Source: a virus (lineage: Duplodnaviria; Heunggongvirae; Uroviricota; Caudoviricetes). From it: a stretch of 64,000 bases of DNA. The notes below the pieces were generated by a model. It saw only the letters and a list, made by a program, of their open reading frames with translations. It was not told where the DNA came from and made no database searches. The stretch is taken from positions 51,539 to 115,538 of IMG/VR virus record IMGVR_UViG_3300026078_000021. One strand, written 5' to 3'. Position numbers and translations under genes: made by a program. The first letter of the stretch is position 1. Each line of letters begins with the position of its first letter. Below are positions 1 through 64,000 of the stretch, piece after piece.

Positions 1-520
1 CGTCCTGGACCCGCGCGCGCAGGTCACCCGTACGCTGGTCCACCAAGGCGTTGACGGCTACCTGCAAGGGGCCGTAGTCCTCCTGCGGCGCCGGGCGCGC
101 GGCGGCGCTGGCGGGCTGCTGTGGGGCCGGCGCGTCCTGCACGGGCGTGGCGCGCGGCGGCGCTGGCGGCGCGGCAGCCCTTGGCGCGCGCGGGTCGTTC
201 GCAGCGACCCAATACGTTGACGGCGAGTGGCCGCCACCGCGCTTGAGAACCACCGCGTACCCGAGCTTGACCATGCGCGGCTGAAGTTTGGTGTACTCCC
301 GGGACCGCTGCGCCTGGGACATGCGCGGCCACAGCACCTCGAACAGGGCGGTGATCGAACCTTCCCACGTGTAGCCGGGCAGGCCGCCTAGGTCGTGGCG
401 CGCGCCGCTGGAGGCCTCTTTGAGCATTTGCCGCCAGACGGCGAGCATCGCGGCGTCGTAGTCGACGCTCGGCAGGAAGGGGACGGCGGAACTCGCCTGG
501 GTTTCTACGGTGGGTGCCAT
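1..520 (-). CDS. hypothetical protein (N-terminal part; CDS runs off the window start)
   Basis: Manual translation of the minus strand from ATG at 520-518 gives a protein-like N-terminus (MAPTVETQASSAVPFLPSVDYDAAMLAVWRQMLKEASSG...) that stays open to position 1. It is absent from the ORF track because no stop lies inside the window. Confidence 0.45.
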   Translation of the reverse strand, partial: MAPTVETQASSAVPFLPSVDYDAAMLAVWRQMLKEASSGARHDLGGLPGYTWEGSITALFEVLWPRMSQAQRSREYTKLQPRMVKLGYAVVLKRGGGHSPSTYWVAANDPRAPRAAAPPAPPRATPVQDAPAPQQPASAAARPAPQEDYGPLQVAVNALVDQRTGDLRARVQD

Positions 521-558
521 GGCCGCATAGTATAGACACTCTTGACGCTTGGTAAATG

Positions 559-1137
559 TTAGCTGGCCCAGGCCGCGACGGCGTCCACGTCAAGCTGTGT
601 AATCCCTACTGAGGGCCTGACACCGTGAAGCAGCGTCGGCGCACCGCCGGCGGTGCGTTGCGCCGCCCACAGCAGGTCACCCGGTTCAAAATCATCGTCG
701 AACCACGCGAACGGACGACCGTTCGCGTACTGCTCGACCGCGTCGCGTTTCCAGATGCGACCCGGCGTCCGCTCGACGTATTGCGGCAGCGGCACCACCG
801 GCAAATCGGTCGGCAGTCCGATCGCCGGCGCGATCAACGTGTTGGCGAGATCCCCCCACGCTGTAGCCCACACCAGCTCGAACACGTCGGCGATGGCCAG
901 CAGCATCGGCCCGTGCGCGGCGCTGAGCCACACCCGCATGCCGTGCTCGCCCGCCACGCCCCAGCGCTGGACCGGCGGCTGATCCGGCGTCCATACCGTG
1001 ACCAGGCGGTAGGTGTCGTATCCGGCCGGGCGCCTGTGGGGTTTGGCCTCGTACGGGTTAAGGGGCCCGTCCACATCCAAAAGCAGCAATGGCTTGGCAC
1101 GGTTGTCGGTCATGTGTTCATCGTACAGAACGATCAA
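559..1137 (-). CDS. HAD-superfamily hydrolase/phosphatase-like protein
   Basis: 192-aa ORF. The N-terminal 'LLLLDVDGPLNPY' resembles HAD motif I (DxDG). No paralog seen elsewhere. Confidence 0.5.
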   Translation of the reverse strand: MIVLYDEHMTDNRAKPLLLLDVDGPLNPYEAKPHRRPAGYDTYRLVTVWTPDQPPVQRWGVAGEHGMRVWLSAAHGPMLLAIADVFELVWATAWGDLANTLIAPAIGLPTDLPVVPLPQYVERTPGRIWKRDAVEQYANGRPFAWFDDDFEPGDLLWAAQRTAGGAPTLLHGVRPSVGITQLDVDAVAAWAS

Positions 1138-1406
1138 CCGGTGAGTTCGGCCTCACCGAGCAGCAACGCCATGACCCACGACTCGGTGCCCTTAGCCGCC
1201 AACCGCGCGGCGCGGCGCACCCGCGTGAACTGCTCCGCAGTCAACCGCACCGTGATCATGATCGGGCCGATCTGCGCCTCGCTCAGGGTCAGGCCCTGGG
1301 CGTCAGCCTCGTCGGCTGCCTCGTCGATGTGCCGCATCGACTGCTGCACCAGGCCCCACACCTGGTTCAACAGGTCAGCCGCGAACTGATCGGGCGGCAC
1401 ACTCAC
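1134..1406 (-). CDS. hypothetical small protein
   Basis: 90-aa ORF whose stop overlaps the next gene; acidic and helical in character. Confidence 0.4.
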   Translation of the reverse strand: MSVPPDQFAADLLNQVWGLVQQSMRHIDEAADEADAQGLTLSEAQIGPIMITVRLTAEQFTRVRRAARLAAKGTESWVMALLLGEAELTG

Positions 1407-1579
1407 GCCGCGACGTCCTTGACCACGCTCTCGGCGGTCGCCTCGGCACCGCTCTGCACGTCCTCCGCCGCCTGCTGCACCTTCGGCTTCAGCTCGTCCA
1501 ACAACCGCTCCAACTCGTCGCCAGCCTCGTGGAACAGCTCACGGACACGGTCACCAAGGGTGTGAAAGATGTTCGTCAT
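1403..1579 (-). CDS. hypothetical small protein (58 aa)
   Basis: ATG at 1579-1577 gives MTNIFHTLGDRVRELFHEAGDELERLL.... The longer ORF-track version (1403..1798) runs into tRNA genes, so it was shortened. Confidence 0.4.
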   Translation of the reverse strand: MTNIFHTLGDRVRELFHEAGDELERLLDELKPKVQQAAEDVQSGAEATAESVVKDVAA

Positions 1580-1635
1580 GACGTGGAGTATCCACCAGTT
1601 GTGACGCGGTGAGCAACATGCCGGGCACGCGGAGG

Positions 1636-1721
1636 CGGAGAGTGCGGGAGTCGAACCCACCACCGGTGTCACCCGGCCACGCCCTTCCAAGACGCTCGGC
1701 CCGCCACATGCCGGACTCTCC
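1636..1721 (-). tRNA. tRNA-Ser(GGA), class II with long variable arm
   Basis: rc T-loop AGTCGAA; 7-bp acceptor GGAGAGT/ACTCTCC; anticodon stem GCGTC/GGCGT; loop TTGGAAG; 86 nt; discriminator G. Confidence 0.8.
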
Positions 1722-1725
1722 AGGG

Positions 1726-1812
1726 CGGTGGGTGGGAGAGTCGAACTCCCAACGGCTGTGACACCGCCACGGTTTTCGGGACCGCTTGACACGCTCAACT
1801 GTCGGACCCACC
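1726..1812 (-). tRNA. tRNA-Ser(CGA), class II; anticodon loop CCCGAAA has C at position 33
   Basis: Acceptor GGTGGGT/ACCCACC; T-arm GGGAG-TTCGACT-CTCCC; 87 nt; anticodon stem GCGGT/ACCGT. Confidence 0.65.
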
Positions 1813-1816
1813 CGAG

Positions 1817-1890
1817 CGGGGCTGACGGGACTTGAACCCGCGACCTTCACCTTGACAGGGTGACGAGCACTCCAACTGCTCCACAGTCCC
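1817..1890 (-). tRNA. tRNA-Asp(GTC)
   Basis: Anticodon arm TCACC-CTGTCAA-GGTGA; 74 nt; one A-C mismatch in the acceptor stem. Confidence 0.8.
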
Positions 1891-1894
1891 ACAG

Positions 1895-1977
1895 CGGAAG
1901 AGGACGGATTCGAACCGTCGGGACCGAAGCCCACCGGCTTAGCAGGCCGGCCCGATAGGCCACTCCGGCACACTTCC
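1895..1977 (-). tRNA. tRNA-Ser(GCT), class II
   Basis: Anticodon arm CCGGC-CTGCTAA-GCCGG; long variable arm; T-loop TTCGAAT; U-U mismatch at 6:67. Confidence 0.8.
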
Positions 1978-1981
1978 ACAG

Positions 1982-2052
1982 AACGGATGACGGGAGTCGA
2001 ACCCGCGCTGCCACCGTGGCAAGGTGACGTCCTACCGTTGGACCACATCCGC
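1982..2052 (-). tRNA. tRNA-Gly(GCC)
   Basis: 5' GCGGATG; loop TTGCCAC; discriminator U; 71 nt. Confidence 0.8.
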
Positions 2053-2065
2053 ACGTTACCGCTGG

Positions 2066-2138
2066 TTGCTCGGGCCGGGCTCGAACCGGCTGCCTCCGCC
2101 CTATGAGGGCGGCGCTCTACCAGTTGAGCTACCGAGCC
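2066..2138 (-). tRNA. tRNA-Met(CAT), elongator-type (or Ile2 after lysidine modification)
   Basis: Anticodon arm CCGCC-CTCATAG-GGCGG; D-arm GCTCAACTGGTAGAGC; G1-A72 mismatch. Confidence 0.75.
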
Positions 2139-2139
2139 G

Positions 2140-2213
2140 TGACGCTGGCGGGAGTCGAACCCGCACTGGCAGACACCTCAAGCCTGTCCCTCTGCCCATT
2201 GGGGTACAGCGTC
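2140..2213 (-). tRNA. tRNA with anticodon GAG (Leu, CUC/CUU) but a class I body (5-nt variable loop, 74 nt)
   Basis: Perfect 7-bp acceptor GACGCTG/CAGCGTC; anticodon arm CAGGC-TTGAGGT-GTCTG; variable CCAGT; A73. Paralogous to the next gene. Confidence 0.6.
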
Positions 2214-2217
2214 TCGG

Positions 2218-2289
2218 TGCCGCCCCGGGGAGTCGAACCCCGACTGGCTGCGACCTGAACGCAGTGCCTCTGCCATTGGGCTAGAGCGG
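2218..2289 (-). tRNA. tRNA with anticodon CAG (Leu, CUG) but a class I, tRNA-Gln-like body (72 nt)
   Basis: Anticodon arm CTGCG-TTCAGGT-CGCAG, a perfect 5-bp stem; variable CCAGT; D-arm GCCCAATGGCAGAGGCA resembles the Gln type; A73. Confidence 0.6.
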
Positions 2290-2305
2290 CAAGGTATTGA
2301 CAGCG

Positions 2306-2379
2306 CTCCCGAGCGAGGATTCGAACCTCGAAACCTTCGCGTCCAGAGCGCGACGTGCTGCCAGTTACACCACTCGGGA
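2306..2379 (-). tRNA. tRNA-Gln(CTG)
   Basis: U1-A72; anticodon arm TCGCG-CTCTGGA-CGCGA; G73. Confidence 0.8.
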
Positions 2380-2426
2380 AAGCTGGGGCGGTGCGCGCCC
2401 GGGATGGTCGACCAGACGCGCACCAG

Positions 2427-2500
2427 TCGGGAAGGAGGGATTTGAACCCCCAACGTCCTGGTCCCAAACCAGGCGCCCTGCCAAGTTGGGCCACATCCCG
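2427..2500 (-). tRNA. tRNA-Pro(TGG)
   Basis: 5' CGGGATG; anticodon arm CCTGG-TTTGGGA-CCAGG; T-loop TTCAAAT. Confidence 0.8.
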
Positions 2501-2566
2501 TGGCGGCCGGTCTTTCAACGCACGCGTGCCGGAGGTGTGCCCCGGCTTGGTTCCGGCCGAGCGTCG

Positions 2567-2640
2567 TGGCGGGGACAGGATTTGAACCTGCGACCTCCAG
2601 GTTATGAGCCTGGCGGGCTACCGAGCTGCCCTACCCCGCG
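2567..2640 (-). tRNA. tRNA-Met(CAT), initiator-like (5' CGCGGGG with unpaired 1:72; T-loop TTCAAAT)
   Basis: Anticodon arm CCAGG-CTCATAA-CCTGG; D-arm AGCTCGGTAGCC. Lacks the canonical GGG/CCC anticodon-stem signature, so initiator status is uncertain. Confidence 0.7.
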
Positions 2641-2701
2641 CCGAACTGGCGGCAACCAGTGGTTGTCAACCAGTGTTGCTGCTACTGTATCACGATCTTC
2701 G

Positions 2702-2775
2702 AGCCCCGTCGGGGAGTCGAACCCCGGGCCTGTCGCTTACGAGGCGACCGCTCTTGCCGGCTGAGCTAACAGGGC
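2702..2775 (-). tRNA. tRNA-Thr(CGT)
   Basis: Anticodon arm GTCGC-CTCGTAA-GCGAC; D-arm GCTCAGCCGGCAAGAGC. Confidence 0.8.
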
Positions 2776-2778
2776 CAG

Positions 2779-2850
2779 TGGAGCAGGAGGGATTTGAACC
2801 CTCAGCCGCTTGCTTGCAAGGCAAGTGCTCTGCCAGTTGAGCTACAGCCC
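2779..2850 (-). tRNA. tRNA-Ala(TGC)
   Basis: G3-U70 identity pair present; anticodon arm CTTGC-CTTGCAA-GCAAG. Confidence 0.8.
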
Positions 2851-2920
2851 CGGGGAAACGATCGTGCCCGGCACGACGATAGCCGCCGGCCGGGCACTGG
2901 TAAAGCCGATTGCTTAGCGG

Positions 2921-3244
2921 TTACGGCGAGATCGTGACGGTCTCCCCGGCGTGTATGCCGTTGCACTCGTACCAGCGGCGCATTTCGGCGCCCGCCTCGG
3001 AGTAGATGGAGGCGTGCGTGACGAGCCGGGTGGCCACCAGTTCCACGATGCGGTCGACGGTGGACTGCACGCCCTCGGCGGTGACGCGCGTGACGATCCG
3101 CACGCTTTCGCGTTGGCTGGCTTCGTGCTCGCCGCAGTGCAGGACGGCGTAGCCTTCGGTGGGTTCGTCAAAGCCCATACTTCTGTGTCTGGGCGCGAGT
3201 GCGGTAGAGGACATGGACGCCTCAGATGGAGGACTGGAAGCCAA
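2921..3244 (-). CDS. hypothetical protein
   Basis: 107-aa ORF; the real start may be the internal Met (MGFDEPTEGYAVLHCGEHE...). Confidence 0.35.
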   Translation of the reverse strand: MASSPPSEASMSSTALAPRHRSMGFDEPTEGYAVLHCGEHEASQRESVRIVTRVTAEGVQSTVDRIVELVATRLVTHASIYSEAGAEMRRWYECNGIHAGETVTISP

Positions 3245-3405
3245 CGGGCGCTTGGGCCCTTGCGTTCCGGCGCGCGTCGGCCTGCTGCCTCAAGGTCAAC
3301 GAACGGGTGTCGGGGATCGCGCTGGGTATGGATGTCTGGTCCACGACGGACTCCTCGTATCGGGGACGGGGGTTTGCGGGATTCGCTAGCCCCGCCACGG
3401 TACTA

Positions 3406-3630
3406 CTAATCCGTGTGTGCGGCCAGGGTTTCATCCTCGTCCTGGTCAACCGGTTGCGTATCCGCGACCGCGACGAAACCGAACGGGAACTTCACAGGTT
3501 GACGCACTACCATGTCGCGCAGCAACTGGCGCGCCGCGCGTTTCGCCTGGTGCAGCGTCTTTCGTGACGAGCCCTTGATATGCACATCCACCGCTTGCTC
3601 ACCGTTGGTCACGGTCAGGCGCACTAACAC
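3406..3630 (-). CDS. hypothetical small protein
   Basis: 74-aa ORF with an acidic C-terminus, directly downstream of the GNAT gene. Confidence 0.35.
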   Translation of the reverse strand: MLVRLTVTNGEQAVDVHIKGSSRKTLHQAKRAARQLLRDMVVRQPVKFPFGFVAVADTQPVDQDEDETLAAHTD

Positions 3631-4331
3631 AGCTCCTTGAGTTCACTGGTGCCCGCCGCCCCGAAGTGGCGGCGACACCCGGGTAGGCCCCGCACCTCGA
3701 TCTGGTCGCGAAGCCGCGTGCGGGGCGGCAGCGCCACGTAGGTGTCGCGGGTGAGGGTGTAGTGCAGTTCGAACGTAGGCCGGTCGCGCACCTGGCAGGC
3801 GTGTATGCCGGTCAACTCGTAGCCGAACCTGGCGTTGATGCGCCGCGAGGCCATGTTGTCGCGCAGCGCGACGGTGCGCGCCGCGTACGCGCCGAGCGCG
3901 ATGAACGCCAGGTGCAGCACGGCGGCGCGCATCTCGGTTCCGTAGCCCTGCCGCTGGTAGGGCAGGCCGAGCCAGGAACCGGTGCGTACGGTGCGCTGCT
4001 GCGCGAAGTCACGGGCCGCCAGGCTCTGGACGCCGATCACATCGCCCCAGGTGCCGCGCCGAAGCACGGTGAACTCGCAATCCCAGTCCTGCTCGCTCCA
4101 GGCGTCGCGTTTCTCCCACCACCAGTCCATGACGGCTTCGCCGCGCTGCGCGGGCCCGACGTCGGTCCAGGCGTTGGTGAACGGCTGCACGGCCGGGTCG
4201 TGGATGCCGTCTTCGGCGAGGCCGGCGAGGCGTAGCAGCCATCGCTCGTCGGTGGCGCGCAGTTCCAGGCGTGGTGTGCGTATACTCAGGCCGTTTAGAT
4301 CGTGGTACCGGCGTGTCGTTATCTCGTCCAC
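3624..4331 (-). CDS. GNAT-family N-acetyltransferase (RimL-like)
   Basis: 235 aa; 'WLGLPYQRQGYGTE' matches the Q/RxxGxG/A acetyl-CoA binding motif A. Confidence 0.65.
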   Translation of the reverse strand: MDEITTRRYHDLNGLSIRTPRLELRATDERWLLRLAGLAEDGIHDPAVQPFTNAWTDVGPAQRGEAVMDWWWEKRDAWSEQDWDCEFTVLRRGTWGDVIGVQSLAARDFAQQRTVRTGSWLGLPYQRQGYGTEMRAAVLHLAFIALGAYAARTVALRDNMASRRINARFGYELTGIHACQVRDRPTFELHYTLTRDTYVALPPRTRLRDQIEVRGLPGCRRHFGAAGTSELKELC

Positions 4332-4385
4332 ACCACGTGATACTACTAGTCGGACTCCCGCTGTTTCAGCGCATTAGGTCGAATC

Positions 4386-4904
4386 ATGGTACGAACACTA
4401 AAAAGCTGCGGGACACTCGCCGCGTACCGCCGGCACAAGCGCCGGCGGGAACTGGCGTGCGACGCCTGCGTGATGGCCAGCCGCCTCTACAACTGGGAGC
4501 GCGCGCACCCCGGCGTGCCCTACGCGCCGGCGCGCCACGGCATACCCGAACACGGCACGATGCCGGCCTACCGGCGCCACAAACGGTACGGCGAGACGGT
4601 CTGCGAGCCGTGCCGGCAGGAATGCGCCCGATACGTGCGCGAACGGCGCCACGTGCGCAAACAAGCGGCGCTCGCGCGCCGGCTCGCGCCCGGCGTCCTC
4701 GCGTGGATCTACGCCCAGCACGACGCCGACCAGCTCACGGACATCCTCGGGCTGCCGCGTCAGCTAAACGGGCCCGGGTCAGCCCCGCCGTCCTCGCCGA
4801 AACCGATGCCCAGCAGCCCGAGCGCGTGGTCCACCGCGTCGCACGCCCTCTCGTACGCCTCGTCGTCGCCGGTCGCGGCGGTGGCCTCAAGCAGCGCCTC
4901 GTAG
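4386..4904 (+). CDS. putative DNA-binding protein with a duplicated zinc-ribbon motif
   Basis: GTLAAYRRHKRRRELACDAC and GTMPAYRRHKRYGETVCEPCRQ are a tandem GT-x2-AYRRHKR-x-GE-x2-C-x2-C motif. The C-terminal ~50 aa are low complexity and overlap a convergent minus-strand ORF. Confidence 0.5.
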   Translation: MVRTLKSCGTLAAYRRHKRRRELACDACVMASRLYNWERAHPGVPYAPARHGIPEHGTMPAYRRHKRYGETVCEPCRQECARYVRERRHVRKQAALARRLAPGVLAWIYAQHDADQLTDILGLPRQLNGPGSAPPSSPKPMPSSPSAWSTASHALSYASSSPVAAVASSSAS

Positions 4905-4960
4905 GCGTCGACCAGGCGGCACACGTGCCGCACCGGCACCACACGCGTCGGGGTGATGGT
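4760..4960 (-). CDS. hypothetical acidic protein (start uncertain, non-ATG)
   Basis: Protein-like segment VDAYEALLEATAATGDDEAYERACDAVDHALGLLGIGFGEDGG. The ORF-track start at 5056 would overlap the tRNA at 4989-5062. Confidence 0.25.
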   Translation of the reverse strand, partial: TITPTRVVPVRHVCRLVDAYEALLEATAATGDDEAYERACDAVDHALGLLGIGFGEDGGADPGPFS

Positions 4961-4988
4961 GGGCGTGGTCTCGCTGCGGGCGTTCACG

Positions 4989-5062
4989 TAGGCGCGACAG
5001 GATTCGAACCTGCATGCCGAACGTTTTGAGCGTTCGAGGTCTACCGTTGCCGTCACGCGCCC
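4989..5062 (-). tRNA. tRNA with anticodon CAA (Leu, UUG) but a class I body and an aberrant D-arm
   Basis: Acceptor GGGCGCG/CGCGCCT (G1-U72); anticodon arm GAACG-CTCAAAA-CGTTC; 5-nt variable loop; T-loop TTCGAAT; A73. Confidence 0.5.
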
Positions 5063-5096
5063 GGATGTGAACGCCAGAGTACCAGCCGCTGGATTG

Positions 5097-5318
5097 TCAG
5101 TCGGTGGCCGGCTCGAACGTCACCAGGTAGTTGCCGCCGAGTTCGAACAGGTCGGCGACCTCGTTCTTGACGGTGAGCGAGAAGTCAAGCGCCGGGGTGT
5201 ACTTCGCCCACTGCTTATTGCGCCCGTCCTGGTAGTCAGGCAGGAACTTCAGGGTCGTCTCTCCGGACGCCACCATGTTCTTGCCGGTGTTCTTGACCTT
5301 GGCGGTGATCGCGCTCAT
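5097..5318 (-). CDS. hypothetical small protein
   Basis: Trimmed to the internal Met (MSAITAKVKNTGKNMVASGETTLKFLPDYQ...). Confidence 0.45.
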   Translation of the reverse strand: MSAITAKVKNTGKNMVASGETTLKFLPDYQDGRNKQWAKYTPALDFSLTVKNEVADLFELGGNYLVTFEPATD

Positions 5319-5393
5319 GCGCTTCCTTCGAATCGAGGGAGGGGTTCCCTCCCGCGCGGGCCCTCGAACCACGCGGGAGGGAAGTTCAGGGGT

Positions 5394-5798
5394 TTACTCG
5401 TCCCGGCCGTATGCCTGGTCGCGGGCGCGACGCAGGACACGGATGAGGTCGTTCAGTTCGCTGCGGCTGAAGACCATGGAGAAGGTCTCGCGCTCCTCTT
5501 CCAGCAGGTCGACGTCGCGCACGGCGTCGCGCTTGGCGAGGGCGTCTTCCAGGCGGGATACATACTCTTCCCATGGAACGTTCTTGCGCTCTACCAGGGA
5601 GACCTGCACATTGCCGGTGCGGTCATGTCCAGCGCCGGCCCAGCGCACGGAGAGCTGGGGCCACACGTCGGTGGTGATGGTGCACCCGGGGGGGCAGCCC
5701 TCACCGGGCAGGCAGTCGTGGTGCATTTGCTGCACCACGGGGAAGCCGATCAGTTCTTTGGGCATCACGCCACGCTCCATCACGGAGAGGTTGTGCAT
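5394..5798 (-). CDS. hypothetical protein
   Basis: 134-aa ORF; Cys/His-containing N-terminus and an acidic helical C-terminus. Confidence 0.45.
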   Translation of the reverse strand: MHNLSVMERGVMPKELIGFPVVQQMHHDCLPGEGCPPGCTITTDVWPQLSVRWAGAGHDRTGNVQVSLVERKNVPWEEYVSRLEDALAKRDAVRDVDLLEEERETFSMVFSRSELNDLIRVLRRARDQAYGRDE

Positions 5799-5815
5799 GT
5801 ACGACGGTTGTCGTA

Positions 5816-5886
5816 GAACGCCTGACGGGATTCGAACCCGTGTGCGCGGCTTTGCAGGCCGCCGCCTCGCCTCTCGGCCACAGGCG
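5816..5886 (-). tRNA. tRNA-Cys(GCA)
   Basis: Anticodon arm GCGGC-CTGCAAA-GCCGC; U73; 71 nt. Confidence 0.8.
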
Positions 5887-5889
5887 TAC

Positions 5890-5960
5890 GAGCTGATGAC
5901 CGGTGTCGAACCGGCGTGTCCCGCGTGGGAGGCGGACGCTCTGCCGTTGAGCTACATCAG
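5890..5960 (-). tRNA. tRNA-Gly(CCC)
   Basis: Anticodon arm TCCGC-CTCCCAC-GCGGG; T-loop TTCGACA; U73. Confidence 0.75.
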
Positions 5961-5961
5961 C

Positions 5962-6041
5962 GTGGCGCGTCTAGGAATCGAACCTAGCCAGCGGTGAGCG
6001 ACTGATTTACAGTCAGCCTGACGTCCCAGCGTCGGACGCGC
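5962..6041 (-). tRNA. tRNA-Tyr(GTA), class II
   Basis: Anticodon arm GCTGA-CTGTAAA-TCAGT; long variable arm; acceptor GGCGCGT/ACGCGCC; 80 nt. Confidence 0.75.
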
Positions 6042-6325
6042 CAAGGGTGGGACTACCCGTTGATGGTAGCGCCTTGGCGTCGTCGCAGGTTTTGTGGCAC
6101 GGCTTGCCGGTCAGCGGGTGGCGCAGCAGGGCGGTGCATCCGCAGTACACGCAGACACCCATGGTGCCGAAACGCGCGGCGGGGGCGTGGGACCAGTCGA
6201 CGGCGCCCCAGGGGGTGCGCCCGTTCTTCGCGAGCGCGGCGGTGGAGCGGCGTGGCGGCATGCGCGGTCCTGGTTGTTCTAGGACTGTGGATGCACGAGT
6301 CGCATCATGGGGATAGTACGGTGCT

Positions 6326-6589
6326 CTAAGCGGTAATGCAAGTGCTGGATAACGTGTGGTTGATTCGGCGGGGAAGGGACTGGAGTTTCTCCAGTTCGCT
6401 GGTGTGGTAAAGCCATGCGCCGGACTGCGGGTGCCGACTGTGCGGCTGGCAGTGGCGGCGGATGACGGATACGGCTCTGCGGTAGTAGAGGGACGCCGCC
6501 GCCCGGTCCATCAGTGCGTCGGCGTCTTGCAAGAGGATGACGATCACACGCGCCCCCTGGACTGCGACACGAGTCAAGGGGATGATCAC
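6326..6589 (-). CDS. hypothetical small protein
   Basis: 87-aa ORF in the gap between the tRNA array and the plus-strand GNAT gene. Confidence 0.25.
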   Translation of the reverse strand: MIIPLTRVAVQGARVIVILLQDADALMDRAAASLYYRRAVSVIRRHCQPHSRHPQSGAWLYHTSELEKLQSLPRRINHTLSSTCITA

Positions 6590-6855
6590 CCGGCACCGGG
6601 CTCTATGTCAACCGGTGAACTAGCAGGTCACATGGTAGGACCGGGTAAAAGGGTGCACGCCCGGCCTGTGCGGGGGCCGGGCGTGCGGGTGACGCGGATC
6701 GAGTCAGGACGATGAACGACCGCGTCAGCTCTGGGATAAGAACACCATACCCCTGCGCGGCATGGCGCGCGGGCGTTCCGGCGAATTCCTGCCAGGTTCC
6801 CGAAACCGCCCGCTCCGATATGATCGTCATACCGCCGTGTGGAGTGGAGGAACAG

Positions 6856-7479
6856 ATGGACGACGTCGACTGGGTGCACTTCGGCCCGGCCAACACCGAC
6901 CACGTCCACCAACTCATCGACATGACAGTGGCTTACCTCCTCGAAGGGTTCCAAGCCACCGGGAACGCACCGCTCGGCATGTCCATCGCCCCGCACCTCG
7001 TGACGCTGATGATCCGCCGTCGCGGGCGCGTCGTGGGGTTCTGCGCCGTCGAACTGAGCGGCGCCGTAGAACTGATCTATATCGTGCCGACGCAACGACG
7101 CCAGGGCATCGCCGGCACGGTACTCACCGGCCTACAGGACAGGTGTCCACGGCCCCTGAAACTGAAGAAGCCCCTCAGCCCCGCCATGCAGAGCCTCGCG
7201 CTCGCCCTGGGGATCGGCTCCGACGAACCGGACCCCCGCGAGGTGCACGAAAGCGAACAATACATAGAACACGTGCGCGCGCAAGTCGAGCGCAGGTGCC
7301 CGCACCGGCGCGGCAACCGCTCCCGGTTGTGCGAGCGGTGCTACCGCAAGTACATCACCGCGATCGTACAAGGGGTCGTGGTGTGCTGCGCGGGCCTGGC
7401 CATGGGATGCGGCCCCGAGGAGGCCGCGCGCCGGCTCGGCCTAAGCATTCCAGCGTGGGCCTTCACCGCACACGCGTGA
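6856..7479 (+). CDS. GNAT-family acetyltransferase with a Cys-rich C-terminal extension
   Basis: Shine-Dalgarno GGAGG 7 nt upstream of ATG 6856; 'RRRGRVVGFCAVELSGAVELIYIVPTQRRQGIAGTVL' matches GNAT motif A. The ORF-track upstream extension is unlikely to be real. Confidence 0.55.
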   Translation: MDDVDWVHFGPANTDHVHQLIDMTVAYLLEGFQATGNAPLGMSIAPHLVTLMIRRRGRVVGFCAVELSGAVELIYIVPTQRRQGIAGTVLTGLQDRCPRPLKLKKPLSPAMQSLALALGIGSDEPDPREVHESEQYIEHVRAQVERRCPHRRGNRSRLCERCYRKYITAIVQGVVVCCAGLAMGCGPEEAARRLGLSIPAWAFTAHA

Positions 7480-7634
7480 ATGGGCCACCGCGCCGCCGAT
7501 CGCCGCGCGCATACTGCGGTACACCGCGAAATGCGACACACACGAGACGGGCAGCGTATGCCGCCAGGCCCAATGCCCGCTGCCGCGCAACATGTACACC
7601 TCGATCTCGCTGGCGGGCTCCCGCTCCCCGCCGG

Positions 7635-8024
7635 TCACTTTCCCGTCACCTGCGCCAGAGACGCGGCCACGTCCCCGAGTTCACCATGCAGGCTCAGCAG
7701 TCGGCGCTGGGCCAGACGCATCTGATGCAGCGCGCGGTGCGCCTGGAGGCGCCCGGACGCGGCGGCGTGGGCGTCCACGTGCTCGACCGCGCCGGCCACC
7801 ATGTCGTCGAGTGTGATGTTCAGGGTCTGGCACAACACGGCCAAGACGTGCAGTGCCGGGCGTTGCACGCCGGCCTCGATGTTCGTGATCGAGGTGCGCG
7901 CCATGCCCACGAGCCGTGCCAGGGCGACCTGCGTCAAACCGGCTTGTTTGCGCATCGCGGCGATATCGCCGCCGAGCCGGATGTAGAACGCCTCGGTTTC
8001 GGTTGGGTCCATGGGTTTACTCAC
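7635..8024 (-). CDS. XRE-family HTH transcriptional regulator (Cro/CI-like)
   Basis: 'LTQVALARLVGMARTSITNIEAG' is a classic HTH_3 motif. Confidence 0.75.
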   Translation of the reverse strand: MSKPMDPTETEAFYIRLGGDIAAMRKQAGLTQVALARLVGMARTSITNIEAGVQRPALHVLAVLCQTLNITLDDMVAGAVEHVDAHAAASGRLQAHRALHQMRLAQRRLLSLHGELGDVAASLAQVTGK

Positions 8025-8415
8025 ACTCGTGTTCGTCGTCGAGGGGCGGGGTGTGCCGGCGTTCCCAAATCAACCGGTAGAGGCGGTCCCAGAACCGGTC
8101 GGACAGCGGCCTGTGTAACGGCTGCGGCGGCGGGGCAGGGGCGGGGGCCCAGCCGGTGATCGGCTGCGGCGCCGTCCCGGCCGGGTAGGGCTGGTTGCCG
8201 CCCCAATGGTCACGCACCCAGGGCTCACGGAAGTACACCGATGGGCACGGCGCCTTGTCGGTGTCGTAATCGCCGGTGTAGTTCATCCGCCAGCGGCGGC
8301 GCAGCTCCTGCCACGCCGGGTACAGGTCACAGTACTGACATGCCCCGGGCGCGTGCAGGATCGAGGCGTCGCAGTGCGGCGCGTAATACCCCGGGTCGCA
8401 GTCGTCGCAGGTCAC
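8017..8415 (-). CDS. hypothetical Cys-rich protein
   Basis: 132 aa; multiple CxxC/CDxYP motifs; overlaps the upstream gene stop. Confidence 0.45.
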   Translation of the reverse strand: MTCDDCDPGYYAPHCDASILHAPGACQYCDLYPAWQELRRRWRMNYTGDYDTDKAPCPSVYFREPWVRDHWGGNQPYPAGTAPQPITGWAPAPAPPPQPLHRPLSDRFWDRLYRLIWERRHTPPLDDEHECE

Positions 8416-8767
8416 GGCCGGTTCCGATCTTCCACAGGTGCGAGGTTGCGCCGTTCGCAGATCGTTGGGTAGTTGTCGCCGTCCAACCTGACCTCGCAGT
8501 CTCCGTCCGTGTACAGCAGGTTCACTGTGCCGAACCTGTTGTTGTGGTGCGCGAACTGCTGCGGTAATCCGACCAGTTGCACCCGGTCGCCGATCGCGAG
8601 TGCCGTCTGGCCCGTGCGTTGCGCGTCATAGGCGTTGAGGATGTCCGCGAGGCACTGGCGTACGGCGCCGCCTGGGGAGTGCACGCGCCCGGCCTGCTCG
8701 TCGAGGATCGCGACGAGCTTCGGCGGCAGGTTCTCCGACGTCCAGCAACTGCCGTTCGGGTCGTACG
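8412..8767 (-). CDS. hypothetical protein (GTG start)
   Basis: GTG at 8767 is preceded by GGAGG and overlaps the upstream stop (GTGA). Sequence VTYDPNGSCWTSENLPPKLVAILDEQ.... Confidence 0.45.
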
Positions 8768-9235
8768 TCACGTGACCTCCACCTCTGTTGTGTCTTTGAG
8801 CCGGATGCGGCAGCGCTGCCGGCGGCGGATGTGCATGAGCCACAGGTGCCGTGCGAACACCCCGTGCCGCACGTACCGCGCCGGGGCGCGGTGGCCGATC
8901 ATCCGGCAGGTCTTCTCGTCGTGCAGGCACACCGCGCAGAACCGGCACCGGCACAAGTGCCGGTCGCGCAGCCGGCCCCACATCTCAGGGTTCTCATCCG
9001 ACAGCACCCACTTGGCGACCTGCTCGCGCTCGTACGGGCTCGGACCCTCGCGAGTGCGGCGCCACTCCAGCTCGCCGCGCCGGTCCCCGCCCTGCGCGAA
9101 GCTGCTGAACGGCCGTACTTGGAGGCACCACCGGGGAGTGTGCACGATCACCCCGAGCGGGGCGCCGTACGCGTGGTGGTCCACGTCCCACCAGGAGGTG
9201 CAGAACGCGTGCACGGGTAGCAGCGGCAGTTTCAC
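8768..9235 (-). CDS. hypothetical Cys/His-rich protein
   Basis: 155 aa; 'HLCRCRFCAVCLHDEKTCRMIGH' is a zinc-binding cluster. Confidence 0.45.
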   Translation of the reverse strand: MKLPLLPVHAFCTSWWDVDHHAYGAPLGVIVHTPRWCLQVRPFSSFAQGGDRRGELEWRRTREGPSPYEREQVAKWVLSDENPEMWGRLRDRHLCRCRFCAVCLHDEKTCRMIGHRAPARYVRHGVFARHLWLMHIRRRQRCRIRLKDTTEVEVT

Positions 9236-9660
9236 GGCGCCTCGTCCACCGTGTCGGTGGTGGACGCGATGTTCTCCTGGTCCAGGTCGATGCCGCCGAG
9301 GAGCTGGTCGGCGCGGGCGAGCGCGGCCGGGTCGTCTTTGAACTCGGCGGCGAGCCGGTTGGTGATGTGCCGCCAGTACGCGACGCGTTCCAAGTCGGTG
9401 GACAGGGCGATACCAGCGTGCTGTGCGAAGTCTTCAAGGGTGATGTCCCACGCTTCGTGTTCGAACGTGGCGAGAATGTCTTCGGGCGGCGGCGGCCACG
9501 ACGCGTAGTCGCTGCCGACCCAGTGTTCGTCGCGGAAACGGACGAGGATGCCGTAGTCGTGGCGGAACCGCGCGTAGTAGTACTGGCCGTTGCCGTCCCA
9601 CAGGTCCCATTGGGACGGGCAGGCCATGGAGGTCTGGCGGGCTTTGACGATAGTGATCAT
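9232..9660 (-). CDS. hypothetical protein
   Basis: 142 aa; Trp/Tyr-rich; stop overlaps the next gene. Confidence 0.45.
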   Translation of the reverse strand: MITIVKARQTSMACPSQWDLWDGNGQYYYARFRHDYGILVRFRDEHWVGSDYASWPPPPEDILATFEHEAWDITLEDFAQHAGIALSTDLERVAYWRHITNRLAAEFKDDPAALARADQLLGGIDLDQENIASTTDTVDEAP

Positions 9661-9663
9661 GTG

Positions 9664-9978
9664 TTAGTCGATCGTGAGGAGGCGGATACCGAAGGCGTGG
9701 GCGTAGTGGCGTACGGTCCACAGACCGGTGACCCAGTCGGTGGGGATTCCGAGCGCGTTGATGATCCGCATGTCGCGAGGGCACATGGGGTAGCGGTGCC
9801 CGAGTTTGTCGCGCCACAGATACCAGGGCCAGAGGCGGCGGGTATCGTGCGGGTCGTAGCGGCGCCCCACCAGGTGCAGGCTGTCGCGCCACGGGACGGC
9901 GGGCAGCCAGCGTACGCCGGGGGTGTCGGGTGTGGCGACGCGCAGCAGGCTGCCGGCGGCGTCGTAAGGGGCTATCAC
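9664..9978 (-). CDS. hypothetical protein
   Basis: 104-aa Trp-rich ORF. Confidence 0.4.
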   Translation of the reverse strand: MIAPYDAAGSLLRVATPDTPGVRWLPAVPWRDSLHLVGRRYDPHDTRRLWPWYLWRDKLGHRYPMCPRDMRIINALGIPTDWVTGLWTVRHYAHAFGIRLLTID

Positions 9979-10107
9979 GCTTCATCCCGCATCGGTGGTG
10001 TAAAGGGCTTGTCGTCCCCCTCCCCTCCCCGGAGACGATCCCCCTCCCCACCCCAGTATAGTTTCGATTTGTAGTGCCCACATGTCAAGGCGTGTGCATA
10101 GTTGTGA

Positions 10108-10521
10108 TCAGGGGGTTGCTGTTTTGACGAGGGCCAGGTTCGCGCGGGGTGGCTCGTCGAGCGGGATGTGCAGGCTTGTGGCGATCGAGCGGGTGACCCC
10201 GCACGGATAGGGGGTGTAGCGGTGCGTGCCGTGCAGCAGCTCGTGCACGCACATGGGGCTGGAGCACACGATCGTGCTCTCGAACAGGGCCTCGTCAGGG
10301 CGGTGGTCGTCGACCTGGTCCAGCAACACCTGAGCGAGCAAGGCGGCGTCGATGTGCGAGCAAGCCAGGTAATAGCGGGCCTGCCCATAGGGGCCGCCGC
10401 CCTCGTCCCATGCGTCGTCGTCCGATGTCCAGCCGAGACGGCGAAGTTCCTCTTTGGCTTGCCGTCCACGGTCTATGTGCGCGCCGAGCGTTGTGCGTAG
10501 TTGCAGGTCGAGGGCGGTCAT
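10108..10521 (-). CDS. putative zinc metallopeptidase (HExxH motif)
   Basis: ATG at 10521 in an ATGA overlap with the upstream gene. 'CVHELLHGTHRY' is an HExxH zincin-like motif (MTALDLQLRTTLGAHIDRGRQAKEEL...). Confidence 0.45.
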   Translation of the reverse strand: MTALDLQLRTTLGAHIDRGRQAKEELRRLGWTSDDDAWDEGGGPYGQARYYLACSHIDAALLAQVLLDQVDDHRPDEALFESTIVCSSPMCVHELLHGTHRYTPYPCGVTRSIATSLHIPLDEPPRANLALVKTATP

Positions 10522-11021
10522 GACGCTTTCGCTACCGGTGCGGCGGCGAGAGGGCCGGGGCGGCGGTAGCCATGGAACGCGGCGGGGGCGTGGGGTAGTT
10601 TCACCAGATCGGGCAGGGTGTCCAGGTCGAAGAGGTCTTGCCCGTAGAGCCATTCGAGGAACGGTTCGAACAGGGGGCACACCAGGATGCGGTGCCTGCG
10701 CAGGTCGGCGGCGGCGAATCCGCCGGGCCGGAAGAACGCGCCCTCACCGGTGGCCAGGTCGAGCACCCAGAGGTGTTCCGGGCCCCAGCCACAGTACGCG
10801 GGCAGGGACACGATCTGGGGTTCCAGGGCGCTTGCGTGCGCCCACTCGCGGGTCAGACGCCCCAGCAGGAACTTGCCGTGATTAAACCCGTTGGTTGCCT
10901 CGACCAGTCTCGTTTTCACACGCACTCCTGACGCGAGGGCAGCCGTTCGGCTGCGCGGCGCAGCAGGCGCATGGTCGGCGCGGTGAGCACGGCGCGCGCG
11001 GCGCTCTCGCCCCAGAAACAC
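10518..11021 (-). CDS. hypothetical protein
   Basis: 167 aa; ATGA overlap with the downstream gene. Confidence 0.45.
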   Translation of the reverse strand: MFLGRERRARRAHRADHAPAAPRSRTAALASGVRVKTRLVEATNGFNHGKFLLGRLTREWAHASALEPQIVSLPAYCGWGPEHLWVLDLATGEGAFFRPGGFAAADLRRHRILVCPLFEPFLEWLYGQDLFDLDTLPDLVKLPHAPAAFHGYRRPGPLAAAPVAKAS

Positions 11022-11302
11022 GCGGCGTGCTCGCCGAAATCGATCTCGCCGGTGATCTCAGGGTCGCTACGGTTGTAGACATCGCAGCACACGAGTTCGT
11101 GGCGGATCTCGGCAGCCAAAAGCCGGGCGTGAGCGGGTAGGACGGCGGCGAGGACGGCGCGCATCGCGATCCGGTTCAGGCCACCGTGTGCGGGTTGTGC
11201 CTGCAACGCGAGGTCGAGCAGCGCGGGCGGTACTGAGCGGATGCTGTCCACGTAGCCGGTGACCGACTCGGCGTCGGCTTCGGGCGGGGTTGGCGCGGTC
11301 AT
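10916..11302 (-). CDS. hypothetical protein
   Basis: Trimmed to ATG 11302 (MTAPTPPEADAESVTGYVDSIRS...), which overlaps the upstream stop. Confidence 0.45.
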   Translation of the reverse strand: MTAPTPPEADAESVTGYVDSIRSVPPALLDLALQAQPAHGGLNRIAMRAVLAAVLPAHARLLAAEIRHELVCCDVYNRSDPEITGEIDFGEHAACFWGESAARAVLTAPTMRLLRRAAERLPSRQECV

Positions 11303-11736
11303 TCGTCGCGCTCCAGGGCCGGGATGCGCCGTCCGGCGGCGGTCAGTGCGCCGGCGGTGCGGGTGTGCAGCGAGTGCGGGAGTTTCACCGGCGCGTTGTC
11401 GTTGCGTGCCCATTGGTCGAGCCATTCGGCCAGCAGGTCGAGGTGGGAACCGAACGCGTGCTTGGATGCGGCGACGGTGAGCGGGGCGCTGCCGGCTTGT
11501 AGCGCGGTGTCGGCGCAGGCTTCGCGCTGCTGCCGGGCGTGGTCGCACACCTCGTGGTCGGTGCACACGGCCGGGGTGGTGGCCACGTGGGTGGCCACGT
11601 GCTCGGCGAAGCGGGCGAGCAGGGGGGCGAGGATCTCGCGGATCTGGCCTTCGTCGAGGTCGAAGCGTGGTTCGCCGAGGATCGTGTGGTCGTAGGCGGC
11701 CTGGACAATGGGGTCGGGGACCAGGTCGGGGATCAT
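11299..11736 (-). CDS. hypothetical protein
   Basis: 145 aa; acidic; His/Cys cluster (CTDHEVCDH). Confidence 0.45.
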   Translation of the reverse strand: MIPDLVPDPIVQAAYDHTILGEPRFDLDEGQIREILAPLLARFAEHVATHVATTPAVCTDHEVCDHARQQREACADTALQAGSAPLTVAASKHAFGSHLDLLAEWLDQWARNDNAPVKLPHSLHTRTAGALTAAGRRIPALERDE

Positions 11737-11978
11737 TGGGCGTACCTCCGGATGAGGGCTGCGTCGCGGCGGGTGCGGGCGCGGGAGCAGGGGCAGTTGC
11801 AGCCGTCTTGGCCGGCGGGTGGTGGTTGTGTCTCGACGTATTCGGCGATCATGTCGGCGTAGAGGGGTAGGACGACGGCGAGTGCGTCGCGTAGTCCGCC
11901 GCTTTCGAGTAGGTCGGGGATGGGGGCGGCGTCAGCGCCAGCTCGGACGAGGTGGGCGGGGACTTGGCCGGGGGTCAT
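11733..11978 (-). CDS. hypothetical small protein
   Basis: Trimmed to the internal Met (MTPGQVPAHLVRAGADAAPIPDLLESGG...). Confidence 0.4.
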   Translation of the reverse strand: MTPGQVPAHLVRAGADAAPIPDLLESGGLRDALAVVLPLYADMIAEYVETQPPPAGQDGCNCPCSRARTRRDAALIRRYAQ

Positions 11979-12684
11979 GGGTTCTCCGTGAGGGGCGGAG
12001 CCGGCAGAAGAGTGAACGTACGATAGCACGAATCGTGGTCCATGGGTTGCGACGCGGTGAAACATGGTGTTGACGTTGCAGAACGACCGCCCGGCGGCGG
12101 TGAACGAGCCGCTGACGAGCGCTGCGGGCACGGGAGCGTGACAAGTGGTTGTTCCACACGTTGCGTGCATGGTTGCGCCGCTGTTGGCAGGCCTTGTGCG
12201 CCAGGCGCAGGTTCGCGAAGCTGTACCCCTTGCGGCCGACGATGACAACACGCGAACGTGTCATCTGTTCGACGGCGTCGATGAGCTGGCCGCACAACCA
12301 GCACCTGTCCCCGTGCAGCTGTCGTAAAGCGTGGATGCCGTGGCGTTTGCGGGCGCTGACGCTGGTGATTCCCTCGCCGTGCGGCGCTGTCAATGGCGAG
12401 CCCTCAACGGGCCTGTAGCCAGCGTCATGGTTACAGCTTTGGTGCGCGAGGCCCAGGTTCGATGCGGCGTGGGCGCCGCCGAGGGCGCGGGGGACGATGT
12501 GTTCGCGGCTGGCTTGCGAGAGTTTGACGAGGCGCCCGCAACGGCAGCAGGTGAACGCGCACGCGATCCACAGTGCACGCAGCGCCTTGCTGGCGCTGGT
12601 GTCGTCGTCGAGCGCGGCGAGGAGGGCGGCCTGTAAGGCGGGGGTCGGCGGCGTCACAACGTCGATCATATAGTCATCGCACAC
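11932..12684 (-). CDS. HNH endonuclease, tandem HNH motifs
   Basis: 'CCRCGRLVKL...REHIVPRALGGAHAASNLGLAHQSCN' and 'CWLCGQLID...ANLRLAHKACQQRRNHA' are two HNH motifs. The Arg-rich C-terminal tail may belong to a different frame. Confidence 0.65.
   Translation of the reverse strand: MCDDYMIDVVTPPTPALQAALLAALDDDTSASKALRALWIACAFTCCRCGRLVKLSQASREHIVPRALGGAHAASNLGLAHQSCNHDAGYRPVEGSPLTAPHGEGITSVSARKRHGIHALRQLHGDRCWLCGQLIDAVEQMTRSRVVIVGRKGYSFANLRLAHKACQQRRNHARNVWNNHLSRSRARSARQRLVHRRRAVVLQRQHHVSPRRNPWTTIRAIVRSLFCRLRPSRRTHDPRPSPRPPRPSWR
12019..12032 (-). promoter_or_regulatory. class 2 intergenic motif AC(A/G)(G/A)TAGCAC(G/T)AA
   Basis: tacgatagcacgaa followed by atcgtg; upstream of the gene start at 11978. 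Confidence 0.35.
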
Positions 12685-12774
12685 AACGAAGCGCCCCTCC
12701 GGCTGGTCGGCGGTGGAGGGGCGCTTCAGGGGTGTAGTGGTCGATTCCCGGGGAAGGAACCGACCGGCGGGAGA

Positions 12775-12808
12775 ACAGTAACACGAAAATCGTGCCTTGT
12801 GTCAAGCG
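12775..12808 (-). promoter_or_regulatory. class 2 motif (acagtaacacgaaaatcgtg) adjacent to a class 1 variant (tgtgtcaagcgc)
   Basis: Both motifs lie in the 5' region of the HNH gene (start 12684). Confidence 0.35.
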
Positions 12809-13039
12809 CTCGGAGAAACAGGTGGCCCCCTGCCGGATTCCACCCGGAAGGGGGCCGTGTATGTGCCTTGGCGAGGCGGTCATACGGTAGCACGGGGCTC
12901 GGCGCGGCGCTCCTCCCGGCGCGTACGCGCCTGCCGCATCAGCCTGTTGATCCTGCGCTCGCTCGTCACCCCATACAGCGCCAGCAGGGCCGCCAGGTCC
13001 ACCTTTCCATGCGGCAATGTGACAGTAGCACTGTACGGG

Positions 13040-13255
13040 CTACTGTACGCCGCGCGCGACCCAATCCGCGATCTGCTCACCCGTCGGCTCCCACCACCAA
13101 GTCACCCCATGCGGGCACACCATCGGCTCAGCCGTATACGGCCCGATGACAAGCGGGGCCTGCGCGGACACCGTGACATCTACGTCCATCGCGGCCATAC
13201 GGCCCTTCACCGTGCGCCAGCACTCGCACGTCGGCTGGCCGAACGCGCCCCTCAT
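13040..13255 (-). CDS. hypothetical small protein
   Basis: 71-aa Trp/Cys-containing ORF. Confidence 0.35.
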   Translation of the reverse strand: MRGAFGQPTCECWRTVKGRMAAMDVDVTVSAQAPLVIGPYTAEPMVCPHGVTWWWEPTGEQIADWVARGVQ

Positions 13256-13629
13256 TCGCCTAGCTCCTGGTCCATGCGCGTCAACTCCTCGGCAGCGATA
13301 CGGCCGGCCTCGTCCTTCTCCCGCTGGTAGCGAAGGACGTCGGCCAGATCGAGACGTACGGTCACGTCGAGCAGACCGCTCTGCGCCGCGTGGGTGACGT
13401 ATTTGACGGACACGTTCAGGATCAGCGCGGCGTCCTCGATGGTGAGCTGGTCACCCATCCAGCTCCAATCGGTCGTCTCGGGGTGTGCCCAGTCGCGTAC
13501 GACGGCGCGGCAGGCGTCACAGAACCAGCCGTCGGTGCGTGCGCGCAGGGTCTGGCAACGTGGGTGCCACGCTTGATCGCCGCCGGCGCACCGCAGTTTG
13601 GAGACGGCGCGGTCCTGGTGGGCGTTCAT
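13252..13629 (-). CDS. excisionase/MerR-like HTH DNA-binding protein with an N-terminal Cys cluster
   Basis: 'MGDQLTIEDAALILNVSVKYVTHAAQSGLLDV' is an excisionase-type HTH. Trimmed to Met 13629. Confidence 0.5.
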   Translation of the reverse strand: MNAHQDRAVSKLRCAGGDQAWHPRCQTLRARTDGWFCDACRAVVRDWAHPETTDWSWMGDQLTIEDAALILNVSVKYVTHAAQSGLLDVTVRLDLADVLRYQREKDEAGRIAAEELTRMDQELGE

Positions 13630-13773
13630 GGAGCGGGTCTGGTCGAGGGTGAACGGCACGGTGACGCGGTCGAGCACGGTGGGCCTCCGGGCGGGAAGGA
13701 GAGAGCCCCGGCGGGTCGCGCGCCGGGGCTCTCCTTTGTGCAGCACGTCAGGCTACGCCTACGGCACACGGGA

Positions 13774-13787
13774 ACAGTAGCACTAAA
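13774..13787 (-). promoter_or_regulatory. class 2 motif acagtagcactaaa
   Basis: 30 nt upstream of ORF end 13746; nearest confident start is Met 13629. Confidence 0.4.
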
Positions 13788-14030
13788 GGGGAAGGCCCCG
13801 GGGGGCGATCCGGGGCCTTCCGTGTCTGTCTTGCAGGGTTGTGCACCTCACGCGGATGAGATCCGCGTGGGAATTACGACGATAGCACCAGAACAGTGGC
13901 GCGGCCAGTAGGAGAAAGGGGCTCCTCCCATGAGGACTAGGAGGAGCCCTACACCGACAGATACGCTCACGCGCATCCCCCACTCGGCGGCGCAGTGGTG
14001 TCGTGTCACCACGCACGCGTACAGTAGCAC

Positions 14031-14044
14031 GAAAGGCCGTTGTG
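14031..14044 (-). promoter_or_regulatory. class 2 motif acagtagcacgaaa
   Basis: Intergenic, just beyond the end of the EEP gene at 14050. Confidence 0.35.
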
Positions 14045-14049
14045 GCGGC

Positions 14050-14922
14050 TTAACGCCACTCGAACAGGCCACCGGGCTCGATCAGCGCCGTATCCAACCG
14101 CCACGCCACACCCGCGTGATCGCTCGCGCCCATCGGCGCATCCAGCGTCCAGTACCCGGTCACCGCCGAACGCAACGGCACCGTCACCCACCCCCCGTCG
14201 ATCCGATCGAACTCGCTCGTGTGTGTAAGTACACTGTGATCCTTCCTCGCGTTCGCGTACTCCCACGCGACGTCGCACCAACCGTTGTCCACGAACGCCT
14301 GCGCCACCGACCGATCCGCCACGGGCGACCACGTGCGTGCGGTACCCGGCAGCGCACGCGACCCCAAGTTGTATGGCAACTGCGTCGCCCAGTTCGGCGG
14401 CGGGTTATGCGGATTGGCCGGCGAGAAGTTCGTGTCACCGCCCAGCACCCCGTACGCGCCCCACCGGTACGGGTGCGTCGCCACATACTGCGCCTCGATC
14501 CGTGCCGCGTCCGCCGAATACGGCGTCAGCTTGTACGAACCCACCGCGAGCGGCAGCGGCAGACCGACGTCCCACGCCCCGATACTCCACCCGTGATAGC
14601 TACGGTCGGTGGTGTCCTCATGCAGGACCCCTATTCGGCCTTGGCCGAGCGGTTGCGGAAAGCCGACGGTCTGCTGCCGATACATGATGAGTGTCGCGAG
14701 CCCGGAACGGGAACGGCCGGGTCTCAGCGCCTCCAAACCCAGGTCGTCCTGCGCGCGTTTGATCAGATCCTCGTTTTCGGCCCAGCCTTTGCATTCGTTG
14801 AGCAGCACGAAGTCGTACGGCTCCGGGGTGCCTTCGGTGATGCGTTTGACGACCAGCGGCCAGGGGTCCGGCTCGCCGGGTTTCGGTGGCAGCAGGCTTT
14901 GGACGACAAAGGTCAGTTCCAT
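14050..14922 (-). CDS. endonuclease/exonuclease/phosphatase (EEP) family protein
   Basis: RBS GAAGGAG before ATG 14922. 'VLLNE', 'GGDTN' and 'SDHAGV' are the EEP catalytic motifs. Confidence 0.6.
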   Translation of the reverse strand: MELTFVVQSLLPPKPGEPDPWPLVVKRITEGTPEPYDFVLLNECKGWAENEDLIKRAQDDLGLEALRPGRSRSGLATLIMYRQQTVGFPQPLGQGRIGVLHEDTTDRSYHGWSIGAWDVGLPLPLAVGSYKLTPYSADAARIEAQYVATHPYRWGAYGVLGGDTNFSPANPHNPPPNWATQLPYNLGSRALPGTARTWSPVADRSVAQAFVDNGWCDVAWEYANARKDHSVLTHTSEFDRIDGGWVTVPLRSAVTGYWTLDAPMGASDHAGVAWRLDTALIEPGGLFEWR

Positions 14923-15099
14923 GGGTGCTCCTTCGGGGGTAAACGGGGCCGGCCCCTCCCGTATCTCAGACGGGAGGGGCCGGAGGGGTGGCCTGGTTCG
15001 GGTGCGCTTACCAAGCGCGGGCCACCCGGTTGGGGGCTCGGCGCGAGCCATCGCCAACGAAGTCAGACCATAACACTGATACGGGGGTGAGCGCCACAG

Positions 15100-15378
15100 T
15101 CACCCATCCGACACGGCACGCGCCGCTGCCTCAATGTCCGCAACCGCATCCAATATGAGCCCACGCGGGACAGCCACCATGACGCCACTGCCGTCGAGGT
15201 GATTGCCCTGCGGAACGTCCCCGGTCGGCACTAGGGCCTTCCCGACGAGCGCGATGCTGCCATCACTGAGCAGAAACACGTCAGGGCAGTTCATGTCGTT
15301 CGTGCTACCGCGCTGTGCCGGTGTCGTCCCCAGCCGGCGCACAATGCTTACCGCCGGGTCCTGGCCCGTCTCGCTCAT
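15100..15378 (-). CDS. hypothetical small protein
   Basis: GGAGGTGGGAGT sits before ATG 15378 (MSETGQDPAVSIVRRLG...). Confidence 0.45.
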   Translation of the reverse strand: MSETGQDPAVSIVRRLGTTPAQRGSTNDMNCPDVFLLSDGSIALVGKALVPTGDVPQGNHLDGSGVMVAVPRGLILDAVADIEAAARAVSDG

Positions 15379-15403
15379 ACTCCCACCTCCACGAAAGGAA
15401 CGG

Positions 15404-15607
15404 TCATGACGCCATGCGGGAGGTGTCGCGGAGCAACGCCTCCACGTCAGGCCGACCACTGGACATCAACTGCTGCACGCGCGGACCCGAAATACCCGCA
15501 AGGTGCCCGACCGCCCGCTGCGAGAAGCCCTCATCCGACAGCTTCCACGCCTCGTGGCGCCGCCACCGCGACACGAGCACAACCATCTCTTGCAGCGCGG
15601 CCTCCAT
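15404..15607 (-). CDS. small HTH DNA-binding protein (start uncertain, may extend upstream)
   Basis: 'LSDEGFSQRAVGHLAGISGPRVQQLM' is an HTH. The longer ORF-track N-terminus is Arg/Cys-rich and unlikely to be coding. Confidence 0.4.
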   Translation of the reverse strand: MEAALQEMVVLVSRWRRHEAWKLSDEGFSQRAVGHLAGISGPRVQQLMSSGRPDVEALLRDTSRMAS

Positions 15608-16353
15608 CTCGCAGTACTCGACGAACCGCCGTGTAGCCGAGTCCCGCGCCCGGATGCGCTGCAACTGCTGCGCGAAGCCTTCGTGAAGCGCGGTCGGCGG
15701 CTGCGCCACAGACGACCTCCATGAAACAGGGCTGCCCCTTCCCGCAAGAAGGGGCAGCGATCCTCGAAGCAGACCCAAGCAAGGTCGGTCACACCATAGC
15801 ATCATGCTCCGGGGGAGTGGCAGCCTCCGTAGATTGCCACTCGACCTGCTCCCAATGCCGCACAGACAACCCCCATGCGCCCTCAAGCACCTTAACCATG
15901 ATGCGCCACGCCTGCGCCTGCTCGCCGGGCGTCGGCAACGCCATGATCCGGCCGATCTCCAGGCCGAGCCGCCGCTGCATCCCCATCGGGTCCGGCGGAC
16001 CCAGTCCACGACGACGCCACAACCGGCCCGTCCCACTCGCCACGCGCCGACAACTCGCGCCAACGCGTGTGAAACCACTCCGAGTGAGCACGAGCAACAC
16101 CATCCACGACTGGCAGCGGAGAACCACAGAGACGACAGCGCACCATCACACCATACGCACACGGACGGTAAGCGCAACCCCCTGCGACACAACAAGGCCG
16201 GCCCTCGTTGGCGCGAGGGCCGGCCTTCCCGGTGCGTGCCGGTCAATGCCGCCCGGTCCATCCACCGCTGACACTACCGACTCGGCGACCCCGGCGGCGC
16301 CGAACCGGACGGCTGTCCGGCAACCCGGACAACACTAAACGCGAACCTCGTGG

Positions 16354-16845
16354 TCACTCGACGTCCAGCGCAGGAAACAAGCCCACCCCACACCCCAGAA
16401 CCGCAGCCCATATCAACAACCTCACCGGACGCGGATTGCCCTGACCCGACTCCCACCGCATCACCGACCACCGATGCACACCCACACGCCCGGCCAACGC
16501 GCTCTGCGAAACCTTCCCCCTCACCCCACACAACGCCACAGCCAACCGGCGCATCTCCCGGGCCTGAAACTCCAACGCGTACGGAACATCCGGCGCCAAC
16601 ACCTTGCCGCCCCGGGTGACCCGCACAACCAGGCCCACCTCACGCGCCCACAAGATCAAATGCTCCATCGTCGGTGCGTCGCGCCCCACCACCCAATCCA
16701 CCACCGTCCCCGGCGTAACCCCCAAACGCTCCGCCAACACGCGCTGCGTCCAACCAGCATCCTGTCGTGCCCGATCAAGCTGCCGCACCAACGCGAACAC
16801 ATCAGCGCGCGCCTGCGACTCCAGGCCCGGATCAAACCCCACCAC
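16354..16845 (-). CDS. XRE-family regulator with two HTH domains
   Basis: 'WTQRVLAERLGVTPGTVVDW' and 'VSQSALAGRVGVHRWSVMRWESG'. Confidence 0.7.
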   Translation of the reverse strand: MVGFDPGLESQARADVFALVRQLDRARQDAGWTQRVLAERLGVTPGTVVDWVVGRDAPTMEHLILWAREVGLVVRVTRGGKVLAPDVPYALEFQAREMRRLAVALCGVRGKVSQSALAGRVGVHRWSVMRWESGQGNPRPVRLLIWAAVLGCGVGLFPALDVE

Positions 16846-17407
16846 TCACCTCCGGCTTGACTACCGTCATCACGTACCAGCCCTTACCGTGCCGCGACTC
16901 GACAAGCCCCTGCGCCTCCAAAGCGAGCAACGCGCACCGAGCCGTATACGCCGAGACACCAAACCGCGCGGCGAGACCCGGCACGGTCGTCAGTCTCACA
17001 CCAGGGCCAAGCCCACGCTCCTGGATCTTCGCCGCCAACTCGGCGGCAATCTCCAGCGGACCGGGCGCGCTGCGCTCACTTGGCTGGCCCACATACCAGC
17101 CCCGCGTGGGCACCGAGTGGATCAAACCCTCCCCGGCGAGCTGCGAGAGCGCCTTACGCAGCGTGTTGCGTGAGGCACCGAAACGCGCCGACAGTTCAGC
17201 CTCGCTGCCGAGCTTCGCCGGCCCCGGGTGTGTCGGCTCGGTGGCGGCGACCTGTTCACGCAGCTTGCCTGCGATCTGCTGGAACGTGCAGCGGGGGCCG
17301 CGAGCACCCACATGTCCTCCTGTTGCGGTTACGGCCGGTGGGGTGGTGACGAGCCGCCGTGCCGGCGGGCGCGTACGCGGCGGACGAGACGGGAGATGGG
17401 ACACCAC
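16832..17407 (-). CDS. GntR-family regulator with two winged-HTH domains
   Basis: 'SARFGASRNTLRKALSQLAGEGLIHSVPTRGWYV' and 'AARFGVSAYTARCALLALEAQGLVESRHGKGWYV'. The N-terminal ~40 aa are probably not coding. Confidence 0.65.
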   Translation of the reverse strand: MVSHLPSRPPRTRPPARRLVTTPPAVTATGGHVGARGPRCTFQQIAGKLREQVAATEPTHPGPAKLGSEAELSARFGASRNTLRKALSQLAGEGLIHSVPTRGWYVGQPSERSAPGPLEIAAELAAKIQERGLGPGVRLTTVPGLAARFGVSAYTARCALLALEAQGLVESRHGKGWYVMTVVKPEVSGGV

Positions 17408-17468
17408 GAAGGCATACTCATACTAGAAGTATTACAGAGGGCTGCGATTACGCAACCACCCGCGACCC

Positions 17469-18119
17469 TCACGGCCGAAACACCCAATCGACCATCGGTG
17501 CCGACCCCCAGCACCCCCACCACGCCTGGCCGCGACCAGTGCGCACCGCCATCCTCCACAAGCAAAACTTCGCCGTACGATCACCCAACGCAGCCGCGCG
17601 CCCAAACGCCGACCACGCCAGCCCCGGCTTGCCCAGCACCATGTATGTCACACCCGCACCAAGCAGCGCCTCGCGGTCCTCGACGCGCGCCGCGACGGCC
17701 GCCACCAGGATCAGCGCCTCCTCGTGCGCGCCCTGCCGGTGCGCGATCTTCGCCAGCCTGCACAGCTCGCGCTCGTCACCGCGCTGCAATACCCGCGAAC
17801 GCCAAACAGCCGCGCGGCGCGTGTGCCCTAGCCGCTCCAGCACGGACACCAGTTGGTACGCGGCACGGGTGTTCCCGCGAACGGACGCGCGTTGTAGTCG
17901 CCATGCCAGGCACCAACTCGGCAACCGAAACCATCTAGTAACACGGATCACGGGGCGATGGTACAAGACGGCAATGGCAAAGTGGAGGCGACCCCGCTGC
18001 CCCGGCGAACGAGGCCGCCTCCACTGCGCCCGGCCCGACCGTGCCAACGGAGGAAGCCAAGCGAAAGAAGTCATACCATAGCTAAGAAGGTGGGGGATAG
18101 GCCCAACCCGCACGAGCAC
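17469..18119 (-). CDS. hypothetical protein with TPR-like helical repeats
   Basis: 216 aa; repeated A/L-rich helices. Confidence 0.35.
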   Translation of the reverse strand: MLVRVGPIPHLLSYGMTSFAWLPPLARSGRAQWRRPRSPGQRGRLHFAIAVLYHRPVIRVTRWFRLPSWCLAWRLQRASVRGNTRAAYQLVSVLERLGHTRRAAVWRSRVLQRGDERELCRLAKIAHRQGAHEEALILVAAVAARVEDREALLGAGVTYMVLGKPGLAWSAFGRAAALGDRTAKFCLWRMAVRTGRGQAWWGCWGSAPMVDWVFRP

Positions 18120-18121
18120 AC

Positions 18122-18604
18122 CTAACGACCGCCCGGCAAGTCGTACACAGTCACGTCCACGCCACCCTTGACCAAATTCGAGCGGATCAACGGCTCAACC
18201 CGGTCCCACGAACCCCCAGCCAACCCACACCCGATCCTCGGCATGTGCACCGACGCCCCCAGCTCGACCGCGACAAACGCCAGCAACCCCAGCGCCCGAT
18301 CAAGCGCCTCGTACCGCACCGCCGGAGCGCCCGGCCGACTATACCCATGCTGGCCGATCATGTTCGCCACCCGCACGTCGGGCTCGACACTCACAAGCCG
18401 CACCCCGCCCAACATGAAACCCGTATCTGCGCCAGCCCGGTACCACGACCGGTAGGCAGCCTCCGCTTCCGGCCAACGGTGCGAGAGTGCCGCCGCAAAC
18501 CCGCGACCCCAACCGCCGGCGTCGTTGCACACGTGCGCGATGATCTTGCTGCCGGAGCCGGCTGGTGCCGTGGCGTCACCGGCCATATAGGCGAGAGTGC
18601 TCAT
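18122..18604 (-). CDS. macro-domain (ADP-ribose binding/hydrolase) protein
   Basis: 'KIIAHVCNDAGGWGRGFAAAL' and 'VHMPRIGCGLAGGSWDRVEPLIR' are macro-domain motifs. Trimmed to Met 18604. Confidence 0.75.
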   Translation of the reverse strand: MSTLAYMAGDATAPAGSGSKIIAHVCNDAGGWGRGFAAALSHRWPEAEAAYRSWYRAGADTGFMLGGVRLVSVEPDVRVANMIGQHGYSRPGAPAVRYEALDRALGLLAFVAVELGASVHMPRIGCGLAGGSWDRVEPLIRSNLVKGGVDVTVYDLPGGR

Positions 18605-18698
18605 TCGGACAGTATGACAAGACGGCGCGGGGAGAAACGACGAACGGCCCCACGTGACGAGTGGGGCCGTTCGCCAGCAGGATCTCTTGGCAGAGACA

Positions 18699-18712
18699 CA
18701 CCGTAGCACTAA
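18699..18712 (-). promoter_or_regulatory. class 2 motif accgtagcactaat
   Basis: Lies between the RNB gene stop and the macro-domain gene start. Confidence 0.4.
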
Positions 18713-20521
18713 TCACTGTGTGTCGAGGTGCCCCATCAGCTCGGCCGCCGCCTGCGCCTTAGCCACCTTCTTTGAACCCCCGGACCCCCGGCCCTCCACC
18801 ACCACATCGCCCAACCGTGCCGTCAACACCGCGTCGAACACCAAACCAGCCGTACCAGCCCGAGCCATACCCGCAGTGACCTTCCACTCCACCTCACGCA
18901 GCCGCCCCGTCATCCGCGCATGGTTAAGCGCCTGCATCGGATTATCACAGGCCGCCGCGCCCGCACGGGGCGACTCCACCACCGACACAGTCGAATCAAC
19001 CAAATCACCCGACGGATCTGGGACACCAGCGAGCACCGCCAAAACACTCAGCGCCGCCTGCGCCTGCGCGGCCTTCTTAGTCGACGCCGATCGCGCCGCA
19101 CCCTGCACCAGCACGCCCGCCGCGTCACCGACACAGCCCGCTACGACGAACACCGGCGCATGCGACGGCCCAGCCGACTCATCCCGGTACACCGGCGGGT
19201 CCACACCGCGCGTCACCGCATGCATCGCCACCAGGCTCACCGCCCAGTCCACCCGCCGGCACACCTGAGCAAGACACGCCGCCTTCGCCGCCACCCACTC
19301 CGAGCCCGACGGCAAAAGCAGCAGGTGATACAGATCCCGCAACTCCAGCAGATCCGCGTCCGCACGTCGGCACACCTCCGCCAGAAACCCCGGTGACGCG
19401 ACGCCTTCCTTCGTGGCCCGCTTCACCAAAGCGAAGAACCGGCTAGCCGTCATCTTCGGATAGTCCGCGCCATGATCAAGAATCCCGCGCGCGATCTCGT
19501 GCGCCGCCACCCGCGCAGCCGCGCCGTCAGCTGCCTTCGCCTGCGCGATCACCACCGTCAACCGGTCACAGAACCCTGCCACCTGCTCCTGCGTGAACAA
19601 CGCCGGGCGCCCATCCAAATACGCCACCATGGCCTGCTGCGAAACCATGTCAGCAGCCCGACGCAAAGGGCTCGTCGCGTGACAGTACACCGCCGCACCC
19701 AGGCCATGATGCCCACGCGGAAACGCACCATACGTCGCCCGGCGCCCCGTCAACTCCGCGCGCCGCAACCACAACGCCAACTCATCCGGGTCCTCGCTCT
19801 CCAACGCCGCCGACAGATCCTCAAGATGCACAGCAGCAGGAGCCGCACCCGACGCGGCAACGTGATTACGGTAGATCACCGGCACATCGTTCTCCACCGC
19901 CCACGTCGCCACCGCCCGGTTCGCCGCGACCATGCACTCCTGCACGATCAGATGCCCGACGATGCGCGCCGGCTTCACCCGCACCAACGCACCGTCCTCA
20001 TCCACGAACACGCCACGCTGAAAATCGTAGAACGCGCTCGTCGCACCGAGCCGCGCACGAAACAGCGCCTCCGCAACCCCCCGCAACGCACACAACGACC
20101 CGTGATGCGGATCATCCGGGCGCCGCACAGCCTCCGCGACCTCATCGTGCGTGAGCGCCACCGCGTCCGCGAGCTTGCCCCGCGACACCAACGCCGGACC
20201 CGGCACAGCGCAGGCGTCCAACGGCATGCGCACCTCAATCACAGGACGCACCTCGCCCTGCGCCAACGTGCACGCGGCCTCAACGTCCGGCGGCAGCATC
20301 GTCTCCACCGCCGCGTGCCCCCGGTACCGTGACGCGCCCCGCGTGAACGCCAACTCGGTCAAACCCGGATCGGCAGTGATGGCGTCGGTCAGATCAGCGA
20401 CGTACACAGTCAGGGCGCGCGGACCATCGCTCGCGATTTCGAGGCGGATCGCGTCGTCACGGTCGCGCGTGCCCGCCCCGTCGATCATGTAGGCGACGGT
20501 GCCGCCCGTAGACATATCCAT
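18713..20521 (-). CDS. RNB-domain exoribonuclease (RNase II/R family) with C-terminal dsRBD-like repeats
   Basis: 602 aa; 'HHGLGAAVYCHATSPLRRAADMVSQQ' is the RNB active-site motif. Two C-terminal 'GSxKKxAxAxAAxxxL' dsRBM-like segments. Confidence 0.75.
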   Translation of the reverse strand: MDMSTGGTVAYMIDGAGTRDRDDAIRLEIASDGPRALTVYVADLTDAITADPGLTELAFTRGASRYRGHAAVETMLPPDVEAACTLAQGEVRPVIEVRMPLDACAVPGPALVSRGKLADAVALTHDEVAEAVRRPDDPHHGSLCALRGVAEALFRARLGATSAFYDFQRGVFVDEDGALVRVKPARIVGHLIVQECMVAANRAVATWAVENDVPVIYRNHVAASGAAPAAVHLEDLSAALESEDPDELALWLRRAELTGRRATYGAFPRGHHGLGAAVYCHATSPLRRAADMVSQQAMVAYLDGRPALFTQEQVAGFCDRLTVVIAQAKAADGAAARVAAHEIARGILDHGADYPKMTASRFFALVKRATKEGVASPGFLAEVCRRADADLLELRDLYHLLLLPSGSEWVAAKAACLAQVCRRVDWAVSLVAMHAVTRGVDPPVYRDESAGPSHAPVFVVAGCVGDAAGVLVQGAARSASTKKAAQAQAALSVLAVLAGVPDPSGDLVDSTVSVVESPRAGAAACDNPMQALNHARMTGRLREVEWKVTAGMARAGTAGLVFDAVLTARLGDVVVEGRGSGGSKKVAKAQAAAELMGHLDTQ

Positions 20522-20548
20522 GCGACCAGTATGACGAAGCGGGGCGTC

Positions 20549-21007
20549 TTAGCGAACCACAATCAGAGCGTCCACGCCACCCGCCACCAGCCCACACACC
20601 AAACCCACAAACAACATCGCCGGCCACGGCGGACCATACGCAGGCTGCAAATCACGCCGACCACGCAACCGGCTGTAGATCACCGCCCACTGCACGGTAG
20701 CGCCCATCACCACCCCCGCCATCACGCACGTCTGCACCGGCGACGCGAACACCCGGCCCACGACACCATCCAGCAGCGCCAACAACACACAGCCACGCGC
20801 CACCGTGCTCAACAACCGCGCGGCACGCTCATCCGGCTCGGGATCATACCGATTAGACACGCTGGTGATGCTACAACCAGCGCTGCGCTGCCCCCGGCCG
20901 ATCGTAATTTCATAGACGAATACAGTGAGCCCCCAACCACCACCGGAAAACGACACGACGAGCCCCGAAAAAGACACCCAGGGGAACCCCGCAAACCGGA
21001 CAATCAT
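20549..21007 (-). CDS. hypothetical integral membrane protein
   Basis: 152 aa with 3-4 hydrophobic helices; first gene downstream of the regulatory region. Confidence 0.4.
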   Translation of the reverse strand: MIVRFAGFPWVSFSGLVVSFSGGGWGLTVFVYEITIGRGQRSAGCSITSVSNRYDPEPDERAARLLSTVARGCVLLALLDGVVGRVFASPVQTCVMAGVVMGATVQWAVIYSRLRGRRDLQPAYGPPWPAMLFVGLVCGLVAGGVDALIVVR

Positions 21008-21079
21008 ATCGTAGCTGGAAAAGAGGGGTGAGGCGCAAGGAAGAGGGGGGCTGTGCGGTGCGCGGCACGACCATGATCA

Positions 21080-21130
21080 TTTACCCCCTGACTTGTCAGC
21101 GCGTTGACATGCAACAGCTGACACTGGCCT
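21080..21130 (-). promoter_or_regulatory. promoter-like TTGACA elements in the lower-GC leader region
   Basis: ttgacttgtcagcgcgTTGACAtgcaacagctgacact; strand assignment tentative. Confidence 0.3.
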
Positions 21131-21359
21131 GCTTCCTACACGGGTTGGACTAAGTCGTGAAGCCTCGTGACCTGCGAAGATCGTTCTAGCTGGCAGGGTG
21201 GACATACAAGATCACCATTCCCTAAGTGCGCAGGTGGCAGGGCACGGCAGCGTGTCAACTACATGTCTTGGTAGGCACACCATAATCACAGTTATGTGAG
21301 CGTGATATTCGGTATCCTCGCAGGTCAGAATTGTGTGATGAATTCAGCGTCATTCTCAC

Positions 21360-21780
21360 GCAATACTGAGGTATTCCAGTACAGCAAATTGGAATACCCC
21401 AGTATGGACAGCACACAAAACGGCACTGGAGTACCCCAGACTGACGTACTCCAGTCACAACACAGCACACTGAACTGAGGTACTCCAGTCCGCCGGCCCG
21501 CCCTAGGCAACACGGCGCAGCACCGAGCGCGGTCGCTGCCTACCTCATTTGCTGAGTCTTTCTCACTATCCCGGGTTGGTATTGTTTTCACCGCATCTTT
21601 TTGCCGTGTTATGTATGGGTATGCGGGAGGGTGACCCTCCTTTACTGGGGTACTCCAGTTAGGCGGGGGTGTCCGCTGCGTTATCAACATCTGGACACTC
21701 TGGTCTTGATTTGCTAGGCGGGGGTGTCTCTCGTCCGGTTTCGGCCGGCGGTCCCTACTGGGGTACTCCAGTCTCACCGT
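21360..21780. repeat. array of 7 copies of a 16-bp palindrome ACTGG(G/A)GTAC(T/C)CCAGT (operator/iteron-like)
   Basis: Copies near 21366, 21391, 21427, 21445, 21476, 21644 and 21758 (the last two identical). Adjacent copies form larger inverted repeats. Local GC is clearly lower than the flanks. Confidence 0.7.
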
Positions 21781-21884
21781 GTGCCCGTGCGGGCCCGCGT
21801 AGGGCCCGTGCGCGTGCCTGGGGATGCGAGCGGGCCCACCTACCCGTGTGGGTCGGTGGGCCCGTGTGGCGCGCCGTGTGTGGC

Positions 21885-22292
21885 TTAGTCGGTGGCGCGT
21901 ACGCGTCGCACTCTGTGCTGTGCGTAGGGGTGCGCGATGTTGTACTGGGCGCGGTCCCGTAGCGCGTCCGCGTGTCCCTCGTTAGTGTCCGGGTAGGCTG
22001 AGACTTCCTCCCATTCGAGGTCCGGGCCGTACTTTCCTTGAATGACCCATTCGTGGGTCGGTTTGTCGAGGTCGCCCGGTTCGGCCGGTCGCACGTGTCG
22101 TATCTGTCCGCGTGCGTTGAGGGTGAGCACAACGGGGCCCTGTCGGTTTTCGCTGTTTTCGATCATGTAGTTAACTTGTGCGCCTGGGATGGTTTCGAAC
22201 GTGCTGCCGTCGGTGCAGTGCACAGTGTGACGGAACGTTCCGGATTGGTGCCGTTCAACGTCTTTGATCGTTTTGACGGTTTCGCTCGCCAT
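21885..22292 (-). CDS. hypothetical protein
   Basis: 135 aa; conserved GGAAACGATCATG start context. Confidence 0.5.
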   Translation of the reverse strand: MASETVKTIKDVERHQSGTFRHTVHCTDGSTFETIPGAQVNYMIENSENRQGPVVLTLNARGQIRHVRPAEPGDLDKPTHEWVIQGKYGPDLEWEEVSAYPDTNEGHADALRDRAQYNIAHPYAQHRVRRVRATD

Positions 22293-22302
22293 GATCGTTT
22301 CC

Positions 22303-22506
22303 TTACTGTTCGGTTACGGTGAGGATCTTGTTACCTTCGGCCGTCGGGAAGTTGATACCGAAGCTTTCCCATGCTTCAGCGGCCCCGTGCGCGTGTACGG
22401 ATGCGCGTTGCTTGTTCCCGTCGGGCCGTTCGATCACTGCGACGTATTGGCGGTATCCTCCGCCGTTCGCGTCCGGACCTGGGTCGGTGGTAAACACGGA
22501 TTGCAT
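22303..22506 (-). CDS. hypothetical small protein
   Basis: 67 aa. Confidence 0.4.
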   Translation of the reverse strand: MQSVFTTDPGPDANGGGYRQYVAVIERPDGNKQRASVHAHGAAEAWESFGINFPTAEGNKILTVTEQ

Positions 22507-22521
22507 GGCTGGTCTCGCTTT

Positions 22522-22746
22522 CTAACCGGTTACGAACACTTGCCGTAGGTCGTGCCCGTTGTCGCTGGGGTATGTGCGTTCGAAGTGTGCGGCAGCGTCG
22601 CTCATGCTCTGTGCGAGTGTGCTCGGTTCGATGGTTTCGGTTCCGTTGTCTGTCTTGCGGTAGACGATGGCGCGGTAGTTCCGGAACGGTGGCGTTTCGT
22701 CGCGTTGTGCTGCCCGTGCGCGTAGCCGCTCGGCAGTGTCGCTCAT
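22522..22746 (-). CDS. hypothetical small protein
   Basis: 74 aa; GGAAACGATCATG start context. Confidence 0.4.
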   Translation of the reverse strand: MSDTAERLRARAAQRDETPPFRNYRAIVYRKTDNGTETIEPSTLAQSMSDAAAHFERTYPSDNGHDLRQVFVTG

Positions 22747-22759
22747 GATCGTTTCCGTT

Positions 22760-23170
22760 CTAGTTGATCTTGCCGGTTTCGGCGTAGTCGGCGTATGCGT
22801 CTGCGAGCGTGCGCCGTAGGTTGGGCCCCGTGTCGGTGGCCTCGGCGCGCTGGACCATGGCGCGGTATGCGTCTGCGAACGCGTACGGGTCGGGAGCGTC
22901 TGCCCGTAGTGGCTCGTCTAGCGCATCGCGTCTGCCCGTGGCGTATCCGAGTGCGATCATGCGTTCGCGGTAGTGCGGCTCAGTCTCGCTAGGGTCGGGC
23001 CGTTCGGTGCCGTCGGTTAGTGACTCTTGGTAGTTGCGTGCGATGAACCGCTCGATTGCGTCCGCCATGGCAACGCCAGCCTCGTATTCAGCATCGTTGC
23101 TTTCGAGTTCTAGCGCGTTGCACCAGTCTTTGAGCGCTTCCCGTAGTTCGGTGGCATCCGGTTTGGGCAT
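22760..23170 (-). CDS. hypothetical acidic protein
   Basis: Trimmed to Met 23170 with AGGAAACGATCATG context (MPKPDATELREALKDWCNALELE...). Confidence 0.45.
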   Translation of the reverse strand: MPKPDATELREALKDWCNALELESNDAEYEAGVAMADAIERFIARNYQESLTDGTERPDPSETEPHYRERMIALGYATGRRDALDEPLRADAPDPYAFADAYRAMVQRAEATDTGPNLRRTLADAYADYAETGKIN

Positions 23171-23214
23171 GATCGTTTCCTGTCTGTCGCTCCGTACGAT
23201 GACTGTATTACTGG

Positions 23215-23748
23215 TCAGTGTGTGCGGTAGCCGTACACGGTGCCGTCGCGGGTCACGGTGAACCGTGTGGCGTTGCTGTGCGCGGTTTGGGGGAGCGCGT
23301 GCGGGCCCGTCGGTGCGGTCGGCGTAGCCATTTGCCACCATGGCGCATCGTCACCCGTGTCGGTGCTTTGTGTGGCGTCCGGGGAGATCCACGCGTCCGG
23401 GTTACGGTGTGCCCACCATGGCGCGGCTTGCGGGCCCGTGTGCGCGTTCCGCGCGGTGCGGCTTGCGCGGTAGTGCGGGAGCGCGCGACGGTAGGCGTAG
23501 CGCGCTGCCAGGAAAGCCAGGTTTCCATAGCAGGTGAGTACGGCTAGCGCAGCGTGCAACATGACGCGCGCTGCCGTTGGGTGGGTTTCGCGGAAGGTGG
23601 GCCGTACGGTGACCAGTCCGGTAGTGGCTGCGTAGATGACGGTGTGACCAGCGGCGCGCGCGAGTTCGGCAGCCTCGTTACGTTCGGCGGTAGTGGTGAA
23701 CGTCAGGACGGTTTTACGGCCCGGTAGTTCATGCTTGCTCGTGATCAC
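23215..23748 (-). CDS. hypothetical protein
   Basis: 177 aa. Confidence 0.4.
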   Translation of the reverse strand: MITSKHELPGRKTVLTFTTTAERNEAAELARAAGHTVIYAATTGLVTVRPTFRETHPTAARVMLHAALAVLTCYGNLAFLAARYAYRRALPHYRASRTARNAHTGPQAAPWWAHRNPDAWISPDATQSTDTGDDAPWWQMATPTAPTGPHALPQTAHSNATRFTVTRDGTVYGYRTH

Positions 23749-23984
23749 TTCTGGGCTCCGTTCTGCTTGCGTGCGAAGTGAATTTCGATCATGACGAATG
23801 GCGTAGCGCTCAGGAGTATGACGATCACAACGGCTAGCGGGATCATCGCGCCGTCGGGTGCATCGCGGATGGCCGTTTCGGGTATGGCGATGATCATGCG
23901 AACGAGTGTGTCAATCGCCGTGAACACGGCGCGCGCGGCGGTTTCCACGATGCTCGCGAGTGTGGCGAGTATGGCGATGATCAT
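23745..23984 (-). CDS. small membrane protein (two TM helices)
   Basis: 79 aa, strongly hydrophobic (IIAILATLASIV...AVVIVILLSATPFVMI). Confidence 0.45.
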   Translation of the reverse strand: MIIAILATLASIVETAARAVFTAIDTLVRMIIAIPETAIRDAPDGAMIPLAVVIVILLSATPFVMIEIHFARKQNGAQK

Positions 23985-24063
23985 GGTTTGCTCCGGTCGG
24001 TTGGTTCGGTGGGAGTGTCCGCGCGCGCTACTTCGATGCTGTCCGCGCGGACTGGTGTGTGGG

Positions 24064-24528
24064 TTAGTACTGTCCGGACAGCTTGCTTAGAGCGGCAGCG
24101 CTTGCGCGTTGCAGCTTTGCGGGAACGCGCACACCAGCGGGGGTTAGTGAACCTTGGTACTGTCCGGTCAGTTGCATGGTCGCTTCGGTGGCAGCGTCGT
24201 CGATTGTCTTGTAACCGCCCGGGTATCGGGAGCCTGCGAACACCCACCGGTGGTCTCCGCCGACTTGGAAGAAACGCACGGTGGTCCCGTGTATGTCGCG
24301 TGTCTCGGCGGAATTGCGGGATGCGCGCGGAGGCATGCCGTTTGTGACGTGCCCGTTCGCGCACTTGACTTTGTGGTGCGCTCCGGACGGGACAAGTTCG
24401 GCGGTTTCTTCGGTTTCTTCGGAGCCGCACTGCGTGCACGCGAACGTCACGTTCGCGTATTGGTCGGCGTATGCAGCGTTGCGCGCGGCAAGTTCAGTGT
24501 TGTCGGTGCGGTCGAAGTAGAAGCGCAT
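24064..24528 (-). CDS. hypothetical protein with a zinc ribbon
   Basis: Trimmed to Met 24528 (MRFYFDRTDN...). CTQCG...KCANGH cysteine pairs. Confidence 0.45.
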   Translation of the reverse strand: MRFYFDRTDNTELAARNAAYADQYANVTFACTQCGSEETEETAELVPSGAHHKVKCANGHVTNGMPPRASRNSAETRDIHGTTVRFFQVGGDHRWVFAGSRYPGGYKTIDDAATEATMQLTGQYQGSLTPAGVRVPAKLQRASAAALSKLSGQY

Positions 24529-24587
24529 CGGAGTTCCGTTCTGTTGGGTTGGGCTGGCAGACAGAATCGTCTCGCGCGCACTCCACC

Positions 24588-24598
24588 GTGTCAAGCCT
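24588..24598 (-). promoter_or_regulatory. conserved promoter motif AGGCTTGACAC (class 1)
   Basis: Part of a 22-nt block conserved at 24578, 27326 and 29119; TTGACA -35-like on the minus strand upstream of the gene start at 24528. Confidence 0.5.
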
Positions 24599-24655
24599 AT
24601 GGAGCATGGCAAGTAGCGGGCCCATCCCCAAAACGGGCCCGCTACCGCCGGCGGA

Positions 24656-27277
24656 TCAACTCACATACGCGCGCGCGGCGCGCTCTACCTCGCTCTGCGC
24701 TGTCGAGTCGAACTCATCCGCGAACGCGCTCCACAGTTCGCCGTCGTCCGTTTCGTCATCCCGTGTCAGTCCCAAGTCACTCATGAGCGCATCCGTGTTG
24801 TAGTCGCCCGACCATTCACCCGTCGGTGCGTAGGGCATGGTGTCCATGATCACGGGGTCGCCGTTGTCGATACCGTCGATTACCTTCTGTGCGTGCTCGG
24901 CGCTGCCGAACTCATACCAGGTAGCGGCACTCTCACCCTTCTGTGCGCCGATCGTCCGGGCGATCATGAGCGCGCACTGCCACCGAACGGCACCTAGCGG
25001 CTTGCCAAGGTCGTTCGCCTTACCGCGCATCCGGTCACGGAACCGCTCTACTCCCGTTTGCGCTTCCGAGTAGCGGTTCCCGCACTGCGCCATGACTGCG
25101 TCAAGGTCGCGCGCCATGATCGCCCGATATAGCGCTTCGGTACCTGCGAACGTGCCCAGCTCGTCCGCGTACGCGTGGACGGGCCGTTCGGTGGCGCATT
25201 GCGCGTACGGCTTATCGTGTTCGGCGCACTCGCCAGTCTGGCGCGCGGCGTACTCGGCGTGCTCGGCAGCGTCCGCGATGAATCCCGCGATATGGAGAGC
25301 GGCGCGCGCAGCGTCGAAGTGCGCGGCAGCGCGGTAGTCGGTCCCTGCCGCTAGTACCTCGCGCGCCGAGTTGATCACGTAGTAACCCCAGCGTGTCTCA
25401 TCCGCTGATCCCGGGTGACGCGTGTTGCCGTTGGAGGTGTCGACGGTTTCGAGTGGCCACACGGCTAGGTCTACATGGAAGTTCACCCGGAAGATTGCGC
25501 GCGTGTCGGGAACGGCGACCGCGCGTGTGTGGGTGTCGACCTTACCCGCATAGGTCACATAGTACCGGGCGCAGCGCTTGCACACGGTGTCGAGTGACCA
25601 GGTTCCGTCCGGGTGTTCGATCATGATTAGCTCGGTTCCGAGTTGCTTGCCGTGCCCAACGGTGGCGCAGTGCTCCCCAGCATTCGCAGCGAACCATTCG
25701 GCCGTGTGCTCTGCGCGCGCGTCCGAGTCCTCAGCGTCAGCGTCCGCAGACCATGCGCGAACGGTGGCGTCCGTCGCAGGTTGCCCACCGCTTCCCGCGA
25801 GTAGTTCCCGTTCGAACGGGAGCAACGGCGCGCCGTTGTCCGGTTCGGTGGGTCCGTCCGGTTCGGCCGAAGTGCCGTCGGTACCGTCGGGGGTGTCGGT
25901 AGGCATGTGCTCGGTGCCCGTGCATCCACTACCGTCGCAGACACCCCCCGGGCAGTGCCATGCGGTTTCGAACACGATTCCGGAGCCGCTACCCGGGCAG
26001 TCCGGGCCACCGTTCGCGCCGCATTCGACGCAGTAGTTCTCCGTACGCGTGTCGGAAACCATGATCGTGATTCCACAGCATACGCAAGCCGCGTAACCCG
26101 ACGTGCTGACGGGCGCAGTCTCGGCGGGGGTGTCGGTGCTCTCCGACGTGCTGACGGGTGCAGCGTCCCCGGGCATGACGCGATTGAGCCGGTATCGATC
26201 GTGTCCTGCCATGCTGTACGGGACCGTGTCCCATCCGGAGCACGCGAGCGCGTCACGGATGGACTTGACGCGTTGCGGACTGAGTTCTTTGTGGCAGTGG
26301 AGGATCATCGTTGCGCCGTTTTCAATCAGCGTGACCCACACGTAACCGATGCTGCCGCGCGCGCCGATATCGTCGCTACTGGCGATGATCGCTAATACGG
26401 CCGGAATGCCACCCATACTCACGGTGCGCGTGCTAACGCCATTGACTAGGGTCGCATGCGGGAACGGGAAACCGGAGTTGATCAGTGCTGCGCGAACGGC
26501 AGCGTACCGGTTCGCTGCGTATTCGCTGTGCACGGTTGGATTCTTCCGGTAGGTTCCCGTTTCCCGGAAGTCATGCCATGCGGGCCCGTCGGTGCTCGCG
26601 ACGGTTGCCGTTTCATCGTCTGACACGGGGGTGAATGACTCGCGGAAGACACGGTGTGGGATGTGCGAGGTTTCCCCGTGTGTCTCACTGGTCAGGGCCA
26701 CGGCAGCGTCCGAGTGTCCCGTGACGTAGTAAAGGTCACGTGTGTTGGCGTTCCGGTACACGGTGGGGTGTCCGTTGCCGCAGCATCCGGCCCATGGGTT
26801 CCACGGGTGATGGAAGTACTCGCCAGTCCACGGGTCACGGATGCAACAGTCCGTCCGATCGTCCATGATTTCGGCGACCGTGTCCCAGTAGTTTTCGTCT
26901 ACCGAGTAGCACACCGTGTAAACGGTTCCGGGTGTCTCTTCACCTTCGAACGCGCGGCTCTGCGCGTAGTCATTGAGTGCGGCGCGAATCTTCCCGGCAA
27001 CGTTGCTCGCTTCCGGAAGGCGACCGCCGTACACGGCCACCCGGACGCGCGAACCATCCTGGGTCACGGTGCGCGTGTCGAGGTGGACGCGCGTTGTGTC
27101 TTCCGTGACGATCACAACGGTTTCGTGTTCGGCCACGGGAAAGTTTTCAGCGATCCAGTCCCCTTCGGTCGCGCGCTCCCATGCGCCGAGAAACTTGCGC
27201 GTTCCGGCAGCGTTGAGGGCCGGCAGTCCGCGCGCGTTGAGTGCCTGGCGGATGCCGTTGACGGTTGCGTTTCGCAT
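24656..27277 (-). CDS. large hypothetical protein (~870 aa) with several CxxC clusters
   Basis: Single long ORF trimmed to Met 27277 (MRNATVNGIRQALNARGLP...). No recognisable catalytic motif. Confidence 0.5.
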   Translation of the reverse strand: MRNATVNGIRQALNARGLPALNAAGTRKFLGAWERATEGDWIAENFPVAEHETVVIVTEDTTRVHLDTRTVTQDGSRVRVAVYGGRLPEASNVAGKIRAALNDYAQSRAFEGEETPGTVYTVCYSVDENYWDTVAEIMDDRTDCCIRDPWTGEYFHHPWNPWAGCCGNGHPTVYRNANTRDLYYVTGHSDAAVALTSETHGETSHIPHRVFRESFTPVSDDETATVASTDGPAWHDFRETGTYRKNPTVHSEYAANRYAAVRAALINSGFPFPHATLVNGVSTRTVSMGGIPAVLAIIASSDDIGARGSIGYVWVTLIENGATMILHCHKELSPQRVKSIRDALACSGWDTVPYSMAGHDRYRLNRVMPGDAAPVSTSESTDTPAETAPVSTSGYAACVCCGITIMVSDTRTENYCVECGANGGPDCPGSGSGIVFETAWHCPGGVCDGSGCTGTEHMPTDTPDGTDGTSAEPDGPTEPDNGAPLLPFERELLAGSGGQPATDATVRAWSADADAEDSDARAEHTAEWFAANAGEHCATVGHGKQLGTELIMIEHPDGTWSLDTVCKRCARYYVTYAGKVDTHTRAVAVPDTRAIFRVNFHVDLAVWPLETVDTSNGNTRHPGSADETRWGYYVINSAREVLAAGTDYRAAAHFDAARAALHIAGFIADAAEHAEYAARQTGECAEHDKPYAQCATERPVHAYADELGTFAGTEALYRAIMARDLDAVMAQCGNRYSEAQTGVERFRDRMRGKANDLGKPLGAVRWQCALMIARTIGAQKGESAATWYEFGSAEHAQKVIDGIDNGDPVIMDTMPYAPTGEWSGDYNTDALMSDLGLTRDDETDDGELWSAFADEFDSTAQSEVERAARAYVS

Positions 27278-27335
27278 GGTGTGGTCTCCGTTCGGTGGGT
27301 TGTGTACTGAGAGCAGCATTGCACAGCACTCCACC

Positions 27336-27346
27336 GTGTCAAGCCT
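27336..27346 (-). promoter_or_regulatory. conserved promoter motif AGGCTTGACAC (class 1)
   Basis: Same 22-nt block as at 24578; upstream of the large-gene start. Confidence 0.5.
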
Positions 27347-27378
27347 ATAGAGTGTGTGATGTTACCGAACCGTGATGT

Positions 27379-27624
27379 CTAGTCGCACGTGTTGCTGAAG
27401 AAACTCGGGTCACCTGGCGCGCCGTACAGCTCAAACCCGACGTTGTGGCACGGTCGACCGATCACGAAACCAGCGTTCAAACCCTGGTACGTGTGGACCG
27501 GCGGGAACACCCGCGCCACACTCGCAGCGCTCCCGCTTGTGACCGTACGCACCACCGAACTTGCCACCATGGCGAGCACTGCGAGCACTGCCACCGCGAA
27601 CACTGCGCTAACAACCTTGCCCAT
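27379..27624 (-). CDS. small secreted or membrane-anchored protein
   Basis: N-terminal signal/TM segment (VVSAVFAVAVLAVLAMVASS). Confidence 0.45.
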   Translation of the reverse strand: MGKVVSAVFAVAVLAVLAMVASSVVRTVTSGSAASVARVFPPVHTYQGLNAGFVIGRPCHNVGFELYGAPGDPSFFSNTCD

Positions 27625-27713
27625 GACTACCTACCTTCGTTGTGTGACTGCCAGTCAGCCACCCATTCCCGACTACCGACCGGAGCCGGTAGCCAGGCAA
27701 GGGTGTCCGCGCG

Positions 27714-28217
27714 TCAGTATGAGCTGTGCAACGCGCAACGCAGCGCGTCACGGTTCGCGCGCACCCGCCGGCCTATAGCGACCGTGTCAGCCGTAGTCGG
27801 ATGCGACCGGTACCGGTTGCCGTTCACGGCAAGGTACGTGCACATGTCACGGATCAGCGTGCGATCGTCCGCGTGTGACCAGCCGCGCGCGCCGTACCGG
27901 ATCGGCGCGTAACACCCGTTGCACAGATAGTCGGGCCGGTCTTCCGTGATCTTCCCGTCTGCGCCGAGTGTGAGCGTGCACGCTTCGACCATGGGATGCG
28001 CGATGGAATACCGCTTACCGTCGCACCATTCGCGTACGAAGATCGGATAGAGACGCATCACGCTGCCCGTGTACGGCGCGGCGGGTACGGTGCGCACGGG
28101 GACGAGCGGCTTGCCGGTCGCAGCGTCGATGCTGCCGAGTTCGATAAGCCGCGCGCTGCCCGTACGGATGCGCCGTTCAAACTCTCGGCGCGCGGTTTTG
28201 ACGTCAGGCGCGTACAT
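27714..28217 (-). CDS. hypothetical protein
   Basis: 167 aa. Confidence 0.45.
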   Translation of the reverse strand: MYAPDVKTARREFERRIRTGSARLIELGSIDAATGKPLVPVRTVPAAPYTGSVMRLYPIFVREWCDGKRYSIAHPMVEACTLTLGADGKITEDRPDYLCNGCYAPIRYGARGWSHADDRTLIRDMCTYLAVNGNRYRSHPTTADTVAIGRRVRANRDALRCALHSSY

Positions 28218-28356
28218 GTAGCCGTAACCGTCGTATCCGAGTGCGGACGGTTGGCCCGGCTCATTGGAAATGCAACACGGCGAACATTGCTGGCTCCGTT
28301 TCGTTTGACAACCGACCGGTTACCGCGTGTGCGAGACACACGGCCCGGACGCGTGA

Positions 28357-29073
28357 TCAGACGTGCGTGAGAACCGCGATTCCGTCCGGTCGGACGTACG
28401 CGTTCCATTCGTTCGGTGGCCAGTCGAATGAGTCGACGCAATCGGCGCAAAGGTTGTCACCTTCCCGCCAGTCGGAAGCCTGGGCGGTAATCCACACGTT
28501 GGCGAACCGGTCGCAGTTTGCGTCGTATGTTCCGGGGGTGAATACCTGCCCGTAACGGCCACAGTTCGCGCACAGTGTGTCGGTTGCGCCGTTGTGTGGA
28601 CAGGGCCCGTAGTGACCGTGGCATGCGTAGTGGCGCGCGTCGTTTCCCTGGAGCATTCCCCTTAGTCGCGCGTGATCTAGTTCGCGTGTGAGCGCGTCTG
28701 CGAGTGTGCGCGTGCGGACGGAAATACTGGGCCGTTCGTATGCGTGAACCTTGCTCCTATCGCGTCCCAACCGGTCGTATTCCGGCAGCGTGTAGGTCCG
28801 CGCGGGGATGGTCCAACCGTTCGCGTTGCGCACGGGTGACTCATGCTGTTTGTCGGTGCGCATGTTGGGCACACGGTGCGGTTCTGCGCCGAGTAGCAGA
28901 CCAGCGGCGCGCGCAGTGCGTAGCGCGTACGTGATGCGTTCCGCCAGTTTTTGGGTTGGCACGGTGAACAGTGCGCGTTCCGGTTCCACTGAGTTCAGCA
29001 TGCGGAACACGGTCGGGATGCGGCGGGCCCTGCCCGTGTCGTATGGGGTCCACCATTGGTAAAGGTCAGTCAT
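28357..29073 (-). CDS. hypothetical Cys-rich protein
   Basis: Trimmed to Met 29073 with GGAAACGATCATGA context (MTDLYQWWTPYDTG...). Confidence 0.45.
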   Translation of the reverse strand: MTDLYQWWTPYDTGRARRIPTVFRMLNSVEPERALFTVPTQKLAERITYALRTARAAGLLLGAEPHRVPNMRTDKQHESPVRNANGWTIPARTYTLPEYDRLGRDRSKVHAYERPSISVRTRTLADALTRELDHARLRGMLQGNDARHYACHGHYGPCPHNGATDTLCANCGRYGQVFTPGTYDANCDRFANVWITAQASDWREGDNLCADCVDSFDWPPNEWNAYVRPDGIAVLTHV

Positions 29074-29128
29074 GATCGTTTCCTGCCGGTCGGTGGGGTG
29101 TCCACCAATCATGTCGCTTTGCTCCACC

Positions 29129-29139
29129 GTGTCAAGCCT
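29129..29139 (-). promoter_or_regulatory. conserved promoter motif AGGCTTGACAC (class 1)
   Basis: Third copy of the 22-nt block; upstream of the gene start at 29073. Confidence 0.5.
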
Positions 29140-29750
29140 ATCCGGCAAAGGATCTCCGGACAGTCCACCTGGGCCGGTCGCTACCGGCCCGGATACCGCG
29201 CGCATACCCGCCGGCAGCGCCATACCTTGCCAGCTCACGCGTGCGGGCCCTATTCTCAGACCCTGGAAAGCGCACTCGGCAGGCAATACGCCGGTACTCG
29301 ACCGTTGACATACGGTGCTGAGTGCCAGTGTGTTGACTCGTGCGTGATCTTGGCCCGTGCGCTGATTCTCGCGCGCACGGGCCCGGGGCCACCCCCCCGC
29401 CGGCCCGCCGCGCGCCCGCACGTGGGGGAGAGGATCGGCCAGCCGGCGCGGTCGGGCGCATTGACCATGAAAGCGCTAACGGGCCGCGCACGCCGGCTAC
29501 GAAGGTGACGGCAGTGTGTGAGGCACGGGCGCGACCTCGGCGGGGGATGTGACACGCCGTTGCGCTAGGTGCGGCGGGAGTATCGCGGCACGTTGCCGAT
29601 GTAAGTGCGCGGAGCTGGGCCGGCGCGTGGGGGTGGCACCGGCACGGGCGGGTAAGCGAAAGCGTGCGCAGCGGTTCGGCCGGAGTGAACTAATAGCGTT
29701 TGTTCTTGTTAGCGTTTAGCGTTTCCTTCACAGCCGCGCGGTGTAATAGC

Positions 29751-29850
29751 TTTTTACCTTTCTACCATTATTTAAATAGCGAGCGCTAGCGCTAGCGCTA
29801 GGGCCCTTTTTTGGTTTTACTATTGCGCCCGTATGGGGTCCGTATGGGGG
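29751..29850. repeat. ~85-bp AT-rich element with an (AGCGCT)x3 palindrome + GGGCCC + T-run; copy 1 of 2
   Basis: atagctttttacct...aaatagcgagcgctagcgctagcgctagggcccttttttgg...attgcgcccgtatgg. About 90% identical to the copy at 38326-38406. Sharply AT-rich in a 70%-GC context. Could act as a bidirectional terminator-like hairpin. Confidence 0.65.
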
Positions 29851-29911
29851 TTCGCCCCCGGAAACGCCAGCGCCCCCGACCGGTGATGGTCGGGGGCGCT
29901 GCGTTGGACGG

Positions 29912-31579
29912 TCAGGCCATGCCGGCGTACCTCATCGGCATGTACTGCTCGGCGACCCTGCTTCGGCTCGTCTCGTCGTTGTCGGCAACCACCCACATGG
30001 GGGTGTCACGTGTGCCGGGCAACGGCAGCCCGATCAGGCATGTGTGCGTGGCGCCTAGCTCGCCGCGCTCCCACACCCCGCCGTCGTTGTCCACAAGCCG
30101 GGTGCCAGGGCACAGGTCGAACAGGTCGGCTACGTCGGTGAGGGGCTGGACGATGGCGGGGAACGTGATCTCGGTGCCGTCGGTAATCTCGTCGTTGTTC
30201 TCCGGGGCCGCGCCGCCGTCGGTCATGACGGTGCGGAACTCATATCCGGCGGCGTCTTTCAGCGTGAGGCCGGCTTGAAGCTCGCTCAGCTCCTCCATGC
30301 TGCCCACCTGTACGGCGGCGTCCTGCGTGAACAGGCCGGGGGTGATGATGGGGCGCGGTACCGTGTCGGTGCCGGGCGTGTGCAGCACGGCGTACGGGCC
30401 GCGTTCGGTGATCTCTGTCGGGTTGAGGCAGCGCCGGCCCGTGCCCGCTCGCCGTTCGGTGCACAGGGCGGGCTGTCCTTCGTGGGTGGTGCGCGTGAGG
30501 GCGCGCCCGTTGCGGTCGGCGAGGATAGTGCCGACGGGTAGTGCCCAGAGCTGTTGCGGGGTGGTCACCGTGTCGGTGGTGGGCGCGGTGGACAGCGGTG
30601 GCCTGTCTTCGCTCCACGGGCTGCGCTGGGGCTCGGTCAGGAGCGGCGCGCAGACGAGCGGCGTCAAGGGGAACGCGTCGCCCAGCGCAAGGTCATTGGC
30701 ACTGGCCGCGTGATGACCGTTGGTGCAGTACGCGCGCGTCTCGTCGTGCTCACGGCGGATGATCCACACTTCGCCGCGCCGGTCGAGCATCGCCTGGCCG
30801 TGCGGCTGCTGCCAGAACTGGCCCATGCTCGTGATGAGCGTGGCCGGGTCCGGACGGTCGGCGGTGGCTTGGCCGGGCAGGTAGATCGGGCGGAACGCGC
30901 CGGTACGCGGCGAGCCGTGGGGGCGGTAGGTGTGCAGGGTTCCGACGCATTCGAGCATGGGGCCGCGCATGTCGTCGCGCCGTAGCCACGCGTCGCCGCT
31001 GTGGTCGAGGAACACACTGCCGGGCGGGTACGCCCACAGGTCGGCCCATCCGATCGCCCTGTCCCCGGGTGTGGCGGGCAGTGAGACGACGGTGAGCGGG
31101 TCGGGTAACGGCTCCTGCGGGTCGTGCGGGGTGTACTCGTTGGCGGTGAGGGCGAGCCAGTTCATGGATTCGTGTCCCGCGAACGTCGAGGCAGCGGCGG
31201 GGATGCGCACGAGCGCGCGGCAGGCCCCGTTCACCAGTTGCCAGTCCGGGCGCACAACCCAGAACAGGGTTTCGGTCGGATCGCGCAGTACCGTCCAGTT
31301 CGGCAGGGCGGCGGCCTGGCCGAAAGTTTCGACGGTGATGGAGCGGGGCGCGCCGGCGGGTTCGTGGATGGTGACGAGCGGGTATTCTCCGGGGTCGAGT
31401 TCATCGAACATGGGGTCGCCCCACAGTGCGCCGCCTGATTCGGCGGCGAGCATGCGCATGGACAGCGCGGGTTTCGCGTCGGGGCCGGTGGTGCGCTTGT
31501 AGATCGCGCCGTCGGGGCTGGCGACGATGGTTCCGGGGGGCAGGGCGAAGAGTTCACTGGCGTTGTTGATCGTTTTCAT
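29912..31579 (-). CDS. hypothetical protein with five ~60-aa internal tandem repeats (LxxLPxGTxxxDxxGxxWxR)
   Basis: RBS AAAGG before ATG 31579. Repeats include ASELFALPPGTIVASPDGAIYKRT, QQLWALPVGTILADRNGRALTRTT and VADLFDLCPGTRLVDNDGGVWERG. Confidence 0.5.
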   Translation of the reverse strand: MKTINNASELFALPPGTIVASPDGAIYKRTTGPDAKPALSMRMLAAESGGALWGDPMFDELDPGEYPLVTIHEPAGAPRSITVETFGQAAALPNWTVLRDPTETLFWVVRPDWQLVNGACRALVRIPAAASTFAGHESMNWLALTANEYTPHDPQEPLPDPLTVVSLPATPGDRAIGWADLWAYPPGSVFLDHSGDAWLRRDDMRGPMLECVGTLHTYRPHGSPRTGAFRPIYLPGQATADRPDPATLITSMGQFWQQPHGQAMLDRRGEVWIIRREHDETRAYCTNGHHAASANDLALGDAFPLTPLVCAPLLTEPQRSPWSEDRPPLSTAPTTDTVTTPQQLWALPVGTILADRNGRALTRTTHEGQPALCTERRAGTGRRCLNPTEITERGPYAVLHTPGTDTVPRPIITPGLFTQDAAVQVGSMEELSELQAGLTLKDAAGYEFRTVMTDGGAAPENNDEITDGTEITFPAIVQPLTDVADLFDLCPGTRLVDNDGGVWERGELGATHTCLIGLPLPGTRDTPMWVVADNDETSRSRVAEQYMPMRYAGMA

Positions 31580-31926
31580 GATTGTGCCTTTCGGGTGCGG
31601 CGGCGGGGTTCGGTGTTTTGGGGTGGGGCCAGTTCGGGCCAGGCGGCGCGGACTTGGCGGATGCACCAGGTTTTGCGGTCTGGGTAGCCGCTGGGTTTCT
31701 GGGTTGGTTTGCCGTCGGCGACGGCGGGCCGGCCGTGGCAGCGCAACGCGGTGCGTATCAGGGTGCGTACGGTGTTGCCGTCGAGTGGTTGGCGTGAGCG
31801 CAGGATGAAATCGAGGTTCGTCGGCGGGTAGGTGAAGTGCAAGCCGTCCCACAGCAGCGCCGCTAGTTCCAGCTCGGTCATTTTCGGGTAGACGACGGTG
31901 ACATCTACGGTGGTGGGCGGCTCCAC
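31576..31926 (-). CDS. hypothetical protein
   Basis: 116 aa; ATGA overlap with the downstream gene. Confidence 0.4.
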   Translation of the reverse strand: MEPPTTVDVTVVYPKMTELELAALLWDGLHFTYPPTNLDFILRSRQPLDGNTVRTLIRTALRCHGRPAVADGKPTQKPSGYPDRKTWCIRQVRAAWPELAPPQNTEPRRRTRKAQS

Positions 31927-31935
31927 GGGGGTGTC

Positions 31936-32562
31936 CTAGCCGGGGATTCTGCTGAGGGCGTGCTCCGCTTGGAGTGCGGCGCGGGCGGCTTCGTGCGCGG
32001 CTTGGTCGGCGTGCCGGGTGGCCAGGTCGGCGAGTTTCGCGTAGTCCTCGGGTCTGTCGTCGGTTTGTAGGTGTGTGAGGGTACGGAACGCGTCGTATGC
32101 GGCGGCGGCGAAAACGGCGAGCTGTTCGGCGTCATGGGCGCGGGTGTGGGCGCTGGTCACGGGTGCAAGCGCGTCGTCTCGCTCTGCCGGGGCCAGTTTG
32201 CTCACGCGTTGCGCTGCGCTGCTCAGGTGGTGTGTTGCGGTGCGTAGAGCGGCGCGGGCCTGGTCGCAGTACTGCGTTGCGCAGGGCGGGAAACGCGGGT
32301 CATGGGGGTAGGTGCCGAACGGGCCGTAGGGTAATGCGCGGTCGGGTGGGGCGATGGCCAGGAGTACGGCATCCGCTCGGGGCCGGTGGACGGGTTCGAG
32401 GGATGCGCCCATGCCGGCGCCTTTTCTGAGCCACTGGTCGCCGTTGGCGTCGATGAGCCGGGTTCCGGGTGCGACGGCGCGAGCTTCGCTGTAGGTGCTG
32501 ACCACTGTGGGGTCCTTTCGCGAGTTGCGGCGGGCGTGTCGGCCTCTGATGGCGGCGGTCAT
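31936..32562 (-). CDS. hypothetical protein
   Basis: 208 aa. Confidence 0.4.
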   Translation of the reverse strand: MTAAIRGRHARRNSRKDPTVVSTYSEARAVAPGTRLIDANGDQWLRKGAGMGASLEPVHRPRADAVLLAIAPPDRALPYGPFGTYPHDPRFPPCATQYCDQARAALRTATHHLSSAAQRVSKLAPAERDDALAPVTSAHTRAHDAEQLAVFAAAAYDAFRTLTHLQTDDRPEDYAKLADLATRHADQAAHEAARAALQAEHALSRIPG

Positions 32563-33086
32563 GTGTTGGTAGCGGTGTCAGGGGCGGGTGGGCGTACCAT
32601 GTCGTTGATCGCTACCGCCCACGCGCAGTGGGTGACGACCGTGAGGTAATGGGTGCCGGGGGAGTTGTGCACGTACGTGGTTGCGGTCTCGCCGGTGCGG
32701 GTGGTGTAGGCGAGGGTTGCGCCGTCGCCGGGGCCGCCGTGTTCGGTGATGCGTAGCGCCTCGCCGGTGGGACACGTGTAGGTGTAGGTGAGTGACCAGT
32801 CGCCGTCGGTGGTGAAATCCGGGGTTTGGCCGTTGCTGTTGCCGTGCCAGGTGTTCGGTGCGCCGGTGGTAATCCCCGGGGGTGTTAGCGCGGTGTGGGG
32901 GGTGGTGACTTTGTAGATTCCGAGTACGGCGAGTATGGCGGCGGACGCGATGGCGGTAACGGTGAGGCGCCTGCGTCGGCGGGTTTGTGCTGCTTCTGCT
33001 CTCGATTCGGTCACGGTGTCCCTCGTGTTGTCGTGGTCTGATTCCCGGGAGGCCCGTACCACCTGTCTGCTACGCCACCGGCTCAT
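32559..33086 (-). CDS. membrane-anchored or secreted hypothetical protein
   Basis: TM segment (LTVTAIASAAILAVLGIY) after a basic N-terminus. Confidence 0.4.
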   Translation of the reverse strand: MSRWRSRQVVRASRESDHDNTRDTVTESRAEAAQTRRRRRLTVTAIASAAILAVLGIYKVTTPHTALTPPGITTGAPNTWHGNSNGQTPDFTTDGDWSLTYTYTCPTGEALRITEHGGPGDGATLAYTTRTGETATTYVHNSPGTHYLTVVTHCAWAVAINDMVRPPAPDTATNT

Positions 33087-33177
33087 GTCCGTCGCCGCTA
33101 TGTTCGCGGGTTCGACTTCACCGGTTCTCGTCCAGGCAGCTTTGGCGGTACGGGGGTCTCAGGGCGTCAGGCCGGGG

Positions 33178-33663
33178 TTACTCGCTGCCCTTGTAGCCGG
33201 TGGCCCAGGCGAGGAGCGTGGCGAGGTTGACGGCGTAGTGCGCGTCGCCTTGCATGAGGATGACGTGTAGTTCGGTTCGGATGCCGTAGCCGGGGTTGGG
33301 CCAGTGGCCGGCGTTGTCGAACGCGGTGCCCGCGACGATGGCGGTTACGTCCTGCTCGTCGGGCTCGTGCCAGTTGTCCCGGACACCGAACTGCCGGGCG
33401 ATCTTGATCAGGTGGGCGCGGTCGGTGATGCGCAGGGGTTCCCCGCTGGGCTGCGGGCCGGTGGAGATGGTGTGGGCGCTGGAGCGGACGGTGACCGTCT
33501 CGTCACACCGGAAGACGTCCACGAACAGTCGCCCGTCTTCGGTGGTGGCCAGGGTGAGCAGGCCGCCGCCGTTGGGGGAGTCGAACTCGAAGCGGGCTTC
33601 GTTCGCGGGGGCGTCGTTAGCGGTCTGGTGACGCTTGATGGTGGGGCGCTGGTATCGGGGCAT
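33178..33663 (-). CDS. hypothetical protein (paralog of 33697..34314)
   Basis: Shared segments NWHEPDEQD...AVNLATLLAWAT versus DWHEPDEPDE...AVNVADLLNWAT. Confidence 0.45.
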   Translation of the reverse strand: MPRYQRPTIKRHQTANDAPANEARFEFDSPNGGGLLTLATTEDGRLFVDVFRCDETVTVRSSAHTISTGPQPSGEPLRITDRAHLIKIARQFGVRDNWHEPDEQDVTAIVAGTAFDNAGHWPNPGYGIRTELHVILMQGDAHYAVNLATLLAWATGYKGSE

Positions 33664-33696
33664 GGCGTGTCCTTCCGGGCTCGGTGGGCGGGGCGG

Positions 33697-34314
33697 TCAG
33701 CGAGCGCCGGGGGCCGGGATCGCCCCGAACCTCGCCTCTAGGGTCTGTACGAGTCGGCTGGCGATCTCGTGGGCGGTGTCGGCGTCGGCGGCGGTGCGCC
33801 AGTCGGCGGCGAGTTGCCACAGTTCGCTCAGCGCGGGGGCGGGGCTGGTTGCCCAGTTCAGCAGGTCGGCGACGTTGACGGCCCAGTCGCCGTCGGGTTT
33901 GCCGGTGTCGGCGTCGCGGCGGTGCAGGGTGATGACGTATTCGCGGCCGTGCGTGCCGCATGCGTTGTCGAGGTGGTTGCCGCTGATGGTGGCGCTGATG
34001 CCGCGCTCGTCGGGTTCGTCGGGTTCGTGCCAGTCGCCGGCCTGAAGGTCCCTCGCGATGGCGGTCAGGTCGTCGCGGGACCACACGGGGTGGGGTTCGC
34101 CGGGCACGCGCAGGGGGCGGGCGCGCTCGGGGTTATGGCGGATCTCGACGTTTCCCTCGGTGCCGGTGACGTCGATGACGAGGGTTTCATCGTTGTCGCG
34201 GTCGGTGAGGGTCAGCAGGGTGTTGCCGTAGTTGCCTTCGGCTTTGAACTGGTGCAGGTGGGGCTGTGGGGCGTTGGAGGGGTTGTGCGGGTAGATCGCG
34301 GGGGCGATGCGCAT
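33697..34314 (-). CDS. hypothetical protein (paralog of 33178..33663)
   Basis: See the paralog entry. Confidence 0.45.
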   Translation of the reverse strand: MRIAPAIYPHNPSNAPQPHLHQFKAEGNYGNTLLTLTDRDNDETLVIDVTGTEGNVEIRHNPERARPLRVPGEPHPVWSRDDLTAIARDLQAGDWHEPDEPDERGISATISGNHLDNACGTHGREYVITLHRRDADTGKPDGDWAVNVADLLNWATSPAPALSELWQLAADWRTAADADTAHEIASRLVQTLEARFGAIPAPGAR

Positions 34315-34422
34315 GTGTGGGGCTCCGTTTCGGTGCGGGTGGCGGGCCCCGGTGTACTTCCGGTGTGGCCGGTGACGCGGCCGGGGCTTGCGACACAGCT
34401 AACTCTATCGCATCACTCAATC

Positions 34423-34433
34423 GTGTCAAGCCT
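34423..34433 (-). promoter_or_regulatory. promoter motif AGGCTTGACAC (class 1)
   Basis: caatcgtgtcaagcctgt; upstream of the gene start at 34314. Confidence 0.45.
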
Positions 34434-34443
34434 GTTGGGGTAG

Positions 34444-35544
34444 TTAGGCAGGCTTCGAAGTGCGCCAGTTCTCCAACAGCGCAGACCCGAGCGGGGTCAA
34501 CCGTGCCCGGCCCTCGTCCCCCGCCGTCACCCACCCGTTACGGGGAAGCGATTGCAACGTCTGCATACTCGGACGGTCACCCACCACCTCACCCACCGTC
34601 AGAAACACCCCGGCAGGGCTCAGGCGCACGTCGTTGCGCTCCACCCAGTCCAACGCGGCGTTTTGCCGCTCGCTGGCCTTCGTGCCCACAGCCCTTGGCG
34701 ACACCGCCGGTGTCGGCTCCGGTGCCACCGGCTCAGGCAGGGGCTCAGGCAGGGGCTCAGGCGCCGGAGCCGGTGCCGGCTGCTCGGCGACCACCGGCGC
34801 GGGCGCCAACACCGACGCCACCGCGTCCGCGTCCACCTCACCGAGCCCGATCCGCATGCGCAGCAGGGGCCCGGCCTTACGCCGCCAACCGCGCCCGGCC
34901 AGGTGCCGGGCGGTCGCGATAGCCGCCAGGCGCGTACGCTCCCGCGCCAACGCGCGCGGGTATGAGTTAACCTGCCACAGCACCATGCGGCGAAAGAGTA
35001 GGAACGTCGGCAGCGGGGAGAGCAGCCAGCGCCCGAGAGGGATCGGCTGGCGGCGCGTGTTGCCGCTCAACCCGACGTGCGTGCGCACCACGTGCCGCAT
35101 CAGCTCCACGAACACGACCCAGATCGCGGGCATCAGCACGTGCGCGACCTTGCCCGCCGGGTCGTGGCCGGCGGTGTAGTTGAGGTAGATGGTGCCGCCG
35201 GTCGCGCCGTACACGACCCACCGCGCGAGCGGGTGTGACATGTCCATTCTGGCCAGGATCAGGTCCACGCCGGAGAACACGAACACGGTCAGGTCAACCA
35301 CGATCGGCACCAGCAACGCCCACGCGCCGAACGCGGGGATCATCTCGTCGCGCACTGACCGAAACGACAGGGCCATACCGCCCAGGCCGATGAGCGCGGC
35401 CATGACGCCGATGATCACGGCCAGCGTGATCCATCCGGCGCTGAGGCGGTTCGCCGTCGGCTCCGGGTCGGCGGGCGGTGGTGGCGGGCGGTGGTGGCCG
35501 TTGGCGTGGGTTATCACCATCGGATCGAGCGTTGTCGTAGTCAT
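34444..35544 (-). CDS. integral membrane protein (4-5 TM helices) with a Pro/Ala-rich linker
   Basis: 366 aa; hydrophobic N-terminal half; a PEPLPEPLPEP repeat. Confidence 0.45.
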   Translation of the reverse strand: MTTTTLDPMVITHANGHHRPPPPPADPEPTANRLSAGWITLAVIIGVMAALIGLGGMALSFRSVRDEMIPAFGAWALLVPIVVDLTVFVFSGVDLILARMDMSHPLARWVVYGATGGTIYLNYTAGHDPAGKVAHVLMPAIWVVFVELMRHVVRTHVGLSGNTRRQPIPLGRWLLSPLPTFLLFRRMVLWQVNSYPRALARERTRLAAIATARHLAGRGWRRKAGPLLRMRIGLGEVDADAVASVLAPAPVVAEQPAPAPAPEPLPEPLPEPVAPEPTPAVSPRAVGTKASERQNAALDWVERNDVRLSPAGVFLTVGEVVGDRPSMQTLQSLPRNGWVTAGDEGRARLTPLGSALLENWRTSKPA

Positions 35545-36050
35545 GAGGCGGCCTTTCTAAGGCTCCAGGGGGTGGGCTGCTCGTTGTGGGTGGCCGGGGA
35601 CTCCAGGACGAGCCCGTGAGTGGTCACGTGCGGCTCGTAGCGGCCGAATTGCACGATGCCGGGGAACTGGCGGTCGACCCATAGCCGCGCGAGTTTGAGT
35701 GAGCGAAACACCGTGATCTGCTCCGGCTGCTCGGCGTGGTGCACCAGTAGCAGCCCGGCCGCCGGCGGGACGTCCAGCGCCGGCGCTACGGGGCCCGTCG
35801 CGATGATCATGCCGCTGATGATCTGCGGGGCGGGCACGGCGTAGTGTCGCTCACCGGAGGGGAACTCGTCGTCGAGGCGCGCGCTGGTGGCGGGCACGTC
35901 GACCAGCACGAAGTGATCGCCGTACCCGGCTGCCTGGCCGCCCGGCCGTGTGGTGAAGTACACGCTGCGGTCGTTCTCCCGGCTGATGAAACTTCCGGTA
36001 TGTCTGATCGCGGCGGCCTCGAATCTTTCGCACAGGTGCCAAAGCAGCAT
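35541..36050 (-). CDS. hypothetical protein
   Basis: 169 aa. Confidence 0.4.
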   Translation of the reverse strand: MLLWHLCERFEAAAIRHTGSFISRENDRSVYFTTRPGGQAAGYGDHFVLVDVPATSARLDDEFPSGERHYAVPAPQIISGMIIATGPVAPALDVPPAAGLLLVHHAEQPEQITVFRSLKLARLWVDRQFPGIVQFGRYEPHVTTHGLVLESPATHNEQPTPWSLRKAAS

Positions 36051-36197
36051 GGCGGGGCCCTTTCCCGGGTCGGTGGTGGGGTTCGTGCCAGGTGGCGTGT
36101 CCGGGAATCGAACCCGGTTCCCCTCGCATGCGGGCGGGGGTGTCTCCTGTCCAGGAATACGAACACGCCGGGGGCGGCCCGCCGGGGCCGCCGGGGG

Positions 36198-36797
36198 TCA
36201 GTCGTGGTAGGAGCGTTCGCCGGCGCGGTAGTAGCCGGTGTTGTTGAGCGGTGTGAGCGGCATGTGCAGGAAGCTGTCGGTCGGGTGCGGGACCGACATG
36301 CGGTATTCGGTGAACTTGCGGCCGGTCTCGTCCTCGCTCTCGACGCGCGCGAATGTGATCACGAACGCGCCGCGCGGGTCGTCGATGCTGATGGAGAAAC
36401 GCACCTCGTCCTGGCTGGCGTCGGTGGCCAGGCTGGCGGAGTTGACCCAGCCGAGCGGCGCAACGGTGGCGACGTGCGGGGCGGGCTTGTCCTCGCCGTT
36501 GAGTTCGCAACCGCCCTCGCCGTCCTCGTCGGTGGGGGTGTCGCAGTCCTCGCCGCACACGTGCGACTGGCCGTAGTTCTCGTTCTGGGGGCAACCAGAG
36601 GTGTCGTCTTTGTGGACGCCTTCGGCGTTTGTGCTGGCGCCGCATGCGGCGCACTGGTAGACGGTGGTGCCGTCGGTGAAGCTGACGTCGATGTCGATCT
36701 CTCCGGCGGCGTCGATGGCGTTCGATGAGACCTCGCTGGGGTCGATTTCCGCGAGGGCGACGTCGTTGATCTTGACGTCGGCGGCCACGTAGGTCAT
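36198..36797 (-). CDS. hypothetical acidic Cys-containing protein
   Basis: 199 aa. Confidence 0.4.
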   Translation of the reverse strand: MTYVAADVKINDVALAEIDPSEVSSNAIDAAGEIDIDVSFTDGTTVYQCAACGASTNAEGVHKDDTSGCPQNENYGQSHVCGEDCDTPTDEDGEGGCELNGEDKPAPHVATVAPLGWVNSASLATDASQDEVRFSISIDDPRGAFVITFARVESEDETGRKFTEYRMSVPHPTDSFLHMPLTPLNNTGYYRAGERSYHD

Positions 36798-37246
36798 GGG
36801 GTGTGCTCCGTTCGGTTGGGGTTGTTGACGGCAACATTAGTCCCCGCACTCAACTGTGTCAAGCCTGTAGAGTGGTCAGGGTCTAATACCGCCCCGACCT
36901 CGCCCGTAAGCTGTGCCACCGCCGGCGCGAGCCACCCCCGCACGCACTGAACCGTCATCGCTAGCGCCGCTTCCCCGAACTGATCCGCCAGCGAACGGGC
37001 CGGATCGTACGGCACGGCGAACCGCGACACCCGCGCGAACGTGAACTCAGTGAACGAATACACCGGCAACAGGTGAAGATCCACCCGGGGGTCACCCGAA
37101 GGCCACACCCATTCGGTGTCCACCTGCCACCGGTCGCTGTCATCGCCCACGAACCGCGCGTCTCCCGCCGGCCGGGCCGTCAACAGGTAACGCAGGTCCG
37201 CAAAGCTGCTCTCCAGCCACATACGCTCCAACACGGCGTGAAGCAT
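36794..37246 (-). CDS. hypothetical protein
   Basis: 150 aa. Confidence 0.4.
   Translation of the reverse strand: MLHAVLERMWLESSFADLRYLLTARPAGDARFVGDDSDRWQVDTEWVWPSGDPRVDLHLLPVYSFTEFTFARVSRFAVPYDPARSLADQFGEAALAMTVQCVRGWLAPAVAQLTGEVGAVLDPDHSTGLTQLSAGTNVAVNNPNRTEHTP
36856..36866 (-). promoter_or_regulatory. promoter motif AGGCTTGACAC (class 1)
   Basis: caactgtgtcaagcctgtag; upstream of the gene start at 36797. Confidence 0.45.
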
Positions 37247-37253
37247 CGCGGGG

Positions 37254-37802
37254 CTACTTGCCGGTAGTGAAGTCGACGCCGAACGCCTTCGGGCCGTAGT
37301 TGTCGACCAGGGCCTGACGGTGCTCGGCGCAGTTCAGCGAGCCGTCGGCGGCCGGCTTCTCGCAGTACTGGACGCTACCGGGGCCGCCGTAGACGGTCTG
37401 ATAGCTGCACTTGCCAGCGCGTACCAAGTCGCATTCATAGTCGTTGGCGAACCGCTCGGCGTTGCGGTTCATGAACGCGATGCGCTCCAGGCGCGGCCCG
37501 TCGCATTCGATGACCTCGCCGCCGGGCTCGGTGCAGTAGCCGACGACGCGTAGCGGGTGGTCGGCGGGGAAGGAGATCACGTCATCCTCGCCGCTGGTGG
37601 CGACGTGGAGCAGCACGGCGCCGGGCGCTCGGTAGGGTAGCTCGTCGTTCTCCAGCGGCAGGACGTAGGCGTACTCGTAGGTGTACAGGCCGCCGTCGGG
37701 GTCGTCTTTGTTGGCGGCGTAGGGGTCACCCCCCAGGTCGAGCACGAGCCCGGCGCGGATCTCGCGGGCGGGCAGGGTGAAGGCGGCGGGTTCGGTGGTC
37801 AT
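37254..37802 (-). CDS. hypothetical protein
   Basis: Trimmed to Met 37802 (MTTEPAAFTLPAREIRAG...). Confidence 0.45.
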   Translation of the reverse strand: MTTEPAAFTLPAREIRAGLVLDLGGDPYAANKDDPDGGLYTYEYAYVLPLENDELPYRAPGAVLLHVATSGEDDVISFPADHPLRVVGYCTEPGGEVIECDGPRLERIAFMNRNAERFANDYECDLVRAGKCSYQTVYGGPGSVQYCEKPAADGSLNCAEHRQALVDNYGPKAFGVDFTTGK

Positions 37803-37860
37803 GGTTGCGGTTCCTTCCGTGTGCCGTAGGATAGGTCCAACATTACTCCCGTACTCCATC

Positions 37861-37871
37861 GTGTCAAGCCT
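37861..37871 (-). promoter_or_regulatory. promoter motif AGGCTTGACAC (class 1)
   Basis: ccatcgtgtcaagcctctag; upstream of the gene start at 37802. Confidence 0.45.
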
Positions 37872-37911
37872 CTAGAGGGAGGCGGCCGACACGCCGACCA
37901 GGGGAACCGCC

Positions 37912-38325
37912 ATGGCAGAGCAAGACAACGCCCGTACATCGGCGAGCGAGCGAGCGCTGCCCGACCTCCCTGCGCCGGCGCGCGCCGGCACCGCTCAGGC
38001 ACCCGGCCGAGCCGGCGGGGAGATCGCCGCGCCCGCGACCAGGAAAGCGCTGCGTGACCTGGGCCCCGAGCAGCACGGGCGGCCCGTCGGCGGCGACCGG
38101 GACGGGCAGTGGGCCAAGCGCCGCTGCCAGGAAAGCCAAGGCCCCGCCGGGCCGACCCCCGAACCGCCGAACTGGAGCAACTGCATGCTCAACAGGGCGA
38201 TAGGGCCCAATGGTGGGCCGGTGCACATCCCGCCGGGCTGGCGCTGCCCGCTCTCCCCGTGCTGTGGCATGGGAAGCCTGATGGGTGTCCTGGAAGCCGT
38301 CGCGGGGGAAACCCGGCCCCAATAA
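37912..38325 (+). CDS. hypothetical protein (one of the few plus-strand genes)
   Basis: 137 aa; stop lies immediately before the AT-rich palindromic element. Confidence 0.35.
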   Translation: MAEQDNARTSASERALPDLPAPARAGTAQAPGRAGGEIAAPATRKALRDLGPEQHGRPVGGDRDGQWAKRRCQESQGPAGPTPEPPNWSNCMLNRAIGPNGGPVHIPPGWRCPLSPCCGMGSLMGVLEAVAGETRPQ

Positions 38326-38406
38326 ATAGCTTTTTACCTGGCTATTAATAGCGAGCGCTAGCGCTAGCGCTAGGGCCCTTTTTGATTTCAATATTGCGCC
38401 CGTATG
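38326..38406. repeat. ~85-bp AT-rich (AGCGCT)x3 palindromic element; copy 2 of 2
   Basis: aataaatagctttttacctggctattaatagcgagcgctagcgctagcgctagggccctttttgatttcaatattgcgcccgtatgg. Confidence 0.65.
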
Positions 38407-38427
38407 GCGTGTGCGCGGCGCGGCGCG

Positions 38428-38838
38428 CTACGAACGCGGCGGTGTGCTCACGAACTCCCCGTGCTGCTCGCAGAGCCCGATCACGCGCCCCTGGGTGCGC
38501 ACGATGCGCGAGGCGGGCGCCGTGCACGGGTACCAGGGCTTAACCGGGCACTGCACCAAGTCTGCGAACTGGCACGCGAGCCGTCTGCTGTGATCCAGGC
38601 TGCTCGCCCACAGCCGCATACGCGCCGGCCAGGTGGCCCCGGCGACCTCGGCGACCTTCGCGAGCGTGAAGAACGGCACGGTGAGCGGCCAGGTGACGCA
38701 CGCGAGCACGAGGCCGACGATGACAGCGGGCGTGGGCGTACCGGGGCCCGGTGCCCGGAGGGCGAGGTACACGGCGCGGGCCGTGAGCACGAGGGCGGTG
38801 GATGCCTCGCCGATGAGGTAGAGCGCTGCGACCGGCAT
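38428..38838 (-). CDS. hypothetical membrane protein
   Basis: 136 aa with two hydrophobic helices. Confidence 0.35.
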   Translation of the reverse strand: MPVAALYLIGEASTALVLTARAVYLALRAPGPGTPTPAVIVGLVLACVTWPLTVPFFTLAKVAEVAGATWPARMRLWASSLDHSRRLACQFADLVQCPVKPWYPCTAPASRIVRTQGRVIGLCEQHGEFVSTPPRS

Positions 38839-38896
38839 GCCGCCACCCTAGCCGAACAGCGTGGCGCGCGGGCATAAACACCCCAAGGCGCCCCCC

Positions 38897-39874
38897 TTAG
38901 CCGAGCGCCGCCGCGACCAGGTGCGCCGGGTCGCGCTCCAGGCGGCGCGCGGCCCGCTGGTAGCGGCGGGTGGTGCGCGGGTCGGCGTGTCCCATCGCGT
39001 CCTGTAGATCGTCGAGATCCGCGCCGCGCTCGGTCGCGATCGTGGCGAAGGTGTGGCGCAGCGCGTGCGGGGTCACGGCGGTGGGGTCGGGCAGCCCGGC
39101 CTCCTGTGCGAGGCGGCGCACGAGGCGGAACACCTCGCTTCGGTCGACGGCCTTGCCGCCGGAGGTGACGAACACCAGCCCTGTCAGGTCCTTGACACGT
39201 ACCCCGGCTTGTTTGGCGCGCGCCTTGAGGTACACGTCCAGTACGGTGCCGGTAGCGACGGGCACGGCGCGGGCGATCCTTTTGCCGCCCTTGCCGCGTA
39301 CGGTGACGGTGCGCATGCCCTTGGCGGTGCTGAATGCGTCGAGCGGGAGTTTGCACACCTCGCTGACTCGAATGCCCAGTTGCAGCATGAGGCGGACCAT
39401 GACGGCGTCGCGTAGGGCGTTGGGGGTTTCGCGCTGGTCGGCGTGCTCGATCAGGCGGCGGGCGGATGCCTCGTCGAGCCACGCGGTGGGGGAGTAGTCC
39501 CGGTCGACCTTGGGGCGTTGCGCGGCGGCGAACGGGTTGCGCTCGTGCTCGTCGCAGGCGATCAGGTGCCGGTACCAGGAGGAGACCGCCGCCATGCGCC
39601 GCGCGGCGCTGGCCTCGGACAGGGGCCGGGGGTTTGCGCGGGAGTCTTGGAGCCAGGCGCCGAACAGGTCGGCGTCGGGTTTGCGCGCGGTCAGCACGTG
39701 CACGCCGCGCTCGGCGCAGAACGCGCCCCAGGCGCGCAGGTCGCGGGCGTAGGCCTCGCGGGTGTTGGGGCGTTTGGTCAGCAGCCACGCGGCGGTGGCT
39801 TCGGCGATGGGGTCTTGGTCGCGGGTGTCGTAGGGGTGCAGGGCGGTGTTAGTGGTGGCGATGGTGGTGTTCAT
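38897..39874 (-). CDS. int: tyrosine-type site-specific recombinase/integrase (XerC/D-like)
   Basis: R...HxxR...Y catalytic residues: 'ALRDAVMVRLMLQLGIRVSE', 'HALRHTFAT', 'GHADPRTTRRY'. Confidence 0.85.
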   Translation of the reverse strand: MNTTIATTNTALHPYDTRDQDPIAEATAAWLLTKRPNTREAYARDLRAWGAFCAERGVHVLTARKPDADLFGAWLQDSRANPRPLSEASAARRMAAVSSWYRHLIACDEHERNPFAAAQRPKVDRDYSPTAWLDEASARRLIEHADQRETPNALRDAVMVRLMLQLGIRVSEVCKLPLDAFSTAKGMRTVTVRGKGGKRIARAVPVATGTVLDVYLKARAKQAGVRVKDLTGLVFVTSGGKAVDRSEVFRLVRRLAQEAGLPDPTAVTPHALRHTFATIATERGADLDDLQDAMGHADPRTTRRYQRAARRLERDPAHLVAAALG

Positions 39875-39916
39875 GGTGGGCTCCCCGGAAAACACAGTCA
39901 CGCGTCGCGCGCAACA

Positions 39917-39927
39917 GTGTCAAGCCT
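39917..39927 (-). promoter_or_regulatory. promoter motif AGGCTTGACAC (class 1)
   Basis: gcaacagtgtcaagcctacc; upstream of the integrase start. Confidence 0.45.
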
Positions 39928-40207
39928 ACCTTGTTCAGTGCCGCCTGCGCCAGAGGCACAGCCGACGGCCCCAGCAGGCCGAACGCCACCGCGAGCACGC
40001 CCGTCACCACCAGCCACGTCGCATTCGGCCCCAGGGGCGTGGGCACGAACGCGGCGAACACCAGTCCCCACGTCGTCGCCACGGCACCTGTGGCGAACGC
40101 GTAAACCCACGTCGCAAGATCAAAGAAACCGCGCATCACGCCTCCACCGGTACGACAATAAGACGTCTCAGCGTAGCGGGGCGCGGACCGGCGGCGCGGC
40201 GTATCGC

Positions 40208-40588
40208 CTACCCGCTGACGTACCAGCCTTTGCCGGTCACCGGGTAGAGCAGGCCCTCGCGCTCAAGGTCGTGCAGGACACGGCGCAACGTGGAACGCGT
40301 GACGTGCAACTGCGCCGCCCAGGCCAGTTCCGACGGCAACCTGGCGTGCGTGCCCTCAAGCGCGCGGGCCGCCGCCACCTGCTCGCGTACCTGCGCTTTG
40401 ATGCCCTCGGCGATTCTCACGAGTCCGCTCCGTCCGGCGCGGGCGCCCACACCACGGTCACGGGCCGGATCGCCTCCCACACCTCGCGGCTGGCCTCGTA
40501 CGCGCTGTCGAGTACCAGCCGGGTGTGGTGGCGTGCGCACTGCATGTACGGTCTGCGTTTGCGCGCCGGATTCAGTGCGATCTGCCAC
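40208..40588 (-). CDS. GntR-type winged-HTH regulator (start uncertain)
   Basis: 'LPSELAWAAQLHVTRSTLRRVLHDLEREGLLYPVTGKGWYV'. Confidence 0.55.
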   Translation of the reverse strand: MADRTESGAQTQTVHAVRTPPHPAGTRQRVRGQPRGVGGDPARDRGVGARAGRSGLVRIAEGIKAQVREQVAAARALEGTHARLPSELAWAAQLHVTRSTLRRVLHDLEREGLLYPVTGKGWYVSG

Positions 40589-40744
40589 GCCCGTTCGGCG
40601 TTGTCGCGCAGGATCGTGCCGGGCGGCAGCAGCGCGGCGGTGTCGATGTCGTGGTAGACGTCGTCGGGTTGCGGGACGATCAGGCCCGCCAGGCGGGTTT
40701 CCCCGGCGGTGGGCGGCTCGGCGTTCAGCGGCACGCGTGATCCT

Positions 40745-40906
40745 TCAGGTGTTCCAGACGCCCAGGATGGGGCGGTAGCAGCGGCGGCATTGCAGGCGCG
40801 GGCGCCCGTCGTCGGTGCCGATGCGCACGGGTTGGCATGACTCGCAGCGCTCGATCGGTGCCAGCGCTGTGAAGCGCACAAGTAGCGCGATGTCGAGCAT
40901 GGGCAT
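40745..40906 (-). CDS. small zinc-ribbon protein (53 aa)
   Basis: MPMLDIALLVRFTALAPIERCESCQPVRIGTDDGRPRLQCRRCYRPILGVWNT. Confidence 0.4.
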   Translation of the reverse strand: MPMLDIALLVRFTALAPIERCESCQPVRIGTDDGRPRLQCRRCYRPILGVWNT

Positions 40907-40968
40907 GGAAGTGTCCTTCCGGTGCATGCGTTGAGTGTGCCGCAACTTACTCTGCGTGCTGGCCTGTG

Positions 40969-41262
40969 TCAAGCAGTGCGGGCGACGCGGGCCGCGTGGT
41001 CGGCGGCGTTCGCGGCGCTTTTCGCCGCGCGGCACACGGGACACCGGCAGGCGTAGTTGGCGTAACCGCCCAGGCCGTGCGGGATCTGGTCCTGCGGCTG
41101 GTCGCGCTGTGCCTCTCTCCAGCGTGCGGTACGTTCGCTCTGCCACCGTTTACAGTCGCCGCATCGACACCTGGATTTCACGTAGCCGTGCCAGGTGCCG
41201 TGCCACTGCGCCGGGATGTCCGCCACGCGCCGAGCGTAGCAGTGCGCCACCGCGTCAAGCGC
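40969..41262 (-). CDS. zinc-ribbon DNA-binding-like protein sharing the G-x-W/Y-HGY-x-CRC-x2-C motif (start uncertain)
   Basis: 'HGTWHGYVKSRCRCGDCKRW' and 'HGLGGYANYACRCPVCRAA' resemble the motif in 4386..4904. Confidence 0.4.
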   Translation of the reverse strand, partial: ALDAVAHCYARRVADIPAQWHGTWHGYVKSRCRCGDCKRWQSERTARWREAQRDQPQDQIPHGLGGYANYACRCPVCRAAKSAANAADHAARVARTA

Positions 41263-41572
41263 GTCGCGGCGCGTCCCCCATCTGCGTCGTATGATATCTA
41301 CACACGTGTTCGAGCGCGGCGGCCAACGCCGCATCCCACGTCCGGTAGAACAACGGCAGCTCCGGCGGCTTAGGCCACGTGAGCACGTCATCCTCACCCG
41401 GGCAGTACAACCGCCACGTACCCAGCCGCTTACGGATACGCACCCGTGTCCCATCATGCTCGCGGGCGCTACCATGCCCCTCAGTATTACCGGACACGCT
41501 CCCTCTCCAGGAGGCCGATGTGGATACCCCGAGCCAACCCACCAAGCGCACACCGCTGCGCGAGATGAGCAC
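41255..41572 (-). CDS. hypothetical protein
   Basis: 105-aa ORF; the C-terminal half is protein-like. Confidence 0.35.
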   Translation of the reverse strand: MLISRSGVRLVGWLGVSTSASWRGSVSGNTEGHGSAREHDGTRVRIRKRLGTWRLYCPGEDDVLTWPKPPELPLFYRTWDAALAAALEHVCRYHTTQMGDAPRRA

Positions 41573-41712
41573 GAGCGCGACGCCGCTGCCCGCCCCCGCT
41601 TCGCCGACTGCTGGAGGCCGGGTCGCCCCAGCCGCCGGCCTTCAGCTCCTCGATCTAGCCCGCCGCGCTCGACCGAGCCCGGCCCCCGGTGCGGGACCGG
41701 GCCCTGGCCGCC

Positions 41713-43377
41713 TCACCCGTCCGCGCGCGCCTCCCAGGGCCAGCCGCAGGAGACACCCCGGTCCAGCAACGCCATGACCTGGAAACACTTGTCCGAGAAA
41801 CCGCCCAGCTCGAAGCGGCCCGTACGCGTGGAATCGATCTGCGTGTTCGCGTAGCCGGCCGTGTTCCAGGCGAACAGGTTGATGCCCGTCGGCACGATAT
41901 CCGAGAGGGTCTGGTTGTTGGACGCCGCGCGCCCCCACACCGCCGGGTAGTACGCCCACGAGCCCCTGCGCGCCGCCATCGTCTGCATGTCGGAGACGAC
42001 CACGATGCGGCGCAGCGGCGCACCCGAGCCCGTGTCCGGCGCGGCCTTCAGGACGGCGGCGACCGCCTCCAAAGCCTGCGTGCCGTGCCCGACCTCGCCG
42101 ACGCGGGCGCAGAACGCCTCCGTCTGCTTCAGGACACTGCCTCCCGCCGCCAGCTGGTGGTGGAAGAGGCCGTCGGCGAACCCGCACAGTGTCACATCGT
42201 TGCCCGCCGCCGCCAGCGCCACACCGAACAGCGCGCCGACGTCCACGTGCCGCACCACCGACTTACCCGACACCGGCTGCTGCATGGACGCGGAGGTGTC
42301 CACCAGGATCGCGGTGCGCCCCGGCAGCGATGGGATGTTCACGCAGGACAGGCGCAGCGCGATCTCCAGGGCGTGACCCCAGCGCAGAGAGGAGACCTGC
42401 CGGTACGCGGTGTAGAAACGGAACGGGAACTGGCGGGAGCGGCGGATGTCCTCCAGGTTTGTCAGCTTCGCGATCACCCGCTGCGCGGCGGCGTCGCTGA
42501 CCCCGGCCTCATCGAAATTACGCAGGTTACGCACCAGCGCCATCGCGCCCATCGACGGGATGATCGCCTCCCACGCCGCCTTGTCCATCGGGCCGAGACT
42601 GGAGAGCTGCTCCCAGGTCATGCCGGCCTTACGCAGCCGCTCTGGGTCGGCCAGGAAATAGGCGCGCCGGTCCTTCTCAGACATAACCATCGCGGCGCGG
42701 TACGCGCTCAGGGTCGGCAGGCGGTCCGTGACGCGCACCTGCTCGCGGTTCCAGCGCCGGTCGGCCAGGTAGTCGAACAGGTCGGCCTGCCACGGCCCGG
42801 CCGGGTACGGCTTAGCGAGGGCGACGGCGTCGATCTGCCGCCACAGCGAACCCACGCCGTCGTACTTGAGGGCGGCGCGCTCGTTGTACAGGCGGGTGAT
42901 CGCGTCGGCGACGCCGCGCTGCACCCCGCCGGGCAGCGAGCGGATGCCGGCGCGCGAACGCCAGTAGGCGATGAACTCGCACGGCTCGTCCGGGCGCGCC
43001 AGCGCGGAGTCGATCACCTTGCGGGTGGGGTGCGTCGCGGGCGCGGCGCCGGGCGCGCGGCGCGCCAGGGCGTATTCGGCTGCCGCGACGACGGACGCGG
43101 AGCGCATCCCGGCCTCGGTGCGCAGCCAGGGAATGAAAGCGGCCACCCAGTCCGGGTCGGTGCGCGCGACCGCACCGATCAGGCCACGGAAGCGCTGGTC
43201 GCGCTCGCCGGCCTTCTCGTAGAAGCTGTCCTCGCCGACCATGTTGGAGATGGCGAGCATGAACAGCTCGGAGCGCTCATCGCGCTTGTATGCCGTGTTG
43301 CCCTCATGGGTGAGGGCGGGGCCGGTGGTGGTGACCGGTCCGGTCACGCGCGGGCGAACGGAGGTGAACTTACCCAT
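41713..43377 (-). CDS. rsr: Ro60 orthologue (Rsr): TROVE domain plus C-terminal vWA/MIDAS domain
   Basis: 554 aa. TROVE-like N-terminal region and 'ILVDTSASM' (DxSxS MIDAS) in the C-terminal vWA domain. tRNA-like Y-RNA-type modules are immediately adjacent. Confidence 0.75.
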   Translation of the reverse strand: MGKFTSVRPRVTGPVTTTGPALTHEGNTAYKRDERSELFMLAISNMVGEDSFYEKAGERDQRFRGLIGAVARTDPDWVAAFIPWLRTEAGMRSASVVAAAEYALARRAPGAAPATHPTRKVIDSALARPDEPCEFIAYWRSRAGIRSLPGGVQRGVADAITRLYNERAALKYDGVGSLWRQIDAVALAKPYPAGPWQADLFDYLADRRWNREQVRVTDRLPTLSAYRAAMVMSEKDRRAYFLADPERLRKAGMTWEQLSSLGPMDKAAWEAIIPSMGAMALVRNLRNFDEAGVSDAAAQRVIAKLTNLEDIRRSRQFPFRFYTAYRQVSSLRWGHALEIALRLSCVNIPSLPGRTAILVDTSASMQQPVSGKSVVRHVDVGALFGVALAAAGNDVTLCGFADGLFHHQLAAGGSVLKQTEAFCARVGEVGHGTQALEAVAAVLKAAPDTGSGAPLRRIVVVSDMQTMAARRGSWAYYPAVWGRAASNNQTLSDIVPTGINLFAWNTAGYANTQIDSTRTGRFELGGFSDKCFQVMALLDRGVSCGWPWEARADG

Positions 43378-43399
43378 GGGTCGTCCTCGTGCAGGGGAA

Positions 43400-43540
43400 A
43401 CGATGGACGGGCCGACCCCGGTGCGCCTTCACGCGAGTGCCCATCGTCCTGGCTACGCTGCTCTACCGTTGAGCTACACGGCCGCGTGGCCGCGCATGGA
43501 TTCGAACCATGAACCAGCCGATTAACAGTCGGAAGTAGGC
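43400..43540 (-). ncRNA. Y-RNA-like ncRNA 1 (tRNA-like module at 43459-43533; retains a GUU anticodon stem-loop)
   Basis: Layout is D-arm (GCUCAACGGUAGAGC), acceptor 5' strand GGCCGUG, 4-nt loop, acceptor 3' strand CGCGGCC, T-arm CAUGG-UUCGAAU-CCAUG. The two halves of a tRNA-Asn-like sequence are permuted and the acceptor stem is closed by a loop. Confidence 0.5.
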
Positions 43541-43559
43541 CAGGGCTGCGCTTCGCGTG

Positions 43560-43700
43560 AAGGCGCTGTGGAGTTGTGCACAGGTTGGTTCGCGAGTGCC
43601 TAGGCGCGTAGGACACGTAGGCGCTCTATCCACTGAGCTACAAGGGCCACGTCGGGCCCCCGGCGGGATTCGAACCCGCGACCTCCCGCTCCCAAAGCGA
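43560..43700 (-). ncRNA. Y-RNA-like ncRNA 2 (tRNA-like module 43621-43679)
   Basis: D-arm GCUCAGUGGAUAGAGC, acceptor GCCCUUG/CGGGGGC closed by an 8-nt loop, T-arm GCGGG-UUCGAAU-CCCGC. Confidence 0.45.
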
Positions 43701-43759
43701 AGTAACCCACGCTATCGCTTCGCGAACCAACCTGTGTTCGGCCCGGCCGCGAGGCGACC

Positions 43760-43900
43760 GGTGACAACCGCACCATGAGAGACCGGCGAGTTCCAGCGAA
43801 CGAGGGGAGTGGAACTCTCATGCTCTACCAAATGAGCTATAAATGCGAAGTTAGTGCATTTAACTGGATTCGAACCGGTTACCTTGAGAAGGAACCCCGT
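43760..43900 (-). ncRNA. Y-RNA-like ncRNA 3 (tRNA-like module 43822-43880)
   Basis: D-arm GCUCAUUUGGUAGAGC, perfect 7-bp acceptor GCAUUUA/UAAAUGC closed by a 9-nt loop, T-arm ACCGG-UUCGAAU-CCAGU. Confidence 0.45.
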
Positions 43901-44033
43901 CCAGCGCTTCGCCGATCCATCACTATGCGGTTGTCAGGGTGCTGCGAGTGCCTGGTCACGGGGGTTTGGGCTCTCAATTCCCAAAGGATGGCTGAGAAGT
44001 ATCCCCCGCGTTCGCTTCGCGGCACCGCTCAAC

Positions 44034-44365
44034 CTACCCGCGAGCGCCACACCGTGCAAGCCTGTTGATTTGCTCATATGATAGCCCCGGCCGCGCGACG
44101 GCCCCCGCCACAGCCAGCGCACAGTCCGACCAGCCCGCCTCATAGCCCTGCCGGTACAACCCCTCGCCGTCCGTGAGGCCGTAGAGAAACAGGACGCTGA
44201 CGTTGCATGCCTGCGCGATCGCAAGCAGCTTGCCGGCGGGGGGCTCGTGCTGACCGCGCTCCCAGTTAGTCATCGTGGGGCTGCTCACGCCGACGCGCCG
44301 CGCCAGTTCCCGCTGACTGATGCCCGCCCCGCTTCGGGCGCGGGCGATGTTCCCACCCAGGCTCA
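44034..44365 (-). CDS. XRE-family HTH regulator (GTG start)
   Basis: 'ISQRELARRVGVSSPTMTNWERGQHEP'. Confidence 0.6.
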
Positions 44366-44602
44366 CGGCAGGACCACGTTGGGCACGGTGAACTCCTCGG
44401 CACCGCGCTCCAGCCACACCAGCAGCGAGAGCAGGCCGTCCGCGTCCGGGCAGCGCCCCTGTTTGATCCGCGTGATGGTGGAAGCGCTGACCCCGACCTG
44501 CGCGGCGACGTGTCTTAGCGTCACCCCTTGCTTGAACGCGCGCGCGAATATCGCGAGGAACAGCGCCTCGGTATCAAGACGATGAGTCGCCAACGTGCTC
44601 AT
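44363..44602 (-). CDS. XRE-family HTH regulator
   Basis: 'VTLRHVAAQVGVSASTITRIKQGR'; 79 aa. Confidence 0.6.
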   Translation of the reverse strand: MSTLATHRLDTEALFLAIFARAFKQGVTLRHVAAQVGVSASTITRIKQGRCPDADGLLSLLVWLERGAEEFTVPNVVLP

Positions 44603-44825
44603 ACGATAGCATCCATGCTGTTCGGCGCCACCGGCAGCAACATCGACTCCCAGTAGCCGATCAGCTCACGCAGCCGCTCCTGGAACGCCGGCTCACCACT
44701 GCGCGCCAGGATGTACCGCTCCACCGCCTCGCGGATGATCTGCGCCATAGGGCGGCCCTCCGCAAGCGCGAACGCCTCCAGCCGCGCGTACAAATGCCCG
44801 TCCAGGCGCACCGTGAGCACATGCA
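44599..44825 (-). CDS. ribbon-helix-helix (CopG/Arc-like) DNA-binding protein
   Basis: Met 44825; 'MHVLTVRLDGHLYARLEAFALAEGRPMAQIIREAVERYI'. Confidence 0.55.
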
Positions 44826-44944
44826 TGCGGGTCACGCGTTCCTCCCGGGAAACAGGGGCGGCCGAGCGCGACTTATATCCATTCGCGCCCGGCCTTGTAT
44901 GGGTCATTTTTCAAGTAACCGTTCACCCATGAACATCACGCCGA

Positions 44945-45045
44945 CGGCGTTTAAGGACAGGAATGAGGCTGAAAACGCGACGAGCTACCGACTGCTCCAC
45001 CCCGCCACGAAAGAGGCGGGGCCAGGGCTCGAACCTGGGACCTTC
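44945..45045 (-). ncRNA. Y-RNA-like ncRNA 4 (tRNA-like module 44979-45038)
   Basis: D-arm GAGCAGUCGGUAGCUC, acceptor GGCGGGG/CCCCGCC closed by an 8-nt loop, T-arm CCAGG-UUCGAGC-CCUGG. Confidence 0.45.
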
Positions 45046-45099
45046 GCGACATGACCTGTCCGGTCGATTCGGCGTGCGGTGCTGCTGCTGAGACCTAGA

Positions 45100-45200
45100 G
45101 CGAAACGCTGACCGGCCTGCCTTTCGGGCTGCCTCTACCAGTTGGGCTACCTCCGCACGCGTGCGGGGGGCAGGATTCGAACCTGCACTGATCGGCCTGA
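45100..45200 (-). ncRNA. Y-RNA-like ncRNA 5 (tRNA-like module 45131-45186)
   Basis: Degenerate D-arm GCCCAACUGGUAGAGG, acceptor GCGGAGG/CCCCCGC closed by a 6-nt loop, T-arm GCAGG-UUCGAAU-CCUGC. Confidence 0.4.
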
Positions 45201-45275
45201 CGTGAACGCTGAGCATGAGTCTCAAGCTTGCGCCCTGCGGGCGCGTCCCGGCGCTCAAACCGGGAGTCTAGGGGT

Positions 45276-46019
45276 TTACGCCAGCAGATAGGCCAGCAGC
45301 CGCTCGCCGACCTGCTGGTTCTCCACGCTCTGCGCGTTGGCCTGCTCGCGCGCGTACTTGACAGCTTTGAGCAGCTTCTCGCAGCGCCCCGTCAGTTCGC
45401 GCACCCGCGTGGCCGGCAGCGCGCCGGAGGAGCGCACCGCGCTCCACTCGCCGACCACTGTGTCCTCGTAGTACACCTCGACCTGCGCCGGGTGCTTCTC
45501 GGTCGCCTCGGCCTTGACGTGGTTGCGCGGCACCTTGCGGGTACGGAAGGTCACGGCGGGCGCGGTGCGGCTCACACCGAAGTCGTACGGGTCGGCCTGC
45601 CACTCGTAGGCCGGGTCCAGCGTGGGCAGCTTGCGCAGCACGGTCTCAAGGTCGGTGAGCTGCTTGTGCAGGAACAGCAGGTAACCGACCGGGGCGTCTT
45701 TGACCAGCACCTCGCCGTCCACGACGACGTCGGCTTTGACCAGGGTGTTGCCCCACTCGCGGGTGGCCTCGACGTCGAAGAGTTCGACCAGGCGTGCTCG
45801 CGCGTCGCCCAGCGCCTCTTCCACGCGCAGTTGTACACGGGTGGACTCAGGCGGCAGTTGTTCGCCGTTCTCGTCGTCGCGGCGGGTGTAAACCCGGTGC
45901 AGGCCGTCGAGCTTGGTGTTGCTGGTGCGCTGAATCTCGTGGTAGAGGTCGGTCAACTCCCGGCCGACGCGGTTTTTCAGGCTGCGCTCATGCGCAACGA
46001 CTTGACATAGCTGCGGCAT
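45276..46019 (-). CDS. hypothetical protein
   Basis: 247-aa ORF with good coding character. Confidence 0.5.
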   Translation of the reverse strand: MPQLCQVVAHERSLKNRVGRELTDLYHEIQRTSNTKLDGLHRVYTRRDDENGEQLPPESTRVQLRVEEALGDARARLVELFDVEATREWGNTLVKADVVVDGEVLVKDAPVGYLLFLHKQLTDLETVLRKLPTLDPAYEWQADPYDFGVSRTAPAVTFRTRKVPRNHVKAEATEKHPAQVEVYYEDTVVGEWSAVRSSGALPATRVRELTGRCEKLLKAVKYAREQANAQSVENQQVGERLLAYLLA

Positions 46020-46161
46020 GCGTGTTCTCCCGCTGATTCGCTGTGTGTTCCACGAACGTAGCCACGGCGCGCAACGGTGTCAAATCATTGGGATTATCGT
46101 CGTTTTCTACGCCGCCAAGGCTCCAGCCAACACCCCGGGCCATAACGGTCGGATCATAGCA

Positions 46162-46449
46162 TCACAGGGTGCCGGCGTCGCCGCCCCGCGCAACGCAACG
46201 CACGACCGTGCGCCCGTCGTGCCCGTGAATCGCCTCCACGTCCCCAAGGTTTGCGTACCAGCACGACGAGGCGGTGTTCGTCGCCCAACGCAACGCCACC
46301 CACCCATCCGGCATCACCGCACCCCACGCCACCACACCCGTGCCCGACACCCCCGTCACATCCTCCAGGCGCACCAGATCGAACAGGCACCGCCGCTGCG
46401 CGCTCACCGCGCCGCACACCGCAACCACACCCCCAACACCTTGATACAA
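46162..46449 (-). CDS. hypothetical small protein
   Basis: 95 aa; protein-like (LFDLVRLEDVTGVSGTGVVAWGAVMPDGWVALRW...). Confidence 0.3.
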   Translation of the reverse strand: MYQGVGGVVAVCGAVSAQRRCLFDLVRLEDVTGVSGTGVVAWGAVMPDGWVALRWATNTASSCWYANLGDVEAIHGHDGRTVVRCVARGGDAGTL

Positions 46450-46636
46450 CGCACACCGTCGAGCGCGTCACACCGCCAGCACGTCGGCCCCGCGTCCTGC
46501 CGCGCCCACGTCCCATCGCTCATGTCCATCCCGCACAAAGCGCGGTCATCATCCCGGCAACACACCCGGTGCACCACGTCCCCGACCTGGTCCCCACCCA
46601 CCGGCGACGGCGAGCGGGCCGGCGCGCATTCAAGGC

Positions 46637-47146
46637 TCACCCGTCCCCCTGCGCTTCCGGGAAACCCCCCGACCCCGAGATCAACCCCCACAGCGACAGT
46701 TCCGTGGCATTGAGCCGACCCGACAGGGCCTTCTCACGCAACTGCGCGAAGCTCAAGCCCAGGTCAGCGAGGGCCGCGCGCGCCATCCTGCGCAGCGCTT
46801 TCATCGCCTTGCTGTCCATCGCGTTGCTGTAGCCACCCCCGGCACTCGGCACGGCCACCCGCGTGATCGGCATCAACACCTGGTGATCCGAACGCCGGTC
46901 ACGCGGCTGGACCGTGACCCACAGCCGGTAACGCGCCTCGTGCGGCTCCAGGCAATACAGGTGCACGTGCCCCGAGAACACCCCGTCCGCGCCCTTGCGC
47001 ATCCGCTGCATGTCCCGCACGAACCAATCCCCGCCCACCGCCGCCAGCTTCGCGGCGGCCAGCGTCGGATGCGATTTGAACTCGCGGCGCCGCGACGGGA
47101 TGCGCGTCGCGAACGGCGGGATGGGAGCGGCTTGGATCAGATCCAT
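46637..47146 (-). CDS. hypothetical protein
   Basis: 169 aa. Confidence 0.4.
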   Translation of the reverse strand: MDLIQAAPIPPFATRIPSRRREFKSHPTLAAAKLAAVGGDWFVRDMQRMRKGADGVFSGHVHLYCLEPHEARYRLWVTVQPRDRRSDHQVLMPITRVAVPSAGGGYSNAMDSKAMKALRRMARAALADLGLSFAQLREKALSGRLNATELSLWGLISGSGGFPEAQGDG

Positions 47147-47203
47147 AACAACAGCCTTCTACTTTGGCTTGACACGCGTGATCCCCCTGTTGGAAACGGC
47201 ATG

Positions 47204-48235
47204 TTATACGGTTGACGCGTAACGCGCCAGCAACACGCGCAGCGCGTACGCCGCCTGCATCGGCACCACCGCGTTGCCCAGCGCCGCGAACTGCGCGTTG
47301 CGCGGCACCCCCGCCACCCCGGTCACCCAGCCCTCGGGCAGGCCCATCATCCACTCCACGAACACCGTACTCAGCCGCCGACCCCCGTCGACCGGCTCCG
47401 GCGCCGCGCGCCCCAGGATCAGCTCCCATCGGCGCACGGCGGCCTCGAACTCACGCCAACGAGGAGGAATTCCACCTGGTCCGCCAGCGTCGGCCCGTGC
47501 CCACCCGCCCGGCGTTTGTCCGGGTGCTGGGAGCCGCCGTTGATCGCCAGTTGCGCCGTCGGCGTCACGAACAAGCGCGGAGATACGTGTCCTGAGATCA
47601 GCCCCCCCCCCCCTCCGTGCTCGCCGCTGCCGTTCGCGTCCGTCGTGCGCGGGGTCGGCAGCAGAGGGCCAGGCGAGGACGAAGATGCGGGCGCGCTGGT
47701 GCGGCGCGCCGACGTCGCTGGCGCGTACACACGTCCATTCCGCATCGAACCCGAGGTCGGCCAGGTCCCCGAGTACAGCGCCGAGTGCCCGCAAAGCGAC
47801 GGCGTCGCGTCCGTCTCCCATGCACCACGGGCAGTGTTCCACGTCGCTGTGGGCTCGCACACTTGTCAATGACCTTACGTTCTCGATGAATACGAGGGAT
47901 GGGCGAAGTTCACCGATCGCCCGCGCGACATGGGACCACACTCCCGAGCGGGTACCCGGCATCAGCCCGACCCGGCGTCCGGCCAGGGAGATGTCCTGGC
48001 AGGGGAACCCGGCGGCGATGATGTCAACGCTTTGCACGCCAGCATAGTCGAGGGTTGTGATGTCCCCATGGTTCGGCACGCCCGGGTGGTGGTGTGCGAG
48101 GATCTGCGCGGCGTACTGCTGTTTGGTTTTCGGCTCGAACTGCGCGTGCCACACCGGTTCGCACCCGATCACCTCGGACAGCGCCATGCCCAGCGCTCCC
48201 ACCCCGGCGCACAGCTCACCCAGCGTCAGCGTCAC
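47204..48235 (-). CDS. DNA (cytosine-5)-methyltransferase; possibly frameshifted or phase-variable in the target-recognition region
   Basis: Motifs I (LCAGVGALGMAL), IV (GFPCQDIS), VI (ENV), VIII (QRARIFVLAW), X (GNAVVP) and a C-terminal EWMMGLPEGW. A poly-C(12) tract lies at 47602-47613. An overlapping frame (47419..47862) encodes LLPTPRTTD...TPTAQ segments. Confidence 0.75.
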   Translation of the reverse strand: MTLTLGELCAGVGALGMALSEVIGCEPVWHAQFEPKTKQQYAAQILAHHHPGVPNHGDITTLDYAGVQSVDIIAAGFPCQDISLAGRRVGLMPGTRSGVWSHVARAIGELRPSLVFIENVRSLTSVRAHSDVEHCPWCMGDGRDAVALRALGAVLGDLADLGFDAEWTCVRASDVGAPHQRARIFVLAWPSAADPAHDGRERQRRARRGGGADLRTRISALVRDADGATGDQRRLPAPGQTPGGWARADAGGPGGIPPRWREFEAAVRRWELILGRAAPEPVDGGRRLSTVFVEWMMGLPEGWVTGVAGVPRNAQFAALGNAVVPMQAAYALRVLLARYASTV

Positions 48236-48608
48236 GCCGTGCCTTCCGCGCCTGTCCGTAGAGTTCGATCAGGTTGCGCCGGGCCGCTTCGCGTGCCGAC
48301 ACCCGCTGCGGGTCGGCCCACCACGCGCTGCCCACCCCGTGCCGTTCGCAGTGCGGATTCCATTCGCGCGCACCGCTGTCCTTCTCGCCGAGCATGACGT
48401 GCCCGCACTGGCAGTCGTCGCTCACGGCATCCCCTCCACGCTCGGCGTCACGCCGCCACCGCCGCGACTCGACCTTCCGACGATGGCGCGGGTCGTTGCC
48501 GCCTCCGCCGCCGCAATCGATCCCCGCGTGGCGGTGGCAGCCAGGGCACTGGATGTAGTAGCGGCCCGCCATGCGCTCCCGGGCGTCGCTGCTACGCGAC
48601 TTGGCCAT
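48216..48608 (-). CDS. hypothetical zinc-binding protein
   Basis: Met 48608; CPGCHRH...CQCGH...HCERH cluster. Confidence 0.4.
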   Translation of the reverse strand: MAKSRSSDARERMAGRYYIQCPGCHRHAGIDCGGGGGNDPRHRRKVESRRWRRDAERGGDAVSDDCQCGHVMLGEKDSGAREWNPHCERHGVGSAWWADPQRVSAREAARRNLIELYGQARKARRDADAG

Positions 48609-48906
48609 CACAACCTCCGAACATTCCGCCCACCTGGGGGTGACAGGTGAAGTTGCAGCGCTGCGACCCGGACACGTGGCAGTCCCCGTTACAGCCATGC
48701 TCGCAATCCCATTCCTCTTCGGCGTCGGGATTGACCGGGTAGTCCGGTGGCGGCTGCGTGCTGTGCCGGTTCCACCGCGCGTCGACCCCGACCTGGCGCA
48801 TGACCCCCGGGGTCAGCAGTCTGACGGCGTCGCCGTTGCGTTTGTGCTTGTGCGGTTTGCACAGCGCGCAACCCTTCCAGCGCGTGTGCGGTGACTGTTT
48901 GACCAT
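48592..48906 (-). CDS. hypothetical Cys-rich protein
   Basis: 104 aa with 10 Cys. Confidence 0.4.
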   Translation of the reverse strand: MVKQSPHTRWKGCALCKPHKHKRNGDAVRLLTPGVMRQVGVDARWNRHSTQPPPDYPVNPDAEEEWDCEHGCNGDCHVSGSQRCNFTCHPQVGGMFGGCDGQVA

Positions 48907-48929
48907 ACCCCTCCGATCCGCACAGGGCC

Positions 48930-49580
48930 CTACCCCATGCCCGCCTGGCGCACCCGCATCGGGATGCTGGCGTCTTTAGCCATGCGTATACACCCTCGTG
49001 TGCCCGGGGATGCGCCGCGCACCCAGGCCAGCATCATGTCCGCCCCGAGATCCACCATCCGCTGGTTGCGCAGCGGCCCCGCCTTGTTGCCCAGCGCGTC
49101 CCACTCGTCTGGTGTCACGGGGTGGGGTTCCTCCAGCACGTTCTCGCGGTGCTGCCGGCACCACATGTGCACGACCCGGTCAGCGCCGCGCCGGGCGCTG
49201 CCGTGCACCACGATCAGTCCTTCCGGGTGGCGTGAGAGCAGGGCGTCGAGGTCGGCGAAGACCGTGCGGGCGTCGATCCATTCGCGCGAGCCCGAGCACA
49301 GTACCCGGTAGCGGGGGTAGCGGGCGTGCTGGAGACGGTTGATCAGGTCGTACCACGCTTCGGCCGGGCTCCAGCCGCGCCCGATCGCACGCGGATAGGC
49401 GGCCAGTTCGTCGGGGTCGGCGAGCAGTTCCGCGACGCGGTCGGGGTGTTCCTTCAGCGCCACGTACGGTTCGCTGCCAGCGTTGCCGGGCGGCTCGGTG
49501 GCGACGATCGTGAGCGGGTAGATCGCGGGCAGGGTGCGTGACGCGTAGCGCGGCGGCTCACCCGTCATCGCCGTCGGCAC
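48930..49580 (-). CDS. SLOG/DprA-like Rossmann-fold protein (DUF2493-like)
   Basis: 'RVLCSGSREWIDARTVFADLDALLSRHPEGLIVVHGSARRGADRVV...GPLRNQRM' pattern. Confidence 0.45.
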   Translation of the reverse strand: MPTAMTGEPPRYASRTLPAIYPLTIVATEPPGNAGSEPYVALKEHPDRVAELLADPDELAAYPRAIGRGWSPAEAWYDLINRLQHARYPRYRVLCSGSREWIDARTVFADLDALLSRHPEGLIVVHGSARRGADRVVHMWCRQHRENVLEEPHPVTPDEWDALGNKAGPLRNQRMVDLGADMMLAWVRGASPGTRGCIRMAKDASIPMRVRQAGMG

Positions 49581-50142
49581 GGTCGCGCCGTCGCGTGCGC
49601 ATCGCCGCGTGGAAGGCGTCGTCCTCCTCGTCCTGCGCGGCGGCCAGCGCGGCGTAACCGTCGCCCTGATCGGCGGCCTGCTTGTCGTCTAGGCGCGTCA
49701 TGCGCTGTTGGCACAGAGTCAGGTAGTGCTCGACTTGTTCGGTGTGCGCGGCCAGGGCCGCCGGTACGTCCTCCAGCGCATCCTCCAGTGTGGCGTAGAC
49801 GATGCCGGCCCAGTGCGGTGCCCAGTTGCCCTCGCCGTCGCGCTCGCCGTTCCACGCGACGTTCGCCTGTCCGTGGATGCGCCAGGTGCCGTCGCGGCGT
49901 TTGCGGACGCGCAGCGCCAGCTCCCATTCCATCTTGCGTGCGTCGTCGGTGAAAACCTCCTGCCATTTGGGCAGGTTCGCCGGCAGGTAGGACAGTTCGG
50001 TGGCGTGACTGAGCAGTTCTTCGGCTCGTTTCAGCTCGTTGACTCCCTCGTCGAGGGCGGCCAGGAACGCGTCGCCGTCGAGCTGTAGGACGCCGTTCTC
50101 ATTGCGTGTGAGCATGTACCACCCCGGGTGTGTGATCGTCAC
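49558..50142 (-). CDS. hypothetical protein
   Basis: 194 aa, acidic. Confidence 0.45.
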   Translation of the reverse strand: MTITHPGWYMLTRNENGVLQLDGDAFLAALDEGVNELKRAEELLSHATELSYLPANLPKWQEVFTDDARKMEWELALRVRKRRDGTWRIHGQANVAWNGERDGEGNWAPHWAGIVYATLEDALEDVPAALAAHTEQVEHYLTLCQQRMTRLDDKQAADQGDGYAALAAAQDEEDDAFHAAMRTRRRDRADGDDG

Positions 50143-50692
50143 AGTGTTGACGGTCGTTACCGTAGTACGTGTGGACCTTGGCGGCCAGGGCGATCACGGC
50201 GGCCTCGTAGCTGGTGGCGCGCACCGTCAGCAGCGTGTCACGCCGCACGCCCTCCGAGGGCTCGCACTGCCTGGGCCACTCGTGCTCCCCGGCCTCCAGC
50301 ATCACCCACGTGGCCCCGCCGCGCCGGTACACGCTGGTCCCGACGCAGCGTTGCACTCCCATCGCGTGCTCCAGGTAGCGCTCATGCAGCCGTGTGGCCG
50401 CCGGCTGCCCCGCGCCGTAGAAGAAGTAGAACATCGGGTGCTCGTTGAGGTAGTGGTAAGCGTTGTGGAAATCCTGCGGCGCCGCTTCGAACGCGCGCAC
50501 GCTCTCGTGCCACTCCTCCAGGCGCACCGCCTGGCATTGGGCGTAGAGGCTTTTCCAGTCCGAGCCGGGGGCCACCAGGTCGTCCGGGGTGCCGATCAGG
50601 AACTCGAACTTCAGGTTCCACTCAGGTTGCGGGTCGGGGTTGTCGCACGCCAGCGGCGGCAGGTTCACCGGTTTACACGTCAGTGGTGGCAT
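50099..50692 (-). CDS. hypothetical protein
   Basis: 197 aa. Confidence 0.45.
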   Translation of the reverse strand: MPPLTCKPVNLPPLACDNPDPQPEWNLKFEFLIGTPDDLVAPGSDWKSLYAQCQAVRLEEWHESVRAFEAAPQDFHNAYHYLNEHPMFYFFYGAGQPAATRLHERYLEHAMGVQRCVGTSVYRRGGATWVMLEAGEHEWPRQCEPSEGVRRDTLLTVRATSYEAAVIALAAKVHTYYGNDRQHCDDHTPGVVHAHTQ

Positions 50693-51125
50693 GTAGCCGT
50701 TCCCCCCAGTGCGCCTGGCCGAAGACCGTCAGGTCGAACAGGGCGCGCATGCGCTCGCCGCGCAGCGCGGCGGGCAGGTTCCAGAACATCTGGCCCAGGG
50801 TGCGTTCGTCGTCGTTGAGGTACGCGGCCAGCGCGCTGGCCGCCCACCATGCCGGGTCCTGCTGCCCGTCGGCGGTGGGGCGCGCGCACCAGCGTGCGCC
50901 GCTCGGCGCCGCCCCGAGTGCGGCGCGGGCCTTCTCCCCGGCGCACACCGTGAGCGCGGACGCGGCGCACACGGTGGGGTGGCGTCCGGCGGCCAGCACC
51001 GATGCGAGGATGTGCGCGCCGCCGAGCGGGTCGCCCCGGTAGGCGGCGGCGACCGCTGAGAGCGTGGCGCTGGTCCACACTGTGATCCGTGTCGCGCCGA
51101 GCGCCGATTGCCCGTCAGGCGGCAT
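50673..51125 (-). CDS. hypothetical protein
   Basis: 150 aa. Confidence 0.4.
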   Translation of the reverse strand: MPPDGQSALGATRITVWTSATLSAVAAAYRGDPLGGAHILASVLAAGRHPTVCAASALTVCAGEKARAALGAAPSGARWCARPTADGQQDPAWWAASALAAYLNDDERTLGQMFWNLPAALRGERMRALFDLTVFGQAHWGERLHATTDV

Positions 51126-51318
51126 GCGCGCTCACCTCCAGTCCGTCGGCGATGGCGCGCAGGGTCGCGCACGGCAGGCTCTCGCGGCACACCCGGCAGG
51201 CGCCCTCGTCCCCGTCGTGCAGTTGGGTCAGGGGGCCGACCACGCCCCACAGCCGGGTGTCGTGGGGGCGCAGTTCGGCGGCGGCGCGGCGCAGCACGGT
51301 GTGCAGCATGCTAGGCAT
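51115..51318 (-). CDS. hypothetical small protein
   Basis: 67 aa with a CRVCRESLPC motif. Confidence 0.3.
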   Translation of the reverse strand: MPSMLHTVLRRAAAELRPHDTRLWGVVGPLTQLHDGDEGACRVCRESLPCATLRAIADGLEVSAHAA

Positions 51319-51673
51319 CGGCGCTCCGGGTGTAGGCGGCGGCGGCGTCGTTGAGCTGGGTGCATTTGCTGTTGGCGGTGGCCAGGGCGATCGCCAGTTC
51401 GCCCTCCCAGTCGGCGGCGTCGCGCGGGATCGCGGCGTGCGGGATGCGCATGATCTGCCGTTCGCCGCCGTCCGGGTGTATCCACGTCTTCACCAGGACG
51501 ATGCGCAGGTCCCCGGCGAGTTCATCGCCTTCGCTCTCCTCGCGCACGTGCCAGCGCGCGGCGCGCTGCGCCTGGGAGACGGCGCGGCTCAGTTTCACCG
51601 TGTTGCGGTGGATCAGGGTGCCGACGAACAGCAGCAGGAACGCGATGCCGGCGAAGACGAACAGGATGTCCAT
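51311..51673 (-). CDS. membrane-anchored hypothetical protein
   Basis: N-terminal TM segment (ILFVFAGIAFLLLFVGTLI). Confidence 0.4.
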   Translation of the reverse strand: MDILFVFAGIAFLLLFVGTLIHRNTVKLSRAVSQAQRAARWHVREESEGDELAGDLRIVLVKTWIHPDGGERQIMRIPHAAIPRDAADWEGELAIALATANSKCTQLNDAAAAYTRSADA

Positions 51674-51679
51674 GGGCCC

Positions 51680-52666
51680 CTATTTCGCTGCGATCGCCAG
51701 GCCGCCGGAGCCGCCGAGCGAGAGGGTGGTGATGTTGCCCGGGAGCGCTTTGAGTTCGTCGATGATCGCGCAGGACGGGCAGGCGTTGTAGCCCTGCTGT
51801 TTCGCCTGGTTGGCTTGCGCCTGGGCCTGGGCCTGGGCGACTTCGGCCTGGGCTTCGGAGACCTTCGCGTAGGCGGCCTGCGCGGCGTTGATCGCGTCTT
51901 GGACGTTGCCGGGCGGGTCGGCGTGGGTGAAGGTGAAGTGCACGCCGGTCAGGTAGCCGCCGCCGAGCTGCGCGGTGATGTCCGCCGGCAGGGTGTTGTT
52001 GATGGCCTGCTGGATGGCGGTGTAGTTGCCGTTGGTGTTGGGGTGCCCGGCCGCGATCGCGGCGACCTGGCTGGGGTCCTTGACCAGGGCGCAGCCGGCG
52101 TCCAGCTGCGCGCAGGTGACGGTGGCCACCTGCTGGCGCAGGTCGTTCTCCAGCACCGGGCGGATCATGGTGTTGACGAACGCGTTCCAGCCGTCCGCGC
52201 CGTCGTAGGCGTGGTAGGCGTGCCCGTCCCAGGTGTACTCGCGGGTGCCGAACTTGTCGTCGAACTTCCCGAGCGTGGGGTGGTCGAGGTCCAGCTGGTA
52301 GTAGAGGGTGCCTTGGATCTGCATCTGCACCCCGTCGCTGGTGGAGGTGGCGATCGTGTCGAAGCCGAGTTTGCCGCCGTTGCCCGGGTCGGCGGTGATC
52401 GAGTAGTCCTGTTGTTGCGCGGGGTAGACGTGCTCGGTGGAGTACAGGCCGGTGAAGGAGACACGGCTGGCCGGGTCGAGGAAGCCGCGCACGTTGCTGT
52501 CGGAGAACACTCCGCCGTTGCGCACGACGGCGATGTGCCCGGCGTCCACGTTGTTCCACGCGGACATGAACGGGATGACGACGACGATCAGCAGGATCAG
52601 GCCGATGACGGCGCCGGCGAGGCAGCCGAAGGCTTTGGCGGGGGAGACCTGTGTGGAGCTGGTCAT
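51680..52666 (-). CDS. SPFH/band-7 (prohibitin/HflK-like) domain membrane protein
   Basis: Met 52666 followed by a TM helix; 'AGHIAVVRNGGVFSD' is an SPFH-core-like segment; Ala/Gln-rich coiled-coil tail. Confidence 0.55.
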   Translation of the reverse strand: MTSSTQVSPAKAFGCLAGAVIGLILLIVVVIPFMSAWNNVDAGHIAVVRNGGVFSDSNVRGFLDPASRVSFTGLYSTEHVYPAQQQDYSITADPGNGGKLGFDTIATSTSDGVQMQIQGTLYYQLDLDHPTLGKFDDKFGTREYTWDGHAYHAYDGADGWNAFVNTMIRPVLENDLRQQVATVTCAQLDAGCALVKDPSQVAAIAAGHPNTNGNYTAIQQAINNTLPADITAQLGGGYLTGVHFTFTHADPPGNVQDAINAAQAAYAKVSEAQAEVAQAQAQAQANQAKQQGYNACPSCAIIDELKALPGNITTLSLGGSGGLAIAAK

Positions 52667-53178
52667 GGTGAGGGCGCGTCCTTGGTCCATGAGGGTGGGA
52701 GGGTGCCGATCGGCCCGGCGTGGCGTGAGTTGGCGTGCATGCACGCGACCGCGTAGAAGCGGCCCCATTTCTCACGTGTGCTGTGCCCGTCGTAGGTCGC
52801 GCCGCGCGGCGCGACCACGCTCGCGATCGGTCCGGTGAACAGGTCCAGGTCGCGTTCGTGGATGTGGAAGCTGACCTGGCCGGCGGGGGAGACCGGCAGC
52901 TCCAGGATCAGTACCTGGTAGCCGGGGGTGGCCTGGTCCTGTGCCCACCAGGCGGGGTATTGGGTGGCGAGTAACGCCAGCAGCCGGGCGCGGTCGCGGT
53001 AGGCCAGGTCGCGTTCCTTGCGCGCGGTCAGCGTGCGTGCGTCGGCGTCGCCGAGCGCGACGGCGACCTGCTCGGTGAACAAGGTGTTGACTTTCCGCAT
53101 GAACACGGGTGTATTCAGCGCGGCGTCGAGTGCGTCAACCATGTCGCGTACGAGTTGCTGGGTGGGCGGTGCGGCCAT
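52663..53178 (-). CDS. hypothetical protein
   Basis: 171 aa. Confidence 0.45.
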   Translation of the reverse strand: MAAPPTQQLVRDMVDALDAALNTPVFMRKVNTLFTEQVAVALGDADARTLTARKERDLAYRDRARLLALLATQYPAWWAQDQATPGYQVLILELPVSPAGQVSFHIHERDLDLFTGPIASVVAPRGATYDGHSTREKWGRFYAVACMHANSRHAGPIGTLPPSWTKDAPSP

Positions 53179-53185
53179 GGTTCTC

Positions 53186-53401
53186 CTAGAAGGGCACGGC
53201 CGGTGAGGCGGCGGCGGTGCAGTCCACGTCGGTGCAGGTCAGGGCGACTAGCCGGGCACCGCGCTGGTGCAGCACGATCGCGGCCATGGCGTCGCGCCCA
53301 CAGCGTGGGCACAGGGCGCCGGGCAGCCAGCCGGTTTCCGGGTCCGGGTGTATCAACGTGTTTGTTGGTGGCCAGAGGATGGCCGGTCCAGGGTAGGGCA
53401 C
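53186..53401 (-). CDS. hypothetical small zinc-ribbon protein
   Basis: 71 aa; CPRCG...CTDVDC. Confidence 0.35.
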   Translation of the reverse strand: MPYPGPAILWPPTNTLIHPDPETGWLPGALCPRCGRDAMAAIVLHQRGARLVALTCTDVDCTAAASPAVPF

Positions 53402-53635
53402 GGGGGCTCCCGCGAAGGGGAAAATGTGTGGCCCAACTCTAGCGTGTCAATGCCAGATGTCAACTGCCGCCTATGGCCGGCAGCCCCCGTTCGCGGGCGA
53501 TGCGCGCGATGGTGGCACGCGCGTTCTTCACCGCTTTACTCTCTCCTGGCCGGTCAGGCAGTGCGAAGAGGAGAACACCGCCGTAGCGCACCTGCCAGCG
53601 GTTGCCGCGCAGTGTGACGTTGTAACCGGCGGCTA

Positions 53636-54113
53636 TCAACTCTTTGACGAGTTTTCGGATAAGTTCGTTGCGTATCTTGGCGGCGCCCACCCCTGGGCCT
53701 CCTCTGCCGTGTCCCACCACCTGTGCGCCGACGGCGCCCGATCGGTGATATATAGCACGACCCGGCGGCTGCCGCCAGAAACCACGCCGCCGGCGGTGAA
53801 AGTCAGGGATAGGAGGTGCTGCGCGTCGTCGTCGCGCAGCACCCCGCTGTCCACCAGCGCCCCGTCCACCAGCGCCTTCGCGGTCGGCGACCAGTTGGCC
53901 GGATCGAAACGGCGGCGGGTGACCGGATACACCACCAGCGCCGCCCACACCCGCTCACACGCCGGCACACCCTGACGACGCGCCTGCCAGCGCCCCCACT
54001 CGCGCAGCGCCAGCACATGCCGTCGGCGCACCGCCCAGTGCATACGCTGGTTGTCGGTCAGCAGCGTCAGGTTCGCGGGCACCACCAGCGCCCACACCAC
54101 AGGCCCACCTCCG
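53636..54113 (-). CDS. rusA: RusA-family Holliday-junction resolvase (start uncertain)
   Basis: 'DPANWSPTAKALVDGALVDSGVLRDDDAQHL' matches the RusA D-x-dN...K...D...DD motif. Confidence 0.5.
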
Positions 54114-54128
54114 GGCCCATGATCCCAC

Positions 54129-54479
54129 CTAATCCATACCTTGACTCTCGGTGCCGGCCAGATCGCGCAGCAGCATGGAGAGGCGGTGATACGCCCGCGA
54201 GTGCAGCGGCACCGCGCAGTGCGCGTCACGCAAGACGTCGAGCACCGCGTCCCACCGCTCGCGCGGCACCACCACCGCGTGCGCGCCGCCGATCAGCGCG
54301 CTGGCGGCCTGCGCGCGCCGGTGCACGCCCAGGCTGCGGTAGGCCGCGCTCAGGGTGCTCTTGACGGTGTGGGGTGAGACCTGCGCCGCGAGCGCGATCT
54401 GCGCGTCGGTCAGGCCGCGCGCCGCGAGCGTGACGAACTCGCGCTGACGGCGCGTCAATGGCTTTACATCTTCGTGCAT
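54129..54479 (-). CDS. LuxR/GerE-type HTH regulator
   Basis: 'LTRRQREFVTLAARGLTDAQIALAAQVSPHTVKSTLSAAYRSLGV'. Confidence 0.7.
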   Translation of the reverse strand: MHEDVKPLTRRQREFVTLAARGLTDAQIALAAQVSPHTVKSTLSAAYRSLGVHRRAQAASALIGGAHAVVVPRERWDAVLDVLRDAHCAVPLHSRAYHRLSMLLRDLAGTESQGMD

Positions 54480-54575
54480 GGCGGAGAAATCAGGCCCCCC
54501 TAGGCTGGAATGTCCCCCCTGGCCCGGTGCACGCGGGTACGCACGTGCCGTCAGAACAGAGGGGACGCGCGCAGT

Positions 54576-54947
54576 CTACCCCAACGCCACCCGCGTGCGC
54601 GCCGCCGCCGCGCGCCACGCCGCCTCCACGCTCAGCGGGATACGCCCCCGCGCCGCGACCGGGTGACCGTTCTCCCGCGCCCACGCGCGGATGGCCGCCA
54701 ACTCCTCGCGCCGCGCCGCCGAGGCCGCGCCGCGCCGCCTGCCCGGCGCCGCCGCGCCCAGGCTCCTGCGCGCGGGCAGGCGGCGCCCGTGCTGCTCCAG
54801 CACGGCGAACTGTTCACGGAACGGACGCCAGTTGCGCTCCGACAGGTCGATCTCCACCGTGCGCCCGTCCACGGTGACCGTGTGCCGCGCCGCCGCCTCA
54901 CCGCCGTCGATGTCGTCGGTGAAACGCACGATCATGGTGTCAGCCAT
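54576..54947 (-). CDS. lsr2: Lsr2-like nucleoid-associated protein
   Basis: Met 54947; 'IVRFTDDIDGGEAAARHTVTVDGRTVEIDLSERN' in the N-domain and 'AIRAWARENGHPVAARGRIP' in the C-domain. Confidence 0.8.
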   Translation of the reverse strand: MADTMIVRFTDDIDGGEAAARHTVTVDGRTVEIDLSERNWRPFREQFAVLEQHGRRLPARRSLGAAAPGRRRGAASAARREELAAIRAWARENGHPVAARGRIPLSVEAAWRAAAARTRVALG

Positions 54948-54987
54948 ATCCGCTCCTTTCCGTAAAACCAGTGAAGAAACCCGGGTG

Positions 54988-55650
54988 CTACTGCGCGCCG
55001 CTCGCGGCACGCAACAGCGACGCCAGCTTGATCCAATCCGTTCGCGGCCACCGCGTCCGGCACCCCCGGCACTCGATCACGTCCACATAGGGGTGCGCGT
55101 ACAGCGCGGTGGCGCACACGTAGCCGTCGGTGGCCACCGTCGGGCACAACCCCACCCGGCGCGTGTCACTGGGCCCCTCCACCTGCGCCCGGCACTGCGC
55201 CACCAACTCGTGCACGTCCTGCGCGAAGCGGCCTGGCTCGCTGGCACCGTCGGCCGCCCACGGCCAGTTCACCGCCAAAAACTGCGCGCAGCCAGCCACG
55301 GTCTGCTGCGCGCTGCCGCGAAACGGCGCCCACGACCACCCCAGCTCCTCGCGCCACACCTGCTCCCACCCCCACAGTGCGCTGGCCATGCCGCCCCACG
55401 CGCGCAGGCTCAGCGGTTCGACCCGCACGTTCAGTTGCCCGAACCTGCTGGAGCGCACCCGCTCGCCCGCGCCGGCGGCCCCGGGCGCCACCACCTGGCC
55501 CAGGCGCTCGTACCAGGTCGGCAGCGAGGCGATCAGCGTTCCCACCCGCTCGCGACAGCCCCGGCACACCCGCGCCCTGCTCCCGCGCCGGCACACCCAA
55601 CACGCGGCCTGCTGCTCGTACTCCAGTTGCGGGCCCTGCGTCTGCGCCAC
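54988..55650 (-). CDS. hypothetical Cys-rich protein
   Basis: 220 aa; CWVCRR...CRGCRER and C-terminal CRGCRTRW. Confidence 0.45.
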   Translation of the reverse strand: MAQTQGPQLEYEQQAACWVCRRGSRARVCRGCRERVGTLIASLPTWYERLGQVVAPGAAGAGERVRSSRFGQLNVRVEPLSLRAWGGMASALWGWEQVWREELGWSWAPFRGSAQQTVAGCAQFLAVNWPWAADGASEPGRFAQDVHELVAQCRAQVEGPSDTRRVGLCPTVATDGYVCATALYAHPYVDVIECRGCRTRWPRTDWIKLASLLRAASGAQ

Positions 55651-55674
55651 CGCGCCTCCCCAGCATGAACGTGT

Positions 55675-57168
55675 CTACAAACTGGACTCCTGCCGCATGT
55701 ACGCCCCGGCGCGGCGCAGCAGGTCGTCGAGCGCCGGAAGATCACTGGAACCGGTGTAGGTGACGCCGAACTCACTCTCACGCCGCCCGCAGAACCGGTC
55801 GAGGTAGTACCTCTCCCCGCCGAACTCCTCCAGCCGGCCCAGGATGCGCAGGAACGCCAGCACCTCCTTCGGGCGCGAGAGCACCGGAGCGGCGGCGATC
55901 ACCAGGGTAACCCCGCCGCGCGAGGCTGTCAGCGGCCCGAGCCGCGTGAGGGCCGGCAGTACCTTGGCTTGCGCCAGGCGCGCGCGCGTCTCATCGACGA
56001 CCAGATCGGTGGGCGCCCACTCCGCCAGCTCGTCGACCAGCTCCGGCTTCGCCCTCAGCTCATCGAACCCGATCAGTTCGTGGTGCGCGGTGCCGCCGCT
56101 GTACGGGGCGTGCGGTAGCGCTTTGGCGGCGATCGTGTAGTGGTGCAGTGACTCGGGTGCGCACAGCACCAGTACGCGCGGCGGGCAGGTGCGCGGGCGC
56201 AGTCGCACCGCCTCCATGGCCTCGGCCGCGCGCGGCACGCCGGGTGTGGCGCACAGCAGCACGCTGCGGTTGCGCAGGATGAACTCCACCGCCGCGTGCG
56301 CGGCGACGCTCAGCCCCGGGGCGAGCCCCGGCACGCTCGCGCTGGGGGTCGACGCGAGGGACTGGGTTTCGTTCCACGCCGCGAGCGAGGCCGCTTGCTG
56401 CGCCTCGTGCTCAAGGTCCGGGTGGAAGATCAGGCCCCAGCGCTGGGCGAACGCCGTGACGGCGGCCAGTTGCCCGGCGGGCACCAGCCAACTGTCGCGC
56501 GCGATCTTGTCGTAATGGCGCCCGGGGATCGCCTTGATCCCGTCCAGGGCGGCGCGGCTGAAGGGGAAACGCACGCGCAGGCTCGCGCCGGCGTCCGCAC
56601 TGGTGATGTCCGCGTCCCGTTCCAGCGCCGTGTCGGTGGTGCGCGCGGTGGTGGCGGTCAGGGCGAGCACGTCGGGGTGCGCCGTGATGCCGTGCCGGCG
56701 GCACACCTCGATCACCTCCACGGCGCTGGCGGTGGGGAACAGCGTCACCCCGTTGCGTTCTTTGAACGTCTTGAGGAACCGGTGGCCGGGGATGCGCTGC
56801 AACTGTGCGACCAGGCGCGGGTGGTAGGAGGGGGTGGAGATCAGGATGACGCGGCTGGTGCCCTCCCGTTCCAGGATGACCTCGCACTCGGCGGCGAAAC
56901 GCTGGTTGCGCTGCCACAGCGCCCGGTTGCGCTGGACGCGTTCGGCGGCGGCGGCCACGGTCTCGGCGTCCTCGGGTTCGGGCAGGTTGGTCGCGGGTGG
57001 CAGCAGCGCGCGGTGGTGGTCGGCGAGGAAGGCGGCCACCGCGCGGCAGTCCTCGTCCCACAGTTCCGCCGGCAGCTGGGCGAGGTATTCCACCAGGGGA
57101 CGTTCGCCCGCTGCCAGGTCGGCTGCGCGAGCGCCCAGGGCGCGCAGCGCGTCGCACAGCTGGTTCAC
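55675..57168 (-). CDS. SNF2/helicase-like protein (degenerate; lacks an obvious Walker A)
   Basis: 497 aa; 'LVVDE' (motif II-like) and 'TLVIAAAPV' (motif III-like). Confidence 0.35.
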   Translation of the reverse strand: MNQLCDALRALGARAADLAAGERPLVEYLAQLPAELWDEDCRAVAAFLADHHRALLPPATNLPEPEDAETVAAAAERVQRNRALWQRNQRFAAECEVILEREGTSRVILISTPSYHPRLVAQLQRIPGHRFLKTFKERNGVTLFPTASAVEVIEVCRRHGITAHPDVLALTATTARTTDTALERDADITSADAGASLRVRFPFSRAALDGIKAIPGRHYDKIARDSWLVPAGQLAAVTAFAQRWGLIFHPDLEHEAQQAASLAAWNETQSLASTPSASVPGLAPGLSVAAHAAVEFILRNRSVLLCATPGVPRAAEAMEAVRLRPRTCPPRVLVLCAPESLHHYTIAAKALPHAPYSGGTAHHELIGFDELRAKPELVDELAEWAPTDLVVDETRARLAQAKVLPALTRLGPLTASRGGVTLVIAAAPVLSRPKEVLAFLRILGRLEEFGGERYYLDRFCGRRESEFGVTYTGSSDLPALDDLLRRAGAYMRQESSL

Positions 57169-57443
57169 GGTTGGTTGACGGCGTTGCGCAGCACGGCGCT
57201 GGGGTGGAAGCGGGGGCGGCGGCGCGCGGTGACTTCCATGCTCTTGCCGGTGCGCGGGTTTTTCGCGGTGCGCGCAGGCACGTCCAGGGTGGAAAACACC
57301 CCGAAAGAGACCAGTTTGACCTCCTCGCCTGCCTTCAGCGCGGCGGTGATGGCCTCCACCAGGCCCTTGTACACGCGCGCGACCAGTTCCGGCTCAAGGT
57401 CCAGGGCGCCCGCGACATGTTGCGTGAGAGACGACTTATTCAT
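57165..57443 (-). CDS. HU/IHF-family histone-like DNA-binding protein
   Basis: 'VSFGVFSTLDVPARTAKNPRTGKSMEVTARRRPRFHPSAVLRNAV' is the HU beta-arm signature. Confidence 0.85.
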   Translation of the reverse strand: MNKSSLTQHVAGALDLEPELVARVYKGLVEAITAALKAGEEVKLVSFGVFSTLDVPARTAKNPRTGKSMEVTARRRPRFHPSAVLRNAVNQP

Positions 57444-57473
57444 GCCATGAGATGCTAATGACGGCTGTGTTGC

Positions 57474-57484
57474 ATGTCAAGCCT
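57474..57484 (-). promoter_or_regulatory. promoter motif AGGCTTGACAT (class 1 variant)
   Basis: tgcatgtcaagcctgccc; 30 nt upstream of the HU start. Confidence 0.45.
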
Positions 57485-57508
57485 GCCCAGGTTCCGTCAT
57501 CCACACCT

Positions 57509-58326
57509 TTACTCTCTCGCAGTGAAACGCAGCGACCAGGAATCCCCGCGCGTACGCGACCAGCGCACATACCGCGAGCCAACCTTCACCACCGCGTCCG
57601 CCTCCGGGCGCAAACCGTCGAGCACGCCACGCAAATGCTCCTCCCGTTCGCGCAGTTTCTTCATGTCTTGACGTACTTCGAACAGTTCCTGCGCCGCGTC
57701 GGCGGCGTCCTGCCCCTCCGCCAGCAGCACCGAACGCGGATCACGCGCCGGCACGTGCCCGCGCCAGCACACCCCGCCGTCCGCCCCGCCGAACGGGCAG
57801 CCCCGGCACCACGCCGAATCCGGCGCATAGTCACGCGGCAGCATCGACAGCGGAGTGTCGCGCACTTGGGTGAGCCAGTCCACCGCGTCGCGCACGTCGC
57901 TGGCCGCGAACGGCCAGCCCACGCTGTACTCCGCGCCGCTATCACGCACCAGGTAGTCGATGCGCAGCCTTTTGACCGCCGTGCCCTGAAGCAGCAGCGC
58001 CGCGCCGTAGAGGGAGACCTGCCAGCGCTGCTGCTGCGACGGCCCGTGCACCTTCACGTGCTCGCACCAGTGCGCGGAGGTGGTCTTCACATCCACCACC
58101 GTGCACGTGTCCGACTCGTAGCGGTCCAGGTGCCCGAGCAGCCCGGCGAAACGCACCTCCCGCTCGATCAGGTCTCCCTCGCCGGCGACCAGGCGCATCC
58201 CGGCCGCGACCGCCTCGTGGATCGCGGTGCCCATCACCGCCGTCACGGAGCCGACCCGGTTGACCGGCTCGGTCCCGGCGAGTTTGTATCCGGCGCGCCG
58301 CCGGCAGCCGCCCACCTCGCTCATGC
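57509..58326 (-). CDS. PD-(D/E)xK exonuclease (RecE/YqaJ/Cas4-like) with a C-terminal Cys cluster
   Basis: 'TAIHEA', 'VVDVKTTS' (D-x-K) and 'CRGCPFGGADGGVCWRG'. Met 58326; lies immediately downstream of RecT. Confidence 0.55.
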
Positions 58327-58398
58327 CCAGCTCCCGCTGCCGGGAGCGGGCGCGCTGCTGGTCGGCCAGCAGCAGAAGCTCGCTGGTCGTGGGCACCT

Positions 58399-59100
58399 CT
58401 ACTCCCAGACCGCGTCGGCGCTGTCCTCGTGCGCCTTCTCCAGGCCCTCGTCGGCGAGCGTGGCGGCGATGGACTGCACCTGCGCGAGGATCTCTTCGGG
58501 TTTGGCCTCGATCGGCGCGGTGACCTGTTCGGCGGTGAGCACGGCGGGGGCCTCGTCCTCGAACTCGTCGCCCTCGGCGTAGAAACCCATGGCCACCTCG
58601 GGGCACAGGAACCGGGCGGCGTTGCTCACGGCGCGCGCCAGCAGCATGCGTTTGGGGTGGGAGACCCACACGTCTTTGCCGGTGAGTTTGGCTTTGCGGG
58701 CCTCTTCGATGCTGAAAGACTCGCGGTGGCTCTCGCCGCTGTCCCCGCGCGTGAGTTCCACGGTGCAGCTGGATTCGGTGTGCTCCAGCACTCTGGCGCG
58801 GTGTCCGGCGCGGCGCAGCAGTGCCAGCCAGGTCTGCGCGGCCAGGGTGGGGCGCCCGTTGACGATGTAGATGCCCTGGATGGCCTGCATGGGGGCCAGG
58901 CCGACTTCCTGGCCGTACAGGATGATCGCCAGGGCGTCGGAGGGTTTGCCACGCAGGGAGGCCGGCAGTACGGAGGCCATCGCGAGGGCCTGGCTCAGGC
59001 GGAACGCCTCGTCCAGGCCGCGTAGCGGCACGCCCACGTTGACGGGCGTGCGGGCCTGCGCGGGAGCGCGCACGGCAACGTCGGTGGTCGGTGTGGTCAT
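58399..59100 (-). CDS. recT: RecT-family single-strand annealing protein
   Basis: 'LPASLRGKPSDALAIILYGQEVGLAPMQAIQGIYIVNGRPTLAAQTWLALLRRAG' is RecT-core-like. Confidence 0.7.
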   Translation of the reverse strand: MTTPTTDVAVRAPAQARTPVNVGVPLRGLDEAFRLSQALAMASVLPASLRGKPSDALAIILYGQEVGLAPMQAIQGIYIVNGRPTLAAQTWLALLRRAGHRARVLEHTESSCTVELTRGDSGESHRESFSIEEARKAKLTGKDVWVSHPKRMLLARAVSNAARFLCPEVAMGFYAEGDEFEDEAPAVLTAEQVTAPIEAKPEEILAQVQSIAATLADEGLEKAHEDSADAVWE

Positions 59101-59199
59101 GCATTGATGGTTTCACCGACCACCGACATATATAAGGTGGCTTACATTGGTGTTATCGTGTGGCTGCCTGCTTCGGTGCCGGGTTGAGCACCGCCGACA

Positions 59200-60084
59200 T
59201 CAGGCCGCCAGGCCGAACATCACCCGGTGCATCCGCTCCCACTGCTGCGCCGGCACGTCCGCGAGAGTGCGCGCGGTCACGCCAGCCGCCTGCGTGTAGC
59301 CCTCCAGCAGCATGCGCAACACCTCCACGCCCCGCATGCCGAGCGCGCCCGTGCTACCGCCCACCAGCGGTGCGATCACGTCGAACGCGACGGCGAAGTT
59401 GCCGGCGAGGTAGTGCTCCATCGCGTCGGCGAGAGTGCGAAGCAGCTGGCTCCAGGGCTGGCTGGCGGTGCTCGCCGCCTCGTGGCGCACCTGTGCGATC
59501 CACGCGCCGGTGGGGTAGTGGGTGAAGGCAGCCATGGCCTGCGGCAGCTCCTCCAGGAGGGTGCCGGCCGCGCCGCCCCCGGCCCGCGCCTTCAGGGCGT
59601 GGGCGCCGGTGCGCAGCCATACCGCCGCGCGCGTCTGGAAATCCAGCCCGTCGCGCGCCTGGTTCAGGTGCGGCGCGAGCGCGAGCAGCTCCTGGCGCTG
59701 CTGGTCCTCCGACATGTCGTTGAGGTAGATCGCCAGGGAGCGCACCGAGGGGTCGATGTGCGGGGCCTTATCGGTCCAGGACGCCCCGTCGTGCAGGAAC
59801 GAGGTGACCTCCACCAGGCAGCCGCCCTGCGTCGGGACGCGGCCGGGCCCGGGGCGCAGGCGCGGGCGGAACTGCTCGCCCGTGCCTGCTCCGAGCATGT
59901 GCGCCGGCATGTACCCGGCACCGTACACCGCCTTGGGTACGGAGGTGGAGGAGCCGACGGAGACGGCGCCGAAGTAGTAGGCGGGCTGGGGTGGCGAAAC
60001 CTGGAAGGTCAGGTTTCCCGCGTACAGGACGTCGTTCGTGCTGAGGGCGTTGAGGTTGAAGTAGGCGGGGACAGGCGAGGGCAT
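59200..60084 (-). CDS. hypothetical protein
   Basis: RBS GAAGGGA before ATG 60084 (MPSPVPAYFNLNALSTND...). Confidence 0.5.
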   Translation of the reverse strand: MPSPVPAYFNLNALSTNDVLYAGNLTFQVSPPQPAYYFGAVSVGSSTSVPKAVYGAGYMPAHMLGAGTGEQFRPRLRPGPGRVPTQGGCLVEVTSFLHDGASWTDKAPHIDPSVRSLAIYLNDMSEDQQRQELLALAPHLNQARDGLDFQTRAAVWLRTGAHALKARAGGGAAGTLLEELPQAMAAFTHYPTGAWIAQVRHEAASTASQPWSQLLRTLADAMEHYLAGNFAVAFDVIAPLVGGSTGALGMRGVEVLRMLLEGYTQAAGVTARTLADVPAQQWERMHRVMFGLAA

Positions 60085-60193
60085 GGTTATCCCTTCAGCG
60101 AGGGGTGTCAATGCATGAGTAGTGCACGATAACACGGAAGACTTCACCTGGCGAAACACACGTATATACGCGCCTTGCATACGCATGCGGCGG

Positions 60194-60265
60194 TACCTCC
60201 GACGGGACTCGAACCCGTTCCTCCACGTTGAAAGGGTGGTGACCTACCCATAGTGCGACGGAGGC
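60194..60265 (-). tRNA. tRNA-Glu(TTC)
   Basis: Loop CTTTCAA; acceptor GCCTCCG/CGGAGGT; C-C mismatch at 31:39. Confidence 0.7.
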
Positions 60266-60277
60266 ATGCGGGATGCG

Positions 60278-60351
60278 TGGCGCCAGCGGGGCTCGAACCC
60301 GTCACTACCGACTTGAGAGACCGGCGGTCTGCCGACTTAACCTATGGCGCC
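60278..60351 (-). tRNA. tRNA-Glu(CTC)
   Basis: Anticodon arm CCGGT-CTCTCAA-GTCGG; perfect acceptor GGCGCCA/TGGCGCC. Confidence 0.7.
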
Positions 60352-60352
60352 G

Positions 60353-60425
60353 TGCCCCCTGCCGGTCTCGAACCGGCGACCCGCGCATTAAGAGTGCGCT
60401 GCTCTACCCGCTGAGCTAAAGGGGC
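60353..60425 (-). tRNA. tRNA-Lys(CTT)
   Basis: Anticodon arm GCGCA-CTCTTAA-TGCGC. Confidence 0.8.
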
Positions 60426-60435
60426 GTACCACGGG

Positions 60436-60507
60436 TGGGACCGGTGGGACTCGAACCCACAACCTACGGATTAAAAGTCCGCTACTCTGCCATTGAGTTA
60501 CGATCCC
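60436..60507 (-). tRNA. tRNA-Lys(TTT)
   Basis: Anticodon arm GCGGA-CTTTTAA-TCCGT. Confidence 0.8.
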
Positions 60508-60560
60508 GCGATCAGGCTACTGCACCGGCTCTGCCGACGCCGCCGTTTTGTCCTTTGCCG

Positions 60561-60633
60561 TGGCCCCGGACGGAGTCGAACCGCCGACCTCTCCCTTTTC
60601 AGGGGAACGCTCTACCGGCTGAGCTACAAGGCC
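60561..60633 (-). tRNA. tRNA-Phe(GAA)
   Basis: Anticodon arm TTCCC-CTGAAAA-GGGAG; D-arm GCTCAGCCGGTAGAGC. Confidence 0.8.
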
Positions 60634-60636
60634 ATC

Positions 60637-60660
60637 GCGTCGCACCGGCCGGTGCGACGC
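60637..60660. terminator. perfect 24-bp palindrome GCGTCGCACCGG/CCGGTGCGACGC (hairpin; possible terminator)
   Basis: Perfect inverted repeat with no flanking T-run, so function is uncertain. Confidence 0.3.
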
Positions 60661-60884
60661 GGTACTCAGATAGACGAGTTGAACAGGGCCTCATCGGGTT
60701 TGGGCCGCGTGTCGCCCGCGAGGTCACCCAGCGTGGCCCTGCTCACATCCGGCACCCGGGAAGACAAGTTCGTGTCCATGCCGAATCACCAGCCTCTCTC
60801 TTACCTCGCGCAGCGGATGGTCGGTGAGGGCAGAGGCCTGCCCCCTGCCCGAACGATAGCATTCGTCGTATCGCACCGCGCGTG

Positions 60885-60957
60885 CACGCCCACGAGGATT
60901 CGAACCTCGAACCGCCCGGGTTGGAGCCGGGTGCTCTGCCAGTTGAGCTATAGGCGC
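60885..60957 (-). tRNA. tRNA-Trp(CCA)
   Basis: Anticodon arm CCCGG-CTCCAAC-CCGGG; G73. Confidence 0.8.
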
Positions 60958-60996
60958 CCGCCTGTCCACCGCGCCGACGCTCGACACGGTGCCTGT

Positions 60997-61069
60997 CGCT
61001 CTCCCGGCAGGACTCGAACCTGCGACCCTCGCATTAACAGTGCGGTGCTCTGCCCACTGAGCTACGGAA
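60997..61069 (-). tRNA. tRNA-Asn(GTT)
   Basis: U1-A72; loop CTGTTAA; G73. Confidence 0.75.
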
Positions 61070-61125
61070 GACCGGCGCCAGGCGCATGGGGTGCCTGGCG
61101 TGGCGGGGCACGCGCGGCACCTGCG

Positions 61126-61198
61126 TCGTCCCGGACGGTCTCGAACCGCCCACCTCCGGCGTGTCGTGCCGGCGCTCTCCCGACTGAGCTACGGGACG
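61126..61198 (-). tRNA. tRNA-Val(GAC); anticodon loop ACGACAC has C at position 33
   Basis: Perfect acceptor CGTCCCG/CGGGACG; anticodon stem CCGGC/GCCGG. Confidence 0.65.
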
Positions 61199-61210
61199 TG
61201 CATCGCGTGG

Positions 61211-61284
61211 TCGGCCCGGCAGGGTTTGAACCTGCGACCTCCCCGGTGTGGGCGGGGCGCTCTCCCGAACTGAGCTACAAGCCG
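61211..61284 (-). tRNA. tRNA-Val(CAC); anticodon loop CCCACAC has C at position 33
   Basis: Anticodon stem CCCCG/CGGGG; T-loop TTCAAAC. Confidence 0.65.
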
Positions 61285-61294
61285 TCGTTATGCG

Positions 61295-61368
61295 TTGGCC
61301 TCCCGGGATTTGAACCCGGAACCTCCCGGTTATCAGCCGGGTGCTCCGACCGCTTGAGCTAGAGACCA
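61295..61368 (-). tRNA. tRNA-Ile(GAT)
   Basis: Anticodon arm CCCGG-CTGATAA-CCGGG. Confidence 0.8.
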
Positions 61369-61417
61369 TCAACCAGATGACGAGCACCATGGTAACCGAC
61401 GTACACGAGTGTATCGA

Positions 61418-61466
61418 GGGGAAGGCGCGGCGCAGGATGCGGACCGCCGCGCCTTCCGTTTCTCAT
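61418..61466 (+). terminator. 13-bp GC-rich inverted repeat followed by GTTTCT (rho-independent terminator-like)
   Basis: GGAAGGCGCGGCG caggatgcggac CGCCGCGCCTTCC gtttctc. Confidence 0.3.
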
Positions 61467-61530
61467 CCCATCCGAACCAGGCGAGAGCGCGCCCGGCGCA
61501 CGCGGGTTACCAGCCCGCGCGGTTCCTGCG

Positions 61531-61602
61531 CCGGGATTCGAACCCGGACGCGACGCTTCGGGGGCGCCTGCTCTATCCGTTGAGCTACGCAGGAGGAGAA
61601 CA
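61531..61602 (-). tRNA. tRNA-Arg(CCG); anticodon loop CCCCGAA has C at position 33
   Basis: Perfect acceptor TCCTGCG/CGCAGGA; anticodon stem GGCGC/GCGTC. Confidence 0.65.
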
Positions 61603-61648
61603 AGGTGCAGCCGGGCCGCAAGCGGCGACACCACAGGAAGGAGGCTGG

Positions 61649-61721
61649 GCCCGGCGCCGTGCCTCCAACCGGATTCGAACCGGTGACCCGCGCATTATAA
61701 CGGCGCCGCTCTACCTGCTGA
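61649..61721 (-). tRNA. tRNA with anticodon TAT (Ile, AUA); 4-bp anticodon stem with a C-U mismatch
   Basis: Anticodon arm GCGCC-GTTATAA-TGCGC; acceptor GCCTCTA/TGGAGGC. Confidence 0.5.
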
Positions 61722-61723
61722 GC

Positions 61724-61760
61724 TATAGAGGCTCGTTCTGCTGCCCCTCGTCCCGTGCGG
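61724..61760. terminator. 12-bp perfect inverted repeat TTCTGCTGCCCC...GGGGCAGCAGAA (hairpin)
   Basis: Stem-loop between two tRNA genes; no T-run. Confidence 0.25.
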
Positions 61761-61838
61761 GGCAGCAGAACTGGGCGGCACGACGGCGCGCAAGGGCAGC
61801 GCCCGCGCACCGAACACGCCGGTCCCGAGCCCCTGGCA

Positions 61839-61910
61839 GGAATCGAACCTGCACGTGCGGCTCCGTAAACCGCTGCTCTGTCCGTTGAGCTACAAGGGCG
61901 TAATACAGGG
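61839..61910 (-). tRNA. tRNA-Arg(ACG)
   Basis: Anticodon arm GCGGT-TTACGGA-GCCGC; U73. Confidence 0.8.
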
Positions 61911-62024
61911 TGCCGTCCGCCCGCGCCGGCTGTGGGGGAGGGCGCAGTGCGGGCGGACGGCGGATTCAGCCATCGTCACTCGCCGAACCCTTGGCCTTCA
62001 CACTATGGACGCCGCTTCACTCTG

Positions 62025-62465
62025 TCAAGCCTTTGTGGGTTTCGGTTCCTGTTGGCGGTGCACCAGCAGCAGTACCCAGTGCGCCTGGAACTCCCGGCCG
62101 AAGCCGTGCTCGTTCAGGCACGCGCAGAAATCCCCGCCGCATGCGCGGTGCAGCGCGTCGGCCAGCGCCGTGTATGTGGAGCCCCAGGCGTGGGCGACCT
62201 GCCCGAGCACGCACCGGCGCGGGTCGCCCTGGTCCAAGAGCCCGAGCTGCACCAGCCACGGCCACGACGCGTCACGCGCCCCAAGCCACGCCTCGCCGGC
62301 GCGCACCTGCGGGGCCACCTCCAGCGCCGACGCGGTGGACCAGGGCGGCGCGACCAGACCGTTAGGCTCCGGCAGCGGCCAGGCGGTGTGTCCACTCCTC
62401 GCGCAGTCGCGCGAAGTACTCCCGCTCCTGTACTGCCGAGCACTGGCGCGGCGCAGTGAAACCAT
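62025..62465 (-). CDS. hypothetical protein (paralog of 62362..62775; start uncertain)
   Basis: Shared 'RCVLGQ(V/I)A' core. Confidence 0.35.
   Translation of the reverse strand: MVSLRRASARQYRSGSTSRDCARSGHTAWPLPEPNGLVAPPWSTASALEVAPQVRAGEAWLGARDASWPWLVQLGLLDQGDPRRCVLGQVAHAWGSTYTALADALHRACGGDFCACLNEHGFGREFQAHWVLLLVHRQQEPKPTKA
62032..62042 (-). promoter_or_regulatory. promoter motif AGGCTTGACAG (class 1 variant)
   Basis: cactctgtcaagcctttgtg; lies upstream (on the minus strand) of the tRNA array. Confidence 0.4.
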
Positions 62466-62775
62466 GGCTCACCTCGAACTCGTCGTCATCCCAACTGGCG
62501 CTCACGCCGATACTGCCGAGCATGTTGATCGCGGCGTTCTCGCCCGCGAAGCCCTTGGACAAGGCGATCTGGCCGAGCACGCAGCGCTCGTTGTCGTCCA
62601 TGGCCAGGGTGGTGGGGTCGACGGTGGTGCGCCAGTTCGGGTCGAGAGTCGGCAGCCACGTCTCACCTTCCTTGACCCGGGCGGGAATGTTGGCGAGTGC
62701 GTCTTGGAACGCGGCGGTGTCCAGCATGGCGAGGGCTCCTCGTTGACACGGTGGAGGACGGGGGAACCCGGTCAT
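62362..62775 (-). CDS. hypothetical protein (paralog)
   Basis: 137 aa. Confidence 0.4.
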   Translation of the reverse strand: MTGFPRPPPCQRGALAMLDTAAFQDALANIPARVKEGETWLPTLDPNWRTTVDPTTLAMDDNERCVLGQIALSKGFAGENAAINMLGSIGVSASWDDDEFEVSHGFTAPRQCSAVQEREYFARLREEWTHRLAAAGA

Positions 62776-63116
62776 CCTAGCGTGCCGTACCCGACCCGCT
62801 GCACATAAAGGTATGGATATCCGCTGCGGGCACGCGTCAAGCGCACGGTGAACAGGTTCATCCCCATGACCGTCTCGGCGTAGGCGCTGATCGCGTCCAT
62901 CGCCGCCTCCTCACGCGCCGCCTGATCGAGGTTTTCGCCCGCGAGCAGGAACGGCAGCCAGTGCGAGACCAGCACGGTCAGCGGGCTGTGGGTGGCCTCG
63001 ACCAGGAAACCGGGGCCGGAGACGAGCATCGTCTCCCCGTAGCACACCGGCTCATGGCCCGCGCCGACCAGCGCGTTGCGCACCTGCGCGACGGTGACGG
63101 CGAGTTCCTCACGCAT
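62772..63116 (-). CDS. hypothetical protein
   Basis: 114 aa. Confidence 0.4.
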   Translation of the reverse strand: MREELAVTVAQVRNALVGAGHEPVCYGETMLVSGPGFLVEATHSPLTVLVSHWLPFLLAGENLDQAAREEAAMDAISAYAETVMGMNLFTVRLTRARSGYPYLYVQRVGYGTLG

Positions 63117-63176
63117 CGGGCGCTCCCCGCTCCCGTTTCCACTGCCGGTAGGCGGCCACCAAACAGTTCACCGCTC

Positions 63177-63914
63177 TCACGCGTCCGGGATGAGGTTCGC
63201 GGTTTCCTGGTACATGCCGGAGCAGTTGGAGGTCCCGAACTTGTGTTTGCCGATGCTGTTATCCGAGCGCATCTTCTCGAAGTTCCCACAGTAGGAGCAC
63301 ACTCCCATCGGGATGCGCCGGGGGTGCTGGCGGCGCTGCGCCGCGTAGGAGGGCACCGGCGTCTCGCGGTGCTCGCTCACCTCGAAGGGACGCTGCGGTT
63401 TGGCGCCGGCGCCGGGCCGCTTGCCGGGTTTGGCAGCCGCCGGGGCGGCGGCGGGCACGGGTACCGTCGCCGGTGGCGAGGCTGGGGCGGCGGCCACCGC
63501 CACCAGGGCGCGTTCGGCGCGGGGGCGGCGCGGCCTGGGGTGCTGGCGCGAGGGCGGCGCGGGCGCGTGGGTCTGGCGCGAGGGCGGCGCGAGGCGCACG
63601 GGCGGCAGCGGGCCGTCCGGCAGCGGCACGGGCGCGGGGGCCACGGGCGGCAGCGGCACGAAGAACTCGCCGAACTCGTTGACGAGCGCTGTCAAGTCCT
63701 TGACGGTGCGTCCCACCATGAGGTTGCGCACCCGGCCGCACGTGCAGGTGAGGTGCGCGGCGGCGCGTGCGGCGAACGCGTCTGCGTGGCTGAATTCGAC
63801 GGCAGTGCTCAGCCCGTGGTCTATGCCGCATTCGCGCAAATGTTCAACCCGGTTTTGGTCGGAGGTGATGCCGGTGACGGCGAGCCAGTTGCGGGTGACG
63901 TCACCGGTGATCAT
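63177..63914 (-). CDS. hypothetical protein with a Pro-rich linker and a C-terminal Cys cluster
   Basis: 245 aa; C-terminal 'CSYCGNFEKMRSDNSIGKHKFGTSNCSG'. Confidence 0.45.
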   Translation of the reverse strand: MITGDVTRNWLAVTGITSDQNRVEHLRECGIDHGLSTAVEFSHADAFAARAAAHLTCTCGRVRNLMVGRTVKDLTALVNEFGEFFVPLPPVAPAPVPLPDGPLPPVRLAPPSRQTHAPAPPSRQHPRPRRPRAERALVAVAAAPASPPATVPVPAAAPAAAKPGKRPGAGAKPQRPFEVSEHRETPVPSYAAQRRQHPRRIPMGVCSYCGNFEKMRSDNSIGKHKFGTSNCSGMYQETANLIPDA

Positions 63915-64000
63915 GGGGGGCCTCCTGGGACGTGGGGGCGGGGTGCTGGAGGTGTCGAGCGACGAATCGGTGTATCACGGAATGGTTTTCGTTCGGTCTC

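What the first reader, a model, noticed from the sequence alone, without database searches (positions are those of the whole stretch)
41713..45200. Ro60 (TROVE-vWA) gene followed by five tRNA-like modules whose acceptor stems are closed by a loop
Directly downstream of the Ro60/Rsr orthologue (41713-43377) sit three tRNA-like units (43459-43533, 43621-43679, 43822-43880). Two more follow (44979-45038, 45131-45186), separated from the first three by small HTH/RHH genes. In every unit the plus-strand order is D-arm(rc), acceptor 5' strand(rc), a 4-9 nt loop, acceptor 3' strand(rc), then T-arm(rc). The two acceptor strands pair with each other at 6-7 of 7 positions (7/7 counting G-U wobbles in units 2-4). 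No canonical cloverleaf can be drawn. On the minus-strand RNA this gives T-arm, then an acceptor stem capped by a loop, then the D-arm. That is the permuted tRNA-like module described for bacterial YrlA-type Y RNAs that bind Ro60. Unit 1 can even be reassembled into a perfect 73-nt tRNA-Asn(GUU) if circularly permuted between positions 26 and 27. The tandem array of five such RNAs interleaved with regulators is unusual and suggests a phage-encoded Ro60 RNP system.
Basis: partly seen in the sequence, partly recalled or inferred. Interest (0 to 1): 0.85.

Follow-up and report, generated by a model that had tools for sequence, protein, structure and literature searches.

The report
Phage Ro60 gene with six Y RNAs
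A phage-like element carries a Ro60 (Rsr) gene preceded by six small Y RNA genes, five with a tRNA-shaped head, which is a large but otherwise ordinary example of the known bacterial and phage Ro60/YrlA system.

Summary
On the minus strand, 5' of a Ro60/Rsr gene (41713-43377), lie five modules in the order T-arm, loop-closed 7-bp acceptor stem, D-arm. All five hit Rfam YrlA on that strand only, but below its gathering score. The three helices and the 15:48 Levitt pair covary across 24 homologues.

Units 1-4 sit on terminal stems (14-27 bp in units 1-3) carrying a CGAAG Ro-binding-type motif. Unit 5 is weak. I found a sixth, short Y RNA without a tRNA head (43938-44026). It is conserved in the closest relatives.

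This is the published YrlA/Rsr system (Chen 2014), already reported in 22 phages. Among about 95 related loci, arrays of 2-5 modules directly upstream of rsr are common, and split arrays also occur. So the array is at the top of the range but is not a new kind. The RNAs lie upstream of rsr, not downstream.

One point may be under-described. Units 1 and 2, and about half of 125 related modules, carry a covarying anticodon-arm mimic: a 5-bp stem and a 7-nt loop with U33 and R37. In-silico permutation yields cloverleaf tRNA-Asn(GUU) and tRNA-Pro(UGG). The same feature makes ARAGORN, and probably some GenBank records, call false tRNAs.

Function is inferred: the Y RNAs tether or gate Ro60.

The parts
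41713..43377 (-). rsr: Ro60/Rsr orthologue, 554 aa, with a TROVE ring and a vWA domain carrying a DxSxS MIDAS motif
   Evidence: Pfam TROVE 1.3e-17, VWA_2 8e-4. PHROG 850, 7e-46. PDB phiLo Ro60 9KOP/9L5Y, 1e-27. D360/S362/S364 invariant in an alignment of 8 phage Rsr proteins. GC3 0.92, a real gene.
43423..43566 (-). 14-bp terminal stem GCGCCUUCACGCGA/UCGCGUGAAGGCGC, CGCGAAGCG motif at 43549-43557, anticodon-arm mimic at 43517-43533 (loop CUGUUAA), tRNA-like core at 43460-43511.
   Evidence: Rfam YrlA 38.3 bits, E 2.4e-6. The fold constrained to the tRNA-like core (-83.3 kcal/mol) is about equal to the MFE (-83.4). CM R1 64.7 bits. Permuted form gives ARAGORN tRNA-Asn(GUU), 73 nt.
43579..43736 (-). 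Y RNA 2 (unit 2), YrlA type, about 158 nt. 17-bp perfect terminal stem, CGCGAAGCG at 43716-43724, anticodon-arm mimic at 43685-43701 (loop UUUGGGA), core at 43623-43679.
   Evidence: Rfam YrlA 34.4 bits. Folds. CM R1 67.4 bits. Permuted form gives tRNA-Pro(UGG). The ARAGORN tRNA-Pro call at 43654-43727 is an artefact of this arm plus the T-arm.
43745..43759 (-). Spacer hairpin GGUCGCCUCGCGGCC (6 bp, loop CUC) between Y RNA 3 and Y RNA 2. Possibly a processing or termination signal.
   Evidence: Exact 15-mer conserved at the equivalent spacer in L010, L016, L017 and L018, while the flanking Y-RNA stems differ.
43763..43935 (-). Y RNA 3 (unit 3), YrlA type, about 173 nt. Terminal stem of about 27 bp, GGCGAAGCG at 43905-43913 (a strict GNCGAAG match), small 4-bp hairpin in place of an anticodon arm, A+U-rich core at 43822-43879.
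   Evidence: Rfam YrlA full-length hit, 30.2 bits, E 5e-4. Folds. Duplex -38.2 kcal/mol. CM R1 60.5 bits.
43938..44026 (-). Y RNA 6 (new here): short YrlB-like Y RNA, about 89 nt, with no T/acceptor/D head. It has CGCGAAGCG (44013-44021), GGCACUCGC (43944-43952) and an internal AUACUUC motif. It starts 8 nt after the HTH gene's stop codon.
   Evidence: Fold. Motif pairs in register. Orthologous short RNA (GCCGCGAAGCG...CUCGCAGCACCC) at the head of the array in L010, L016, L017 and L018.
44034..44835 (-). Three translationally coupled small DNA-binding genes: Arc-like RHH (44599-44835), HTH (44363-44602) and Cro/CI-type HTH (44034-44366). Probably a phage regulatory cassette inserted in the array, not a conserved part of the Ro system.
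   Evidence: Pfam RHH_1, HTH_31, HTH_3. PHROG repressor families. Gene calls on the identical metagenome contig L096. No homologue next to rsr in 95 loci.
44955..45061 (-). Y RNA 4 (unit 4), compact YrlA type, about 107 nt (outer stem may extend to 44937-45076). GGACAGG/CCUGUCC stem, CGCGAAG motif directly abutting the variable loop, core at 44982-45038, D stem inverted (GAGC/GCUC).
   Evidence: Rfam YrlA full-length hit, 28.4 bits, E 1.8e-3. Constrained fold equals the MFE, -62.3 kcal/mol. CM R1 64.3 bits.
45089..45227 (-). Y RNA 5 (unit 5), the weakest member. Core at 45131-45186 with acceptor 6/7 and D stem 3/4. No clear Ro-binding motif (GCCGAU). Boundaries uncertain.
   Evidence: Rfam YrlA 20.1 bits, E 0.45. 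CM R1 55.2 bits. Fold. The whole 368-nt block is not more stable than shuffles, z = -0.41.

Best explanation
This is a Ro60 (Rsr) ribonucleoprotein locus of the known YrlA/Y-RNA kind. It sits on a temperate-phage-like actinobacterial mobile element recovered from a metagenome.

One strand encodes, in order:
- Y RNA 5 and Y RNA 4
- a repressor-like RHH-HTH-HTH cassette
- a short Y RNA (Y6)
- Y RNA 3, Y RNA 2 and Y RNA 1
- rsr

Shown here:
- Five RNAs carry a covarying, tRNA-shaped head: T-arm, 7-bp acceptor stem closed by a loop, D-arm, and a 15:48 tertiary pair.
- Four RNAs (Y1, Y2, Y3, Y6) share a conserved CGAAG-containing bulged helix on a terminal stem. Unit 4 keeps the CGCGAAG motif.
- Two heads also carry an anticodon-arm mimic.

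Inferred from D. radiodurans, S. Typhimurium, M. smegmatis and Thermus phage phiLo:
- The RNAs are cut out of one or two precursors.
- The terminal helix binds the outer face of the Ro60 ring.
- The tRNA-like head recruits a tRNA-binding effector or an exoribonuclease such as host PNPase. The RNP then gates or targets structured or damaged RNA for decay or repair during infection or lysogeny.
- Because every acceptor stem is 7 bp plus a 5-bp T stem, as in M. smegmatis YrlA, RNase P cleavage in the acceptor loop followed by CCA addition is plausible.
- Several heads with different acceptor stems and 'anticodons' would give Ro60 several specificities.
For: - Protein identity.
- Rfam YrlA hits on the rsr strand only, for all five units.
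- 24-sequence alignment: 98.7% of cells paired, all 7 acceptor pairs covary, slid controls 31-46%.
- Levitt pair 15:48 covaries in 24/24 (C:G 14, U:A 9, A:U 1).
- Terminal stems differ in sequence but stay complementary in the window, L010 and L016-18.
- RNAalifold on 14 GUU-class homologues independently predicts terminal stem, middle stem, T, acceptor and D helices. 21 of 32 pairs have compensatory changes.
- CGCGAAGCG and GGCACUCGC occur four times as ordered pairs within 600 nt.
- 317 Rsr relatives exist in IMG/VR. The 80 sampled loci mostly have 1-4 such modules directly upstream on the same strand.
- Literature for family definition, Rsr binding, RNase P/CCA processing, the tRNA fold and the phage Ro60-Yrl-PNPase complex: PMC4201824, bioRxiv 10.1101/312249, PMC12135203.
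Against: - No expression, binding or processing data exist for this element.
- All Rfam scores are below the curated threshold, and unit 5 is marginal (E 0.45).
- Unit 5 has no recognisable Ro-binding motif and a weak terminal stem. The block holding units 4 and 5 is no more stable than shuffled sequence.
- The strict GNCGAAN0-1G motif is met only by unit 3. The others read CGCGAAG.
- No consensus promoter or terminator was found.
- No PNPase, RtcB, CCA-adding enzyme or RNA ligase is encoded in the window, so the partner is unknown.
- The window shows no recognisable virion genes, so 'phage' rests on relatives, tRNA load, the integrase and repressor-like genes.
Confidence: 0.8

Rival explanations
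1. tRNA decoys. The heads, especially those with an anticodon arm (Asn-GUU-like, Pro-UGG-like), act mainly as competitive inhibitors or sponges for host tRNA-targeting defence nucleases or other anticodon-recognising enzymes. They protect the phage's own 31 tRNAs and the host's tRNAs. Ro60 only stabilises them or hands cleaved products to a nuclease. This is not exclusive of the best explanation.
For: - An anticodon-arm signature is present in 66 of 125 related modules against about 11 expected. U33 is in 62/66 and R37 in 64/66. The stem covaries.
- Recurrent loop classes: GUU 14, GCU 12, CUG 6, UCU 5.
- Hughes et al. 2020 proposed that the YrlA tRNA-like domain could be a competitive inhibitor of an anticodon nuclease (PMC7790460).
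- The element invests heavily in tRNAs.
Against: - Units 3-5 and about half of the relatives lack the arm.
- The conserved first three stem nucleotides (UUC) belong to a family-wide UACUUC motif. The hairpin may therefore serve another conserved role.
- Published work reads it as a class II-type long variable arm.
- No nuclease target is known.
Confidence: 0.25
2. Genuine circularly permuted tRNA genes. Units 1 and 2 are processed (ends ligated, acceptor loop opened by RNase P/Z) into functional tRNA-Asn and tRNA-Pro used in translation.
For: - In-silico permutation at 26/27 gives complete 73-nt cloverleaves.
- Acceptor stems are 7 bp.
- M. smegmatis YrlA is opened by RNase P and receives CCA.
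- Wang et al. note the resemblance to algal permuted pre-tRNAs.
Against: - The window already encodes canonical tRNA-Asn(GUU) at 60998-61071 and tRNA-Pro(UGG) at 2426-2500.
- Bacteria are not known to have the splicing endonuclease needed, and no RNA ligase is in the window.
- Discriminators (A73 in unit 1, C73 in unit 2) do not match what I recall of the Asn (G73) and Pro (A73) identity sets. This is from memory and was not tested.
- Three of the five units have no anticodon arm.
- The long conserved Ro-binding stem would be pointless.
Confidence: 0.03
3. Decayed remnants of a tandem tRNA array (pseudo-tRNAs) that happen to lie near rsr and have no function.
For: - Tandem-tRNA junctions in the same window score up to 52 bits with my covariance model, so T-arm-then-D-arm order alone is not diagnostic.
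- ARAGORN calls on truncated constructs suggest a faint 5' tRNA remnant: 14/66 against 4.2 +/- 1.9 for shuffles.
Against: - In tandem tRNAs the 3' acceptor strand of one gene and the 5' strand of the next are not complementary. Here they pair 6-7 of 7 in 5 of 5 units, and all seven pairs covary in homologues.
- Terminal stems and the CGAAG helix are conserved.
- The arrangement recurs upstream of rsr in most of the 95 related loci examined.
Confidence: 0.03
4. Processing punctuation. The tRNA-like heads serve chiefly as RNase P/RNase Z entry sites that cut a long polycistronic transcript into separate mRNAs (regulator cassette, rsr), as tRNAs do in other operons. Ro60 binding is secondary.
For: - Modules flank the RHH-HTH-HTH cassette on both sides and precede rsr. 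All are on one strand with short spacers.
- Acceptor stems of 7 bp suit RNase P.
- In M. smegmatis YrlA and YrlB are processed from one precursor.
- A conserved spacer hairpin exists.
Against: - This does not explain the conserved Ro-binding helix, the short head-less Y RNA, or contiguous arrays of 2-5 modules with no genes between them in relatives.
Confidence: 0.1

Closest known systems
YrlA RNAs (Rfam RF02553; Chen et al. 2014, RNA 20:1715), especially Mycobacterium smegmatis YrlA/YrlB and those of mycobacteriophages
   Same: - Encoded 5' of rsr on the same strand.
- Order is T-arm, loop-closed acceptor stem, D-arm.
- tRNA tertiary nucleotides and a covarying Levitt pair.
- CGAA-type motif near the 5' end on a terminal stem.
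- Conserved YUAY (here UACUUC) before a stem-loop upstream of the T-arm.
- 7-bp acceptor stem, as in the M. smegmatis RNA that RNase P cleaves.
- A companion short Y RNA (YrlB-like).
- Several RNAs per locus.
   Different: - Six RNAs in one locus: five with heads and one without.
- The array is split by a three-gene repressor-like cassette.
- Scores are below Rfam's gathering threshold.
- The motif reads CGCGAAG rather than GNCGAAG in four RNAs.
- The 3' strand of the Ro-binding helix (GGCACUCGC) is also conserved, whereas Chen et al. found only the 5' strand recognisable.
- The upstream hairpin of units 1 and 2 has full anticodon-arm geometry, not the class II variable-arm form proposed in the literature.
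Thermus phage phiLo Ro60 with Yrl1/Yrl2 (NAR 2025, PMC12135203; PDB 9KOP, 9L5Y)
   Same: - Phage-encoded Ro60 with Y-RNA-like genes immediately upstream that contain a CGAA motif.
- It is the closest solved structure to this Rsr (E 1e-27).
- It shows that a phage Ro60-Y RNA pair can assemble with host PNPase.
   Different: - phiLo has two Yrls, described as stem-bulge-stem RNAs. No tRNA-like head is mentioned in the text I searched (the terms 'tRNA-like' and 'YrlA' have zero occurrences).
- Protein identity to the window Rsr is only about 26%.
Deinococcus radiodurans Rsr / Yrn1 / PNPase (RYPER)
   Same: A Ro60 ring bound to a Y RNA whose distal module tethers an exoribonuclease. This is the only bacterial case with a demonstrated mechanism, and I borrow that mechanism here.
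   Different: Yrn1 has only a T-arm-like element in a different orientation, and its helix is more metazoan-like. No PNPase gene or contact is shown for the window element.
Circularly permuted tRNA genes of Cyanidioschyzon merolae and some archaea
   Same: The 3' half precedes the 5' half, the acceptor stem is initially closed by a loop, and the ends pair as an extended stem.
   Different: Those are matured by a splicing endonuclease and ligase into working tRNAs. Here the break falls at 26/27 with a long Ro-binding stem, no such enzymes are known or encoded, and canonical isoacceptors are already present.

Membership tests
YrlA-type bacterial/phage Y RNA (Chen et al. 2014; Rfam RF02553) | Encoded within about 4 kb of an rsr/Ro60 gene on the same DNA strand | tested here: met
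   All six RNAs lie 46-1850 nt 5' of rsr on the minus strand.
YrlA-type bacterial/phage Y RNA (Chen et al. 2014; Rfam RF02553) | tRNA-like domain in the order T stem-loop, closed acceptor stem-loop, D stem-loop | tested here: met
   Found in five units. Across 24 homologues 98.7% of cells are paired and 13 of 16 pairs show compensatory change. Y6 lacks the domain, so it is YrlB-like, not YrlA.
YrlA-type bacterial/phage Y RNA (Chen et al. 2014; Rfam RF02553) | tRNA tertiary-interaction nucleotides, including a covarying Levitt pair (15:48), U8-A14 and G18G19/T-loop | tested here: met
   The 15:48 pair covaries in 24/24, including all five window units: A:U twice, G:C twice, U:A once. UA (UG in unit 4) after the acceptor, GG in the D loop and UUCGA in the T loop are read directly.
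YrlA-type bacterial/phage Y RNA (Chen et al. 2014; Rfam RF02553) | GNCGAAN0-1G motif near the 5' end (the presumed Rsr contact) | tested here: inconclusive
   Unit 3 has GGCGAAG, a strict match. Units 1, 2, 4 and Y6 have CGCGAAG, where the first G is replaced within a base-paired position. Unit 5 has only GCCGAU.
YrlA-type bacterial/phage Y RNA (Chen et al. 2014; Rfam RF02553) | Score at or above Rfam's gathering threshold (69 bits) | tested here: not met
   Window units score 20.1-38.3 bits. The same holds for every actinophage and actinobacterial relative tested (47 bits or less). The model appears poorly tuned to this clade. E-values for four units run from 2e-6 to 2e-3.
YrlA-type bacterial/phage Y RNA (Chen et al. 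2014; Rfam RF02553) | Bound by Rsr in vivo; carries tRNA modifications (psi55, D); RNase P/CCA processing where the acceptor stem is 7 bp | not testable with these tools
   Only the prerequisite, a 7-bp acceptor plus a 5-bp T stem in all five units, can be read from sequence.
Ro60/Rsr (TROVE + vWA) protein | TROVE/HEAT-repeat ring domain followed by a vWA domain with a MIDAS DxSxS motif | tested here: met
   TROVE 64.6 bits against a cut-off of 23. VWA_2 is only 20.4 bits, below its cut-off of 27. D360-x-S362-x-S364 is invariant in 8 phage Rsr proteins. There is full-length similarity to annotated 'Ro-like RNA binding proteins' and to phiLo Ro60.
Canonical tRNA gene | Contiguous cloverleaf scoring above the Rfam tRNA threshold | tested here: not met
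   The only tRNA-model hit is partial: 43491-43557, 22.9 bits, below the threshold of 29, covering model positions 4-67. The ARAGORN tRNA-Pro at 43654-43727 re-uses the YrlA T-arm and acceptor 3' strand. That strand pairs 7/7 with the downstream strand.
Circularly permuted tRNA gene (algal/archaeal type) | Bulge-helix-bulge junction processed by a splicing endonuclease and ligase to give a mature tRNA | not tested
   Permutation yields cloverleaves for units 1 and 2. I did not look for a BHB motif. No ligase or endonuclease family was found in the window.

The most novel reading that the evidence does not exclude
The stem-loop 5' of the T-arm in units 1 and 2, and in roughly half of the actinophage and actinobacterial YrlAs examined, is a true anticodon-arm mimic and not a class II-type variable arm. 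These Y RNAs would then be complete, circularly permuted tRNA look-alikes (Asn-GUU, Ser-GCU-like, Gln-CUG, Arg-UCU, Pro-UGG ...) grafted at position 26/27 onto a Ro60-binding stem.

A phage carrying several of them would display a panel of specific tRNA 'identities' on Ro60. They could bait or inhibit anticodon-directed host nucleases or modification enzymes, or direct Ro60 and an exonuclease to particular damaged tRNAs.
Probability: 0.3. Interest if true: 0.7.

Novelty: new member of a known kind. Interest (0 to 1): 0.42.

Why it matters
This finding confirms, on an unsequenced-host mobile element, that phage Ro60 genes travel with multi-gene Y RNA arrays. It adds a well-delimited six-RNA example with clear boundaries, which is convenient for cloning and for Rsr pull-downs.

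The cross-locus by-product is more useful than the locus itself.
- A covarying anticodon-arm mimic sits in about half of these RNAs.
- A family-wide UACUUC motif is present.
- A 3'-strand partner of the Ro-binding helix is conserved.

These features give concrete handles on the long-open question of what the tRNA-like head of bacterial Y RNAs recognises.

There is also a practical warning. tRNA finders mis-call these RNAs, and several GenBank actinophage 'tRNA' features next to Ro genes are probably YrlA fragments.

Tried and rejected
- **Rfam at gathering threshold on the whole window.** It returned only tRNAs and no YrlA. I had to drop to E-value mode.
- **Megablast of the locus against INPHARED phages.** The only hit was a 97-nt match in the Ro gene of Gordonia phage VanLee, so there is no close sequenced relative. 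Protein-level hits in phages and plasmids are at most 42% identical.
- **My own covariance model R1.** It does not separate YrlA cores from tandem-tRNA junctions (window junctions reach 52 bits). I replaced it with a structural scan plus an ARAGORN filter.
- **Synteny test of the HTH/RHH/DUF7873 neighbours against 95 loci.** There were no hits, so I rejected the idea that the regulators belong to the Ro system.
- **Sigma-70 promoter and intrinsic terminator scan.** Nothing useful turned up on the minus strand.
- **Search for RtcB, a CCA-adding enzyme or RNA ligases among 51 predicted proteins.** None was found.
- **The idea that five modules is unique.** Rejected: L023 has 4-5 and L001 has 4.
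- **The idea that a split array is unique.** Rejected: L032 and L039 are also split.
- **Literature gaps.** The reviews by Sim & Wolin 2018 and Sim et al. 2020, and the supplementary tables of Chen 2014, are not held. I therefore could not check whether the anticodon-like nature of the 'V' arm, or the maximum array size, has been stated in print.
- **RNAalifold on 14 GUU-class RNAs.** It did not itself draw the anticodon hairpin because MAFFT placed a gap there. I tested the hairpin separately on a gap-free alignment selected by motif position only.

Full report
**What is there**

The window is 67.6% G+C, and almost every gene is on the minus strand. It carries:
- 31 tRNA genes in two clusters
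- a tyrosine integrase
- a C5 DNA methylase
- HU, Lsr2, HNH, GntR and LuxR-type genes
- an RNB-type exoribonuclease

The exact Rsr protein occurs on metagenome contigs (ENA ERZ27252105, Logan SRR5508097). Nothing in INPHARED is close at the DNA level. I read the source as an actinobacterial temperate-phage-like element. No virion genes were recognised in these 64 kb, so 'phage' stays an inference.

**The protein**

ORF 41713-43377 on the minus strand is a Ro60/Rsr orthologue.
- Pfam TROVE scores 1.3e-17, with a weak VWA_2 match.
- PHROG 850 scores 7e-46.
- The best PDB match is Thermus phage phiLo Ro60, E 1e-27.
- Identity to 'Ro-like RNA binding proteins' of Streptomyces, Gordonia and Arthrobacter phages is 35-38%.
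- Identity reaches 58-62% to three IMG/VR contigs and to an Actinacidiphila genome contig.
- The MIDAS DxSxS residues are invariant in an alignment of eight phage proteins.

Because the gene is on the minus strand, the RNAs at higher coordinates lie upstream of it.

**The five tRNA-like units**

Reading the minus strand, each unit has, in order:
- a 4-5-nt variable-loop-like connector
- a 5-bp T stem with a UUCGA(A/G)(U/C) loop
- a 7-nt strand, a 4-9-nt loop, and the complementary 7-nt strand
- two nucleotides (UA, or UG in unit 4)
- a 3-4-bp D stem with an A-R/Y...GG...A loop

The support comes from several directions.
- Rfam's YrlA model hits all five on this strand only: 38.3, 34.4, 30.2, 28.4 and 20.1 bits. 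All are under the gathering score of 69. E-values run from 2.4e-6 to 1.8e-3 for four units and 0.45 for the fifth.
- I aligned the five with 19 cores from relatives. 98.7% of cells pair in the T/acceptor/D structure, against 31-46% when the partner is slid.
- All seven acceptor pairs show compensatory changes.
- The tertiary Levitt pair 15:48 covaries in 24 of 24 sequences.

A covariance model built from this alignment scores the units at 55-67 bits. It also scores tandem-tRNA junctions in the window at up to 52 bits, which is the false-positive class Chen et al. warned about. A stricter structural scan with an ARAGORN filter leaves exactly these five in 64 kb on both strands.

**The Y-RNA bodies**

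Units 1, 2 and 3 each sit on a long terminal stem of 14, 17 and about 27 bp. Each stem leads into a conserved bulged helix, 5' CGCGAAGCG (GGCGAAGCG in unit 3) and 3' GGCACUCGC (GGAACUCGC in unit 3). For unit 1 the fold with the tRNA core enforced is within 0.1 kcal/mol of the unconstrained minimum. The 583-nt block folds far better than shuffles, z = -6.4.

The same motif pair brackets a fourth RNA at 43938-44026. It is not a chance match. L010, L016, L017 and L018, which hold the closest Rsr relatives, each begin their array with an orthologous short RNA followed by two RNAs of about 175 nt.

Unit 4 is a compact version. It has a GGACAGG/CCUGUCC stem, and the CGCGA/UCGCG helix directly abuts the tRNA core. 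Unit 5 has a recognisable core but only a GCCGAU motif and a weak stem. The block holding units 4 and 5 is not more stable than shuffled sequence.

RNAalifold on 14 homologues of unit 1 independently recovers the terminal stem, middle stem, T, acceptor and D helices. 21 of 32 pairs have compensatory changes.

**Comparison with what is known**

This is the YrlA family as defined by Chen et al. 2014. That work found 355 RNAs in 254 bacteria and 22 phages, on the same strand within 4 kb of rsr. The family has T, closed-acceptor and D arms, a GNCGAA motif, a conserved YUAY, and a less conserved 'V' stem-loop before the T-arm. In M. smegmatis the 7-bp acceptor is opened by RNase P and receives CCA, and a second RNA, YrlB, comes from the same precursor. 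The crystal structure shows a true tRNA fold, and its authors describe YrlAs as resembling circularly permuted tRNAs. A phage Ro60 with two upstream Y-like RNAs has been shown to assemble with host PNPase.

**Is the array unusual?**

IMG/VR holds 317 relatives of this Rsr. I examined 80 of them plus 15 phage and genome loci. With the strict scan, 42 loci have one module within 1.1 kb upstream of rsr, 29 have two, 7 have three and 1 has four. By the covariance model, L023 has four strong hits and one weak one in tandem with no tRNA genes, and L001 has four.

Arrays separated from rsr by unrelated genes also occur. L032 has an AAA ATPase in between, and L039 has three small ORFs.

The RHH-HTH-HTH cassette in the window consists of Arc-like and Cro/CI-like repressor families, translationally coupled. 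It has no counterpart beside rsr in any of the 95 loci. Five heads plus one short RNA is the largest set I saw, but it lies on a continuum.

**The anticodon-arm mimic**

Unit 1 has UCCGA-CUGUUAA-UCGGC, followed by the 5-nt connector UGGUU and then the T stem. Unit 2 has UUCGC-UUUGGGA-GCGGG followed by AGGUC. Joining the two halves in silico at 26/27 gives ARAGORN cloverleaves: tRNA-Asn(GUU) and tRNA-Pro(UGG), each 73 nt.

The feature is not peculiar to this window.
- Among 125 modules upstream of rsr, the best 5-bp hairpin ending 4-6 nt before the T stem has a 7-nt loop in 66. Shuffles give about 11.
- Those loops have Y32 in 58, U33 in 62, R37 in 64 and A38 in 60.
- A UACUUC-type motif is present in 113 of 125 modules. 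Its UUC starts 21-22 nt before the T stem in 72 of them.
- On a gap-free alignment of 36 modules chosen only by that motif position, the hairpin is 89% paired, against 34-60% when slid. Two pairs covary on both sides in 13-14 sequences.
- Loop classes recur: GUU 14, GCU 12, CUG 6, UCU 5, UGG 3.

The literature I could read calls this element a variable arm or a long class II-type variable loop, and states that YrlA 'lacks the anticodon loop'. That statement was made for the Salmonella RNA, which has only a short loop there. Whether the actinobacterial hairpin stacks as an anticodon arm or projects as a variable arm cannot be decided from sequence. I could not read the two reviews that might discuss it.

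A practical consequence is that ARAGORN calls a 'tRNA' over the T-arm of 39 of the 125 modules, including tRNA-Pro at 43654-43727 here. GenBank tRNA features beside the Ro genes of phages VanLee, GiJojo and Frankenweenie overlap YrlA cores in the same way.

**Mechanism**

Shown here:
- the sequence architecture
- its conservation and covariation
- its fixed position and strand relative to rsr

Inferred from experimentally studied relatives:
- excision of the RNAs from precursors
- binding of the CGAAG helix to the outer surface of the Ro60 ring
- use of the tRNA-like head to recruit a tRNA-binding effector or exoribonuclease, so that Ro60 gates or targets structured or damaged RNAs

The partner is unknown. 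The window encodes no PNPase, RtcB, ligase or CCA-adding enzyme. It does encode an RNB-dsRBD exoribonuclease 23 kb away.

The decoy idea, inhibition of anticodon nucleases, has been floated for Salmonella YrlA. The anticodon-arm mimic makes it more attractive, but it remains untested.

I consider functional permuted tRNAs very unlikely. Canonical Asn and Pro tRNAs are present, three units lack the arm, and the Ro-binding stem is conserved. I consider decayed tRNA remnants very unlikely as well, because the acceptor pairs, terminal stems and Levitt pair all covary.

**Verdict**

The finding is a new, large member of a known kind. The claims of unusual arrangement are weakened by the comparison with relatives. 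The anticodon-arm mimic is the one aspect that may add to current knowledge.

Noticed in passing
window 18713-20521 (-): A 602-aa protein with an RNB domain (RNase II/R-type 3'-5' exoribonuclease, Pfam 1e-38) and a C-terminal dsRNA-binding motif (4e-8). Bacterial Ro60/Y RNA works with exoribonucleases, so this could be the element's own effector.
   Followed up: partly
window 51680-52768 (-): An SPFH/Band-7 protein (Pfam 2e-14). Band-7 proteins with a tRNA-like RNA ('b7a-tRNA') are described as a functional counterpart of Rsr+YrlA (cited in bioRxiv 10.1101/312249). No tRNA-like module was found beside it here.
   Followed up: partly
window 43745-43759 (-); L010 1272-1286; L016 3780-3794; L017 3765-3779; L018 3772-3786: The 15-nt spacer GGUCGCCUCGCGGCC (6-bp hairpin, CUC loop) is exactly conserved between consecutive Y RNAs, although the neighbouring Y-RNA stems have diverged. 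It may be a processing or termination signal.
   Followed up: partly
L003 4626-4697 (Gordonia phage VanLee gene 125); L005 4688-4762 (Streptomyces phage GiJojo gene 29); L009 4673-4763 (Frankenweenie gene 148): GenBank 'tRNA-Arg(tct)', 'tRNA-Arg(cct)' and a 91-nt 'tRNA-Pro(tgg)' directly upstream of Ro genes overlap YrlA cores. VanLee's scores 26.9 bits, below the Rfam tRNA threshold of 29. They look like mis-annotated Y RNA parts.
   Followed up: partly
window 43500-43540, 43690-43710, 43990-44000 (-), and 113 of 125 related modules: A near-invariant U(A/C)CUUC motif precedes the hairpin upstream of the T-arm and also occurs in the head-less short Y RNA. It extends the published 'YUAY'. Its partner and role are unknown.
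   Followed up: partly
L008 4626-4789 (Gordonia phage Rabbitrun): A YrlA whose acceptor loop carries an insertion of about 60 nt containing a second T-arm-like hairpin (GGGGUUCGAAUCCCC).
   Followed up: no
window 38897-39901, 40208-40588 and 44034-44835 (-): A tyrosine integrase, a small GntR-type gene and the Arc/Cro/CI-like cassette surround rsr. The Ro/Y RNA module seems to sit in a lysogeny-control region and might be expressed from the prophage.
   Followed up: no
66 related modules (truncated constructs): ARAGORN still calls a full cloverleaf in 14 of 66 real sequences, against 4.2 +/- 1.9 when the part 5' of the anticodon-like arm is shuffled. This is a faint trace of a 5' acceptor/D remnant, consistent with the proposed origin of YrlA from dimeric tRNA transcripts.
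   Followed up: partly
window 15000-29900: Predicted genes here (including the RNB nuclease and ORFs of 892 and 354 aa) fall below the GC3 > 0.80 filter that nearly all other genes pass. This suggests a compositionally distinct, possibly acquired segment.
   Followed up: no
window 43822-43879 (-): The core of unit 3 is only 41% G+C (acceptor stem UAAAUGC/GCAUUUA) in a 68% G+C element, unlike the other four cores at 60-70%.
   Followed up: no
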